Below are positions 1-64,000 of a stretch of DNA of 64,000 nt, piece by piece (position 1 is the first letter of the stretch; every line of letters begins with the position of its first letter). Below the pieces are notes generated by a model that was not told the origin of the DNA, did not search any database, and was given only the letters and a program-made list of their open reading frames with translations. The stretch is from Eledone cirrhosa (Eukaryota), in NCBI GenBank assembly GCA_964016885.1, contig OZ024743.1, positions 106,516,001-106,580,000 on the forward strand. Direction: 5' to 3'. Position numbers and translations under genes: made by a program.

Positions 1-33
1 TCCTTGGATCTTAGGAATTTTACCCGCCCTAGA

Positions 34-69
<36 letters not shown>

Positions 70-126
70 TTGTGTGTGTGTGTGGGGGGCTATGCATGTG
101 TCTGTGAGTGTGTATGCATATATATT

Positions 127-177
<51 letters not shown>

Positions 178-810
178 CGATAGATAGATATGTGTGTATA
201 TATAGATATACGTGTATATATATATACATAAATATTTATATATTTTCATACGCACACACACACACGCACGCACACACACACACACATACACACACATATA
301 TATATACATATATATATATAAACTTCAACATGCATAAACACGTTAACATATAATTATACACTCATACATACAAATTCACTCATCTCAGTGATAAACGAAA
401 ACAGTGCCCGATTCTTTACAAACATACAAAATAACTTCAACGCACATATACAGTACCCCCATTCAAACATACACATACTAGTCCACTAACACATACTACA
501 CGGATTTACTCATAACAGAACTTGACACTTTCCACAATAAAACTTAAAAAACACATACATGATTAATCATACAAAAACACACGTAATATCGACACTAATA
601 TTCTTCATTTTGCATTCGAAAATGGTTAGCGAAACTACCTAAAGTTCTGTCTTATTTACTCTATCTATGCATTGTGATCATGCCTCTGTTTTTGTAGGCT
701 TGAAGAAGGGTTAAAACCCAACACATTGAAATTTCTTTCCTTTTTTCCATATAAAGCTTGAAACTAATAAGACTTTTTATACCTCTATTTGTTGTTTTCT
801 TTAACTATAT

Positions 811-1142
<332 letters not shown>

Positions 1143-1852
1143 ATGTGTATGTGTGAGTGTGTAGGAATTTAAGCTAGAAACTTTAGAAGAATAGTTAATA
1201 TGTCCTGCAGCTTTCACCCTTGGTTACTTGTACTTTACTTTTGTGTAAATACACATTTACATTATATTGCTGTGTGAGAAATAAAGGAATTGCCGCTGGC
1301 TTGATTTCTGTCAAATGGATCAAAAGCTTTTTCGCTTCCAACATTGATATATTTAGTATAATCCAAATCATCTAAGATTTAATGATAGGACCTCAAGTGA
1401 ACATTTCAGAATGGTGAGTTAATGATTATTATTATGACGACTACAATGAATATGGTGATACGATTCCTGCTGTTGATGTTGCCTATGGCGTCCATGTTGA
1501 TGAGCATGATGGTGATGCTGTCGCTAATAATGATCATGAACCTGAACATAGGAAGGCTGCTGCTGTTGCTGCTGATAATATTTGTTGTGATAATGATAAG
1601 AAAGATCAGCAACAGTGAATTGTATTATTACAGTATCAACATCAGCAAAAATAATAATATGATTATAATGATGAAAAGAACAATAAATACATCTAATACT
1701 AGATGTAGAGGAAAACAAGTGTAGATGATGCTGAATGGAAGGACGATGTTGTGGGAAAACTTAAATAAGTAACAGTAAAAGGCCACCAAATAATCAACCC
1801 AACACAGATTCTGGAAAAAGTCAGATATAGAATTATAAATATATTAAGTAAT

Positions 1853-2042
1853 AATTGTTTCTACTTTTGGCGCAAGGTCAGCAAATACCCAGTGCATTAC
1901 TGGTACTTTATTTTATCGAACCCGTAAGGATGAAAGGCAAAATTATACTCGGCGGGATTTGAACTCAGAATGGCAAGGACCGTAACTATATGCCTCAAAG
2001 CATGGCGTCCGACCCTCTACCAATACTGCCAATCCACCACCC
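1853..2042 (-). mobile_element. tRNA-derived SINE (Octopus-type family)
   Basis: Minus strand has A-box-like TGGCAGTATTGG and B-box GAGTTCAAATC, then the conserved body (ttgcctttcatccttacggg..tcgataaaataaagtacc) shared by >10 copies in the window. Confidence 0.85.
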
Positions 2043-4578
2043 TCATATATTAAGTAATAATGGTAGGTGTTGATGCGGATTACGAAACTAAATCGTGAGT
2101 ATCAATAAGTGCAAATATTGTTTATCTAATAACCTCAGTCAGCTACAAAGGGAAAGCTATATTCATTAATTGATACATCTATCTAGACATACTGAAAACA
2201 GTTCAAACATATTTCCTGCTCGAATTGGTGATACATTTTTTTTTTAAATACATATTTACGGACAAACTGAAGTCTATATAAATAAAATGAATAAATACAC
2301 ATTTGATATGTATATAATACAATACTATCTCGATATAAGTTATTTCATTCCGTTTTGAAACACTAAATATTGCATGACATGAATACGTTTATGCGATAGT
2401 GTGTTTGTTGATGGTGTTTTTAGGAATAGTATCGTTGTTATTTCTTTTATATAAATGCTTAAATATTTTCCTGACATCACTAAACAAATTCACGTCATAT
2501 ATTATATCTAGTAGTATACATACATTTACTTTTCCATTGGATCCTGGGAGCGATATCCTCTTTCTGGAATTTTTTTGGAACACATCAAGAAGTATTTCGA
2601 CAGAGACGTTAAAATGGCGCCTGGAATATTTCACGTTATTTCAGCTTACTGGTGTCTCTGTTCAGATCTCGCCGACTTTAATGTTCCCATTATCCTCTCT
2701 AGGTTAATGTATAAAATAACCGTCCAGTTCTAGTGTCGATTTCTTCTCTACATTCTTTTCAGAATTCAACTCTCTCGCTCTTACTCTCTCCTTCTCTGAA
2801 AGAAATCGGCTCTATTAAATACTGGTGAGCGATGGGCTCCGCTAGCATTAAATGACCAAGGCATGCTCTACGGTATTACCGAGTCTCTGTGATTCACGAG
2901 GAATTAGATGCTCAGACAAGAATTTTATTAAATTCATCATAAGTAATACATGTTTAGTACCTAGTAATTATAGGGATATGATAGTAAAGTGTTCAATAAT
3001 GTCTATAAGTTTGAATTATGTGTTTCCTTATCTATCTGTATTTAGATATTTCACTAATTCACAATACTAATCTTACTCTCGCAATTCATATGATCGTAAA
3101 TCTGTAAGACATGACTAAATGTTGAATTATACTTTAATTTTAACTTGTCTTACAACGTTGAAAGCACTCCTCGTAATATTGCCTACTAGTGTTATTAAAA
3201 TATGTGATGTACTACATATAGTCTCGAGGCACCTATTATTATCTATACTGTTTGTTTCCCCGACTCTGCCATATAATTGTTATCTCTATTTTCGGTTGTT
3301 TATCATGAGAACATTTATTGTCTGTTGGGAATGCTACATCCAGCAGCGAGCAATTCCTTCTAAGGGTGTCCTTGACAAAAATGTCCAGTCGATTTTTCTT
3401 ATTCTTTGTTTTCTTCTTGTTATTCTTTCTCTATGTTTTTCTTTGTTTTTTTCTGTTTCTATTTTTCTTTTTTTTTCCGTTTCGTTCTCCTTCATCTTCT
3501 TCTAAATATTGTAATAGTGGTATTGCTGCTAGTAGAGGTTTTTATAGCTAATATACATTATTGTCAAACGCCATACAAATATAGTGAACGACTAAACAGC
3601 AAATATCTATGCAATTGCAAATACTTCGTGCATATACTTCTATTGTGTGTGTGCGTGTGTATTTATGTGTAAATTGTGAAGATGCGTATATTAATGTAAT
3701 ATAATTAATGTTTTTATTTCTTTTCCTGTAGAGAAAATCTACCCTAGGACATGTGTTCTCTCTGGGGAAACTAATTCCTACATCTTGTCATTTCAGCATG
3801 TTTTTTTTTTATTTGCAGCCAATTCATTTTCCATTACATCCAATGATTCTACAATCAAATGTTTGTATTTCGACTACTTATTTTTCACTCTCTCAAGCCT
3901 TTTTTATTAGCCTTTCCTTTTCTCTCATCATCTTTCTCTTTCAATCTATCTTTCTATCTACCTATCTATTCCTCCCTCTTTCTGTCATTCCTTGTTATAT
4001 TTTATTACGATATACATGGCATTTAAATCATAGAAAATGATACTTTTTTAAAATGATTTATAGCTATATTAAGTCAGTTAGACAAGACGCCACTGTTATT
4101 ATATATTGCTATATCCTGCAATGCTGTTACAACTGTTTTCTGTAACTTGTATTTGTACAACGCTTAAGAATTTACCTGGGATTATCCAGCATCTTAACGG
4201 TTGCTATTCACATATTCTTACTTGCTTGGTATTTACATACTAACTGGATACCTAATTCAAACCAAGAATATCCAGATAGAAAGAAATGTTTCGCAATGTA
4301 ATATGCGGTTATCTATACTAGCATAGATATTTCAGCGGATTCACTCTTGAGTTGTATTTTTAGCAGTTTTAATCTTTCCAAAGCGTCCATCTTTTTTCCA
4401 TGATTATATTCGATGAAACTCAAACTAGAATTTATTTTATAGTACTATTTTTCATGTTTCATCTAGTTATTTAAGATAAGGTTCACGAACAACAACAGCC
4501 TTGAAGCAGTGCTCTTATGTAAAAAGCATCCACCCAATTGTAGTCAAACACAAACACAAATATACAGATACACACATG

Positions 4579-4641
<63 letters not shown>

Positions 4642-4699
4642 TTTAGAAAACCTAAGAGAAACCCAAACATAAGGACAATTGCCGGTCTTTAGCTGTCTG

Positions 4700-4942
4700 C
4701 TTGGGTCGCTAATTGTGTTTAGTTGACTGTATATCTGGTCGATTTTTACATGCTGTCGAAATGTTAGATAAATAATCTATTGTAGCCACCGCGAAGGGGC
4801 TGATTTCGGTTATTTGTGGAAGATTTTTTCATAGGAGCCTTTATTCTTATAGCTTGGTCTAATTGTTTTTTATATGGTTAATTATACTAATTGGGAGAGG
4901 AAATGGTATATATTATATCTAGTGATTCTAAAGACATGTTAT
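4700..4942 (+). mobile_element. Diverged relative of the family G cassette tail
   Basis: ttcataggagcctttattcttatagcttggtctaattg...gggagaggaaatggtatatat aligns by eye to 63103-63200. Bounded by (TA)n. Confidence 0.55.
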
Positions 4943-4943
4943 A

Positions 4944-4996
<53 letters not shown>

Positions 4997-5169
4997 TATA
5001 TATATATATGGGGGCGGGAGGGTGTCTGTGTGTTTGTGTGTAGTAACCAATAAAACAATGGTTAGGTAGAATTATATCATTTAATAATTATTCACAGTTT
5101 GCACCAAAAGGAAAGAAACATAATAACATTTATTTTTCGTATCGGCAACATAGCATTATATGGAATCAA

Positions 5170-5360
5170 GGGTGGTGGATTGGCAGTATCGGGAGGCAAT
5201 CGGACGCTATGCTTTGCAGCATAGAGTTACGCCCCTTTACGGTATGAGTTCCAATCCCGCCGAGGTTAACTTTGCCTTTCATCCCACGGGGTCGATAAAA
5301 CAAAGTACAAGTCATACACTTGGTAATTACTGGCCTTGTGCCAAAAAGTAGAAACAATTA
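5170..5360 (+). mobile_element. tRNA-derived SINE
   Basis: ggtggtggattggcagtatcgg...gagttccaatcccgccgaggttaactttgcctttcatcc...gtgccaaaagtagaaacaatta. Confidence 0.85.
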
Positions 5361-5757
5361 TATGGAATCAAAAAATAAAAATGAAAATTTATAATTAAAA
5401 TAAATTAAAATGATGCTTTCGTGTATTACCCGTTACATACATTTCAGTAGTGAGAAATATAAAATGTATACAAGAAACACATAAACTGGGAGAAGTTGGG
5501 AGGAGGAACGCCCACTATGAATATGTTTAATAAGACACTGGCTTCTTACAATAAGTCAACATGTAGACATTGTTTTTAATTTGGTCGTAACATAAGGATG
5601 ATGACTAATTATAACTGTGTGAAAACTACTCCCCATGGAGGGACTCATTCATGAAATTTTAGAAATAATTATATATACATAATATATATATATATATATG
5701 TGTGTGTCTGTATATATATATATCTATAAATATATACGTGTATATATATATATATAT

Positions 5758-6458
5758 AATAACTAGAAATTGATTAACTTATAAATAAACATGAATAATC
5801 ACAGGAGATAGTTTTTACAAGGGTGTAACCACACATAGCTAGGTAGTTAACTAAATAAAGTTGATCAGAACTTCAAAAATACATACCTTATAATATGATT
5901 AATCTTCCCTGTATATATTCCATTAAAGAAATATATTTCACCAATTAATCGGATGATAAACCAGGGAAGTGGACGCTTGGATTTTCAACAAGGAAGAAGG
6001 TCCAGCGATCCGTGTTTACACTTCAAGATCAAATCATCGACTGGCCAGCACCACGTGTTATATCTACTAGAAATACACACATCATACTAGCTTCGTCCTA
6101 GTGGCGTGAATAGGGTTATCGACAACTAGAAACAGCAGTCGAGTCCTTTCAACAGAGTTAGCTCTTAAATTAAGGAGCCGTATTTATATATCCATATCCA
6201 AAATTAAGATAAATCAAATTAATTTAATCTAAATCCTACCTAGCTATGTGTGGTCACACACTTGTAAAAATGATCTCCTCTGATTATTCTTGTTTATTTA
6301 TATGTTAATCAATTTCTAGTTATTATAAAATGGTCGGACCTACTCGTTAGAATCTTAGAGCTTATTTTACGGGTGATATGGCGCATGTCTTTCTGATATG
6401 ACACCCATAATTTTGATTTAGATTAAATTCATTTGACTTATCTTAATTATGGATATTG
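5758..6458. mobile_element. Family B non-coding hammerhead cassette with inversion, between (TA)n tracts
   Basis: Inverted arms ~5758-5845 / ~6240-6325. Homologous to 42187-43222. Confidence 0.75.
5903..5997 (-). ncRNA. Type I hammerhead ribozyme, U3-A8 variant core (family B)
   Basis: Minus strand: TCTTCCTTG-TTGAAAA-TCCAA...TTGGT-GAAA-TATATTTC tttaat GGAATATA-TA^CAGGGAAGA. Helix I is 9 bp and helix III is long. Confidence 0.7.
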
Positions 6459-6471
6459 ATATATATATATA

Positions 6472-6674
6472 TAGGAAAAAGTATGATCCCGACGGCAGAG
6501 CTCAAGCCGTTTCAACTGCTATTTCTGGACTCGAAATAGTCCAGAAATAGCCGTCGAAACGGCTTGAGCTCTGCCGTCGGGGTCATACTTTTTCCTATTT
6601 CCCACTCTACTACCCTAAGTATTGAGTACTCTGGTGCGTTATCGTCCATCTGATTCCTTACCACAATTCCTTTG

Positions 6675-6677
<3 letters not shown>
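6472..6677 (+). mobile_element. Family A fold-back cassette (hammerhead 3' half GAAAC-GGC..GCC-GTC^GGGGTC plus tail)
   Basis: Inverted repeat 6472-6598 centred near 6535, followed by a tail with TATTGAGTAC. Flanked by (TA)n on both sides. Confidence 0.75.
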
Positions 6678-6713
<36 letters not shown>

Positions 6714-6718
6714 TATAA

Positions 6719-7160
6719 AAGTTTATCCCGGGTTCAATCAGGCGTAACCATAGTAAGTAATGTACTCAATACAAGGCAAAGTATAAATATTTAATATAGA
6801 AAGGCTTCTTCAGGAATAGAACTATTTCATTCGGGGAGAAATATATGTGTGCGTGTGTGCTTGTAGACATCAGGCCAAAGGTATTATTAGCTTAAGTGAA
6901 ACTTAAAAATCAGGAGTGGCAACCCCAGAGTGAACCTCACTTTAGAATTCTTTCTGCCTTTGTTATTCTAAATATAGATTTTAAAGAATTCCCTTTCCTT
7001 TAAACCCATCAACCAATGACCTCCACCCGTCCCAATCACCACGCTCTCCTACCACCAGAAAAGATACAAATACCACCACATTACTTGGACGGATAGTCGG
7101 CTTGCTGATGATGTCTCCTGAATGAAACAGTTCTAGTCCTGTAGAAGCCTTTCTATATTA
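6719..7160 (+). mobile_element. Family J cassette with degenerate hammerhead (CTGATGA 7105, GAAAC 7124, GTC 7136)
   Basis: Inverted arms ~6792-6840 / ~7113-7160. Homologous to 39070-39568. Flanked by (TA)n. Confidence 0.6.
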
Positions 7161-7181
7161 TATATATTATATATATATATA

Positions 7182-7267
<86 letters not shown>

Positions 7268-7272
<5 letters not shown>

Positions 7273-7467
7273 CGTTTTTTCCCGTTCTTTGCCAGCTAAC
7301 GTTACCACGAACCAAAGTATCGTCTTCCTGTCTTCCTGCGGTTGCAACGTTTTTTGAAATATCCAGTTCTGCGTTTACAGATTGACTTTGTTAGTTTCAG
7401 AAGATCCCGTTAAGGGTGAAAGCAGCGATTCTTTGCTTAAACTTTAATCTGTTATTTTAATAAATAT
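7268..7467 (+). mobile_element. Family E cassette (hammerhead-like C.GAAGA-TCCC-gttaa-GGGT-GAAA)
   Basis: 7398-7467 is nearly identical to 29127-29196. Bounded by (TA)n. Confidence 0.6.
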
Positions 7468-7525
7468 ATATATATATATATATATATGCTATATTTTGTG
7501 TTATTCACTTTCTTCTATTAAATAT

Positions 7526-7611
<86 letters not shown>

Positions 7612-7617
<6 letters not shown>

Positions 7618-8078
7618 AGATCAAAAGATGGTTAAAGGAGTTCCATGTATTTTATTATGCGCATTTCAAAAACAAACATCATCATGCAATAATATTTGTG
7701 TTTTCATCAGATAAAAACAGGAGAACATGATATGAAGGCTAAAAAACACTTGTGGATAGTGCAGTTTTAAATCTACATATGAAAAGTGGTTTTAGATTGA
7801 TGTGTGATATTGGGAAAAATATTTTCATATGTAGATTTAAAACTGCACTATCCACAAGTGTTTTTTAGCCTTCATATCATGTTCTCCTGTTTTTATCTGA
7901 TGAAAACAGAAATATTATTACATGATGATGTTTGTTTTTGAAATGCGCATAATAAAATACATGGAACTCCTTTAACCATCTTTTGATCTTATATTATGCA
8001 TACTCCAGTCCTACAAACTGTAGAGTGCTTCTTATCCGATATCTGCATTGCTTTATTGTACTACAATAAAACTCACCT

Positions 8079-8082
<4 letters not shown>
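7612..8082. mobile_element. Family C fold-back cassette with two opposed hammerheads
   Basis: ~175-bp near-perfect inverted arms 7612-7785 / 7822-7995 plus ~85-bp tail. (TA)n on both sides. Third copy at 56361. Confidence 0.8.
7891..7957 (+). ncRNA. Type I hammerhead ribozyme, long helix II (family C); inverted twin at 7650-7716
   Basis: TTTTAT-CTGATGA-[AAAC..AATATTATT.CAT.GATGATGTTTGTTTTT]-GAAA-TGCGCA-TA^ATAAAA. Helix III is the palindrome ATGCGCAT. Confidence 0.75.
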
Positions 8083-8118
<36 letters not shown>

Positions 8119-8125
<7 letters not shown>

Positions 8126-8457
8126 GTGAGGATTTCTTTACAAAATGAAAAAAAAAACGAGGTGTCCTACACGAGGGAAGTATAAGGAAAAAAGATGAAA
8201 TCGAAAATACAATTAAAGTTGTTTTTTTTTAATATATTTATCTGTTTCCTTTACCGGTTTCCCAGTTCTTGTGCTTTTCAAAAGTAGAATTGAGATGGAC
8301 GGTTTGTGGGTTTTTTCACATCAGATGTGAAAAGAACCACAAACCGTCCATCTCAATTCTACTTTTGAAAACCACAAGAACTGGGAAACCGGTAAAGGAA
8401 ACAGATAAATATATTTAAAAAAAAAGCTCTAGTTGGATTTTCGATTTCACCTTTTTT

Positions 8458-8462
<5 letters not shown>
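8119..8462. mobile_element. Family D fold-back cassette with U3-A8 minimal hammerheads (8248-8285 minus, 8361-8398 plus)
   Basis: Palindrome centred on TTCACATC-A-GATGTGAA (~8323). Motif TTGAAAA-stem-GAAACCGGTA^AAGG. Homolog at 61012. Confidence 0.75.
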
Positions 8463-8528
<66 letters not shown>

Positions 8529-8947
8529 TATACGGGTGTGTGTGTGTTTGTGTGTGTGCGTGCGTGTGCGCGTATATGAATATGGGTTTGTGTGTGTCTG
8601 GCATGAGTGGTACTATTAAACGATAATATGAAATGGAATTGTATAAACGTGTAAAGTTGAAGAATAATAAGGTTGTAGATCACGTCAATTTAAATATAAA
8701 TATTTCTTATACAAATTTATAAAAACATCATGCGTAATAGCAGATATACTGATTTTACATACAATCGCGCGAACTTCATTACTAATGTACATATATAAAT
8801 ATACATACAAATATAAATATACATACAAATATAAATAAACATACAAATGCATGTGTGAGTGTGTATATATATTATATATATATACACAAACAAACACATA
8901 CATGCATGAATTAATACAAACTATGAGTGTCGGAGAAATGTTTTCCA

Positions 8948-9129
8948 TGGCAGTATCGGTAGAGGGTCGGACGCCATGCTTTGACGCATAAAATTACGGC
9001 CCTTGTCATTCTGAGTTCAAATTCCGCCGAGGTTAACTTTGCTTTTCAACTTTACGGGGTCGATAAAATAAAGTTACCACTAATGCACTGAGTCATTGCT
9101 GGCCTTGTGCCAAAAGTAGAAACAATTAT
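8948..9129 (+). mobile_element. tRNA-derived SINE
   Basis: tggcagtatcggtagagggtcgg...gagttcaaattccgccgagg...aaagtagaaacaatta. Confidence 0.85.
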
Positions 9130-9518
9130 ATAGGTTTGATTGCACCCTGGTAAATCCAAAGTCGGGAATGGCCATAATAAAATAGAAGAGATAAGAAATG
9201 TGAGAAAAAGGGATTATGGGTAGTTGCAGCATTGTATGGGTGCGTGTTTGAGTGTGTGGGATTGTGTGTTTGCGTGTGGGTGATTGTGATGGCAGAGCCC
9301 TATGTTAGAACTAGGATATTGGGGTGTGTTAAATGTTGAAGGAGTGTGTGGCGGCTGAGGGAGAGAGTCGTTGCGACTTAGTCGGCGCCGTACTGACGGT
9401 GTGACGTTGGCTGTGATGTTGCTGTTGTTGCTGGTGGTGGTGGTTATATATATATATAAATATATTTATTCATTTATTTATTTATTTACATATGTACATA
9501 TATATATATATGTATATG

Positions 9519-9558
<40 letters not shown>

Positions 9559-10270
9559 ATGTTTTCTTTTGCGTTTTATTTACGGATATATTCCATACTG
9601 GATATGTTTAGATGTGTTGCTCTAGTCATGGATGGTTATCTTTTACTTTAAATGTTAACGACATTTATTACAGAATGAAACATTTTACGGCAGTCGCAGA
9701 AATTTAACCTAAATAATCTAGTGGGGAGTTAACAGCTTCTCGCATATGAGGAAATTGCTGAGATAGATATATGTCTCATATTCCAGAAATGACACCCTGC
9801 CACAAAATTACTTGCCTCGAGTACAACTTATATTGTGCTAAATTTCTTTCAAATTGTACAAATATTGTTTCATAAAAAAAATTCAGTAGATTTCTAAACT
9901 TTTAACATGTGCAAAAGGAGAAGTCTACACTTATAAGTTTTGTCAAAAAATTAATTTCATCTTTGAACGTAACAAATAACAAAAAGAAATTGACTTAATT
10001 TCCTTTCATAAACTCTTTTAAATATATATTGTGTATGCTGTAAAACAGCATACACGTAAAACGCGTAAACCAAAATTACATGAAAATATGTTTGTGATTA
10101 TATAGAAACATGATGTTAAATAATTGACCAAAAATATGTACAAAGACATATTTTTTATCTAAATTATTATACAACGGCTATACGGTGGTATGACAAAATG
10201 ATTTGTGGCTTTTAGCTTTCTAGTTTCTGATTTTAAGTAATACCAATATTTACTTTGATTATATCCTTAA

Positions 10271-10701
10271 TAATGGTTTCTTATATAGGCATAAGTACAG
10301 CAAATTTGGGTGAGTGGAAAGTCGATTAAATCGACCCCTGTGCGTGACAAGTACTTTATTTTATCGAACCCGTAAGGATAAAACGCAATGTTAACCTCGG
10401 CGAATTTTGAACTCCCATCATAGAGGGCCGTAACTCTATGCTGCGAAGCATGGCGTCCGACCGTCTACCGATATTGCCAATCCATTGCTCTACTACTTAT
10501 ATCCTTAATAATTGTTTCTACTTTTGGCACAAGGCCAGTAATTACCCCAGTGCATTACTGGTACTTTATTTTATCGACCCCGTAAGGAGGAAAGGCAAAG
10601 TTAACCTCGGCAGGATTTGAACTCAGACCGTAAATGGGCGTAACTCGATGCTACAAAGCATGGCGTCCGCCCCTCTACCGATACTGCCAATCGACCGCCC
10701 C
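10271..10701 (-). mobile_element. Two tandem tRNA-derived SINE copies (~10271-10488, ~10508-10701)
   Basis: Two repeats of gtactttattttatcga.cccgtaagga...tttgaactc...aagcatggcgtcc...tgccaatc. Confidence 0.85.
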
Positions 10702-11085
10702 TTTTATCCTTATATACTTAATAATAGTCATATAAATAAACACACCTCACGAATCGAGAGGTTCATTAAAGTTATATCGATGTATATGAAAACTATATTT
10801 GGTCTGTGACACAAAGATTCATTATGTGTAGTATGAAATAAATATGTTTTGCTTCAGAGTAACTAGCAGCATACGTTTTTTTCGGAATGCAATCCAATAC
10901 TTATAATATACATTAAACTAAATATATTACGTCATTTCCTAACATACTCTCACATGTGGGCATTTATGTCAACAAATACATCTCTAAAATGACATAAAAT
11001 TGCTGGTGATCATAAAACTCAATCCCTCTCTTCTTTTCTGTCTATTTTTTCTATCTAAATAGTTCCTATGTTTATATATGAGGAT

Positions 11086-11215
11086 GAGTACATATATATA
11101 TAAGTACATATATAAGTACATATATATATAAGTACATATATAAGTACATATATATATATCTAAGTACATATATAAGTACATATATATATAAGTACATATA
11201 TATAAGTACATACAT
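11086..11215. repeat. Minisatellite of TAAGTACA(TA)n units
   Basis: About 8 consecutive taagtacatata(ta)n units. Confidence 0.8.
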
Positions 11216-11410
11216 ATATACATATGTATGTATATATATATATTATATATATTATATACATCAATATATATATATATACACATATGTATATATGTTATAT
11301 ATGTATATATGTACTTATCCTCCTCCTCATTTCCATCATTTCCATCACATCACTCAAAACGAATACTGAATTGTATGTACATATGTATGCGTGTATGTAT
11401 ATATGCATGC

Positions 11411-11474
<64 letters not shown>

Positions 11475-11554
11475 GTGTGTATGTGTTTAAATAACGTTAT
11501 GTATATCCACATACACGAGCTATATATATACATATATATATAGATATATATATG

Positions 11555-11594
<40 letters not shown>

Positions 11595-11682
11595 TGTATA
11601 CATAAACATATGATGCGTGTGTATAAACATAATATTGATCTATGTTTCTGGGCACATAACCATTCGCATGCAACTGTCTAAA

Positions 11683-11728
<46 letters not shown>

Positions 11729-13994
11729 ATATATATATATATATGACAAAGCAGAACGAAAAAATGTAGACAAATAGAAGAAATGTTTTAGAAAAATCTT
11801 AATCGCATATCCTGTATGTCTTACCATTTCCTCTCAATATACCATCCGCAATTTCTTCTTCAAAGCTCAGGAAGGAATTGATCTTGCGATGAGAGTACAG
11901 GAAGGAATATAAGATAATAAAAAGAAAAATGAAACAAATACAGAAAATTCGTAAGATACTTAATCATAAGTGTTATAATCTTTTAGTTATATATTACTTG
12001 CCAGTCCAAATACTATGTATATTAGTAAGCATAGCTATTAAATATTATCGTTTTGATAAAGTTTTGCGGGTCTCTGTATTATCGATTCTATTAAAAATGA
12101 AAAGAAGTAAATAAACACCACGTAACTACTTACTTTTATATGTTGCAAGAGTTTATCGATCACTAAATAACTTAGGAGTATAACATCAAACAATCTGTTA
12201 CTATTGCAAAATTATATATCCGTTTCTCCGAGGACAAGAAAAAAAAAGAAAGGATCAGAGTAAGGGAAAAAAAATGCTATATTTTCTATAGATACCGAAT
12301 GAAAGTAGAAGATTTCCCAAGATGAATGTAATATCGACTATTTCATGGTAACTGCATGGTATGAGCTATTTACCGATAACAACATTTGTTGTACATCAAC
12401 GTGAGGTAGTTTGGGTATGAACGATGATTTTGCGTTGAAAGAAATATAAGATGTTGAGAGTAACTGTCTTATATTAACTTCTTTAAAATAATTAATGGTT
12501 TCATTTAACTACGCATAAAGGGCCTTCTATATTTCGAAGCATATTTTATAAAGTTGTAGCAGGAGCAATACTGTATATTTCAGGCCACGGGAAATGTTTT
12601 CTATTTCTTTAAAAAATATCAATATTAATAAAAGACATACACATACTTCACAAAATTACGAAACACGTAAATGTTAGGTCCCCAAAGATGTTTGGGAATG
12701 ATCTCAAATCCCCTTCATTTACCCACGATTTTCTCTTCAGGTACAAAAACCGTTAGAAATGTTAAAATCAAAGAGAATATACTGAGTGGTGTGACATTAT
12801 CTACTGACAGGGCATCTGAGAGTAATTTTATCAGCAAGTATAATGTCTTAGTGCCCAAGTCTATTGTGAATGGCGGTAATTAAAATATGTATAATGGATA
12901 ATGAGATCCTGAGCAAAATTTGACCCTGAATAAAAATAGATGGTTAGGGTTGGAATTCAAATGACCATCGAACAACCTAGTCAAAGTTGAGTACATGAGC
13001 CATCAATAAAAGATGATTTATAAACAAAGCTTCCATACTATTATTAGAGAAAGATGTACATTTATATTAAGTCATCAAAGTGGAGACAATCTTCTCCACA
13101 GTAATATTGATTTTAAACAGTAGTATTAACACTGATAGAGTGTAAATCCTAATTGAGTTGCATATGGGATCATATACGATATTTTTACATATAATAAACA
13201 TACTTTTAGCCTATCTAAGACATTTTAAAAAAGCTGTAATCATGCCACCGCTACCTCAACAAAAATGGGACAAAACCTGACTGCACTGTATCAGTTTTAT
13301 TTGGGGTGGGGGTGAGGAGGGGAGGAGCTTAATCCCTTGTTGTTCAGACAAAGATAAGCTGACATGATCACTGGCAATTACAAGAATTTCAACGAGGCAA
13401 AAACGGATATTTGTTATACTTAAACATACGTGTATGATCCCATATACAACCCTATTAATGTTGCTCCTAATATTTAAGACTTAAGTGATAGTAGGAACGA
13501 CATCTCGTACACTTCTTTTCTAAGGTCCACAAGGTTAGTGGTTGGAAGGGATTACGTACACTTCGATTTTCCGAAGACTCTTGGCTGCTTGAAAAAAATG
13601 ATCTTGAAAATATAACGCTCGCTCAAATATGGGAGACATAATCTTCGCTTTAAATTCTGATGTGGTTAATTAAATAAATTATAAATCTAGATTGTTTGGA
13701 TTCTTAAAACATCAGAATTGATAGCTTATAGTGTTAGAACCGAGTTTCCACATTTTGGTTTTTTCGTTGTGTTTATTCGAGGTCAGTCTATTCAATCCAT
13801 CCGTTTATGTCTGGTTTGAAGTTTACCTATTCCATTCCATCCTTAATTCTCACGGAAATGAATGCAAGGTGGTGACTTTTTTCTATTATTAGAATTATAA
13901 ATATAAACAAAATCGGTTTGGCGTAGAATAGTACGCACTTCAAGGACATTTATATATATATATATACACACACACACACGCACACACACACACA

Positions 13995-14104
<110 letters not shown>

Positions 14105-14120
14105 CTTGCTTATCTGCGTT

Positions 14121-14151
<31 letters not shown>

Positions 14152-14259
14152 ATACATATATAAACGCAGATAAGCAAGTATGACTGTCAAATACATACAT
14201 CTGAAGGTAGATATACCTAGAATAAAAGCAAAGTAATTATAGAATGTTTTATGCTTACA

Positions 14260-14446
14260 TAATTGTTTCTAATTTAGGCACAAGGCCAGCAATTGCTCAG
14301 TGCTCTACTGGTACTTTATTTTATCGACCCCGTAAGGATGAAAGGCAAAGTAAACCTCGGTGGGATTTGAACTCAGACCGTAAATGGACGTAACTATGCT
14401 GGAAAGCATGGCGTCCGACTTTCTACCGATACTGCCAATCCACCGT
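14260..14446 (-). mobile_element. tRNA-derived SINE
   Basis: Full-length copy of the same family. Confidence 0.85.
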
Positions 14447-15449
14447 TTAATGCTTACATAATACACTCAGAAAACAAGGCCAACAGTGAACAAAACATCC
14501 AAAGGATAAGACACTCGGTTTCCAAACTAGTAAATAATACATTCATAAAAACAAAGCCAATCATGAACTAATTGTTTCTACTAGAACTAAGAGAGCCTCC
14601 AGAATCCCTACCTTGGATATCATCAATATTTCCCAATCCTTGAATCGCAAATGAGTATGAGGAAGACGGTATTTTTCAAGCCGAAGCTGTCAAATTACCC
14701 AGTTTGTGTATAAGAGTAGACCACAAAGCATAATAGTCTATACCAAGTAGACCACCACCATGAAAAAAAGATAAACTATTTAAACGTTAGACCTCTATTT
14801 CGCCTGAAGTAGTGTTTAGTACAAAAGAAAACCATGTTAACCAATTATATATATGGGGACAAGGATGCGTACTTCCTGATAGAACTGACGGGGGGGGATT
14901 TAACTTCCAGCGGCTGTTCGTCATTACAAATCTGGCGGAAATAATTCCCTTTCTAAATCTGAAAACAAATTGTGTTCTTCCTCACCGCATTATAGAGGGA
15001 ATACAAAAAAGAGAATATATATATATATATGAAGTTCATGTTTTTTGCGTCGCCATTTGATATCGTATTTTTGTGATATTCTTCTTCGGTTCATTTCGTT
15101 TATTTCTTTAATGGCTTAGGTAATAGTTAGTTTTTTGTGCTTTGTTGTACGGACTAGACCTCGCAATGCATGACATCTCGTCATCTAGGTATATGGTTTG
15201 GTGGTTTTTAAGCTACGAAAGGAATATAGAAGATGGAACACGGACTATTACGTGATGCAGTCGTATTCGCTACAGATAATAATAGATTTCTTAGTTTATA
15301 TTTTATAGAAACTACGTAATATGACAGCTGAAGCTTAAGAACATCTTTCTTCCCACTTTGGTTGGCGTTGCGGTCTGTGTTCAGTTTACCGAGTTTGGTG
15401 GGTTCGTCTCGGGTTAAGTTTAGGGTATTCTCTCGGTGTATTTTGGACA

Positions 15450-16016
15450 GTTTGCCTTTCATCCTTACGGGGTCGATAAAATAAAGTACCAGTAATGCAC
15501 TGGGTAATTGCTGGCCTTGTAACTAACGTAGAAACAATTATTTAGGGCGGTGGATTGGCAGAATCGGTAGAGTGTCAGACACCATACTTTGCAGCATAGC
15601 GTTATGGCCCTTTATATTCTGAGTTGAAATCCCGCCGAGTAGTTTAACTTTCATCCTTACGGGGTGTCAGGCACTGAGGTTGATTTAATCGACTTTCCCC
15701 TCCCCCAAAATTACTGGCCTTGTGCCTATATAAGAAACCATTATTATTGGTGGGTTGGCAGTATTGGTAGAGGGTCGGAGGCCATGCTTTGCAGCAAAGA
15801 GTTACGGCCCTTTATGGTCTGAGTTCAAATCCTGCCGAGGCTAACTTTGCCTTTCATCCTTACGGGGTCGATAAAATAAGGTACCAGTAATACAATGGAA
15901 TAATTACTGGCCTTGTGCCAAAAGTAAAAACAATTATTATTATTATTATTAGTAGTAGTAGTGAGGGCGGTGAATTGGCAGTATCGGTAGAGGGTCGGAC
16001 GCCATGCTTTGAAGCA
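15450..16016 (+). mobile_element. Head-to-tail cluster of four SINE copies or fragments
   Basis: 3' fragment 15450-15541, full copies ~15544-15745 and ~15748-15935, 5' fragment ~15965-16016. Confidence 0.8.
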
Positions 16017-17015
16017 TATATATGTGTGTGTATGTGTGTGTGTGTGTGTGAGTGTGTGTGCGCGTGTGTGTGTGTTTGTATTTATATATGTCTGTGTGTG
16101 TATGTATATAGGCAAATATAGAGAGGCATAGATAGACACATAAATAGATGTGTCAATAAATGCTTCTGCGTTGTTCATATTTTCCTTTTTGTATATGTGT
16201 TTATGTCCGTCTGGCTGTGATGAGACTTATTCAGTGGTGCACTATAGGAATTCGGTTTTCAATAGCTAAGTAGGACAGAATACTAGATGCTGAAGAAAAT
16301 TGAATTATTTTAGGACTATTTTGTTCTCGATTTGCCAAGCCATTCACCGCCCTCTACAATCCATTGCCGTTTCGTTTAGACTGCCCAAATGTAACCTCCT
16401 ATTAGTAATTGAGAAATTATTATTCCGATGCCGAAATAGGTGAGTATTCACCTTGCAGCACATTTGACATTTCAGAGATATTTACAATTACAGTTTATTC
16501 TCCTCCTTCGATTACTACTACTTCACCTTCTACCCTATCTTCATCCTACTTTTACGAACACATATTGTAAACACATATTTACACACACATTTATACACAT
16601 ACTCACAAGCGTACATACGAAAGAAAAGATGCAAACACGCATGCAATCTTCCTCTTTCTCGTACAAACACACACACACATATGTATATCTATATTTGTAT
16701 GCGTACAAAAATATATATGCACTCATATATCGATACATAGATGAACAACTGTGGTCATGTGCGGAGTTATATGGTTTTTGTTTTCAATTTGTGTGTCCGT
16801 GGAATTGTGTTGAACCTGTGTTTTTTTCCTTTCCATTTTTGTAGATGTATATATTTAAGTTACGATTAGTGTGATTTAAATACGAATGCCATATATTATA
16901 TAACTGGAAATATGTTGGCCCTGAACTCTTGATAAATAGTAAGGATGCCGATCTACACAGGCTACCACATAAGCGAATACTCTGAAATGTATATATATGT
17001 ATAAATATATATATG

Positions 17016-17069
<54 letters not shown>

Positions 17070-17090
17070 CACACACACCCATACACACAC

Positions 17091-17154
<64 letters not shown>

Positions 17155-17166
17155 TAATATACATAC

Positions 17167-17225
<59 letters not shown>

Positions 17226-17376
17226 ACGAAGGAAATGTGGTAAGGAACCAGGTGGACCATAACGCACCAAAGTGCCCAATACTTAGGGTAGTAGAGTGGG
17301 TAATAGGAACAAGTAAGACCCCGACGGCTGAGCTCAAGCCCTTTCGACGGCTAATTCTGTACTCAGTACAGAATTA
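17226..17376 (-). mobile_element. Family A cassette, truncated inside a long hairpin
   Basis: Minus strand: taattctgtac-tga-gtacagaatta-gccgtc-GAAA-gggcttgagctcagcc-GTC^ggggtc. Flanked by (TA)n. Confidence 0.7.
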
Positions 17377-17484
17377 TATATATATATATATACATTTATA
17401 TATATATTGATATTCGTATATACATTTTATTAATATACATATATACATTTATATATATATTAATATACATATATATATATATAT

Positions 17485-17530
<46 letters not shown>

Positions 17531-17538
<8 letters not shown>

Positions 17539-18150
17539 CGTAAAATAAGAAAATTATTAAATTAACTTACTTACTAAAATATCACTTCCAACTACTTAGT
17601 TTCTGGAATGGAATAAATATATTTTCCGAAGAAGATACAGCATTCCGTCGTCACGCAGGTCTATTCTCATCTAAGTATCCAGGTAAAGCGTGGACACTGG
17701 AAACTTATTAAAAAATAATTCAGTGGATAGGAAATAGCAAAGCGTGGACTGAATTCCTAGCCATTGAGAAAATCACTGCCTCTGCGTCGGTGGCAAATTC
17801 AAAAAGAATCAATCACGTGACATCGAGGTCAATCAGTGGAAAGTGGTTTGCTAATAAGACAGCGGCCTGCTACCATAGCGGCAGTCATGGCCAATATAGC
17901 TCGACAAATAATTTGGAGATAATTATAAAGAATTAATATCTAGTAACATATATATACATACAGAGCAATATCAATGCTAGCAAATATATAGGTTTTGTCT
18001 TAGTAACTTTGTGGCTCAATGCATGGGGTTGCAGAACAATAATATGAGAGACGTAAAATAAGAAAATTATAAAATTAACTTACTTACTAAAATATCACTT
18101 CCAACTAATTAGTTTCTGGAATGGAATAAATATATTTTCCGAAGAAGATA
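17531..18150 (-). mobile_element. Family M partial-tandem cassette (~513-bp period) with degenerate hammerhead at 17588-17659
   Basis: ~107-bp direct repeat at 17531 and 18044. Minus strand: GTGACGA-CGGAATG...CATTCCA-GAAAC-TAA-GTA (C3 is mutated). Confidence 0.6.
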
Positions 18151-18208
18151 TATATATTAACATCTCATTACAGTTGAAAAATGCAAACTTTACTCTCACC
18201 ACAGAATA

Positions 18209-18247
18209 TGAACCTGAAGATTGGGAAAGCATGAAAGTACTTGTTCA
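18209..18247 (+). ncRNA. Minimal type I hammerhead in the 5' pLTR
   Basis: TGAAC-CTGAAGA-TTGG gaaa GCAT-GAAA-GTAC-TT^GTTCA. Helix III is the palindrome AGTACT. One mismatch in helix II. Confidence 0.7.
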
Positions 18248-19675
18248 ATTAACACTTAACATTTAATATTCTACCATACTATTTCATTGTAATATCATTA
18301 TAATTTTAAAGGATTGTAAATAAAACGAGTAAATCAGAGAGGTTGGAATTCCTTTTATTAATATAATCTTCTATACACAATCATACACACTCGTGTATAT
18401 TTATTTTTATATATATATATATTCCTATTATGTATATGCCAACATGTCGGGAAAGCAACACATGAAATCAACAGAATCAGAAAGAATTCTAAAGGAGATA
18501 TCATCGAAATTCTTAACAATTATAACGATGATTGACACTCATTCCTCTATTTTAAGGAAATAGAAAACAATCTACAGACGGAAAACTTATAACTGAACAT
18601 ATAAACTCCGAAATTAAGAATTTAGCTGAAATTATACCAACAGTTATCAAAGATACAAGAGAAAGCCTACCATAACCCGTTTGGTTGTCAGAACTAAACG
18701 AAAGAAATTTTGAAAACAAAACACATCGAATAAGAAAAGAAATGTGGAAGACATGGAAACAATTTCTTAACATAAGAAAACATAACTTCTGGAAACCATA
18801 CACATGCGAAAAATATGTCGAAACACATTCGAAAGGGCTCTCTCTAACGGCACCCATACTCCCTCGTAAATACCTAATGACAGAAATAGCAGGACAACCA
18901 GAAGACGAAACAAAACTCCGATGTGAACTTACATTGACAATATTCAGGACCGACATCACCATTACTCAATGTAAACAAAGCCAAATACGAAGCTATCGAT
19001 GACCAAATTGAAGCCGAAATTTCAAAGCTAACGACTAATAATCTAGCTGAAAAACTACGAGAACTATGGATCAGAGATATCTCAAAAGAAGAAAGCAAAT
19101 CAAGAAAGTTATGGCAGCAGAAACAATTATTTCTGGAATATGCTACAAATTACGGTAAAGACTATGGAACTCTGAGAAAAAGCATTAAAAGTGGACAATC
19201 TCGTCAACACAACATACGCCAGAACACGTGGCAAAACAAACACTCATCTCACATTGAATCAAAGAAGTACTACGGTAAGAACTCTTCGCCTTTTCTACAA
19301 CGCACACAACATGAACAAAAAGCACAAACACGATATATATTCCTTTGGTCAGATCATGAGAAGTAGTAAAACCAGGAGATCATTCTCAAGATCTCAACAG
19401 AGACTACCCACAAGGAACGGGGGAAAAACCGTAGATTAACCAGATCACTCTCAAGATCTCAACAGAGATTACCCACAAAAAACTGGGCGAAAACACGATC
19501 TAAACCTGAAGCAAACCTAGGTCATTTTCCCAGATTGTTAAAAATAATGCTAACAAGAAATGGAAAAATAATATACATAATACCAAAAATAGGACAAAGA
19601 CATAACGAAACTAAATATAATAACACGACCAAAAGTTCATCAAGCAAACACCAACAGGAATATAAATCCTGAACA

Positions 19676-21979
19676 GTGAAAAATCCATTTTTTAACGCCA
19701 TGACAATAAAAATCGGAAAAAGAAAAACTCCAGGAGGAAATATACCCAAAACAACTGAACACATAGATCCTAAAATAATTAATTTATCCAAACGAGTTCT
19801 TGACAATGATGAAATGCAAATTCTGCCAAAAGGACAGAAATTCACAACGACTCCAACAGTCAACCACCAAGAACTGAAGGAGGATACCCAAGAATTCTGT
19901 CGAAAATTACGACTTGTAGAATTCTTCGCTGATAAAAGTAATGAGAGTGGTGAATCACTAGTAAAGAATAAATCAAATTTCACTCCACCAAAAGGAAGAA
20001 ATATCTATCTCGACCAATACATTGACATCCTGTCTAAATATCCTCTTAGACGTAATACTAATGTTAGGCCAAACATTAACAAATCGGAAATGTCTGCACT
20101 TAAACGTATACAAAATGATAAAACAATAATAATTAAACAAGCAGATAAATGGGGTGCAATTGTTATAATAGATGCTGAATACTACAAGGATTTGGCTGAG
20201 GGACAACTGAAAGACACAACATTCTATCATGAAATACCGTCAAATATAGACCACAACATCATGAGGAATATCAACAACCTGGCCTCAAAATACTACAACT
20301 AACTTACTGATAAGGAAAGATACTATATCACCAATTGTGAGCCAAAACACAGCAACCTGTATGGCCTACCGAAAGTTCATAAGTCAAAAGAAATCCAACT
20401 GGCAGTAAAGAACAAAAAAGTGAGTACATTAAATTACTACACCCAATAGACTTAAAACTTAGACCTATTATATCTGGTCCAACATGCCCTCTCCACCATC
20501 TAAGCAATTTTGTTGACATTATTTTGAAACCACAATGTATTCACATACCCAGTTTCATCCGGGATGATATCGACTTCCTGTCCCATCTTCCCAAAACCAC
20601 GGAAACGAATTCGCTTCTACTTAGTTTGGATGTGGTAAGCCTTTACACCAACATTACACATGATAAAGGCGGTTAAATACTGGGTGGAAAAACATAGAGA
20701 AGTGATTCCCACCTGATTGACACCGCCATTTATATTAGACGCAGTCAAACTTATTCTGGAAAACAACACTTTCTTCTTCAATGGAAAGAATTACATCCAA
20801 ATTAGAGGCACAGTAATGGGAACGAAGTTTGCTACTGTTTACGCGAACTCTGTAATGGGATACTTAGAACAACAACTCTACCAAGAAATAGAGGAAAAAT
20901 ATAGCACTGGCTTTAGAAAGTACATTGAAAAGTCTTCGGAGAGATACTTTGTCGAATGTTTCATCATCTGGACAAAATCTCTAGATACTCTGGATGAGTT
21001 TAATATCCTCCTGAATAACCTACACCCGTCTTTTCAATTCACAAAGGTGATGAGTAGTATCAAATTACCATTCCTAGATATAATGGTAATCAAAAACGAC
21101 ACCACCATTACCACCGATATATGTTATAAACACAGACACCCATCAATATCTGAATTTTAAGTCATGCTATCCACCTCATACAAAACGCAACATCCCATAC
21201 TGCCTAGCCAGAAGAATTTGTACCATTGTAGAATATACGAATACCAGGAACAAGCGCCTAACAGAATTGAGAGAATTTTTGCTCAAACAAAAATACCCAT
21301 CTCTACTTATAGAAAATGGCATACGGCGAGCTATAAAAATAGCTATACAACAACTTAGGACAACCCAAGTAAGAATAAACCAACAACTGGTCATACCATT
21401 TACAACCCATGTCACCAGAATATATTCAACACTGCCAAAGAAAACCTACCGATCACTGCTCAAAGTAATGAATTAAAAGGTTTAATCACAGACCGAGCTG
21501 TGACTCTTAGTAAAAGACAGCCGAAAAATGTGAAGCAATTACTAACAAGGGCAAAGTTTGACCTTAACATCAAAGACCAATAATTCACTGTATCTAAATG
21601 CATTGATAGTCTTTGTGGCACATGTCAATCAATACACACTGGTGAATATATGAACACAAATACTGGAAAAATATTCCCAAATGCAAATATGAACTGCAAA
21701 AGCAGAAATCTAATTTACTGCATTAAATGCCCGAATTGTGAAAAATTGTATGTCGGTCAAACTGGAAATGCACTATCGGATCGTGCACGGGTGCACCGAC
21801 AGCAAATCAGAGAACCACATGTCCGTCAGATACCCCTGAGTAACCATCTAGCAACATGTGGTCAGAAAATATTTATAATATTTCCATTCTACAAATTATA
21901 CAGCCCAAGTGAAATCAAGAGAAAAATTAAAGAAAATAATTTTATTGATAAATTCAAACCCAAGCTAAAAGAACAATAA
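19676..21979 (+). pseudogene. PLE reverse transcriptase + Cys-rich linker + GIY-YIG endonuclease, frameshifted and with stops
   Basis: Motifs IINLS..KGQKF..FCRKLRL.EFF, IIIKQADKWGAIVI, YGLPKVHK, LRPIIS, LDVVSLYTNI, YIQIRGTVMGT, RYFVEC (decayed YxDD), LPFLDI, CxxxxCxxC and NLIYCIKCPNCEKLYVGQT. Upstream 18550-19670 is probably the decayed N-terminus. Confidence 0.93.
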
Positions 21980-22377
21980 TAATGTTTAGGAGTATTACTC
22001 CTACTATGACTACGCCTACGACCATGTCGACTACCACCACTAACAACACCAACAACAATAATAATAATAATAAAAGTGATGTTGATGGGGATGATTACTG
22101 AATTTTTTTATAAAAGCCTTAGAAAATGCTATTTTCATTATTTCTAAAAATAGCAAAACAATTGATGCTTTCGATAGGGTCAAATAGAAGTCGTTAGACA
22201 TGCTTAACCAACCGTGATGCGTAAATCAATCAGCTTTAGTAATCCAGTGAAACTACACACCGTTTGGTCGAAATACAGTTTGCAAAACTTAGCATTCTGT
22301 AGCCGCTTTTTACTGTATATAAGGCACACAATCCCATTACAGTTGAAAATTGCAAACTTGACTGTCACCAGAGAATA

Positions 22378-22416
22378 TGAACCTGAAGATTGCGAAAGCA
22401 TGAAAGTAGTTGTTCA
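22378..22416 (+). ncRNA. Minimal type I hammerhead in the 3' pLTR
   Basis: TGAAC-CTGAAGA-TTGC gaaa GCAT-GAAA-GTAG-TT^GTTCA. Helix II is intact and helix III has one change versus the 5' copy. Confidence 0.7.
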
Positions 22417-22532
22417 CTTAACATTTAATATTCTACCATACTATTTCATTATAATATCAGTATAATTTTAAAGGATTGTAAATAAAACGAGTAAATCAAC
22501 AAAGTTGGAATTCCTTTTATTAATATAATATA

Positions 22533-22606
<74 letters not shown>

Positions 22607-22662
22607 TTATATATACATTTATATATATACATATATAATATATATGTATGTATATATATATA

Positions 22663-23723
22663 CAAGGTGGGGAATACAAATTGTTGCAAAATGAAATGCA
22701 AATAGTTTTTGAAAAAAATCGAGAGGTTTGAGATCTGGTGATGTGGGCGGTGGGGGGGGGGGGGCATTCTTCCTTACTCATCCATGCAGGACAATGATCT
22801 CTACACCACTGTTGTGTTACGCAAGCAGTGTGGCTCGTCCCTCCATCTTGTTGTAGATTCCAATTGTCATCGCCATAAACAGATATGCACCATGGCATCA
22901 GTGCTCCTTCCAAAATATCCTTTATGCAAAGTTCTTTGTTAATTTTAACTCCTTGAGGCACACAAATCAGAGGAGACTTCCCTCTTTCAGAAATGGTTGC
23001 CCAAACCATCAGGGATGCTGGTTTCTGTGTTCTGAACACTTTTCCTACATTTGAAGGAATTGATTTGAGACTTTTTGCAAGTACTCGATCATGTTGATGA
23101 TGGTGAGACTGCTGCACAGTGAATAACTTCTCATCTGTAAATATGATGTTTTGCAGCGTGCCATCCTACATACGGTATCAATAACAGTTTACTTCTGGAG
23201 AGTCTCTTTTCAATTGTGACTACAGAAAGAAGCTGCCTAATTTGGAACTTATTGGGTGACATCCCAAGATCATCTCGACATATTCTCCGCATAGTTCTCG
23301 GGGATGTTTCTGCTTCTTCTGCCATTTTTCTAATGGACCTTCTTGGATTGGGGCCTATTTTTTCCCTCACACTTGTAACGAGTGTTGGTGTTCTTCAGGT
23401 GCGAGGGCGTCCGGATTGAGGTCTGTCTTTGGCGAGGAAGTTTCCTTAAATCGATCGATTGTCCTTTTGATCAACATTCTATTGATCTTAAGAATTTTCC
23501 CCAGATTAAATATCTTGGGTGGAGTCAGGCCTTTTTCATGCTTCTCTATAATGAACTTTCTTTTCAATTCTATGGACATTGCAAATAGTTAATACGGTAA
23601 TGTTCTGAAAAATAGTTAATATGGTTATAGTGCATGAATTTCCTACAAATATATTAGTTATATTAGCAACATACGGTATTTTTAAATTGATTTAGAACTT
23701 TGTAACAGGAATTATGCCCCAGC

Positions 23724-23726
<3 letters not shown>
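22663..23726 (-). mobile_element. Tc1/mariner transposon of the maT (DD37D) type, decayed and lacking the C-terminus
   Basis: Frameshifted transposase: MSIELKR..., NPRRSIRKMA, IFTDEKLFT, VWATIS, VKIN, QQDGGTSH, SPDLKPLDF. Imperfect TIRs CAAGGTGGGGAATA / CAGGCTGGGGCATA, each flanked by TA. Confidence 0.9.
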
Positions 23727-23790
<64 letters not shown>

Positions 23791-23794
<4 letters not shown>

Positions 23795-24111
23795 AACGAG
23801 TAGGAACCCGACGGCTGAGCTCCAGCCGTTTCGACGGCTAATTCTGGTGAATTGGAAAAGAGTCAGTACCCACTCTTTTCTCCTATTAACCACTCTACTA
23901 CCCTAAGTATCAAGTACTCTGGTGCGTTAGGGTCCACATGATTCGTTACCACACTTTCTTTGTTTTATACACACATATATATATATATATATATATGTAT
24001 AAAACAAAGAAAGTGTGGTAAAGAATCATGTGGACCCTAACGCACCAGAGTACTCGATACTTAGGGTAGTAGAGTGGTTAATAGGAGAAAAGAGTAGGTA
24101 CTGACTCTTTT

Positions 24112-24115
<4 letters not shown>
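23791..24115. mobile_element. Family A fragments arranged as a palindrome around a (TA)n tract
   Basis: Arms ~23853-23969 / ~23997-24113 are reverse complements with a few mismatches. Confidence 0.75.
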
Positions 24116-24150
<35 letters not shown>

Positions 24151-24874
24151 GTGTGTGTGTGTGTGTGTATATATATATACATATACGTTTGTCCGGGTAA
24201 ATATAACATACATGTTTTCATACATATAACACCACTTTTTTGTATAATGTTCCTCCTTCCTCTTCTTTTGAAATATATTAAATAACATTTACAATAATCA
24301 AATGCCATTTTATGCACAGACAAGTAGTATGAAGGAGATAAATCACACAATGTCACTTAGTGTGTAAGTGAATTTGGATGAAACTGGGTGGGGTAAGACA
24401 ATCAGATATTACCTCTTTGTAAGTATGTTTCTCTGAGAGAGCTTAAAACTCAAAAACAACAACTACTTATCAGATTTACACCTTAAGGCAGACTCTCTAA
24501 AGTTAAAATATCTTGACTTTTCTGTCAAATCAACTAGATTTATAAAAGTGTTATTTTAATATTTACCACAATGGTTTCTCCTTTTGATTCTCATCTTCAG
24601 TGAACACCCTACCTTCAACTCTTATCCAACAATAATCTTATAAAAACATGAAATGAACTAAAATAACCGCACCCTTTCTGCAGGATGAATCATACAAATA
24701 TTGTTTCTTATAATGTCGTCCGGGTTAACCGTACTACTAAAAAGTCTCAAGATTAATGGGCTCTCATAAAAATACGTCGTTTGTACATCCATGTATGAAC
24801 AACATATGCATGTGTCTATAAGTCAACGTTTGTATACCGGTGGATAAGTTGAGCACTGCAAGTATATTTGTGTA

Positions 24875-24999
24875 TATTATAAAGTATCTAATATTAACAA
24901 ACAAAAATGCAGTCAGTCATGTAGATATATCCTTATATATAAATATACATGTGATTTGAGATATATCCGTATATCTTTATATATATGCATATCATTTGA

Positions 25000-25035
<36 letters not shown>

Positions 25036-25153
25036 TCAAATGATATATAAAGATATGCGAATATATCTCAAATCACATGCATATATATATATAAGGATAT
25101 ATCTACATGTCTGACTGCATTTTTGTTTATTAATATTAGATGTCTTTATAATA
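24875..25153. repeat. Long inverted repeat centred on (TA)n
   Basis: ~120-bp arms (…aatgcagtcag.catgtagatatatcc… / …ggatatatctacatg.ctgactgcatt…). Confidence 0.85.
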
Positions 25154-25543
25154 TAATATATGTATATATACATATGTGAGTGTGTTTGTGTGTATAGGTG
25201 AATGGCATTATATGCCATTATGTTGCTTGAATGGTACAACAACTAATGAGACGCACTATATATTAAATGAACAAGTATCTTAGTGATAGAGGAATTTTCA
25301 GGACTAGCGTCGTTATATTCAGTGAAGAAATGTAGAAGATCCCCGGAGATTAACGAAACTGATATGCAGCACTAGTCAGTGCTTCGAATTTCCTGTTGCC
25401 GATTTCTGGATAAGATATAGAGAGATTCCATCAGTGGTACATTCATGGTCAATGTCTGATTGAATAACTGATTAAAGGGATACTGAAAAGTTTAGATAAT
25501 ATCTCTCACACATTCTAACTCTCTCCCTCACTCTCTCTCTAAC

Positions 25544-25582
<39 letters not shown>

Positions 25583-25607
25583 TACATATATGTATATGTT
25601 TGTGTGG

Positions 25608-25695
<88 letters not shown>

Positions 25696-25697
25696 TT

Positions 25698-25749
<52 letters not shown>

Positions 25750-25753
<4 letters not shown>

Positions 25754-26327
25754 GTATGGGTTTAGCGAACATTTATTATACTGTTCAGTTTGTTTGTAAA
25801 CAAACATCCCGAATTACGCCGTACAGTGTTTGGAAAACCAGCCTCGCCTTTTTGTACAACACTGACACGGGAACGATGTACTAGTTTCAAGAGTATTGGC
25901 TATTGTCAGCATCGTATACCTTTCTGTCAGATGATTGAACGTTTCAAAGTATATACTTTCCTTATGCATATTAATGGCTGAGCAGATAATTTGCATATCG
26001 AATGAGTTAATCGGCCGTGCGAACCGAAAACGATGAATGGAAAAGGATGAAGCGAAATTTCATTTCTCACTCTTAGTACGGCTGATACTTAAATGTAAGT
26101 AGGTACACCTACATACATAATTGTATACAGACGCACAGTAGTATGTATATATATATATATACATACATGTACACATATATATATATATATGCACGTATGG
26201 GTTTAACGAATATTTATTAATAAAAAAAAGGCGACGATGTTTTCCAAACACTGTACGGCGTAATTCGGGCTGTTTGTTTACAAACAAACCGAACATTATA
26301 ATAAATGTTCGGTAAACCCATACGTGC

Positions 26328-26328
<1 letters not shown>
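25750..26328. mobile_element. MITE-like element with ~90-bp TIRs inserted in (TA)n; extra partial TIR at 26191
   Basis: GCACGTATGGGTTTA.CGAACATTTATTATA...GAATTACGCCGTACAGTGTTTGGAAAAC occurs at 25750 and reverse-complemented at ~26239-26328. Confidence 0.6.
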
Positions 26329-26394
<66 letters not shown>

Positions 26395-26453
26395 CTACTG
26401 TCCGTCTGTATACATATAAGTATGTACGTGTACATACTTACATTTATATATTT

Positions 26454-26501
<48 letters not shown>

Positions 26502-26504
<3 letters not shown>

Positions 26505-26910
26505 ATCTTAATAAATGGAAACTATATTTATAAAACCATATTTATTTTATTATATATATTTCAAGGGCAACCAAGGCAACTTATGGTGCGCTTTAATCAG
26601 ATAAAGGCCACCTTAACGGTTGGAGCTTCCTGGATAGACTATCCAAGAAGCTCCAACCGTTAAGGTTGTCTTTCTTTCCAGGTATGTCAATATTTATTTA
26701 TACAACATATCCGTATTTTATCTGATGACAGCGCACCATAATTTGACTTGGTTGCCCTTGAAATATATATAATAAAATAAATATGGTTTTATAAATATAG
26801 TTTCCATTTATTAATATATTGTGTATTTTCTCCACTAACTTATTGAGTGCTTTATATCAGTTATAAAAATCTTTAAGCTTGTTGAATCCCAACAAATTAA
26901 ATATAACCTC

Positions 26911-26913
<3 letters not shown>
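26502..26913. mobile_element. Family H fold-back cassette
   Basis: Inverted arms ~26502-26606 / ~26717-26822, a nested hairpin at 26610-26667, and a tail with TATTGAGTGC. (TA)n flanks. Confidence 0.75.
26714..26779 (+). ncRNA. Type I hammerhead, long helix II (family H)
   Basis: TATTTTAT-CTGATGA-CAGCGCACCA..TGGTTGCCCTT-GAAA-TATATA-TA^ATAAAATA. Helix I is 8 bp. Confidence 0.75.
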
Positions 26914-26943
<30 letters not shown>

Positions 26944-26947
<4 letters not shown>

Positions 26948-27630
26948 GAAAAGTATAGAAATTATTGTAGCAAGAAGCCAACAGTATTCCATAATATATA
27001 AGTGACTATAAGGTCAAAATGGCAAAAACGTAAGATGTGGGAAAAATAATTCAAGCTCAATTCAAAAAGAATCAGGATATATATTTATGCAACAGAATTT
27101 AGTGAAATCCAGGGAAATATCAATAGAGCCTTAACTCATGATAAAATAAAGTTTAAAATACTCATCCTTCAATTTGGAACAACTACAAATGCTCTGTATA
27201 GTCTTGAAAAGACTATTTCACGAAAACATTCAGTGGGGATGGTCACGGTTGGAATATAATCGTCAGCAGAGCTCAACATGATAACAAAAATCTCACTTAT
27301 TAATATGCCAAAAAGGGAATTTAAAAGCAGTCTAGTTTAATATCATGCGCGATTATGAAATTAAAACGCACATGTGGAAAAACAGGGCTGGTGATGTTAG
27401 AATGAGACGAATGTTGGTTTACATGAAACAACAGTCAAAAACATTCCGAAAAAAACTCTACAATAAGGAGTTCAGCAAAAAGCAATATCATCGCGATTTT
27501 ATTTTTTAAATACCGGGATTAGTCCCAAATAATTTAAGCACTCTAGGAAAGAAATCCGAGTTTATATATATAAATGAAAAGTATAGAAATTATTGTAGCA
27601 AGAAGCCAACAGTATTCCATAATATATAAT
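26944..27630 (-). mobile_element. Family L partial-tandem cassette (~627-bp period)
   Basis: ~57-bp direct repeat at 26944 and 27571. (TA)n flanks. One internal hammerhead. Confidence 0.7.
27191..27272 (-). ncRNA. Type I hammerhead (family L)
   Basis: Minus strand: GCTCTG-CTGACGA-ttATATTC...GAATGTtttcgt-GAAA-TAGTCTT ttc AAGACTA-TA^CAGAGC. The base of helix II is imperfect. Confidence 0.7.
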
Positions 27631-28657
27631 ATATATATAAATACATATATATATATATACGTGTGTGTGATTGTGTGTGTTTACGTGCGTATTTGTGTGT
27701 GCGAAATACATATGGCGTAAGAAAGATTTATGTGCCAAAAATGCTGGCTAAATCCAGCAATACAGTAAAGCATTGAAGAAGACAACACGCCTAAGCAGAA
27801 GAAAGAAGAGGTTTACATATATGGACATTAATACCAAGACATAATCAAATAAAACCATGCATTACGGCATGCAAGATAAAAAGAAACTGAACCGAGTGGG
27901 GAGTTAAATGGCGAAGATAAACAAACATTACATAAAGAGTATGTGGAGCGGTAAATAGTTGAAAATGTAGAGACATTTAACTGAACTCGTTTTTACGATA
28001 CAACAGCATTCTGTTTTCCTTTATTTTCGAAATAAAAAAAATGGTGTGTGTGCTTCTCGCCTGAAACAGCCAGGCATAACTAGGCATAACGACGTCATGG
28101 ATGAAGTAATCAAAACGTGTAACTTCGTTAAGCGTAAGCAATCGTAATATTATGTTTACAGAAAGTAACACATGCTACTTTAGAGAATTAGGCGGAGTTA
28201 AAACATCTTCTCCCGGGTCGTTATAGTGTACTTGGCAAAAAAATGAACATAAACTTAGTAATTAAGTAATTTTTTATTATCGTGAATTTATAAATAAGTT
28301 ATGTAACACTTGCAGGGGCAGTTTGAATTATTACAAGTATTTTTTCGTAACGAGTTTGCTATATTTGACTATTACAATTCAAGCAGCTGCACCTGACGTG
28401 TTACATATATATTTGTAAAACTGCCTGTATCGAATGAGTCGAATTAATTATTAAAATTGTGTGTGTGTGTGTGTGTGTAATTCTTCCATACTCTCCTTCT
28501 CTCCGTTCTTCCGCAAAATATGTGATTATATTGTAACCCCATTTTTTGCTATGGACATAGAAATCAGCTGTTCACATCTACTGCAGTGCGAAGAATCCTA
28601 CAATTTTATGAAAATTCAAACACACATTGCTTCAATGCTTTTCAATTCATGTAAATG

Positions 28658-28711
<54 letters not shown>

Positions 28712-29062
28712 TGTGTGTGTGTGTAAGAGCTTCTGATGAATGTATTTTAACGGTTTGTTTCTCTTTCATCAATTTCTTCGAATACAATTGCTCTGCTTAA
28801 ATTCGCACACTAAATATTAACGCTTCTAATATTTAACCCTGTTTGCACAAGTATCGAGCACGAATGCAATTGATTATGGCAATTGATTATCTGTATCATC
28901 TCTTTCTATAACGGTTTTTCTCTCTGTTCTCACTCACGATACTGTAACATTTTATTATATATATATAGGCATTGTTTCCTAGGATCGATTTGACGAAAGT
29001 CGATCGACTGTCAATATATATATATAAATATATATATAAATATATAAATATATATATATATA

Positions 29063-29283
29063 TTTATTAAAAAAACAGATTATAGTTTAAGCAAAGAATC
29101 GCTGCTTTCATTCTTAACGGGATCTTCAGAAGATTCCGTTAAGGGTGAAAGCAGCGATTCTTTGCTTAAACTTTAATCTGTTATTTTAATAAATATTTGC
29201 TCTACGGTTCTTATATATTTGATATATATTTATATTTATCGAGCCTTCTTTCGATTTTAGTCTTCAAATTTACTAGTATTACT
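29063..29283 (+). mobile_element. Family E fold-back cassette
   Basis: Palindrome centred on TCTTC-A-GAAGA (~29128). The tail is shared with 48275-48361. Confidence 0.7.
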
Positions 29284-29335
29284 ACATATATATACATATA
29301 TATATACATATATATATATGTATATATATATGTAT

Positions 29336-29395
<60 letters not shown>

Positions 29396-29399
<4 letters not shown>

Positions 29400-29900
29400 A
29401 GTATGGTTGCTAGGAGGCGTCCATAGGCGGTATGCCGGTTGAGCACTCTATGCTCCTTCGGAGCAGAATTTGATAATATGGAAAACAAAGAATCAGTGGT
29501 GCATCGGAACACAATTTATTACGTATTACAATTGTTTCTCCAGCGAACAGCTCGGCGGATTGGCATGGGAATTCATAATAACTCTCCTACACTCAGCATT
29601 AATGTTATGGCTAGTGGGCAGATTTCAATGGTCAAGCACTACGATGACGTCACGAACTATCGATTGATCTAAGTGCGCGCAAACAGGATGATGGCCGATG
29701 ATAAAAATTCGAAGGGTCGGAGTCCAGCAGAAAGAGAATTTGCTTCGAAATCACTAGACGCATTTGAGGAACTTGCGAATCCAGAGTCAGGTTCGATCAA
29801 CAAACGCACTGCACCTCGAGCTGTTCGCCGGAGAAAAAATTGTAATACATAATAAATTGTGTTCCGATGCATCACTGATTCTTCGTTTTCCATATTATAA

Positions 29901-29902
<2 letters not shown>
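29396..29902. mobile_element. Family K cassette: inverted arms carrying the hammerhead 3' half GAAAC-AATT-GTA
   Basis: Arms ~29473-29554 / ~29817-29899. Tail has CATAGAGTGC on the minus strand. Confidence 0.6.
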
Positions 29903-29958
<56 letters not shown>

Positions 29959-30337
29959 TTATCGTCTCCACAGATGATTTTTAACTCCGCCTAATTCTCT
30001 AAATCAGCATGTGCCACTTTCTGTAAACATGATATTAAGATTGCTTACTCTTAACGCAGTTACTTGTTTTGATTGCTTCATCCGTTATGCGAAGTTATGC
30101 CTGGCTGTTTCAGGCGAGAAGGACACACACCATGTGTTGCTTTGAAAACGCATTGATTTTTCGGTGTTTCTTTACATATATATATGTATATCTATCTATA
30201 TATCTATGTATTTATCTATCTATCTATCTCTCTCTATATATATATAAATTCAGCGAGAATCGCATTTCGGCTGGTAGTAAAAGCGAACGTAACGCAAATT
30301 CCGAGTGATGCTGGCAAGCACTCCATGGGCTAAAAGG

Positions 30338-30369
<32 letters not shown>

Positions 30370-30743
30370 ACGAAGGAATTGTGGTAAGGAACCAGATGGA
30401 CGTTAACGCACCAAAGTACTCAATACTTAGGGTAGTAGAGTGGGTAATAGGAATAAGTATGCATAAATATATGTAGGTATGTATATTTCCTCTGATAGTT
30501 TGTAAAATGTTTACATAGATCTATATGATATACATACCAACACACACATATATATCTTAGAAACGATCGTAAAATGATGATTTTTTTTATATAAGCTACT
30601 GTTTCTTTGTTTTTATTCATTGGTTTTATTAATTTATATATATATATATATACATATATATATTCATATATATATATATATTCCTATATATATATATTCA
30701 TATATATATATATTCCTATATATATATATTCATATATATATAT

Positions 30744-31195
30744 AACGAAGGAAATGTGGTAAGGAACCAGGTGGACCATAACGCACCAAAGTACTCAATA
30801 CTTAGGGTAGTAGAGTGGGTAATAGGAACCAGTAAGACCCCGACGGCTGAGCTCAAGGCTTTTCGACGGCTAATTCTGGACCCTTATTGATGTTCTTGAC
30901 CAGTTGGAAGAAGTCATTCTCGAAGGGTGAGAGCAAAGGGTTCGGGGGGGAGGGGGGAGATTTGTAGGTAATAAATCCGAATCTCTCCTTGGTGCCGAAG
31001 TCCTGATTGTCGCAATATCTGTCGTAGAAGAAAGTTCTCCATCTAAGTCTTTTTGCAAATAGATCGATTTTTTGCATGAGCATCCGAAAGTAAAGTTTTT
31101 TCGGTGGGATTGGGATGTTCTTGGTAGAGAAGTCGATGTTGTGTTTTCGCATGGGGCGAAACGGCTTGAGCTCAGCCGTCGGGGTCTTACTAGTT

Positions 31196-31199
<4 letters not shown>
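30744..31199 (-). mobile_element. Naiad-type PLE N-terminal ORF fragment bracketed by family A termini in inverted orientation
   Basis: [52 protein letters not shown] is the typical Naiad-type N-terminus. A further family A tail lies at 30369-30455. Confidence 0.8.
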
Positions 31200-31229
<30 letters not shown>

Positions 31230-31243
31230 TATATATATATGTA

Positions 31244-31282
<39 letters not shown>

Positions 31283-31302
31283 TCATATATATATATATAT
31301 AT

Positions 31303-31339
<37 letters not shown>

Positions 31340-31899
31340 ATATATATAAAACAACAACAAATCAATGCGTTTTCAAACTAACACGTCTCAGCCGTTCGAG
31401 CGTCATTCCGAGATCGTATAGTTGCAGACTAATTAATTTCAAAATTAAAAATAAAATTTACCAAAATGTATTTATGCTTTTATACTAAGACCACTAGGAA
31501 TTGGTTCGTGATCGGATTCATCAGAGTATATTTTCACATATTATTAACTTATATATATCAATCACAATGATGACTACAACAGCAAATATCGCTCGCAAAC
31601 AGAATGCAACATCATGGGATATCTTCGGCTAAAATAGCGTTACTTTACTGGAGAAATATATGCTTCCCTACAAGTCTTTTTCAGATAAGATTTAACGAGA
31701 TAAAATTGACACATTATCTTTAGTTTAATTATAGTTAGTTTATAGTGTCTCCGCTGGTGTGGTTCTTTTTGTGAGAGATTTATATGTTGTAAATGCAAGA
31801 GTGCACTACGAAAAGCAATGTATGACTATATTCTTCTTCTTCTTCTTCTTCTTCTTCTTGTCAACACAGATACATGAGACATTCAGAGATGCAGTGGCA

Positions 31900-33100
31900 T
31901 AGTTTCGATACGTGTGGAAAATTCTGGTAATTATAATGATACTAGTAATTAACTGGTACAAATTGCATCTTCTTCTGCCTGTGCACATTAAATGGTTTCT
32001 AATGACATTTTGTAAACATATGCGATCCTCTAAAGGCACTTACCTCATAGTAGTGGCCGATGGACGCTACATGGACGGTCAATTAAATATTTTTACTGTA
32101 ACCTAGCGTCACCTCATGTATTGTGAACGAAATTAGGGAGCCTGTTAGATGACTTGTATCTGCAAATCAATTGGCCCGCCCAGCCATTGACTACTGTGTT
32201 AGGATAAACTGTTTGAGAAATCTCCTTCAGGTGATATAAATTTCACCAGCACAACTGCCCGTTGATTGTACATGTAAAACACTCATTTTAGAAAACAATG
32301 TGTGTGCAACGGAGTTGAGAATGAATGACATAATAACACTATGGCCACGAAGAATGTTTATAATATTACTACAAACGATTATAAGTATTTATGTATTTAT
32401 TTTATCGGTCTATGTCGAAGAATAAGTGAACTGATGCTCTGAAAGATGCAGTAATGGAATTAACTACTCTACAGCATTTAGTCTGATTCAGCAAATGCAT
32501 TGCCTTAAGTAGCAAACAATTATATTGGTAAAGTGCGAAAACATAGGTGACCTGTAAAGTACATAAGACATATATTCTATAAAATGGTGTAACGATTGCT
32601 TGGAATGTAGCAAGATAGACGATACTTTGAGATGATTTACACAGTCATTTGTCATTGATTGCAAGCTATAATACACACTCTAGAAATATGTCCTTAAATT
32701 CAAACATTGTTTGGCTTCATCAATAAAGTTTAACATGGGTAGGATTTCGAAAATAAATAAGTAAAGTAATGACCTTTGTTCATTTCTCGTCCGGTCGAAA
32801 CGTGATCTTTCAATATATTGATCACACTGTAAGAATATTCTATACACCTAAATGTTTTCTTTCTGTTTCCTTGCTATACACTCAAAATAACATCATTACT
32901 TGATATCGTCTGTGCTGCTTTCATACTAAAATCAATGGAATTTTGTAGATAAAATTTGCTGCGCCTCTTTATAAAACAAGTTCAAATTTCATTGGTGTGA
33001 CATTGCCTGTCATCACTTTAAATATATTCATATTTTGCTACATTTGGACTGCGCCATTATAAAATTTCAACAAAATCTAACACTATATTTTCTTTATAAA
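31900..33100 (-). pseudogene. Possible highly decayed MULE transposase relic
   Basis: Near 32140-32215 the minus strand reads VYPNTVVNG...GQLICRYK, resembling MULE VFP...GCxFHxGQxxWR. The rest is unreadable, so the extent is a guess. Confidence 0.25.
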
Positions 33101-34002
33101 CATGACCCATTCTAAATGAACCATATATATACATTTGATTTCACAAATATAAATAATTTTTATTATGCGACGATTACAATAGCGATTATAATCATAAATA
33201 CGATCATCAATACAAATAAGTGACTTGTATTTAGCTATCCAAAGTTGTCGGATAACAGTAAACAGGGGTTAATTATATTGAAGTGTTATTTTGAATATTT
33301 AAAATAAATTATGTATCATAGATCAAAGAAAATCAAACTTTCATAACTATATATCTAATATTTTACAAATTTACGCCTAGAGTATTTCTTCTCTAGGTTA
33401 TAGAACGGTCCGTTCTCAGAAGAAAATATAATATTTTCGGAATAAATCGAATGCTATAAAAGAGGTTGAACAGTTCTTTCGATTCACACTAAGAAATCGA
33501 AGCTAAAAATATCATCAAATCAAGAGTAGTAACGGACATCTGAAAATAAAACTAGTTTATCAATCCAAATCTCAAAATGTATATTGATTGGAATACTCTA
33601 GATATCGTGTTTCTATGAGAGCATAAAGCTGTTAACATTTATAAGATTCGTTTTCGTTCTACTAAATGCTTCACTTGTTGTTATAGTTAGACATTATTAA
33701 AATGGAAAACTTCACGTCGTAATTCGTTGATCTTAAATAAAAGAAAGTAAGTTATATTTCACGCTTCATACATGTGTGTGTATTCTGTGTGTGTGTGGTG
33801 GATGCGTGGTGCGTATTTGTACTAGCTTGACTAGTTATCTTTCAAAAAAGCAACTTCAGGTGAGGTCATACATACGGCAAAATATACGAATTCGTTTGTT
33901 AAATTATACATTTCTTGTAGGAATAAATAGATTGTAAAATGTTAAAAAGTAGAGAAAGCTTGATGTTTTACGCATCAGGTTATTCTGAGAATACATACAT
34001 AC

Positions 34003-34047
<45 letters not shown>

Positions 34048-34458
34048 AATTTTAAAATCGCATATAAATTGATTATTTTATTGAAGAAGATATATTTCAG
34101 TATTTATATCATGTGTGTAGCCGTATCATGTTTCTTTCAATCAATGGAAGAGCTATGCTAGCATTCCAATACTGGAACAAATTATTTAAGTATCGATTTT
34201 AATAGTTAGTAGAGGAGAAAGAGACATGTTCTACTTACTTACACATTGAGAGAATCAGGTAACAGTAATAATCTTTCTCATTGTCACTCAGAATAGACAC
34301 AAGGTTCATTCTTGCAACGGATAGAGGATGTAATACCCATCGTTACATGGAAAATATTGTCATAATTCAATATCTAAATTTATAAAAGCTAAGAAAAGCA
34401 ACACATCCTGTTTCATTATAACAACATAAGACGTACTTTTCACAGATGATATTAAACA

Positions 34459-34492
<34 letters not shown>

Positions 34493-34513
34493 AAGAATAT
34501 ATATATTTATAGA

Positions 34514-35355
34514 CGAGCAGCAGTATCCAGCGTTGCCTTGGTAGGTAAAATAATATCTGCTTTGATGAAAAGGTGTTGATCTTTTGCGACTGCTTCTTGA
34601 TGACTCATCTATGGCCACACACAAGCCGTGCGGGAGAGGGTGGTGATAGCCTCTATCACTGAGAAACGCGGGTGACTGACGAAGGGGCATGTTGGGGGAG
34701 GGAGTTTCGAATTTGAACGAAATCGGTTGAAAAATGTGGGAGTTAGAGCCGAAAAAGGGGAAATTTGAGCGAAAATATGGTATTTTCGAATATTTAAGCG
34801 ACTGCCACGCCCTTTCTGAACTAAGAATCCAAAATTTAAAGCCGTTTTAAGACGTGAAATAATCAGATCTAGCGTAGTGTAAAATTTGAACAAAGTAGAT
34901 TGATTAATGTGGGAGATAGAGCCGAAAAATTAGAAAATAATTTTAAAAGTTGTATTTTTGAATATTTGAGCGGCTGCCACGCCGTGCTTGAACAACAAAT
35001 GCAAAATATAAAGCCAGTAAATGATGTGCAATGAATAATTCTATTTTGCTTTAACATTCGAAGGAAATCGGTGGCAAAGTGTGGGAGCTAGTGCCAAAAA
35101 TCTTATTTTTCGATACCTAAAAAAAGGTGACCCTCTTATCGATTTTTACCTGCAGAATGACCCCGGAATAAATTCAAAAAAACGATACGCTTATATATAG
35201 AAAACATTCCCCGATGACTAATCTATGAGCCTGAAAAGTTTCATGAAAATCGGTCGTAAGATGTAGGCCCCTATAGGTAATACACAGACACACATACAAC
35301 CCCCCCCCCCCCCCATACACATACACACACATACTTAATTTTATATATATACAGA
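34514..35355 (-). mobile_element. Non-autonomous Helitron (Lep1-like architecture)
   Basis: Minus strand begins TCTGTATATATATAAAA, then a (TG)n tract and accgattttcatgaaactt. It ends with a degenerate hairpin (ccaaggcaacgctgga) and CTCG (decayed CTAG), inserted between A and T. Confidence 0.6.
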
Positions 35356-35539
35356 TAATTGTTTCTACTTTTGGCACAAGGCCATCAATTAATCCAGTGC
35401 ATTACTGGTACTTTATTTTATCGACCTCGTAAGGATGAAAGGCAAAGTCAACCTCGGCGGGATTTGAACTCAGATCGTAAAGGGACGTAACCATGCTGGA
35501 AAGCATGGTGTCTGACCCTCCACCGATACTGCCAATCCA
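35356..35539 (-). mobile_element. tRNA-derived SINE
   Basis: Same family as 1853. Confidence 0.85.
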
Positions 35540-36550
35540 TGAGTAAACATATTTCATGAAGTTGGTATATGAAATAATTTGAAATAATTATGCAGAAAGC
35601 TAAGAATGATATGTAAACATATATACGTACAGGTATATAAGTATCAATGCGTATATATATATAATATAAATATAAACAGGCTCACGCTCGCTATAGAAAT
35701 GTATTTGTAAATACTATATGCTTGTGATTATATACGCATTCGTATGGGCGTATGAATGCCGATATATCAACTTCATGGATAAAATCTCGGAGGCATACTT
35801 ATTCACACACGCACATGTTAACGTAAGCCCTCACGCATTCATACATTCACGTGTTTATATTTGCGTGTTTGTTATTTGTGCTACCCATTGTACACGCCTG
35901 ATTTAGCCCGCTGTAAGATATATATATATATATATATTGGGTGTAGGTATGAGTGTGTGTTTTTACGTATGTGGATATGTGTGCGTGTTCATGTTTTCTT
36001 TCAGAATATGTGAATCTATGTGTAACCATTTTCTTTATTCACGGAAGAGATGGAAAAATATAAATGTAAATTTTTGCTTGATATGCAAGTTAGAAAAAAA
36101 TATTATAAGAGAATTTTATAAATGTTCCATTTAACTGGGAATAGTGTTTAATATATTATTATGTGCAATACATTATTTTATTTAACATGCCTCCGTAAGC
36201 ATATCGGTTAAAATTTGCATATAAAATTTACACTTTATAGTCAGAAGTATATATACAGAAACTCAGTAAGAATAAACGCGTTAAAAATGTATCTATAGAT
36301 AAATTTATACGTACATTTATATATATATATTTATAAATGGGGGGGGGGTGCGTATGTGTGTGTGTGTGCATTGGCCGACTGGTCGCCTGCCTGGCTGATG
36401 GCAAGTGGGCCACATGGGGTCCCACGGTAGTACTTTAGAGGCCAATACAGGAACGTTGTTTTCAGAGATAATATCAGACGTCCTACAGAAAGAATATAAA
36501 ATTAAGGAAAAAAAATCAATTCAGCATTCTCGGGTCAATTTTCACACACA

Positions 36551-36624
<74 letters not shown>

Positions 36625-36628
36625 CACG

Positions 36629-36710
<82 letters not shown>

Positions 36711-36714
36711 CACG

Positions 36715-36796
<82 letters not shown>

Positions 36797-37602
36797 AGCT
36801 ATGTGCGAAGCCGAATTTTCGGCCTGTGAAACGATGAGAATATAAGTAATTATATAAGTATAAAGAAAGTGATTAAGCGTAGAAATGCTGCAAGGATACC
36901 TTCGATATAGGATGAACAAACTTAAAAGATGAGAAACAAATTTGCCAACGACCGCTATGAGCGACCGCTGTGAGGAATTGAATCCCATACTTTCCAGATA
37001 GCGATTAGAAGATATCTGGAAGATATGGGGTTCATAAAGATTCTAAAGTTTAATAGTTGCAATATAACTTCTTAAAATCTCTAAAGGTTAGTACAGTTTT
37101 GGTAGTTTAGTGGTCCACATGTTGCTTATAGAATTGTTTAATTGCTAATTTTAATTTTAATCGGACTGTTCAGAGTCTAATCTGCTCACATCAGCAGGAA
37201 TAGTTTTGTTTCTCGTTTTGCTAACTAGAAGAATGTAGAATGCTAAGTGCACCGCTCGCCTTGCAAGCTTTAGTTGTGGGGCCGTGGCTATAGTTTCTAT
37301 TGGCTATAGCAGTCATCATCATCATCATCATCATGATGTATAGACACAGACTCACACACAAACACACACACACACATACACACATAAATATATATGGATA
37401 TGTATATATACATATATATGTGTATGGGGGGGGGGCTTCATGTGTGTGTGTGTGTGCGTGTGTGTCTGTATATAAACCAATACAACCCTGTAAAAACGGA
37501 CGTAAAAACGTCGATGGTGAGGATGAGACTAATATATGTATTCACATTTCTATGTACGTATATATCCATTTGTATTTTTGCGTGTATTCATATATATATG
37601 CA

Positions 37603-37719
37603 TGCATTTAAAACCTGTACATCCTGAAAAAGTGTATATATATATATGTATATATATACAGAGACAGATATAGATAGATAGAGAGAGAGGGAGAGAGAGA
37701 AAGGAGGGAGAGAGAGAGA

Positions 37720-37785
<66 letters not shown>

Positions 37786-37938
37786 GAGAGAGAAATATAT
37801 ATATATATATATATATATAAGCGTGCATTTAAAACCTGTACATACTCAAAAAGTGTATATATATATATATATATACAGAGACAGATATATATATATATAT
37901 ATATAGGGAGAGAGAGAGAGAGCGAGAGAGAGAGAGAA

Positions 37939-37950
<12 letters not shown>
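37603..37950 (+). repeat. Tandem duplication of a compound (TA)/(GA) microsatellite unit
   Basis: tgcatttaaaacctgtacat...aaaaagtgtata...agagacagata...(GA)n-gc-(GA)n-aaata occurs twice (37603, 37824). Confidence 0.7.
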
Positions 37951-37970
<20 letters not shown>

Positions 37971-38354
37971 ATGTGTGTGTCTGTGTGTGTGTATGTATGT
38001 GCGTGCGTGCGTATGTCTGTGATAAATTTACTATTACATACATCTAACACATCAGTGACGTTCGTTCATTTTCTGAAGTAACCTATTCGATTATTTGATT
38101 TTATTAAGTGCTACTTTAGTACATTTTTCTTTTCAAAAAATGTTACAGTAGTGTCCATGTTGAATTTGAGACTTGCGAGTTCAAATGTACTTAGTCTATG
38201 TAGGTTTGAAAACAGTAGCAGGTGTCAGGCAGCGAATGCTAGCATAGCATAATGCTATATTACCTCTTTTAGTTACTAAGTGAACTTCATGAAATTCTAT
38301 AACTGCATCAATATATCTTATATGTATGTATGTATGTATGTATATATAGATATA

Positions 38355-38769
38355 TCTCCGGGAGAAATGACCCCTTAGCCTTTGTCAAGGCAGAATTCTA
38401 GGTGAAGGAAAACTCTGATATAATACTTGCAACCCTGATGGTATCCAATGAAGTTGACTTGTTCTTCTTTTTGGTAAATATCATCTTGGTTAAGAGAATG
38501 GGACTGGCTTTGTGCAGTGCTTTTGCTGACTATAAAAGCTTCACGACACAAGCATTGCTTTATATCTAGAGATCTCTCTGCACTTGTCATCACATGGTAC
38601 AATGGGCCCAGCATTATGTGTCAATAATTGTCAGAAGTGTAGTGTTTGTACCAGAGCTTTCAAGTCGCTGGCTGGACTAAAAAGTCACACTTGTTCAGCG
38701 CATCGGTAAGGGTTCTCCTACATGGATATAAATTAGTGGCCGTACTCGAAAACGAGTTGGCAGCCACCA
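38355..38769 (-). mobile_element. Probable decayed PLE GIY-YIG fragment with a 47-bp terminal piece (solo inverted copy at 39636-39682)
   Basis: Minus strand ..RTLTDALNK.. and CREAFIV...SLNQD resemble the PLE endonuclease C-terminus (REAxxI...LNxD). Confidence 0.35.
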
Positions 38770-38824
38770 TATATGTATATATATATATTAGCGTATATAT
38801 GTATATATATATGTGTGTGTATGT

Positions 38825-38891
<67 letters not shown>

Positions 38892-39069
38892 TATGGTATG
38901 TATGTAGACATATGTATGTATATGTGTATGTATATATTTGTATATATGTATGTGTGTATGTACCATTATGTATGTTTGTTGTGTTAGTGCATGCCAGTGT
39001 AAGTGGGCGCGTGTATGAATGTGCTTTTCGACACCTGCAATATATATTAAATGAAATTTCATCATAAGA

Positions 39070-39564
39070 GCGTTCACCCCAACACTTGAATCTGTTGAAG
39101 GAACTCTTTCTGCCTTTGTCACCCTTATTTCAGCCTTAAAGAATTAGCTTCTAAAGAATTCCACTTTTCTTTAATCCATTGAACCTTACCCATCCTTACA
39201 GACACCTGTCTTGCAGGCATTGTTGTGATAATCACGTATTGGATTTCCAATTTTGAAATTGTTTACAATATTTTTTCTGACTTTTTTAATATTACAACTT
39301 GAAAGAATTAGCTTTTAATGAATTCCCTTTTCTTTAAATCCTTCAACAAATGACCTCCACCCATCCCAACCCCCAGCCTCTCCTACCACCAGAAAAGGAA
39401 AGATATAAATACTACCAATTATTGGGACATGCAGATTCATGATGATTTCTCACGAATGAAACAGTTCTAGTCCTGTAGAAGCTCTTCTATAGTAAAACTG
39501 TTATACTCTGCTATGTATTGATTGCCTTACTTACTGTGGTTACCTCCGATTCAACCCAGAATAA

Positions 39565-39568
<4 letters not shown>
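39070..39568 (+). mobile_element. Family J cassette, second copy
   Basis: aattccc.ttt...tgacctccaccc...ctcctaccaccagaaaag...tgatga...gaatgaaacagttctagtcctgtagaagc, with a tail matching the reverse complement of 6721-6800. Confidence 0.65.
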
Positions 39569-39604
<36 letters not shown>

Positions 39605-39904
39605 TATATATATATATATATATTCATATATATATTGTGGCGGCCAACTCGTTTTCGAGTACGGCCACTACTTTATATCCATATATACATACACGCATAC
39701 ACATATACAAATATATACATACACATATACATGCCATACGCATATACATATATATATACACACATACCCTCCCCAAATATAACTATATATATATATTTTT
39801 TTTTATTTTTTTTTATCGATTGACTTTCGTCAAATCGCACAGAGGAAACAATGTTTCCTCGGTCTTTCCAGTTGCTAATACTATCTATCGGTCGCAACTC
39901 CAGG

Positions 39905-40020
39905 TAGAAGGAGCAACGTGAAATAAAGTGTCTTGCTCAAGGACATAACGCATCGCCCGGTCCAGGAATCGAACTCACGATCTCAAGATTGTGAATCCAA
40001 TTCTCTGACCACTCAGCCAC
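39905..40020 (-). mobile_element. Second tRNA-derived SINE family
   Basis: Minus strand: GTGGCTGAGTGG (A box), GAGTTCGATTCC (B box), then TGTCCTTGAGCAAGACACTTTA. Confidence 0.75.
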
Positions 40021-40037
40021 ATATATATATATATGTA

Positions 40038-40178
<141 letters not shown>

Positions 40179-40205
40179 GTGTGTATATATATATATATAT
40201 ATTTG

Positions 40206-40240
<35 letters not shown>

Positions 40241-40304
40241 GTATATATATATATGTATATATATATATGTATATATATATATGTGTGTATATATATATAT
40301 ATAT

Positions 40305-42186
<1,882 letters not shown>

Positions 42187-42190
<4 letters not shown>

Positions 42191-43222
42191 ACAAGAAATT
42201 GATTAACATATATATAAACATGAATAATCACAGGAGATAATTTTTACAAGTGTGTAACCACGGATAGCTAGTTGGATAACAAGTAAATAAAGTTGACTAG
42301 AACTTCAAAAATAGATACATTTTAATATGATTAATCTTCCCTGTATATATTCCATTAAAGAAATATATTTCACCAATTTCACGCAAAGTGGATATTATTG
42401 GATTATGAACAAGGAAGAATAATGTCCAGCAATCCAAGCTTACACAGCGAGTTCAAATTTTCAACTGGCCGCTACCACGTGTTGTGCTTACACATCACAG
42501 CAGCTTCATCTCAGTGGCGTGAGTAGGTATTCGACATCTTGAAACAGTAGTCGATTCCTTTCAACAGAGTTAGCTCTATAATTAAGTATTTATATATCTA
42601 TATCCAAAATTTAGATAGATTAAATGAATTTATTCCAAATCGAAACTGTGGGTGTCATTCCATAACGGCGTGCGCCATATCGCGTGGAAAATAAGCTCAA
42701 AGATTGTATCATGTAGGTCCGAGCATTTTAGTTGTCGAATACCTATTCACGCCACTGAGACGAAGCTGCTGTGATGTGTAAGAACAACACGTGGTAGCGG
42801 CCAGTTGAAAATTTGAACTCGCTGTGTAAGCATGGATTGCTGGACATTATTCTTCCTTGTTGAGAATCCAATAATATCCACTTTGCGTGACTTACCATCT
42901 GATTAATTGGTGAAATATATTTTTTTAATGGAATATATACAGGGAAGATTAATCATATTAAAATGTATCTATTTTTGAAGTTCTAGTCAACTTTATTTAC
43001 TTGTTATCCAACTAGCTATCCGTGGTTACACGCTTGTAAAAATTATCTCCTGTGATTATTCATGTTTATATATATGTTAATCAATTTCCAGTTATTATAA
43101 AATGCTTGGACCTACATGATATAATATTTGAGCTTATTTTCCAGGCGATAGGGCGCACGCCGTTATGGCATGACACCCACAATTTCCATTTGGATTAAAT
43201 TCATTTAATCTATCTTAATTTT
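42187..43222. mobile_element. Family B cassette: one complete ~545-bp unit on minus plus an inverted, permuted copy
   Basis: 42187-42535 is inverted at 42733-43096, and 42610-42728 is inverted at 43100-43222. Confidence 0.8.
42851..42948 (+). ncRNA. Type I hammerhead, U3-A8 core (family B); mutated twin at 42335-42418 (minus)
   Basis: TCTTCCTTG-TTGAGAA-TCCAATAAT...ATTAATTGGT-GAAA-TATATTT...GAATATA-TA^CAGGGAAGA. Confidence 0.7.
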
Positions 43223-43251
43223 ATATATATATATATATATACATATATATG

Positions 43252-43355
<104 letters not shown>

Positions 43356-44548
43356 TGTATGCATAGCATGTTTGGCAATATACCGTATGTTTATTTAAAA
43401 ACATTTTTAAGACCTTGCGATATCATTTTTAATGTAGTGACTATGTCACTTCTTTGTTCGGCAAAAGAATGGAGAGAAGAGGACAGATTCTATTTCACGC
43501 TCTTGGCGATCCTATAGAGGCTGGATTCTTATAGAATTCCAGTAATAATCAGGAACTGATTAAACAGAAGCGGATGGTCTTAAAGATGTTTTTATTTATA
43601 TATATTAATTTATATAAATTTATATATATTAAGAAGGTCTATTTACAATTATTTATTGCTTTTCCGGTTTCACAAGTTTCATGACGTTCAAAAGTTTAGA
43701 CAGATGGGGAGATGTGTGACTATGCCGACTTGTAATTCACATCTAACCGATGTTGGGAATGTCAGTGTTATGCCAAACTATGATCACATTGCTATATGTT
43801 TGAAGTATAATGTAAGAGAAATCACAGGAATAGCCATCGAATGTTTTGGTAATTTCGCGGCACGAATCGGCAGTGTCATGCTTCCTTCACTTTTATGCAG
43901 AATCTCACTCTCCCTCTCTCTATATATATATATATATGTATATATATATAGGTAGACAGTTCCAACTATATATATGTGCTTATATAATAACTACATAACT
44001 ATATACGTTAGTGAGTGAAGAATTAGTGTTCTAACTACACTAACATGTCAATAGTTGAGAACGCATGTCAGAAGCCAATGCGTATATTATATCTAACTAC
44101 TTATATTAGGTATATCCATTATTATAATATCTTGTTAAGTATAATGAATTCAAGTAGACCAATTAGCCAAAGAATATATCCTAACTCGGATAAAATAACT
44201 GCAAGATAAAACAGCCATAATTAAACAATTATAAGACCGAACATAATCGATTAATCACGAAAGGCCATTGATTTTAATATTGAAATACCTTAATATTTAC
44301 GACAATTGCAATATATATTATCTGGTATGATTCTTAGTGCATTCGATGAAATTATTTGCAACAGTTGTATTGATACTTCCTTTTCAGATTTTCCAGACAG
44401 GATGGTTTGACTTTCTTTTACATCATTGTTGCTCAATGGGATAAGTTTAATTCAATTACTGGTGTAAATATAATCGACTTTCCCCAACCATACATTTCTG
44501 GTCTTGGGCTGTAATCAGAAACTTATATTCTTATCAAATCTGAAGTTA

Positions 44549-45620
44549 TACAGGGATGCTGAATTCTTGCACGTCTTTTAACAGCTTTACTCTTTTCAAA
44601 ATTGTTCAGATTATCATTTCTTTTCTGATAAATGATGACAGGCATTGAGTTAACAAAGCAAATACAAGAGAACATCCTGCAATATGTGCTTTAAATGCTG
44701 AATATAATGATGTAGAGATTGCTCACATCCTTTTGTTGTCAAGATTTGCACATGTCTACAGCAATAGGGCTATAATACCCTAAAAGCACACACCCAGATT
44801 TGTACGACAGGTGCAGAAATGTATTGATAAGAAATCAAGAAAATCCTTTACACTACCATTGCTAAGGAATTCTAATGTTTAAGGTATACTTTCAGAGGAA
44901 TTGTGCATGAGGACCTTCGATACAAGTCATATATGATACGGTGTGGCCTATTAAGTCGGCAATCACAAATGATAACCGTCTGATCTGCACAAAGTGCTTG
45001 TTGAGCAAATTGAAATATCAAGTGTCTGGAGTGCTTTGGTTTTTCTCTCAGGAAAAAATCGTTGATCATGACCATATGGTCAGTCAAAGGAATGGCTGAT
45101 GGATATGCAGAGAGCCTAAATACCTTCAAACGGTCAATCACAAAAAAAAGATGCAGCAACTGATGATTCTGGGCTTCGTGATATGTCAAGCCTCCGACCT
45201 GCTTTTCACGGTGTGTAAGGGTCAACGCTTGTGACTATGGGAAGGTGTTGCAATAAACTGTGAGGGCTTGGTTAGTAAGGGTAAGCTAGGGAAGACCGTA
45301 CAAGTACCAACACGATGCTGTGTCATTTAATAAGTACAGGATGACCCAAACATTGATAAGTTACATTATCCACGCTTAGGTCACCCCACATATATGATCT
45401 CTTAATTCGGCACATCATAATCCATTAGACCACTAAATCTAGGAGGGCGTAGTCGAGTGGGATGTTAATTGATCCCTTCTTAACTCCACAAAGACTCTGA
45501 TGTCAGCCATATCTAGCATAATATCCAAAGAAGATAAACATAATCTGATTTGCGCATGTCAAACTTCAGACCTCGTAATCTGTCATCAATGAAAAGTCTC
45601 AACATTTTTCATTGAAATTT
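44549..45620 (+). pseudogene. Old, heavily decayed maT (DD37D) Tc1/mariner transposase, near full length
   Basis: Readable remnants AEYNDVEIAH, VHEDLRYKSYMIR, WF(S).QEK, GRPY.YQHDA, VTPHI*SLNSAHHNPLDH (WPPNSPDLNPLDY), GVVE, LICAC and FIE. TA-CAGGG at the left end. Confidence 0.8.
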
Positions 45621-46989
45621 TGTTTGAGATAAAGCTCTTCTTCCATGAGTATTTCTATATATTTTATGTTTCTTAATTTAATCAAGAATGTAAATGGGAT
45701 TAAAATAATTAAACTAATTGACTAAAACGCCTAATTTTAAATTTTCTATGCACTTACGACACTTCAATGTTTATATATTTAAAGGAAGTAAAAGGAAGCA
45801 TTTAACTACTGGTTTATCTCATAATTTTAGAAGTTATGCATAGATATTTATATATTCAGATAAATATGAATTCCATTTCGGCCTATGTACAAATCGTAAT
45901 TTAAATACAAGCATTTAGGTGATGACAAAATAAAAAGAGAACAAATGTTGAACTCTATATGGACAGAAAACACGTCATTTGAGTTATTAACACGATCATC
46001 TAATGAGCTAGGATAACTCTCCATTCACTGCATCTCTTAGGAGATATGTAGCATAGTTTTGGCAGTGTCATACATATACTATATTTTCCAGGTTTTATAA
46101 TATTTCTGGTCTATACAGGGCCTTCGTTTCTACCAATTATAAATTTCTTATCTGTCTATTATCTACACCGTGTTATTCTTTTCTTATTTTTCTGGTTCCT
46201 GAATAGCATTTTTTTTTCTATGTTTAGCTGTTGAGGTTTAGAAGAAATAATTCAGTTTAAAGACAATCTCTTTATTTACTAACACTTTTTCTTCATTCTG
46301 TCTTGGAAATAATAAATGCTGTCTGTGCCAGATGTTGTTCTGTGTAGTCTGAATTGCATTTCCTGTGTTTGTTTCTACTCGTTTCATGTTTTTCAAACTA
46401 ACTTAATGCCGTTAATATTCGGATTGTGTATTATTTATTTCGCATGTATTCTGTTAAGTTTGTTTCACTTTAGTTAGCGTCAAGTACATCAGAAATATCC
46501 TTTTAATATTTCGTCTTACAATCCATATCCTTCCTAGATATACTGATCTATGTGTATCGCTTCTGTTGCCATCTGTTCCTAGCATGGTTGATTTGATTGT
46601 CCGACTCTGTTGACGTAGACATAATTGTAAATTTGGAGGGATCCTACACCGTATATTAAACCCACATTAAGCTTGGAGCTAAGATGTTTTACAGGTTTCT
46701 TGCAACATTCTTCGAAGATTATGTTCTTTCCACGTGACATTCTCCTGAAAATATTTAAGAAATAAAGAAGCAGTAGCCACGTTATTCCTATCTTCTTCAA
46801 ACTAAGAATATAATCCTGGAAATTCCGTAGTGACATAGAGAGTGTTGTGGCCATTTAAAACCTGGTGACACCTATCCTATATCCATGTCTGTAGAAAGCT
46901 GACTTCTTCCAGAGAAGAGGAGAGAGTGATAGCGAGAATGTAGGAATCAGATATAGAAGAGTTAACGACCCAGTTCGGATCGGTATCCG

Positions 46990-47119
46990 TTTTGTCGTGT
47001 TCAAAATTATGAAAAGCAAAATTGGCCTCGGTGGCATTTGATCTCAGACCGCAAAGATCCGGAACGAATACCAGAAAGTTCCCTATCCGTCATTCTAAAG
47101 ACACGGCCAATTCGCCGCT
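46990..47119 (-). mobile_element. Old diverged SINE fragment
   Basis: aaagcaaa.ttggcctcggtggcatttgatctcagaccgcaaag...gccaattcgccgc. Confidence 0.6.
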
Positions 47120-47979
47120 TAACAAAGGCATTTATGAAATATTTCACGCATTCAAGCCCTATTTAATGTATATATATTTAGCAATGTCTGGTGTAGCACA
47201 CACTCTAGTGTCTTTTTTGTTACGTTTTATCCGTCTGGTTAAATCTCATTAGTGAATTGTTTCCGCGTTCCGTTTTTCTTATTGAATAGATATGATATTC
47301 AGAATTATATTGGCATCAGCTTTTGCTCAACACTATGTCGAAAATGTTATATTAATCTAATTAATTATGTCTACTCCCCATAGACAATTTTCATCAAATA
47401 GATAGTCATCATTACATTGAGAAATGTGTAAAAGAGACTGGCTGCTAACGACGAGTAATCTCAGAGTAAACAACCACTAGATACTAATAACAATGTGCCG
47501 TTGGTTACATCTATCAATATCAATCACTATCTTTCAGAGATTAATTTTGATTACATATATTTTGGAAAGTACTGTTTCTCTCGCTGTGATATGGCTTGGA
47601 GGTAACTCGTGTTTTTTTTTAATCCTTCTTGTAATATATATTATCTTTGACACATTTTCCTTAATAGGAAATATTATTTGCTGTTCATATTTGATCGCTC
47701 TCGTCTTTTATTTTTGTTATTATTTGATGTAGTTTTTACTAAACTGCTATGTTCCTATTGATTGTATTTGTATTACATACTTAAAACTGCATATTTATAT
47801 TTAATATTAAATCACACCTTTCCTTATCATCCAGTGTCCTCTATTATATTAATATTATATTTATAACACAACATATGATAAATGCATTAACCTACATATC
47901 AAACAATATTAGATACATATTCGAAAATATGAATAAGAATGTTCAGGATTATAGCATACTATGTGAAAATGACATCTCT

Positions 47980-48275
47980 GTTGAACTTACAGTCTTATGG
48001 GAAGAAGGGAAGAATAGTGTGGTAATATCTTTGACCGAATGAGTGCCAGATATCAAGGTGAGCTGCAGGATATTATCAGTACACTCAGTATGGAGAATGC
48101 TCAACGCAATTAGTACGACTGGAAGAGAGAAGAAGGCTGCAGTTCGCAGGATGGAGGATGTAGCAGAGAGGGTCTCTAGTTGAATTTGGGACAGGAAGGA
48201 GGAGATAATATGGAAGCCATGAGGTGACGTTGAGCAGTAAATTAGCCAACTCTGTTGACCCACCAGCGCTAAAGT
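47980..48275 (+). mobile_element. 3' end of a HERO-type non-LTR retrotransposon (restriction-like endonuclease domain), decayed
   Basis: VELTVLWEE ... IKVSCRI..SVWRML.AI..TGREKKAAVR...AERVSS*IWDRK, matching the IELTVPWE...VEVGCRG...AE.AS.WIW pattern. Confidence 0.75.
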
Positions 48276-50101
48276 GTTACACGGTTCTTATATATTTGAT
48301 ATATATTTATCCTTATCGATCCCTCTCTGGATTTTAGTCTTCAAATTTATTATTATTACTATATATATATATATATATATATATGGTGGTGTATTTGTAT
48401 GCGTGTGTGTGTATTTGTGTATGTATATGTTGGTATATATCAAGCAGCAGCCTAGAAGCATTTTGACCTTTCATGTAATGATATATAATGACATGCTTCC
48501 ACCTAATAGCAAATCTTACGCGCATCGGTTATTGTTTTGTAATATATGACTAATTTCTGAAGTTGTTTGCGTGGATTTAGGAAGCAAGCATTTTTATAAC
48601 ATATATAATGAATGTTTACACACCAACTGAATCATGATAATAAAACCCAAGTTGATATACAGTATACAGCATTGCATGGTGTTAATAAATGACACTGTTT
48701 GCAATGTCTATGGTGAGCCAAGAATGATCTCTTTGATATAATCGGGAGGAAATTAAAGATTTAATTAAATCATAATTCATGCCATTAAATATTTGTGAAT
48801 CTAACAGCTTCATTAACCATAAGGTTATCTGACTTTACTTTGACTGATCAGCTTCTTTATAATAATAATAAAAATATTTTTTAAACAATAAGGAAAAAAT
48901 TAATTTTTATTTGTTATGGCCGTAATTTCTTACATAGCTTATTTTGAATACGTTTGCTATGCAGTAGATTGCTATGTTGTTTTATTAATTTTGTATAGAT
49001 CGTTTTGTGTGTTAACAAAGCAGATCATAATATTCAATGTTGAATAGTAATTATTAAACCCTATTTTTCCAAAATGGTCTGTCGTATCTTGATAAAACCA
49101 TAATACATATTTTGAAGGTGATCTCACAATTAATTCTTTCAAGTCGGACGACGGCGCAAACATTTCTTCACGGCCCGTACTCTTATTGTTCACCTATATA
49201 GGTGGCAATGACGGAACGAAAATTGTGTTGGTTGGAACAATTATTTTTCAAGATGTCTTTCACTCAACCTTCAATTACAATCCATGATGGGTGACTCTCT
49301 TCTCCGGGGCGCTGCTAATTTAAATCACTTCTGCTTTTGACGTTAATTGGCTTATGGTAATCTAATGAAGTATGTGAGAATTTCAATAAGAACTATAAAT
49401 CGCATCGGGGTAGTTTTATGAGAAATATCAACGATAACTAGTAGTTTCTATTATAAGACTTTGGAAAACGGTTTCGACTAAAACTATGTAGTCCGTTCAT
49501 TTTAGATATGGTTTAAAAGATGTTTAGAAAATGTCCACATAGCATCGAATCCTACTCATGGATTAAATAAATATCTGAGACAGTGTGACCCTATCTGGTC
49601 ATATTCTGACCCTAGTTTGATTTTTGCATAGAAATATTTCGCTATATATACAAGGCATTATCGATCATTATAAGACGTGATAACATTTTAATGTATTTCA
49701 GCAAATCATCGCTAACGTTATTTCTATTTAAGAAGTAATTAATCAATATAGTTTCGTGTTCTTTAGGATTCACATTTGTTTGAGACTATGGAGTTGGGTT
49801 ACAGTCTATGGGGTAAGATCAATGCTTTGTTGCCGCAGTTCAAATCTATGTTGCATTTCTGACAAAGTTCATTGGAAAATAAAATAAATATTCAATTAGC
49901 AGCATGGCCTTTATCTCACTGGAAAGTTAATATGACTAAGCCATTTATTATTTCTATTATAACTTTGATATTTCGGAATGCAAGATGGATATTTTATTAT
50001 ACGTCTTACTGGTCAAATGCTCTAATTCATAGACATAGTTAATGTAATTACAGTTTGAATACACAGACACACACAGCGAAACATATGTATATATATATAT
50101 A

Positions 50102-50772
50102 TTGGTAAAAGGAAAAGAAAATGGTGACAAATTGTTCCCAGTGAAAAATAGTTTAATTAGGAATAAGTAAAAATTAGTGTATTGGTTAGTATTCAGTTTT
50201 GGTTTTTAAGTTTTACCGTTTGCGTATTTCTAAAGCTTTTCAAAAATAATTTTGATATTTTTGATATTTTTGATGTTCAAACTTCCAATAGGGCTTAATT
50301 TCTGTGTAATAGAAAATAGATATGTGTATTGTAATATGTGTGTGTGTGTGTGCGCGCACATATATACATGTATATATTGTACCTTTTGATTTTTAATTTG
50401 GAATTTTAATGTTGGTATAGATATATTATTATTATAATGTATTATACTGTGTTATATATAATTCCTGCTCTATATAACAAAATTTGTTTAGATTTAAGTT
50501 GGTGACTTTGGACTATATTTGTAATATGGTTCTTAATGTTATCTACATCCTTAGTTATTATAATTTTATTATTTTTATCTTCATTTTTATTATCATATAT
50601 CTTTGTAAGACATTAGTGTATGTAAACTCCATATTCTTCAGAGTTTCTGGCTTGTATCTGCCGAAATTACCTCTTGTTGTTTTGATTGCCCTGATGAGTG
50701 CTTAATAGGACGAAACATTGTCGGCTAATAAAAACTTTTGATGTATTAAAGGATTCTTTGTTTTACTCTCTT

Positions 50773-50775
<3 letters not shown>
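50102..50775. mobile_element. Family F fragment (50102-50270) fused to a family I copy (50290-50775) with a hammerhead at 50685-50729 (+)
   Basis: ATTGCC-CTGATGA-GTGCT taat AGGAC-GAAACATTGTC^GGCTAAT. The body is the reverse complement of 40506-41000. Confidence 0.75.
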
Positions 50776-50858
<83 letters not shown>

Positions 50859-50870
50859 TATATATAAGTA

Positions 50871-50930
<60 letters not shown>

Positions 50931-51003
50931 CATATATGTATATATATACAGTATTTTCCGTTGTGTTGTAATATAAATATTACACACAGTAGATTATCAG
51001 CTC

Positions 51004-51127
<124 letters not shown>

Positions 51128-51634
51128 TTATATATATATATATATGTATATATATACATATATATATATGTATATATACATATATATATATACGTATGTG
51201 TGATTGTGTATGTCTTTTGAAAAGTATATTAGAATATTTCTATTCGCGATTTCGTTATGCAGAGGGTGATGATTTTCTGCGAGTTGCACATCATTCTGCT
51301 CTAGAATATACAACTTATCATGGTTTTTGCTGCTGCGTATTTTAAGTTATTGAGATTGCTTATCTACTACGAAAATAAACAATGTACAATTATTAATTTC
51401 AGGTTAATTTATTGAAGTAGTCAAATTTATCTGCGAGGGTATTACAATGCGGTGGTTGCTCCGGTGCTGATAAACTATCTGAAAGACTTTACAAGCAAAC
51501 TGACGTCACTTTACAATAGCCCGAATACAATGCGTGGGTGTTTGTGTTTTGTGGATCGTGCATGTTAGTAAATCAAGTATTCTGTTAACAATATTAATGT
51601 ATGTTTACTAATCATATTATTATAAGTTGCTGAC

Positions 51635-52056
51635 CAGGGCCGAATTTAAAGGGAGGTAAATGGGAAAGTTTCCCCGACTACCGACCTACTCGAACTGGGT
51701 ACTCCAATAGTGACGGCTATAGCAATATATTTGTGACCTCTCGTGGGCTTTTTACGTTTATCCCTTTAACAACAACAATTATATTTTTAACAAATATGTA
51801 ATATCCTTAATGTGGCAAAATTCATCAAATGTCTGGGCTCAAACTGTAACAAAGCAACCAACACATACAAGTGCGGGAAGTGGACGTAAAGTGAGGATGT
51901 TTAGATTTTTTAGTATTTGATACTAATTTCCAATTACTTTCGCTAAACTGACATTTATATGTACAATTATGGGTTTGCTGTTTATTCGAATTGTTCATGT
52001 ATATCGGGCCACGCAAACCTGAAGCCACCTCCTATCAAGGTCTAAATCTGCCTCTG
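51635..52056. mobile_element. Possible old hAT-type MITE
   Basis: Imperfect TIRs CAGGGCCGAATTTA / TAAATCTGCCTCTG. TSD not convincing. Confidence 0.3.
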
Positions 52057-52472
52057 TGACTAACCATAATATGACTTAACACTTATTCATGACAGTAGTT
52101 CCACTGAATGTGGCGACTGTGTATTTTAATATTCATGTATAATATCATATCAAATAAGTATGGATTCTAGAATTTCAAGCGTGCTAATGGCTTCCGATCA
52201 TAACACATATTTCAATAACCCGAGTTTTATTCCATAAATACGAGAATTACGAACCAACTGATGAGAAAATCGTATAGCTAAAACGATTATATTTTCATTT
52301 TTATGATTCCATTTACATATTTACGTTAGTAGATTAGGAGAGCTGTTAGAAAATGGGAGAACATGATATACAGTACCATTTAATTACTAAGTTTGCTATA
52401 AACGCATTGCCCTTTCCCCCGAGCTGCTTGCCTGGTGGCTATATTAGAAGTAAAGATTTCATTTAAAATGTA

Positions 52473-52868
52473 GGGCGGAGTATTGGCAGTATCGCTTTAT
52501 TTCGGCTTTTTTACATTCTACATTCTACATTCACCGGAGATCAACTTTGCATTTCATCAATGGAAGGTCAATGGAATTAGGACACCTCAATTACTAGTGT
52601 CAATCACATCAATTCTCCCACGCCAGAAAATCAATTGTCTCTTGCATAATTTAGAAATCATTATTTCATTTCATCTAGGTGGTGGATTGGCAGTATCACT
52701 AGAGGGTCGCACGCCATGATTTGACGCAAAGAGTTACGTCCCTTTACGATCTGAGTTCAAATCCCGCCGAGGTTAACTTCGCCTTTCATCCTTACGGGGT
52801 CGATAAATTAAAGTACCAGTAATGTACTGGGTAATTGCTGGCCTTGTACCAAAAGTAGAAACAATTAT
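52473..52868 (+). mobile_element. Old degraded SINE (52473-52665) followed by a younger SINE copy (52678-52868)
   Basis: Same SINE family motifs. Further degraded copies lie near 44400-44525 and 58770-58940. Confidence 0.8.
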
Positions 52869-54034
52869 TTCATTTCATGTAAATTTACTTTTAGAAATAG
52901 TGAACAATATCATCATAAGTATGCGTTTTATGACTAGATATTACTGATTTTTAATAAAGAGCAGGGTATTAAATCTATATGTATAACCGGAAATGAAAAT
53001 TGAAATATTTTGGTAGCGATGGGTTGGGTGGCTATAAAAATAGATGCAGGAAATTGAACATATGCTTTATGGAGAAGATTTCTTTTTTTCTTTCCAGAAG
53101 CTTCTCAATGACAACTTTAATTGACAATATGTTATTTTGAATTAAGAATCGTTCGAATGAGAAAATATAATCGTGAATCTTGTCTTGGTTACGCAGAAAA
53201 AAGCAAAACAGTTAAATCATCTGTACTCCAACGTAAAAAAGTTACATTATGTTCGATTTATATCGATTATCCGAGTATAAAATATAAGACTATCATTTCC
53301 CTCGCGCTGCATTACTTACTCATATGAATTTCCGAGCATTCTGAGGTATGAATTCGTATTAATTACAAATCTTATATGATTGAGTAAGCAGCGACCGGAT
53401 TCGTTGCATTTCTCTTTGGAAAACTTCGGACAACATTATAAAAACATATTTAATAATCTACTGTTGATTTAAATCCTTTAATATCTTGTCGTGAAGTGGA
53501 TTTTTATGATGATATTGTTCATTATTAAATAAAATAATGTTTTCTAATTTATATAGAAGCCCAGCAATTTTCTGATTTCCACATGTTTATGGAGGGGCCT
53601 ATACCGTTGATGGTACTCACTGTATCCTTGAAAACATGGTTTCAGCGAGATTAGGTGGTGAGTGAAATTGTTTTTGTGGTAAGTGTTATCGCGTAAGGAT
53701 TCCTCGGGAAATCTGCTCAAATTAGAGCGTCATTTATGTATATGTGTCTGTGACTTGAACAATGAAATTAAAAACGAAATTAGGAGCTATGTGGTTAATT
53801 AGTACTATATTGTTTTACGATCATTTCAGAGGTTTGATTGCTCAGAGGAAATCGAAATATTGACTAGTAAAAAAGTGTGAGATAGTGAAAGACAGTGACA
53901 TATAACAATGCTGCAAAAAAGCACAAGCATAACCAATCTAATAAATGTGAATGACAAGAAGAATGGTATTGTGTGGAAACCGAATAAATAAATATGCAAA
54001 TAAAAATTATATATATATATACATTTATATATAA

Positions 54035-54112
<78 letters not shown>

Positions 54113-54118
<6 letters not shown>

Positions 54119-54602
54119 TTTAATTAGGAATAAGTATTAATTAGTAATAAGTATTAGTTAGTATTCAGTTTTAGTTTTAAGTTTTTACTGGTTGCGCATT
54201 TCTTGTGCTTTTCAAAAATAGTTTTGAGATAGAGCGCTCGTGATTTTTGCTCTAATCTGATCAGTTTTAGAAATTCTTCCTGTTTTATGTGAAAAAAGTG
54301 GCTTGGGAGATATTAAGATTCGGTTGGTTGTTGAATGTCACGTGAATAAGCGCTATACATTTCGCGCCAATTCGTGTTGCAATAATTTCTTGTAGTCAAA
54401 ACAATTTTGATTGGTCGGTAGAAGTCACGTGAATGTTTAAATTGATTTCAGCGCGAGCTGGTTTCGCGAAAGCGCAACCGGTAAAACCTTAAAACTAAAA
54501 CTAAATACTAACTAATACGTATTACTAATTTATACTTATTCCTAATTAAACTATTTTACAGTGGGAAAAATGTGTCAGTATTTTCTTTTCCTTTTTACTA
54601 AT
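54113..54602. mobile_element. Family F fold-back cassette, related to family D
   Basis: Arms ~54113-54197 / ~54472-54556. Minus strand at ~54183-54217 reads TTGAAAA-GCA caagaaa TGC-GCAACCAGTA. Confidence 0.7.
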
Positions 54603-54625
54603 ATATCACAACTCGTGTGTCACAC

Positions 54626-54742
<117 letters not shown>

Positions 54743-54746
54743 TATA

Positions 54747-54825
<79 letters not shown>

Positions 54826-54832
54826 ATATATA

Positions 54833-55486
<654 letters not shown>

Positions 55487-55514
55487 GTATATATATGTAT
55501 ATATGTATATATGT

Positions 55515-55571
<57 letters not shown>

Positions 55572-55870
55572 AAGAGGGTGTTAAAGTTTGCTTGAAGCAT
55601 TGTGAAATGTGTAAAATACGTAAACAGGAATGTTTTAACGACATCACAACTTTCTCCAGCTTAGCCTGTTCCCCCCCTTTTTGGAACTTTCCCCCGTTGA
55701 TGGGCGTGAGCCCGAAATATTGGGATTAAATCTCCACTACGGTAACCCTTCTACCTTTGTTTTGTTTTCATTTGTCTCTCTCAACTTTCACTTTCTCCTA
55801 TTTCACGTATTTTATCATTCACTTCCTACCTCGAGATTTCCCTCTGCATTTTTGTGGCTTTCTAAACTAC

Positions 55871-55933
<63 letters not shown>

Positions 55934-55952
55934 TGTATATATATGTCTTTAA

Positions 55953-56008
<56 letters not shown>

Positions 56009-56285
56009 ATCTATATAGAATCCATTGATCTTACACAAGTTTCTAAATAACTTGATATAATTTCACCCACCATGTTGAGATGTTACAATGAAACGATTCG
56101 TTTGGGAAATGATATCTTTAATATATATCATATAAAATAATACAACCAATTATCCCCACAATACAATATAGTTAGCACTCCAAACGTTTAATTCGGAATA
56201 TACTCCGGCATTTCCTAATGTTTGTTGAGTGAGTTGGAAACTGGTCGGAGTATCCCTAATAGCCTTCTCCGTCTATGTAATTATG

Positions 56286-56360
<75 letters not shown>

Positions 56361-56363
<3 letters not shown>

Positions 56364-56525
56364 AACAAAAGATGGTTAAAATAGTTCCATGTATTTTACT
56401 ATGCGCATTTCAAAAACTAATATCATCATGCAATAATATTTGTGTTTTCATCAGATAAAACAGGAAGACATGATATGAAGGTTAAAAAACACTTGTGGAT
56501 AGTGCAGTTTTAAATCAACATATCA
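56361..56525 (-). mobile_element. Family C single-arm copy with hammerhead at 56394-56460
   Basis: Highly similar to 7615-7780 and embedded in (TA)n. Confidence 0.75.
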
Positions 56526-57140
56526 ACATATATATATATATCAGATCAATAATTTGTGGTCTTTAATTTATGTATATACATATATACAACATGCTTCCGA
56601 TTAAACAGATAGTTTTCGCAAAATCAAATATATGCAAAATGGTCAAGTGATGATACGATCTATGTGAATTTAACACGAATAATGAGAAAATATAACATTT
56701 GTCAAGCTGATCTTACTTCACATCACAACCCAATTTATGTTCAGACCTGGCTTACCTCTTCTTTGACGTGACGTCAGGCAGTACTAGGGACTTTATTGTT
56801 ATCTTTACTTGCCACTAGCAACGGAGAGAGCTTAAGACACCATGTTTTGTCTTTTCTTAACAGAGAGATGACCTATCGCTGATGAAATGGCCCCACGCCG
56901 AATTACTTAATACGTGCCATCGTTACCCAATATTCTGCACATGGTTGCACCTTTCGGTGCAGGACCAGCATTTAACAGTAGAAACATCTTACCCAAACGA
57001 ATTCGTTCCCCCGCTGTTTAACGAAATTGTGCACTCGGGGCAGCCGGGTTCGAATTTCAAAAATACGAAATTAGTTTTCCATTGAGTGAGTGAGGCAACG
57101 GCCGGAGCTAAACCCATTCTATTCGATTTATTTCGTTTCC

Positions 57141-57243
<103 letters not shown>

Positions 57244-57260
57244 GTGTGATGTGGGGGGCC

Positions 57261-57309
<49 letters not shown>

Positions 57310-57776
57310 TTGTGTGCTTGTGTCTGTGTCTGTGTGTGTCTGTGTTTATTACAGTATCTAATTAAAGCAAGCCCAAAGTCTTAATGAACATATCATGCAA
57401 TAAGTGAGACAGGTAGGTATTTAGGGAGAAACATTGTCCGTTATTTCATGAGATTAATTCTATATTTAAATACAGCTACGCCAAGTAAGTGCACTCATAC
57501 CACATACGACAAAGGAAACAAACAGAGAAACACACGTGCGTCTAGCAGAAGTAAAACAGAGACAGAAAAATCTACGAAACAATATTACAATGACAAAATC
57601 AAAGAAAGGATCCAGTTTAATACATCTAATGGCATTGTGTCAACAGTAATTAATCAGTATGGAAGCCAACAAATTTTAGTTTGTTTCTCTCAGATTGAGA
57701 TAGTGTTAAACAATACTTTACAGAATGTGTTCACGTAAAAGACAAATGTAAACACTCACACACACACAATACACAC

Positions 57777-57868
<92 letters not shown>

Positions 57869-58074
57869 GCACTCACACACATACACACAGACACACACAC
57901 ACGAGCGCGCGCGTATGTATAGCTAGCCTGAAATATAACAGACATGATTCGTAAAAAATAATGGCCAGATAATGTATTAGTATAATACGAATAACATTGG
58001 AAACAATAATGCAATAAAATGTATACAGGTATATATGTGATAGAATCTAAGTGTGTATCTGGAATGGGTGCAGT

Positions 58075-58111
<37 letters not shown>

Positions 58112-58145
58112 GTGTGTGTGTGTGTGTGCATGTGTGTGTATGTAT

Positions 58146-58177
<32 letters not shown>

Positions 58178-59688
58178 GTAATGTTGTGCGTCTTAGAGAG
58201 CGTGTCTGTGCATGCGTATGTGTGAATTTGATAATACAATTATTATGTTTTCCTTTTTGGCTTTATACATTATAGAATGTCCTTCAAGATTTTCCAGTCT
58301 CGGTTTTTGACATTACTTCTACTTGTAATTTGATTATATTGTTTACAATGTACCATCTCTAATCTTTTCTATCTTTGTATATCCAATTCAATCACTTCCT
58401 AATTAGTAAGTGCCTCGCTTGGCTGAGTCGAATATTATAAGGCAAGTCTCGGTTATGTCGTTGTTTCGTAACTTGGTTAAACTATGCCGTGTATAAAGAT
58501 CGGCCTAATACATATCTACACACTGAATGTATTAATTAAATGTAATTATGTTATAAATCTATAAAATGTTTGATCATGCTAAATTCACAATTTACCCTAC
58601 AAATTTACATTTGGTCTCGTAGTAGGGGCCTGCATGACGTCATACTGAGCATCGAACATTCACCCCCAGCCCATTTAAATCATGTGCAATGTATCTCGCA
58701 TCCGTCCTTTTGTTATATAAGACAATCGTTTGTTATATTCACTTATTATTCTTGTGAAGAGCTATAGGCTTGTGGAATCATTAGTGAGTTTAGTTACGAC
58801 ACTTTATGTTCTGAGTTCAAATCATGGCAATTTCAACTTTGACTTCCATCTTTCCAGTACAGGTCATCTGCTGATTTGATATAATCGATGTAACCCTCCT
58901 CACAAATGTGCACTCATATTTTCTAAGTTAGGAAATGTTAACTTATCCGCTGAACTTACAAGTTGACTATTGCAAAAACTGAACATTCCCCTTCACATAC
59001 ACTGCCTTGCCGTTGCTTTTCTTCTCGATACTATTCAACTTTACGTACCCCAAAATTCGCTTACAAGATCCTATCTTTACTACCAACGATATTTCATAGG
59101 CATCAATCAGGATAGCCTAAGCTGAGCCAAATTCAATTGAAATATTTCTAGTTGTGGCTCTCTTTCATAGCAAATGGACATTGCGCCTTACTTTCACAGA
59201 AATATATATAAGAAATCAGAGTAACAATTTATCAAGTGTCTCCGTATAGATAGTTGATATATATTACTAGTAATTTGACATCCTATGAGAAAAAGGTGGA
59301 AGTGATACATATAAGAATGAAGGATGCAGAAATAAATAAAAAGAAACCCATGCATAGCATAAAGAAAAGTATATTTTTAAAATGCATCACTGATAAATGT
59401 TTACAAGAAGTGAAATGATATGAAAGAATGGAGGGTAAGAGTGACAGACAATGGGAATAACTGTTTCAGATAAGAACGGGGACACAAAGCATGACAATAG
59501 AGGTAATAATATACAAACGAATACAAATACTGTAATAGGATATGCGAAAGGTATAAATAAAAAGAATATACTTTCTGAGAAAGTGGATATACAGTATAGA
59601 AGGTGAGGAAATAAAGTACGGGACGTGTATATATGTTAATGTGAGGTATTGTCAAGAAAAGGATTTGCAGACACACACACAATGTAGT

Positions 59689-60003
59689 CTGTACCGAGAT
59701 GATAGTCTTTTGACGAAGACTGAGAGTGGACCCTGCGCTAGCGATAGCTTTAGTAAGGAGTCTATGGGTTTTTTTAAACGTTTCAACTTATCCATTTAAG
59801 TTGAAACTAACCTATCTGTGGTGAATTTCCTTGATATGACATTCAATATATCAGACGGTCGGTACTACCCGTACAAAATGGCCAATGACACTTTCAATTA
59901 CATTAGTGAACATTCTACCCAGCCAGCCAGCATAACTAAAAACCTGATCAATAAAGTCTCAGTGAGCTTTTCTCATTTATCAGTAAACCAGCATATTTTC
60001 ACT
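59689..60003 (+). pseudogene. Naiad-type PLE reverse transcriptase fragment
   Basis: LYRDD...FKRFNLSI*VETNLSVVNFLDMTFNI..GRYYPYK..ND..NYI..HS.QPASITKNL, with one in-frame stop. Confidence 0.82.
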
Positions 60004-61046
60004 GATGATTCCGTAAAGCGCTGGCTCGGCGCGCATTCCTAGATACGTTAGAATACTCTAAGTAAGAGTGAACATTTAAAAGAAAATGTATAGAGGTATG
60101 TATATGGTATAACACATCATATAATATAGAAGTTGCTAGAATAACGGAGAAATTCCTATCAAACAATATCTTTATAAATGTACATTTTATACGCCCACTA
60201 CTAGTAAGGTTTATAGTGTTGACAGCCTAGAGTTTCTTTAATTTATTTCTGAATACTATACTGAGGAATATGATTTCAGTTTAGGCCTGTATCTCGAGTT
60301 TAGAAGACCATGACATCCGATATAGTTTCCAGTGTGAGATCCTAGCAAGAAGTAGATTATATAACGGCAATAAAACACCTTTTAATATGAACATGATATA
60401 TGACGTCAAATATATATTTAAAAAAAATAAATATGAGACAATTTCGGCTTGTAAACATAAACTATATAAAGCATTCTTATATTGCAGCATAACATTGTAT
60501 CTTAACGGATAGTGCTGCCAATATGTAGATGACATATGCCATGATGTGGTAAACTTATACGCGGTTATTTGTATATATATGCAGTTGTACTGCTGCCTCA
60601 GTTTATAACAGATCAGTTTGGATTTGTAGAAATACATGTTGATAGGATCCCTATTCCTAGTTTGCTAGAAATTAACTTTAAATAATTGTGGCTAGAAGAT
60701 ATTTCGGATATGTAAACCAAACTATCTAGTCTATATGAAGAAACATCTGTACGTATCTCCACTTTCTTTCTTAAACTATTGGAAGTCTTATGTTTTCTAT
60801 GATCGTTATCCGTCTATTTGTTGTATATGGTTAATGTTGTCCTATGAACGAATCAGTATGATATGCTCCAAAGGCAAATTCCCACGCGTGGTTTTGGATG
60901 TTGTAGATAAGTTACATAGACACCGAAATCGATAATTCACTTAGGCTAGTGTGTCAACAAATCGATTTAAATTCTCTTATATATATATAATATATATATA
61001 TTATATATATATGTGAGAAAAACCACAGACCCTCCATCTCAACTCA

Positions 61047-61084
61047 CCTTTTGAAAAGCAGAAGAACTGCGAAACCGGTAAAGG
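61047..61084 (+). ncRNA. Minimal type I hammerhead with U3-A8 core (family D; cassette 61012-61210)
   Basis: CCTT-TTGAAAA-GCAG aagaa CTGC-GAAACCGGTA^AAGG. All helices are intact. Confidence 0.78.
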
Positions 61085-61202
61085 AACCAAATAAATATAT
61101 ATATTTAAAAAAAAAATAAGACTTCAGTTGCATTTTCGATTTCATCTCTTTTTCTTTATACTTCCACCTCGGTTATTTTTCATTTTGTAAAAAAAACCTC
61201 AC

Positions 61203-61276
<74 letters not shown>

Positions 61277-61281
<5 letters not shown>

Positions 61282-62547
61282 TTTACATATACACAAACTA
61301 TACAAAGTCATATATATATATGTTTTTGGCAACCATTCACGATGTGGCTCAATGACGAATTATTTAATTAAATAATCAGGGCAATATACAATAAAGTATG
61401 TCCATATAATCATTTGCTAAGATATATACACCATCTCCTCTCCGAATCAGCATAATCAACCACACAAAAAAAACAATTAAACCAGGCTATAAGATTAAAA
61501 GGCACCTATGAAGAAATAATAGATAAATAAACGATATCCATATATTCGCGATCAACAGCTATATAATATTTACCCACCATTTCACCATTTCAATAGCACG
61601 TGGAAATCGATTAAATATATCGTCAACCATATACAATTAGGTATAACATTAAAGTTAGAAGAAAAAATGTATATAAACATACCAATATTACGTGTCTACC
61701 CCAGGGTATTTCATTCGCTTTTGGAAATATCCGATCAAGGATAAATTCACGAGCTTCGAAATCATCAGGAAACAAACTCACTTGGACGAAAACTTTTCTT
61801 AAATGATCCCCGCCAGAAACGAATTCAAAATGGCTAAGAACTGTGACGTGGCAGTGGTCAAGTCAGAAACAATGTGATGTCTTTGTATAGTTTGTGTATA
61901 TGTAAATCTTTATATTTCATAATATCCCATAAGGTTGAGATGTAATTTAGGCAATATTAGGCTGCGCTTTCTAGCAACCAGCCCACTCGCCGTAAGGCAC
62001 GAATTACAATCTTTCTGACTTGACCACTGCCACGCCACAGTTCTTAGCCATTTTGAATTCGTTTCTGGCGGGGATCATTTAAGAAAATCTTCGTCCAAGT
62101 GATTTTGGTTCCTGATAATTTCGAAGCTCGTGAATTTATCCTTGATCGGATATTTCCAAAAGCGAATGAAATCCCATGGCGTAGAAACGTAATATTGGTA
62201 TGTTTATATACATGTTTTCTTCTAACTTTAATTGTATACCTAATTGTGTATGGTTGACGATATATTTAATCGATTTCCTCGTGCTATTGAAATGCTGGGT
62301 AAATATTCTATAGCTGTTGTTCGCAAATAGATGGGTGTCGTTTATTTATCTCTTATTTCTTCATAGGTGCCTTTTAATCTTATATCCTGGTTTAATTGTT
62401 TTTTTTATGTAGTTGATTATGCTGATTCGGAGAGGAGATGGTGTATATATCTTATCAAATGATTCTATGGACATACTTTATTGTATATTGCTCTGATTAT
62501 TTAGTTAATTAATTCGTCATTGAGCCACATCGTGAATGGTTGCCAAA

Positions 62548-62639
<92 letters not shown>

Positions 62640-63220
62640 AGACTTTGTATAGTTTGTGTATATGTAAATATTTATATTTGATAATCTCCGATAAGGTTGA
62701 GATGCAATTTAGGCAATATTAGACTGCACTTTCGAGCAACCAGCCCACTCGCCGTAAGGCACCAATCACATTCTTTCTGACTTGACCACTGCCACGTCAA
62801 AGTTCTTAGCCATTTTGAATTCGTTTCTGGCGGGGATCATTTAAGAAAAATCTTCGTCTATGTGAGTTTGTTTCCTGATGATTTCGAAGCTCGTGAATTT
62901 ATCCTTGATCGGATATTTCCCAAAACGAAACGTAATCTTGGTATGTTTATATACATTTTTTCTTCTAACTTTAATGTTATACCTAATTTTGTATGGTTGA
63001 CGATATATTTAATCGATTTCCACGTGCTATTGAAATGGTGGGTAAATATTCTATAACTGTTGATCGCGAATATATGGCTGTCGTGTATTCATCTATTATT
63101 TCTTCATAGGTGCCTTTTAATCTTATAGCCTGGTTTAATTGTTTTTTTGTGTGGTTCATTATGCTGATTGGGAGAGGAGATGGTGTATATATCTTATCAA
63201 ATGATTCTTTGGACATACTT

Positions 63221-63225
<5 letters not shown>
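61277..63225. mobile_element. Family G array: one inverted and two tandem ~670-bp units joined through (TA)n, with one hammerhead per unit
   Basis: Units 61277-61878 (-), 61880-62551 (+) and 62641-63222 (+). Hammerheads at 61692-61773 (-), 62107-62188 (+, CTGATAA) and 62870-62931 (helix III deleted). Confidence 0.8.
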
Positions 63226-63260
<35 letters not shown>

Positions 63261-63661
63261 GCATAGGAAACAAACCTAAATATATCTGCTATTAGTTTGT
63301 CTCAGTGTTGTACGGAGGTGTTAGCTTGTAAGCAAATGACTAATTTCCCACATTAACAAAGCGAAAAAATTCAGGTTACAGGCTAATGCAAGAGCAGTGG
63401 TCGACATTTAAATAATTAAAATATTACGAAACAAAGAAAGGAAAGATCAACTGAATTAAGGTAATAATAATCAATAAACTAAAATAAGTGACTAAAATAA
63501 AAAAAAAAATACCAGGTGGGAGTAGAAAAGAAGTTGGATTGTAGCGTAGTCATGTAGTGTACCAAACAAAGGATACGCATTTAGACACATGGGAAAGGAT
63601 AGAGAGACAAAGAGATGAATAGGTAGATAGAGAGATAAATAATTGATTAAATAAATAAATA

Positions 63662-63780
<119 letters not shown>

Positions 63781-64000
63781 GAGGGAGGGTAGAGTAAGAG
63801 AGAGGGGAGTGAGAAATGGATGTAAAGCAATTGAGTGTAAGAATGACATATAGTGGCAGAAAAAGAGTAAATACTAAAGAATGAGAGTTGATAAAGAAGG
63901 TGATAATTAGAAAGCATGAAATGAATGTATTGACAGAGAGTGTGAAACATAATGATCTGATATAGAAAATAAAGGGAGAGAAAGTGAGAAAAGAAGAGAG

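Follow-up and report, generated by a model that had tools for sequence, protein, structure and literature searches.

Two inverted pairs of an ORF-less unit

The window, i.e. the whole 64,000-nt stretch of DNA that was analysed, is AT-rich and animal-type, and is dense in (TA)n and (CA)n arrays. Self-comparison after masking of simple repeats, together with alignments, revealed a repeat, Family B, at two loci, each of which is a head-to-head inverted pair; sensitive searches found no further copies in the window. At locus 1, the left arm (42730->42185, minus strand) is one complete unit in the order head, body and tail, and measures 545 nt plus the TA that it shares with the right arm. With a private 14-nt deletion in loop II of the ribozyme described below taken into account, the unit is ~559 nt long (about 560 nt), and the length of this arm equals one unit to within 2 nt. 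The right arm (42729-43222, plus strand) consists of a body 5'-truncated at unit position ~190, the tail and then 123 nt of the head. The two arms meet head-to-head with a 2-nt TA overlap and are 92-93.5% identical according to BLAST, with 6-8% difference and one indel. In the right arm the tail motif (43083-43096) is separated from the head, which begins at 43100, by only 3 nt (ATA), a spacer that blends into the TA repeat in the left arm.

At locus 2, the left arm (6235->5758, minus strand) starts ~90 nt into the head, comprises the last ~45 nt of the head, the body and the tail, and stops at the same tail position as the left arm of locus 1. The right arm (6236-6459, plus strand) contains the last ~92 nt of the unit followed by 132-138 nt of the head, and ends in a short TA run. 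Identity between the loci is 83-90% over aligned columns, defining two subfamilies ~85% alike. Since both the flanks and the central junction differ from those of locus 1, locus 2 represents an independent insertion. The original prediction, made from the sequence, had postulated tail-to-head adjacency in the plus copy at locus 1 and an independent copy at 5758-6458 with the same continuity. Both claims were borne out, the former by the right arm of locus 1 (43083-43096, then 43100) and the latter by the right arm of locus 2, where tail is followed by head between flanks and a centre of its own.

Tail-to-head continuity is thus present in both right arms and head-to-body continuity in both left arms, and together they define a closed unit of ~560 nt. 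The decisive trait is the passage of head into body, known from the two left arms in the window. The unit had also been described as circularly permuted. Closure of the unit holds, but free permutation does not: in the four arms the outer ends lie at two fixed unit positions, and the inner 5' ends alone vary. The longest stop-to-stop stretch in the 24 frames of the four arms is 69 aa, leaving Family B (33% GC) without protein-coding capacity, and the RT and GIY-YIG ORF of autonomous PLEs is absent from the arms. The unit is therefore ORF-less, as had been proposed. An RT ORF between tail and head, named in advance as refuting evidence, was not seen, both left arms running from head to body without an ORF. 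Both left arms end at the tail-to-head junction (43097..43100, plus strand), which would be the first start site of reverse transcription. The head (43100..43222, plus strand) equals a one-sided PLE tail extension, and its end would be the second start site. In other words, what was originally called the "head" is the PLE tail. Family B had no matches in metagenome contigs or viral contigs.

A 127-nt stretch just upstream of the head (42965..43091, plus strand) is a possible intron. A donor-like AG/GTATGT, seen in the locus 2 copy, and an acceptor-like TTTCTAG just before the head bracket 124-127 nt; both are damaged in the right arm of locus 1. The exon-side G of the donor (42964) is present in most reads too, and there is no spliced joint among the five read joints listed. 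PLEs keep introns.

A variant hammerhead motif

Folding and a wide descriptor identified a type I hammerhead motif at 42851..42948 (plus strand) in the right arm of locus 1. Helix I (42851-9/42940-8) and helix III have 9 bp each. The core reads UUGANAA (42860-6), with a U3-A8 pair, and GAAA (42912-5). A U-U (U10.1-U11.1) lies at the base of helix II, which has 5 bp at locus 1 and 4-5 bp across copies, and loop II is 33 nt long here and 32-33 nt in intact copies. All of the type I core positions 3-9 and 12-14, A15.1-U16.1, H17 and the 3-8 pair are present (UUGANAA, GAAA, AUA). Self-cleavage is predicted at AUA/C (42939..42940, plus strand), a descriptor match with weak support from reads. The claim of one hammerhead per unit cutting at 42939/42940 is upheld as far as the motif is concerned, through folding, descriptor and pair counts at this very site. 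U3-A8 and U10.1-U11.1 are both natural hammerhead variants, and U3-A8 is covariant (Perreault et al. PMC3088659).

The motif is intact in two of three copies. The second intact copy lies at locus 2 (5903..5997, minus strand; core 5988->5982, first base after the cut 5911). The third, in the left arm of locus 1 (42335..42418, minus strand), is damaged, having intact helices, a core G5->C change and a shortened loop II. Across the three copies, the 23 pairs comprise 68 cells, every one of which is paired; covariation is absent, as the helices never change on both sides. With gap columns counted singly, the loci differ in 3 of 64 ribozyme columns (one of them N7); the corresponding figures are 11 of 34 for loop II and 60 of 282 for the remaining columns (p=0.001). 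Helices of at least 8, 4 and 7 bp arose in 0 of 20,000 shuffles in each of two arms, and helices of 6, 4 and 4 bp in 4 and 0 of 20,000, respectively, at thresholds chosen post hoc with the motif already known. The Family B ribozyme faces outward, as in the other hammerhead families of the window. We conclude from these sequence comparisons that the motif is real, and predict that it cleaves itself.

Rfam gave no match to Family B at gathering score or up to E=10, its only match in the window being family A (see below). Two features speak against activity: the G5->C change in the third copy, and the energy of the hammerhead fold, which exceeds by 4.1-5.4 kcal/mol that of the minimum-energy fold, where the loop II hairpin captures G12-A13. 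Such an energy gap could point to a regulated, protein-assisted or poor ribozyme. An alternative core, CUGAUUA at 42899, was rejected, as helix I is not adjacent to it and the motif is not conserved. We also noted an 18-bp long-range stem (42805-42823 with 43013-43030) that encloses the hammerhead and extends its domain; it is kept at both loci, with one-sided changes.

Family B in sequencing reads

Reads or contigs from four of eight listed runs (X1, X5, X6 and X7) were placed on 42731-43214. The family is deep, with 924 contigs in X1 and 2827 and 2536 reads in X6 and X7, values that reflect depth and not copy number; 15 contigs came from X5, a second organism. About 800 reads cross the tail-head junction in each of two raw-read runs, a single restriction site being the start of many of them. 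The junction is also bridged by one X1 contig with at least 31 nt on either side. Depth in X1 drops from 130,912 at 43089 to 24,416 at 43107, as it should if the junction is where most copies end.

Several sharp read ends (42905/42908, 43041/43044, 43083 and 43184) coincide with AATT sites, and a read start at 43157 sits in CATG in most reads; all were rejected as element ends and attributed to the restriction libraries. Three boundaries lie off restriction sites. One is a loose end at 42940 (98 reads, perhaps from one locus); the other two, at 42941 and 42942, are strand-switch joints. Of the eight ends that the four strand-switch joints have, two fall within 42940-42942 (p about 0.006 over 200 nt). 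Boundaries at the predicted cut are a lead, to be read with the direction of the joints not given and a nearby hairpin that could promote them.

In X1, coverage of the 5' half of the ribozyme is about 20-fold lower than that of its 3' half, and in X5 this half is uncovered. One X1 contig does extend across 42850-42941; at the end of one X5 contig, the 3' strand of helix II is changed. The majority of the family may therefore depart from the window copies or lack the full ribozyme; coverage dips of similar size arise from divergence alone elsewhere (43003-43019).

Insertion into TA arrays with a PLE-like layout

TA arrays adjoin all four outer ends of Family B; positions inside TA arrays, or no more than 5 nt away from one, make up 9% of the window. 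The 3' end of the left arm of locus 1 runs into the array at 41652..42187, its likely target; others lie at the right end of locus 1 (43222..43352) and at the end of the left arm of locus 2 (5670-5758). As the ends sit inside (TA)n, a target-site duplication is indistinguishable there.

At both loci a 5'-truncated copy stands next to an inverted copy, and reads contain four strand-switch joints. An extension that continues the unit past its main 3' end is present on one end only (123 nt at locus 1, 132-138 nt at locus 2). Published PLE copies are likewise 5'-truncated, lie next to an inverted copy and carry a tail of 30-40 bp at one end (Craig et al. PMC8557442; Arkhipova et al. PMC3846280), the Family B tail being three to four times that length. 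Naiad and Hydra elements target (TA)n (Craig et al. PMC8557442). Furthermore, in work with a purified PLE protein, both strands were cut and extended, and synthesis began at two internal positions of the RNA that delimit the tail (Frangieh et al. PMC11167929). The combination of an inverted 5'-truncated copy with a one-sided tail is the PLE signature; this layout, absent from the original prediction, is the strongest clue to PLE machinery. Continuity of tail into head, taken by itself, is a general PLE trait and no sign of a circle.

Three other hammerhead-bearing families of the window show the same inverted layout (7617-8080, 26500-26912 and 40409-41652), with tails of about 87-105 nt. For none of these families (A, C and D) does the tail occur again upstream in the window. 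Family B is set apart by a second occurrence of its tail sequence 560 nt upstream, without an intervening ORF.

Other elements in the window

A decayed PLE-like element at ~18059-22526 (plus strand) contains an RT-like frame (score 0.95-0.96) as well as a C-terminal GIY-YIG frame (E 2.7e-7) preceded by cysteine motifs, from which we take it to be Neptune-like. Its direct repeats (18162-18364 and 22331-22526) each carry a small hammerhead core (18214 and 22383) with U-U at the base of helix II; a PDB search with the RT-like frame was uninformative. Frames inserted beside its 3' repeat (22533-23592, minus strand) presumably resemble a Tc1/mariner transposase, and the one frame searched there had no match in Pfam. 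Neither this element nor the other families of the window match Family B in sequence.

Family A (40409-41652 and 50107-50774) has a canonical hammerhead (Rfam match 41563-41607), inverted arms that are 99% alike and a ~105-nt tail ending in a hairpin, and has a TA array in common with Family B. Families C and D (7617-8080, 56374-56526 and 26500-26912) are inverted pairs in (TA)n with 87-89-nt tails and dimer-type hammerheads with a palindromic helix III and a long helix II. Tails of 85-140 nt thus seem to be the norm in this genome, as against the published 30-40 bp. Family H (7396-7451, 29080-29285 and 48281-48361) is a small palindrome with a CUGAAGA/CAGAAGA core, GAAAGC and an ~89-nt tail that is also found alone at 48281.

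At 61327-63224 lies a three-arm structure, both inverted and direct, with arms of ~570-650 nt, a CUGAUGA core and a GTATGT motif downstream; it may represent a further closed unit, and a piece related to it is present at 4709-4930. Family G (822-938, 6474-6672, 17229-17363, 23801-24102, 30373-30461 and 30748-31190) comprises many short inverted and tailed copies in TA arrays, one of which adjoins locus 2 of Family B. Motif scans found no hammerhead in it, and its frame at 30870-31196 (minus strand) resembles, on our assumption, a PLE N-terminus. Finally, there is a ~190-nt SINE-like family (1831-2045, 5169-5363, 8948-9131, 10334-10728, 14235-14460, 15451-16011, 35337-35540 and 52678-52870), partly in tandem, with tRNA-like A/B-box motifs recognised by eye; ARAGORN reported no tRNA genes in the window.

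Proposed mechanism and alternatives

Family B is probably a non-autonomous PLE of the non-LTR retrozyme type. A Penelope RT/GIY-YIG protein would have copied it in trans, using as template an RNA that exceeds one unit in length. The tail-head joints imply a template of such length. The window contains neither a tandem dimer nor a master copy, the longest arm at the two loci being one unit, and no helper element with ends matching those of Family B. In the proposed scheme, a tandem or read-through copy would be transcribed past one unit, and the ribozyme would cut at 42939/42940, freeing monomers that are perhaps ligated into circles. A dimer of the helper protein would nick both strands of the TA repeat, and reverse transcription would begin at two fixed sites, the tail/head junction and a position 123-138 nt further on. 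Both cDNAs would stop early and be joined 5' to 5' over a 1-2 nt overlap. The originally proposed dispersed, TA-embedded, retrozyme-like unit derived from circular or multimeric RNA is supported in so far as it fits all tests made.

The cut site is read through in all three arms that span it, and their template must accordingly have been uncleaved or re-ligated. A circle has, in our estimate, a little less than an even chance of being this template, and an uncleaved linear multimer a little more. The arm of exactly one unit favours the circle, as chance would produce it in a few percent over four arms by a rough estimate. The preference for unprocessed RNA observed in vitro with a PLE favours the multimer. 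That all four arms are no longer than one unit is weak evidence, since most arms of other families are short as well. A tentative and more specific version, which we consider possible though on balance doubtful, is direct insertion from circular RNA: hammerhead circles of 560 nt would be primed at two fixed positions by a Penelope enzyme dimer, which would copy no more than one lap and so yield inverted pairs and not tandem arrays. The left arm of locus 1 would then be a complete lap, and cleaved monomers would be the source of any arms that begin at the cut site.

Alternatively, Family B may have spread as a PLE derivative while its hammerhead is a dead or blocked relic, all copies stemming from uncleaved read-through RNA of tandem arrays. 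This overlaps with the mechanism preferred above, the ribozyme step being the sole difference, and it accommodates both the read-through in three of three arms and a minimum-energy fold that is not the hammerhead fold. It also agrees with in vitro results, in which hammerhead mutants left PLE insertion unimpaired and unprocessed RNA was the main template (PMC11167929), and with eight of nine Xenopus dimers showing no cleavage (bioRxiv 10.64898/2026.07.22.740005). Conservation of the core and helices alongside variation in N7 and loop II, as well as the three read boundaries at 42940-42942, makes this explanation unlikely.

The copies could also be no more than pieces of pseudo-LTRs (pLTRs) from a long autonomous PLE in which the head occurs a second time in the terminal region, in which case no independent 560-nt unit would exist. 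Indeed, 5'-truncated inverted pLTR pairs with tails are the common PLE remnant, and other families of the window have that appearance. The linker frame, moreover, reads ELTLLKG(I/L)D at both loci, which we take to be faintly reminiscent of PLE C-termini. Nevertheless, both left arms, which belong to different subfamilies, pass directly from head to body with no ORF, and the tails of families A, C and D lack the upstream recurrence in the window that the Family B tail displays. We therefore regard this origin as improbable.

It is more improbable still that Family B is a non-autonomous rolling-circle DNA element (Helitron/Helentron-associated), with joints derived from DNA circles and a hammerhead present as a passenger or by chance. 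Head-to-tail joints and microsatellite neighbours, both found in Family B, are traits of such elements, which are defined by a terminal CTRR with an upstream hairpin or by subterminal inverted repeats with a 3' hairpin. Family B does have a CTAG 8 nt inside the tail end, but this is not terminal, and among the inverted repeats listed there is neither a subterminal pair nor a hairpin at either end. Furthermore, the arms are head-to-head with variable inner ends, and the ribozyme is selectively conserved and faces outward as in other hammerhead families. An assembly artefact or a local fold-back duplication, suggested by the position of the palindromes beside long TA runs, where assembly is error-prone, is hardly credible and mainly refuted by the reads, given that the arms differ by 6-8% and an indel, that two loci with different centres have a common layout, and that independent runs cross the junction and also show strand-switch joints.

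Relationship to known retrozymes and PLEs

Family B works like a non-LTR retrozyme (PMC7229834, PMC7761336, PMC4209133) and, judging by this analogy, is likely a member of that group. Both are ORF-less repeats with GC below 50%, one type I hammerhead per unit, a stable helix III and a closed head-to-tail unit, and both co-occur with PLEs; in the non-LTR retrozyme literature, axolotl HHR_Amex2 is likewise reported to have a U-U at the helix II base. At 560 nt the unit is longer than the metazoan non-LTR retrozymes described by Cervera and de la Pena 2020 (170-400 nt; PMC7229834). Its length is within the range of 51-972 bp found by Li et al. 2026 (bioRxiv 10.64898/2026.07.22.740005), who derive retrozymes from PLE pLTRs and also report monomers that are dispersed. 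Unlike non-LTR retrozymes, Family B forms inverted pairs with a one-sided tail in (TA)n, with no tandem array at the two loci of the window, and has the U3-A8 core and a 32-33-nt loop II. The words inverted, tail and microsatellite are absent from PMC7229834, and in bioRxiv 10.64898/2026.07.22.740005 "tail" is absent and "inverted" appears only in the title of a reference.

With the endonuclease-bearing PLEs Neptune, Naiad and Hydra (PMC8557442, PMC3846280, PMC11167929) Family B shares 5'-truncated copies, an adjacent inverted copy, a tail at one end and (TA)n targets. Further features in common are a hammerhead upstream of the RT start sites and, possibly, a retained intron. Family B differs from these elements in lacking an RT or endonuclease ORF, in its tail of 123-138 nt versus 30-40 bp, and in its full 9-bp helix III as opposed to a minimal dimer-type motif. 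Chlamys elements such as MRC1 are similar in being ORF-less PLE derivatives that form pLTRs and head-to-tail insertions, whereas they are green algal, mostly without a canonical hammerhead and often multicopy tandems (PMC8557442).

The derivation of retrozymes from PLEs has already been published; what appears to be new in Family B is the full PLE insertion signature on a retrozyme-type unit, together with a variant ribozyme. Neither that inverted-plus-tail signature nor this core is described for a retrozyme-type unit in the search listings and passages that were covered, and the string U3-A8 is absent from the 40 papers, of 45, that were listed.

Implications

The enzyme that spreads animal retrozymes and the role of the PLE hammerhead are stated as open questions (PMC7229834, PMC7761336, PMC8557442), and the link of retrozymes to PLEs has been argued from co-occurrence and pLTR similarity (bioRxiv 10.64898/2026.07.22.740005). 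Hammerhead surveys anchored on CUGANGA and short spacers can miss whole families. If the one-lap reading from circular RNA is true, Family B would be a very deep family whose ribozyme, with U3-A8 and a long loop, has escaped Rfam and CUGANGA-anchored searches, and its copies would provide evidence from the genome in favour of the circle step that has been postulated in the PLE/retrozyme cycle. The unit has a known length and two start sites that can be mapped, which allows statistics of copy ends to separate circular, cleaved-linear and multimer templates. Most importantly, an ORF-less hammerhead unit that itself bears the PLE insertion signature makes the assumed spreading route of retrozymes testable.
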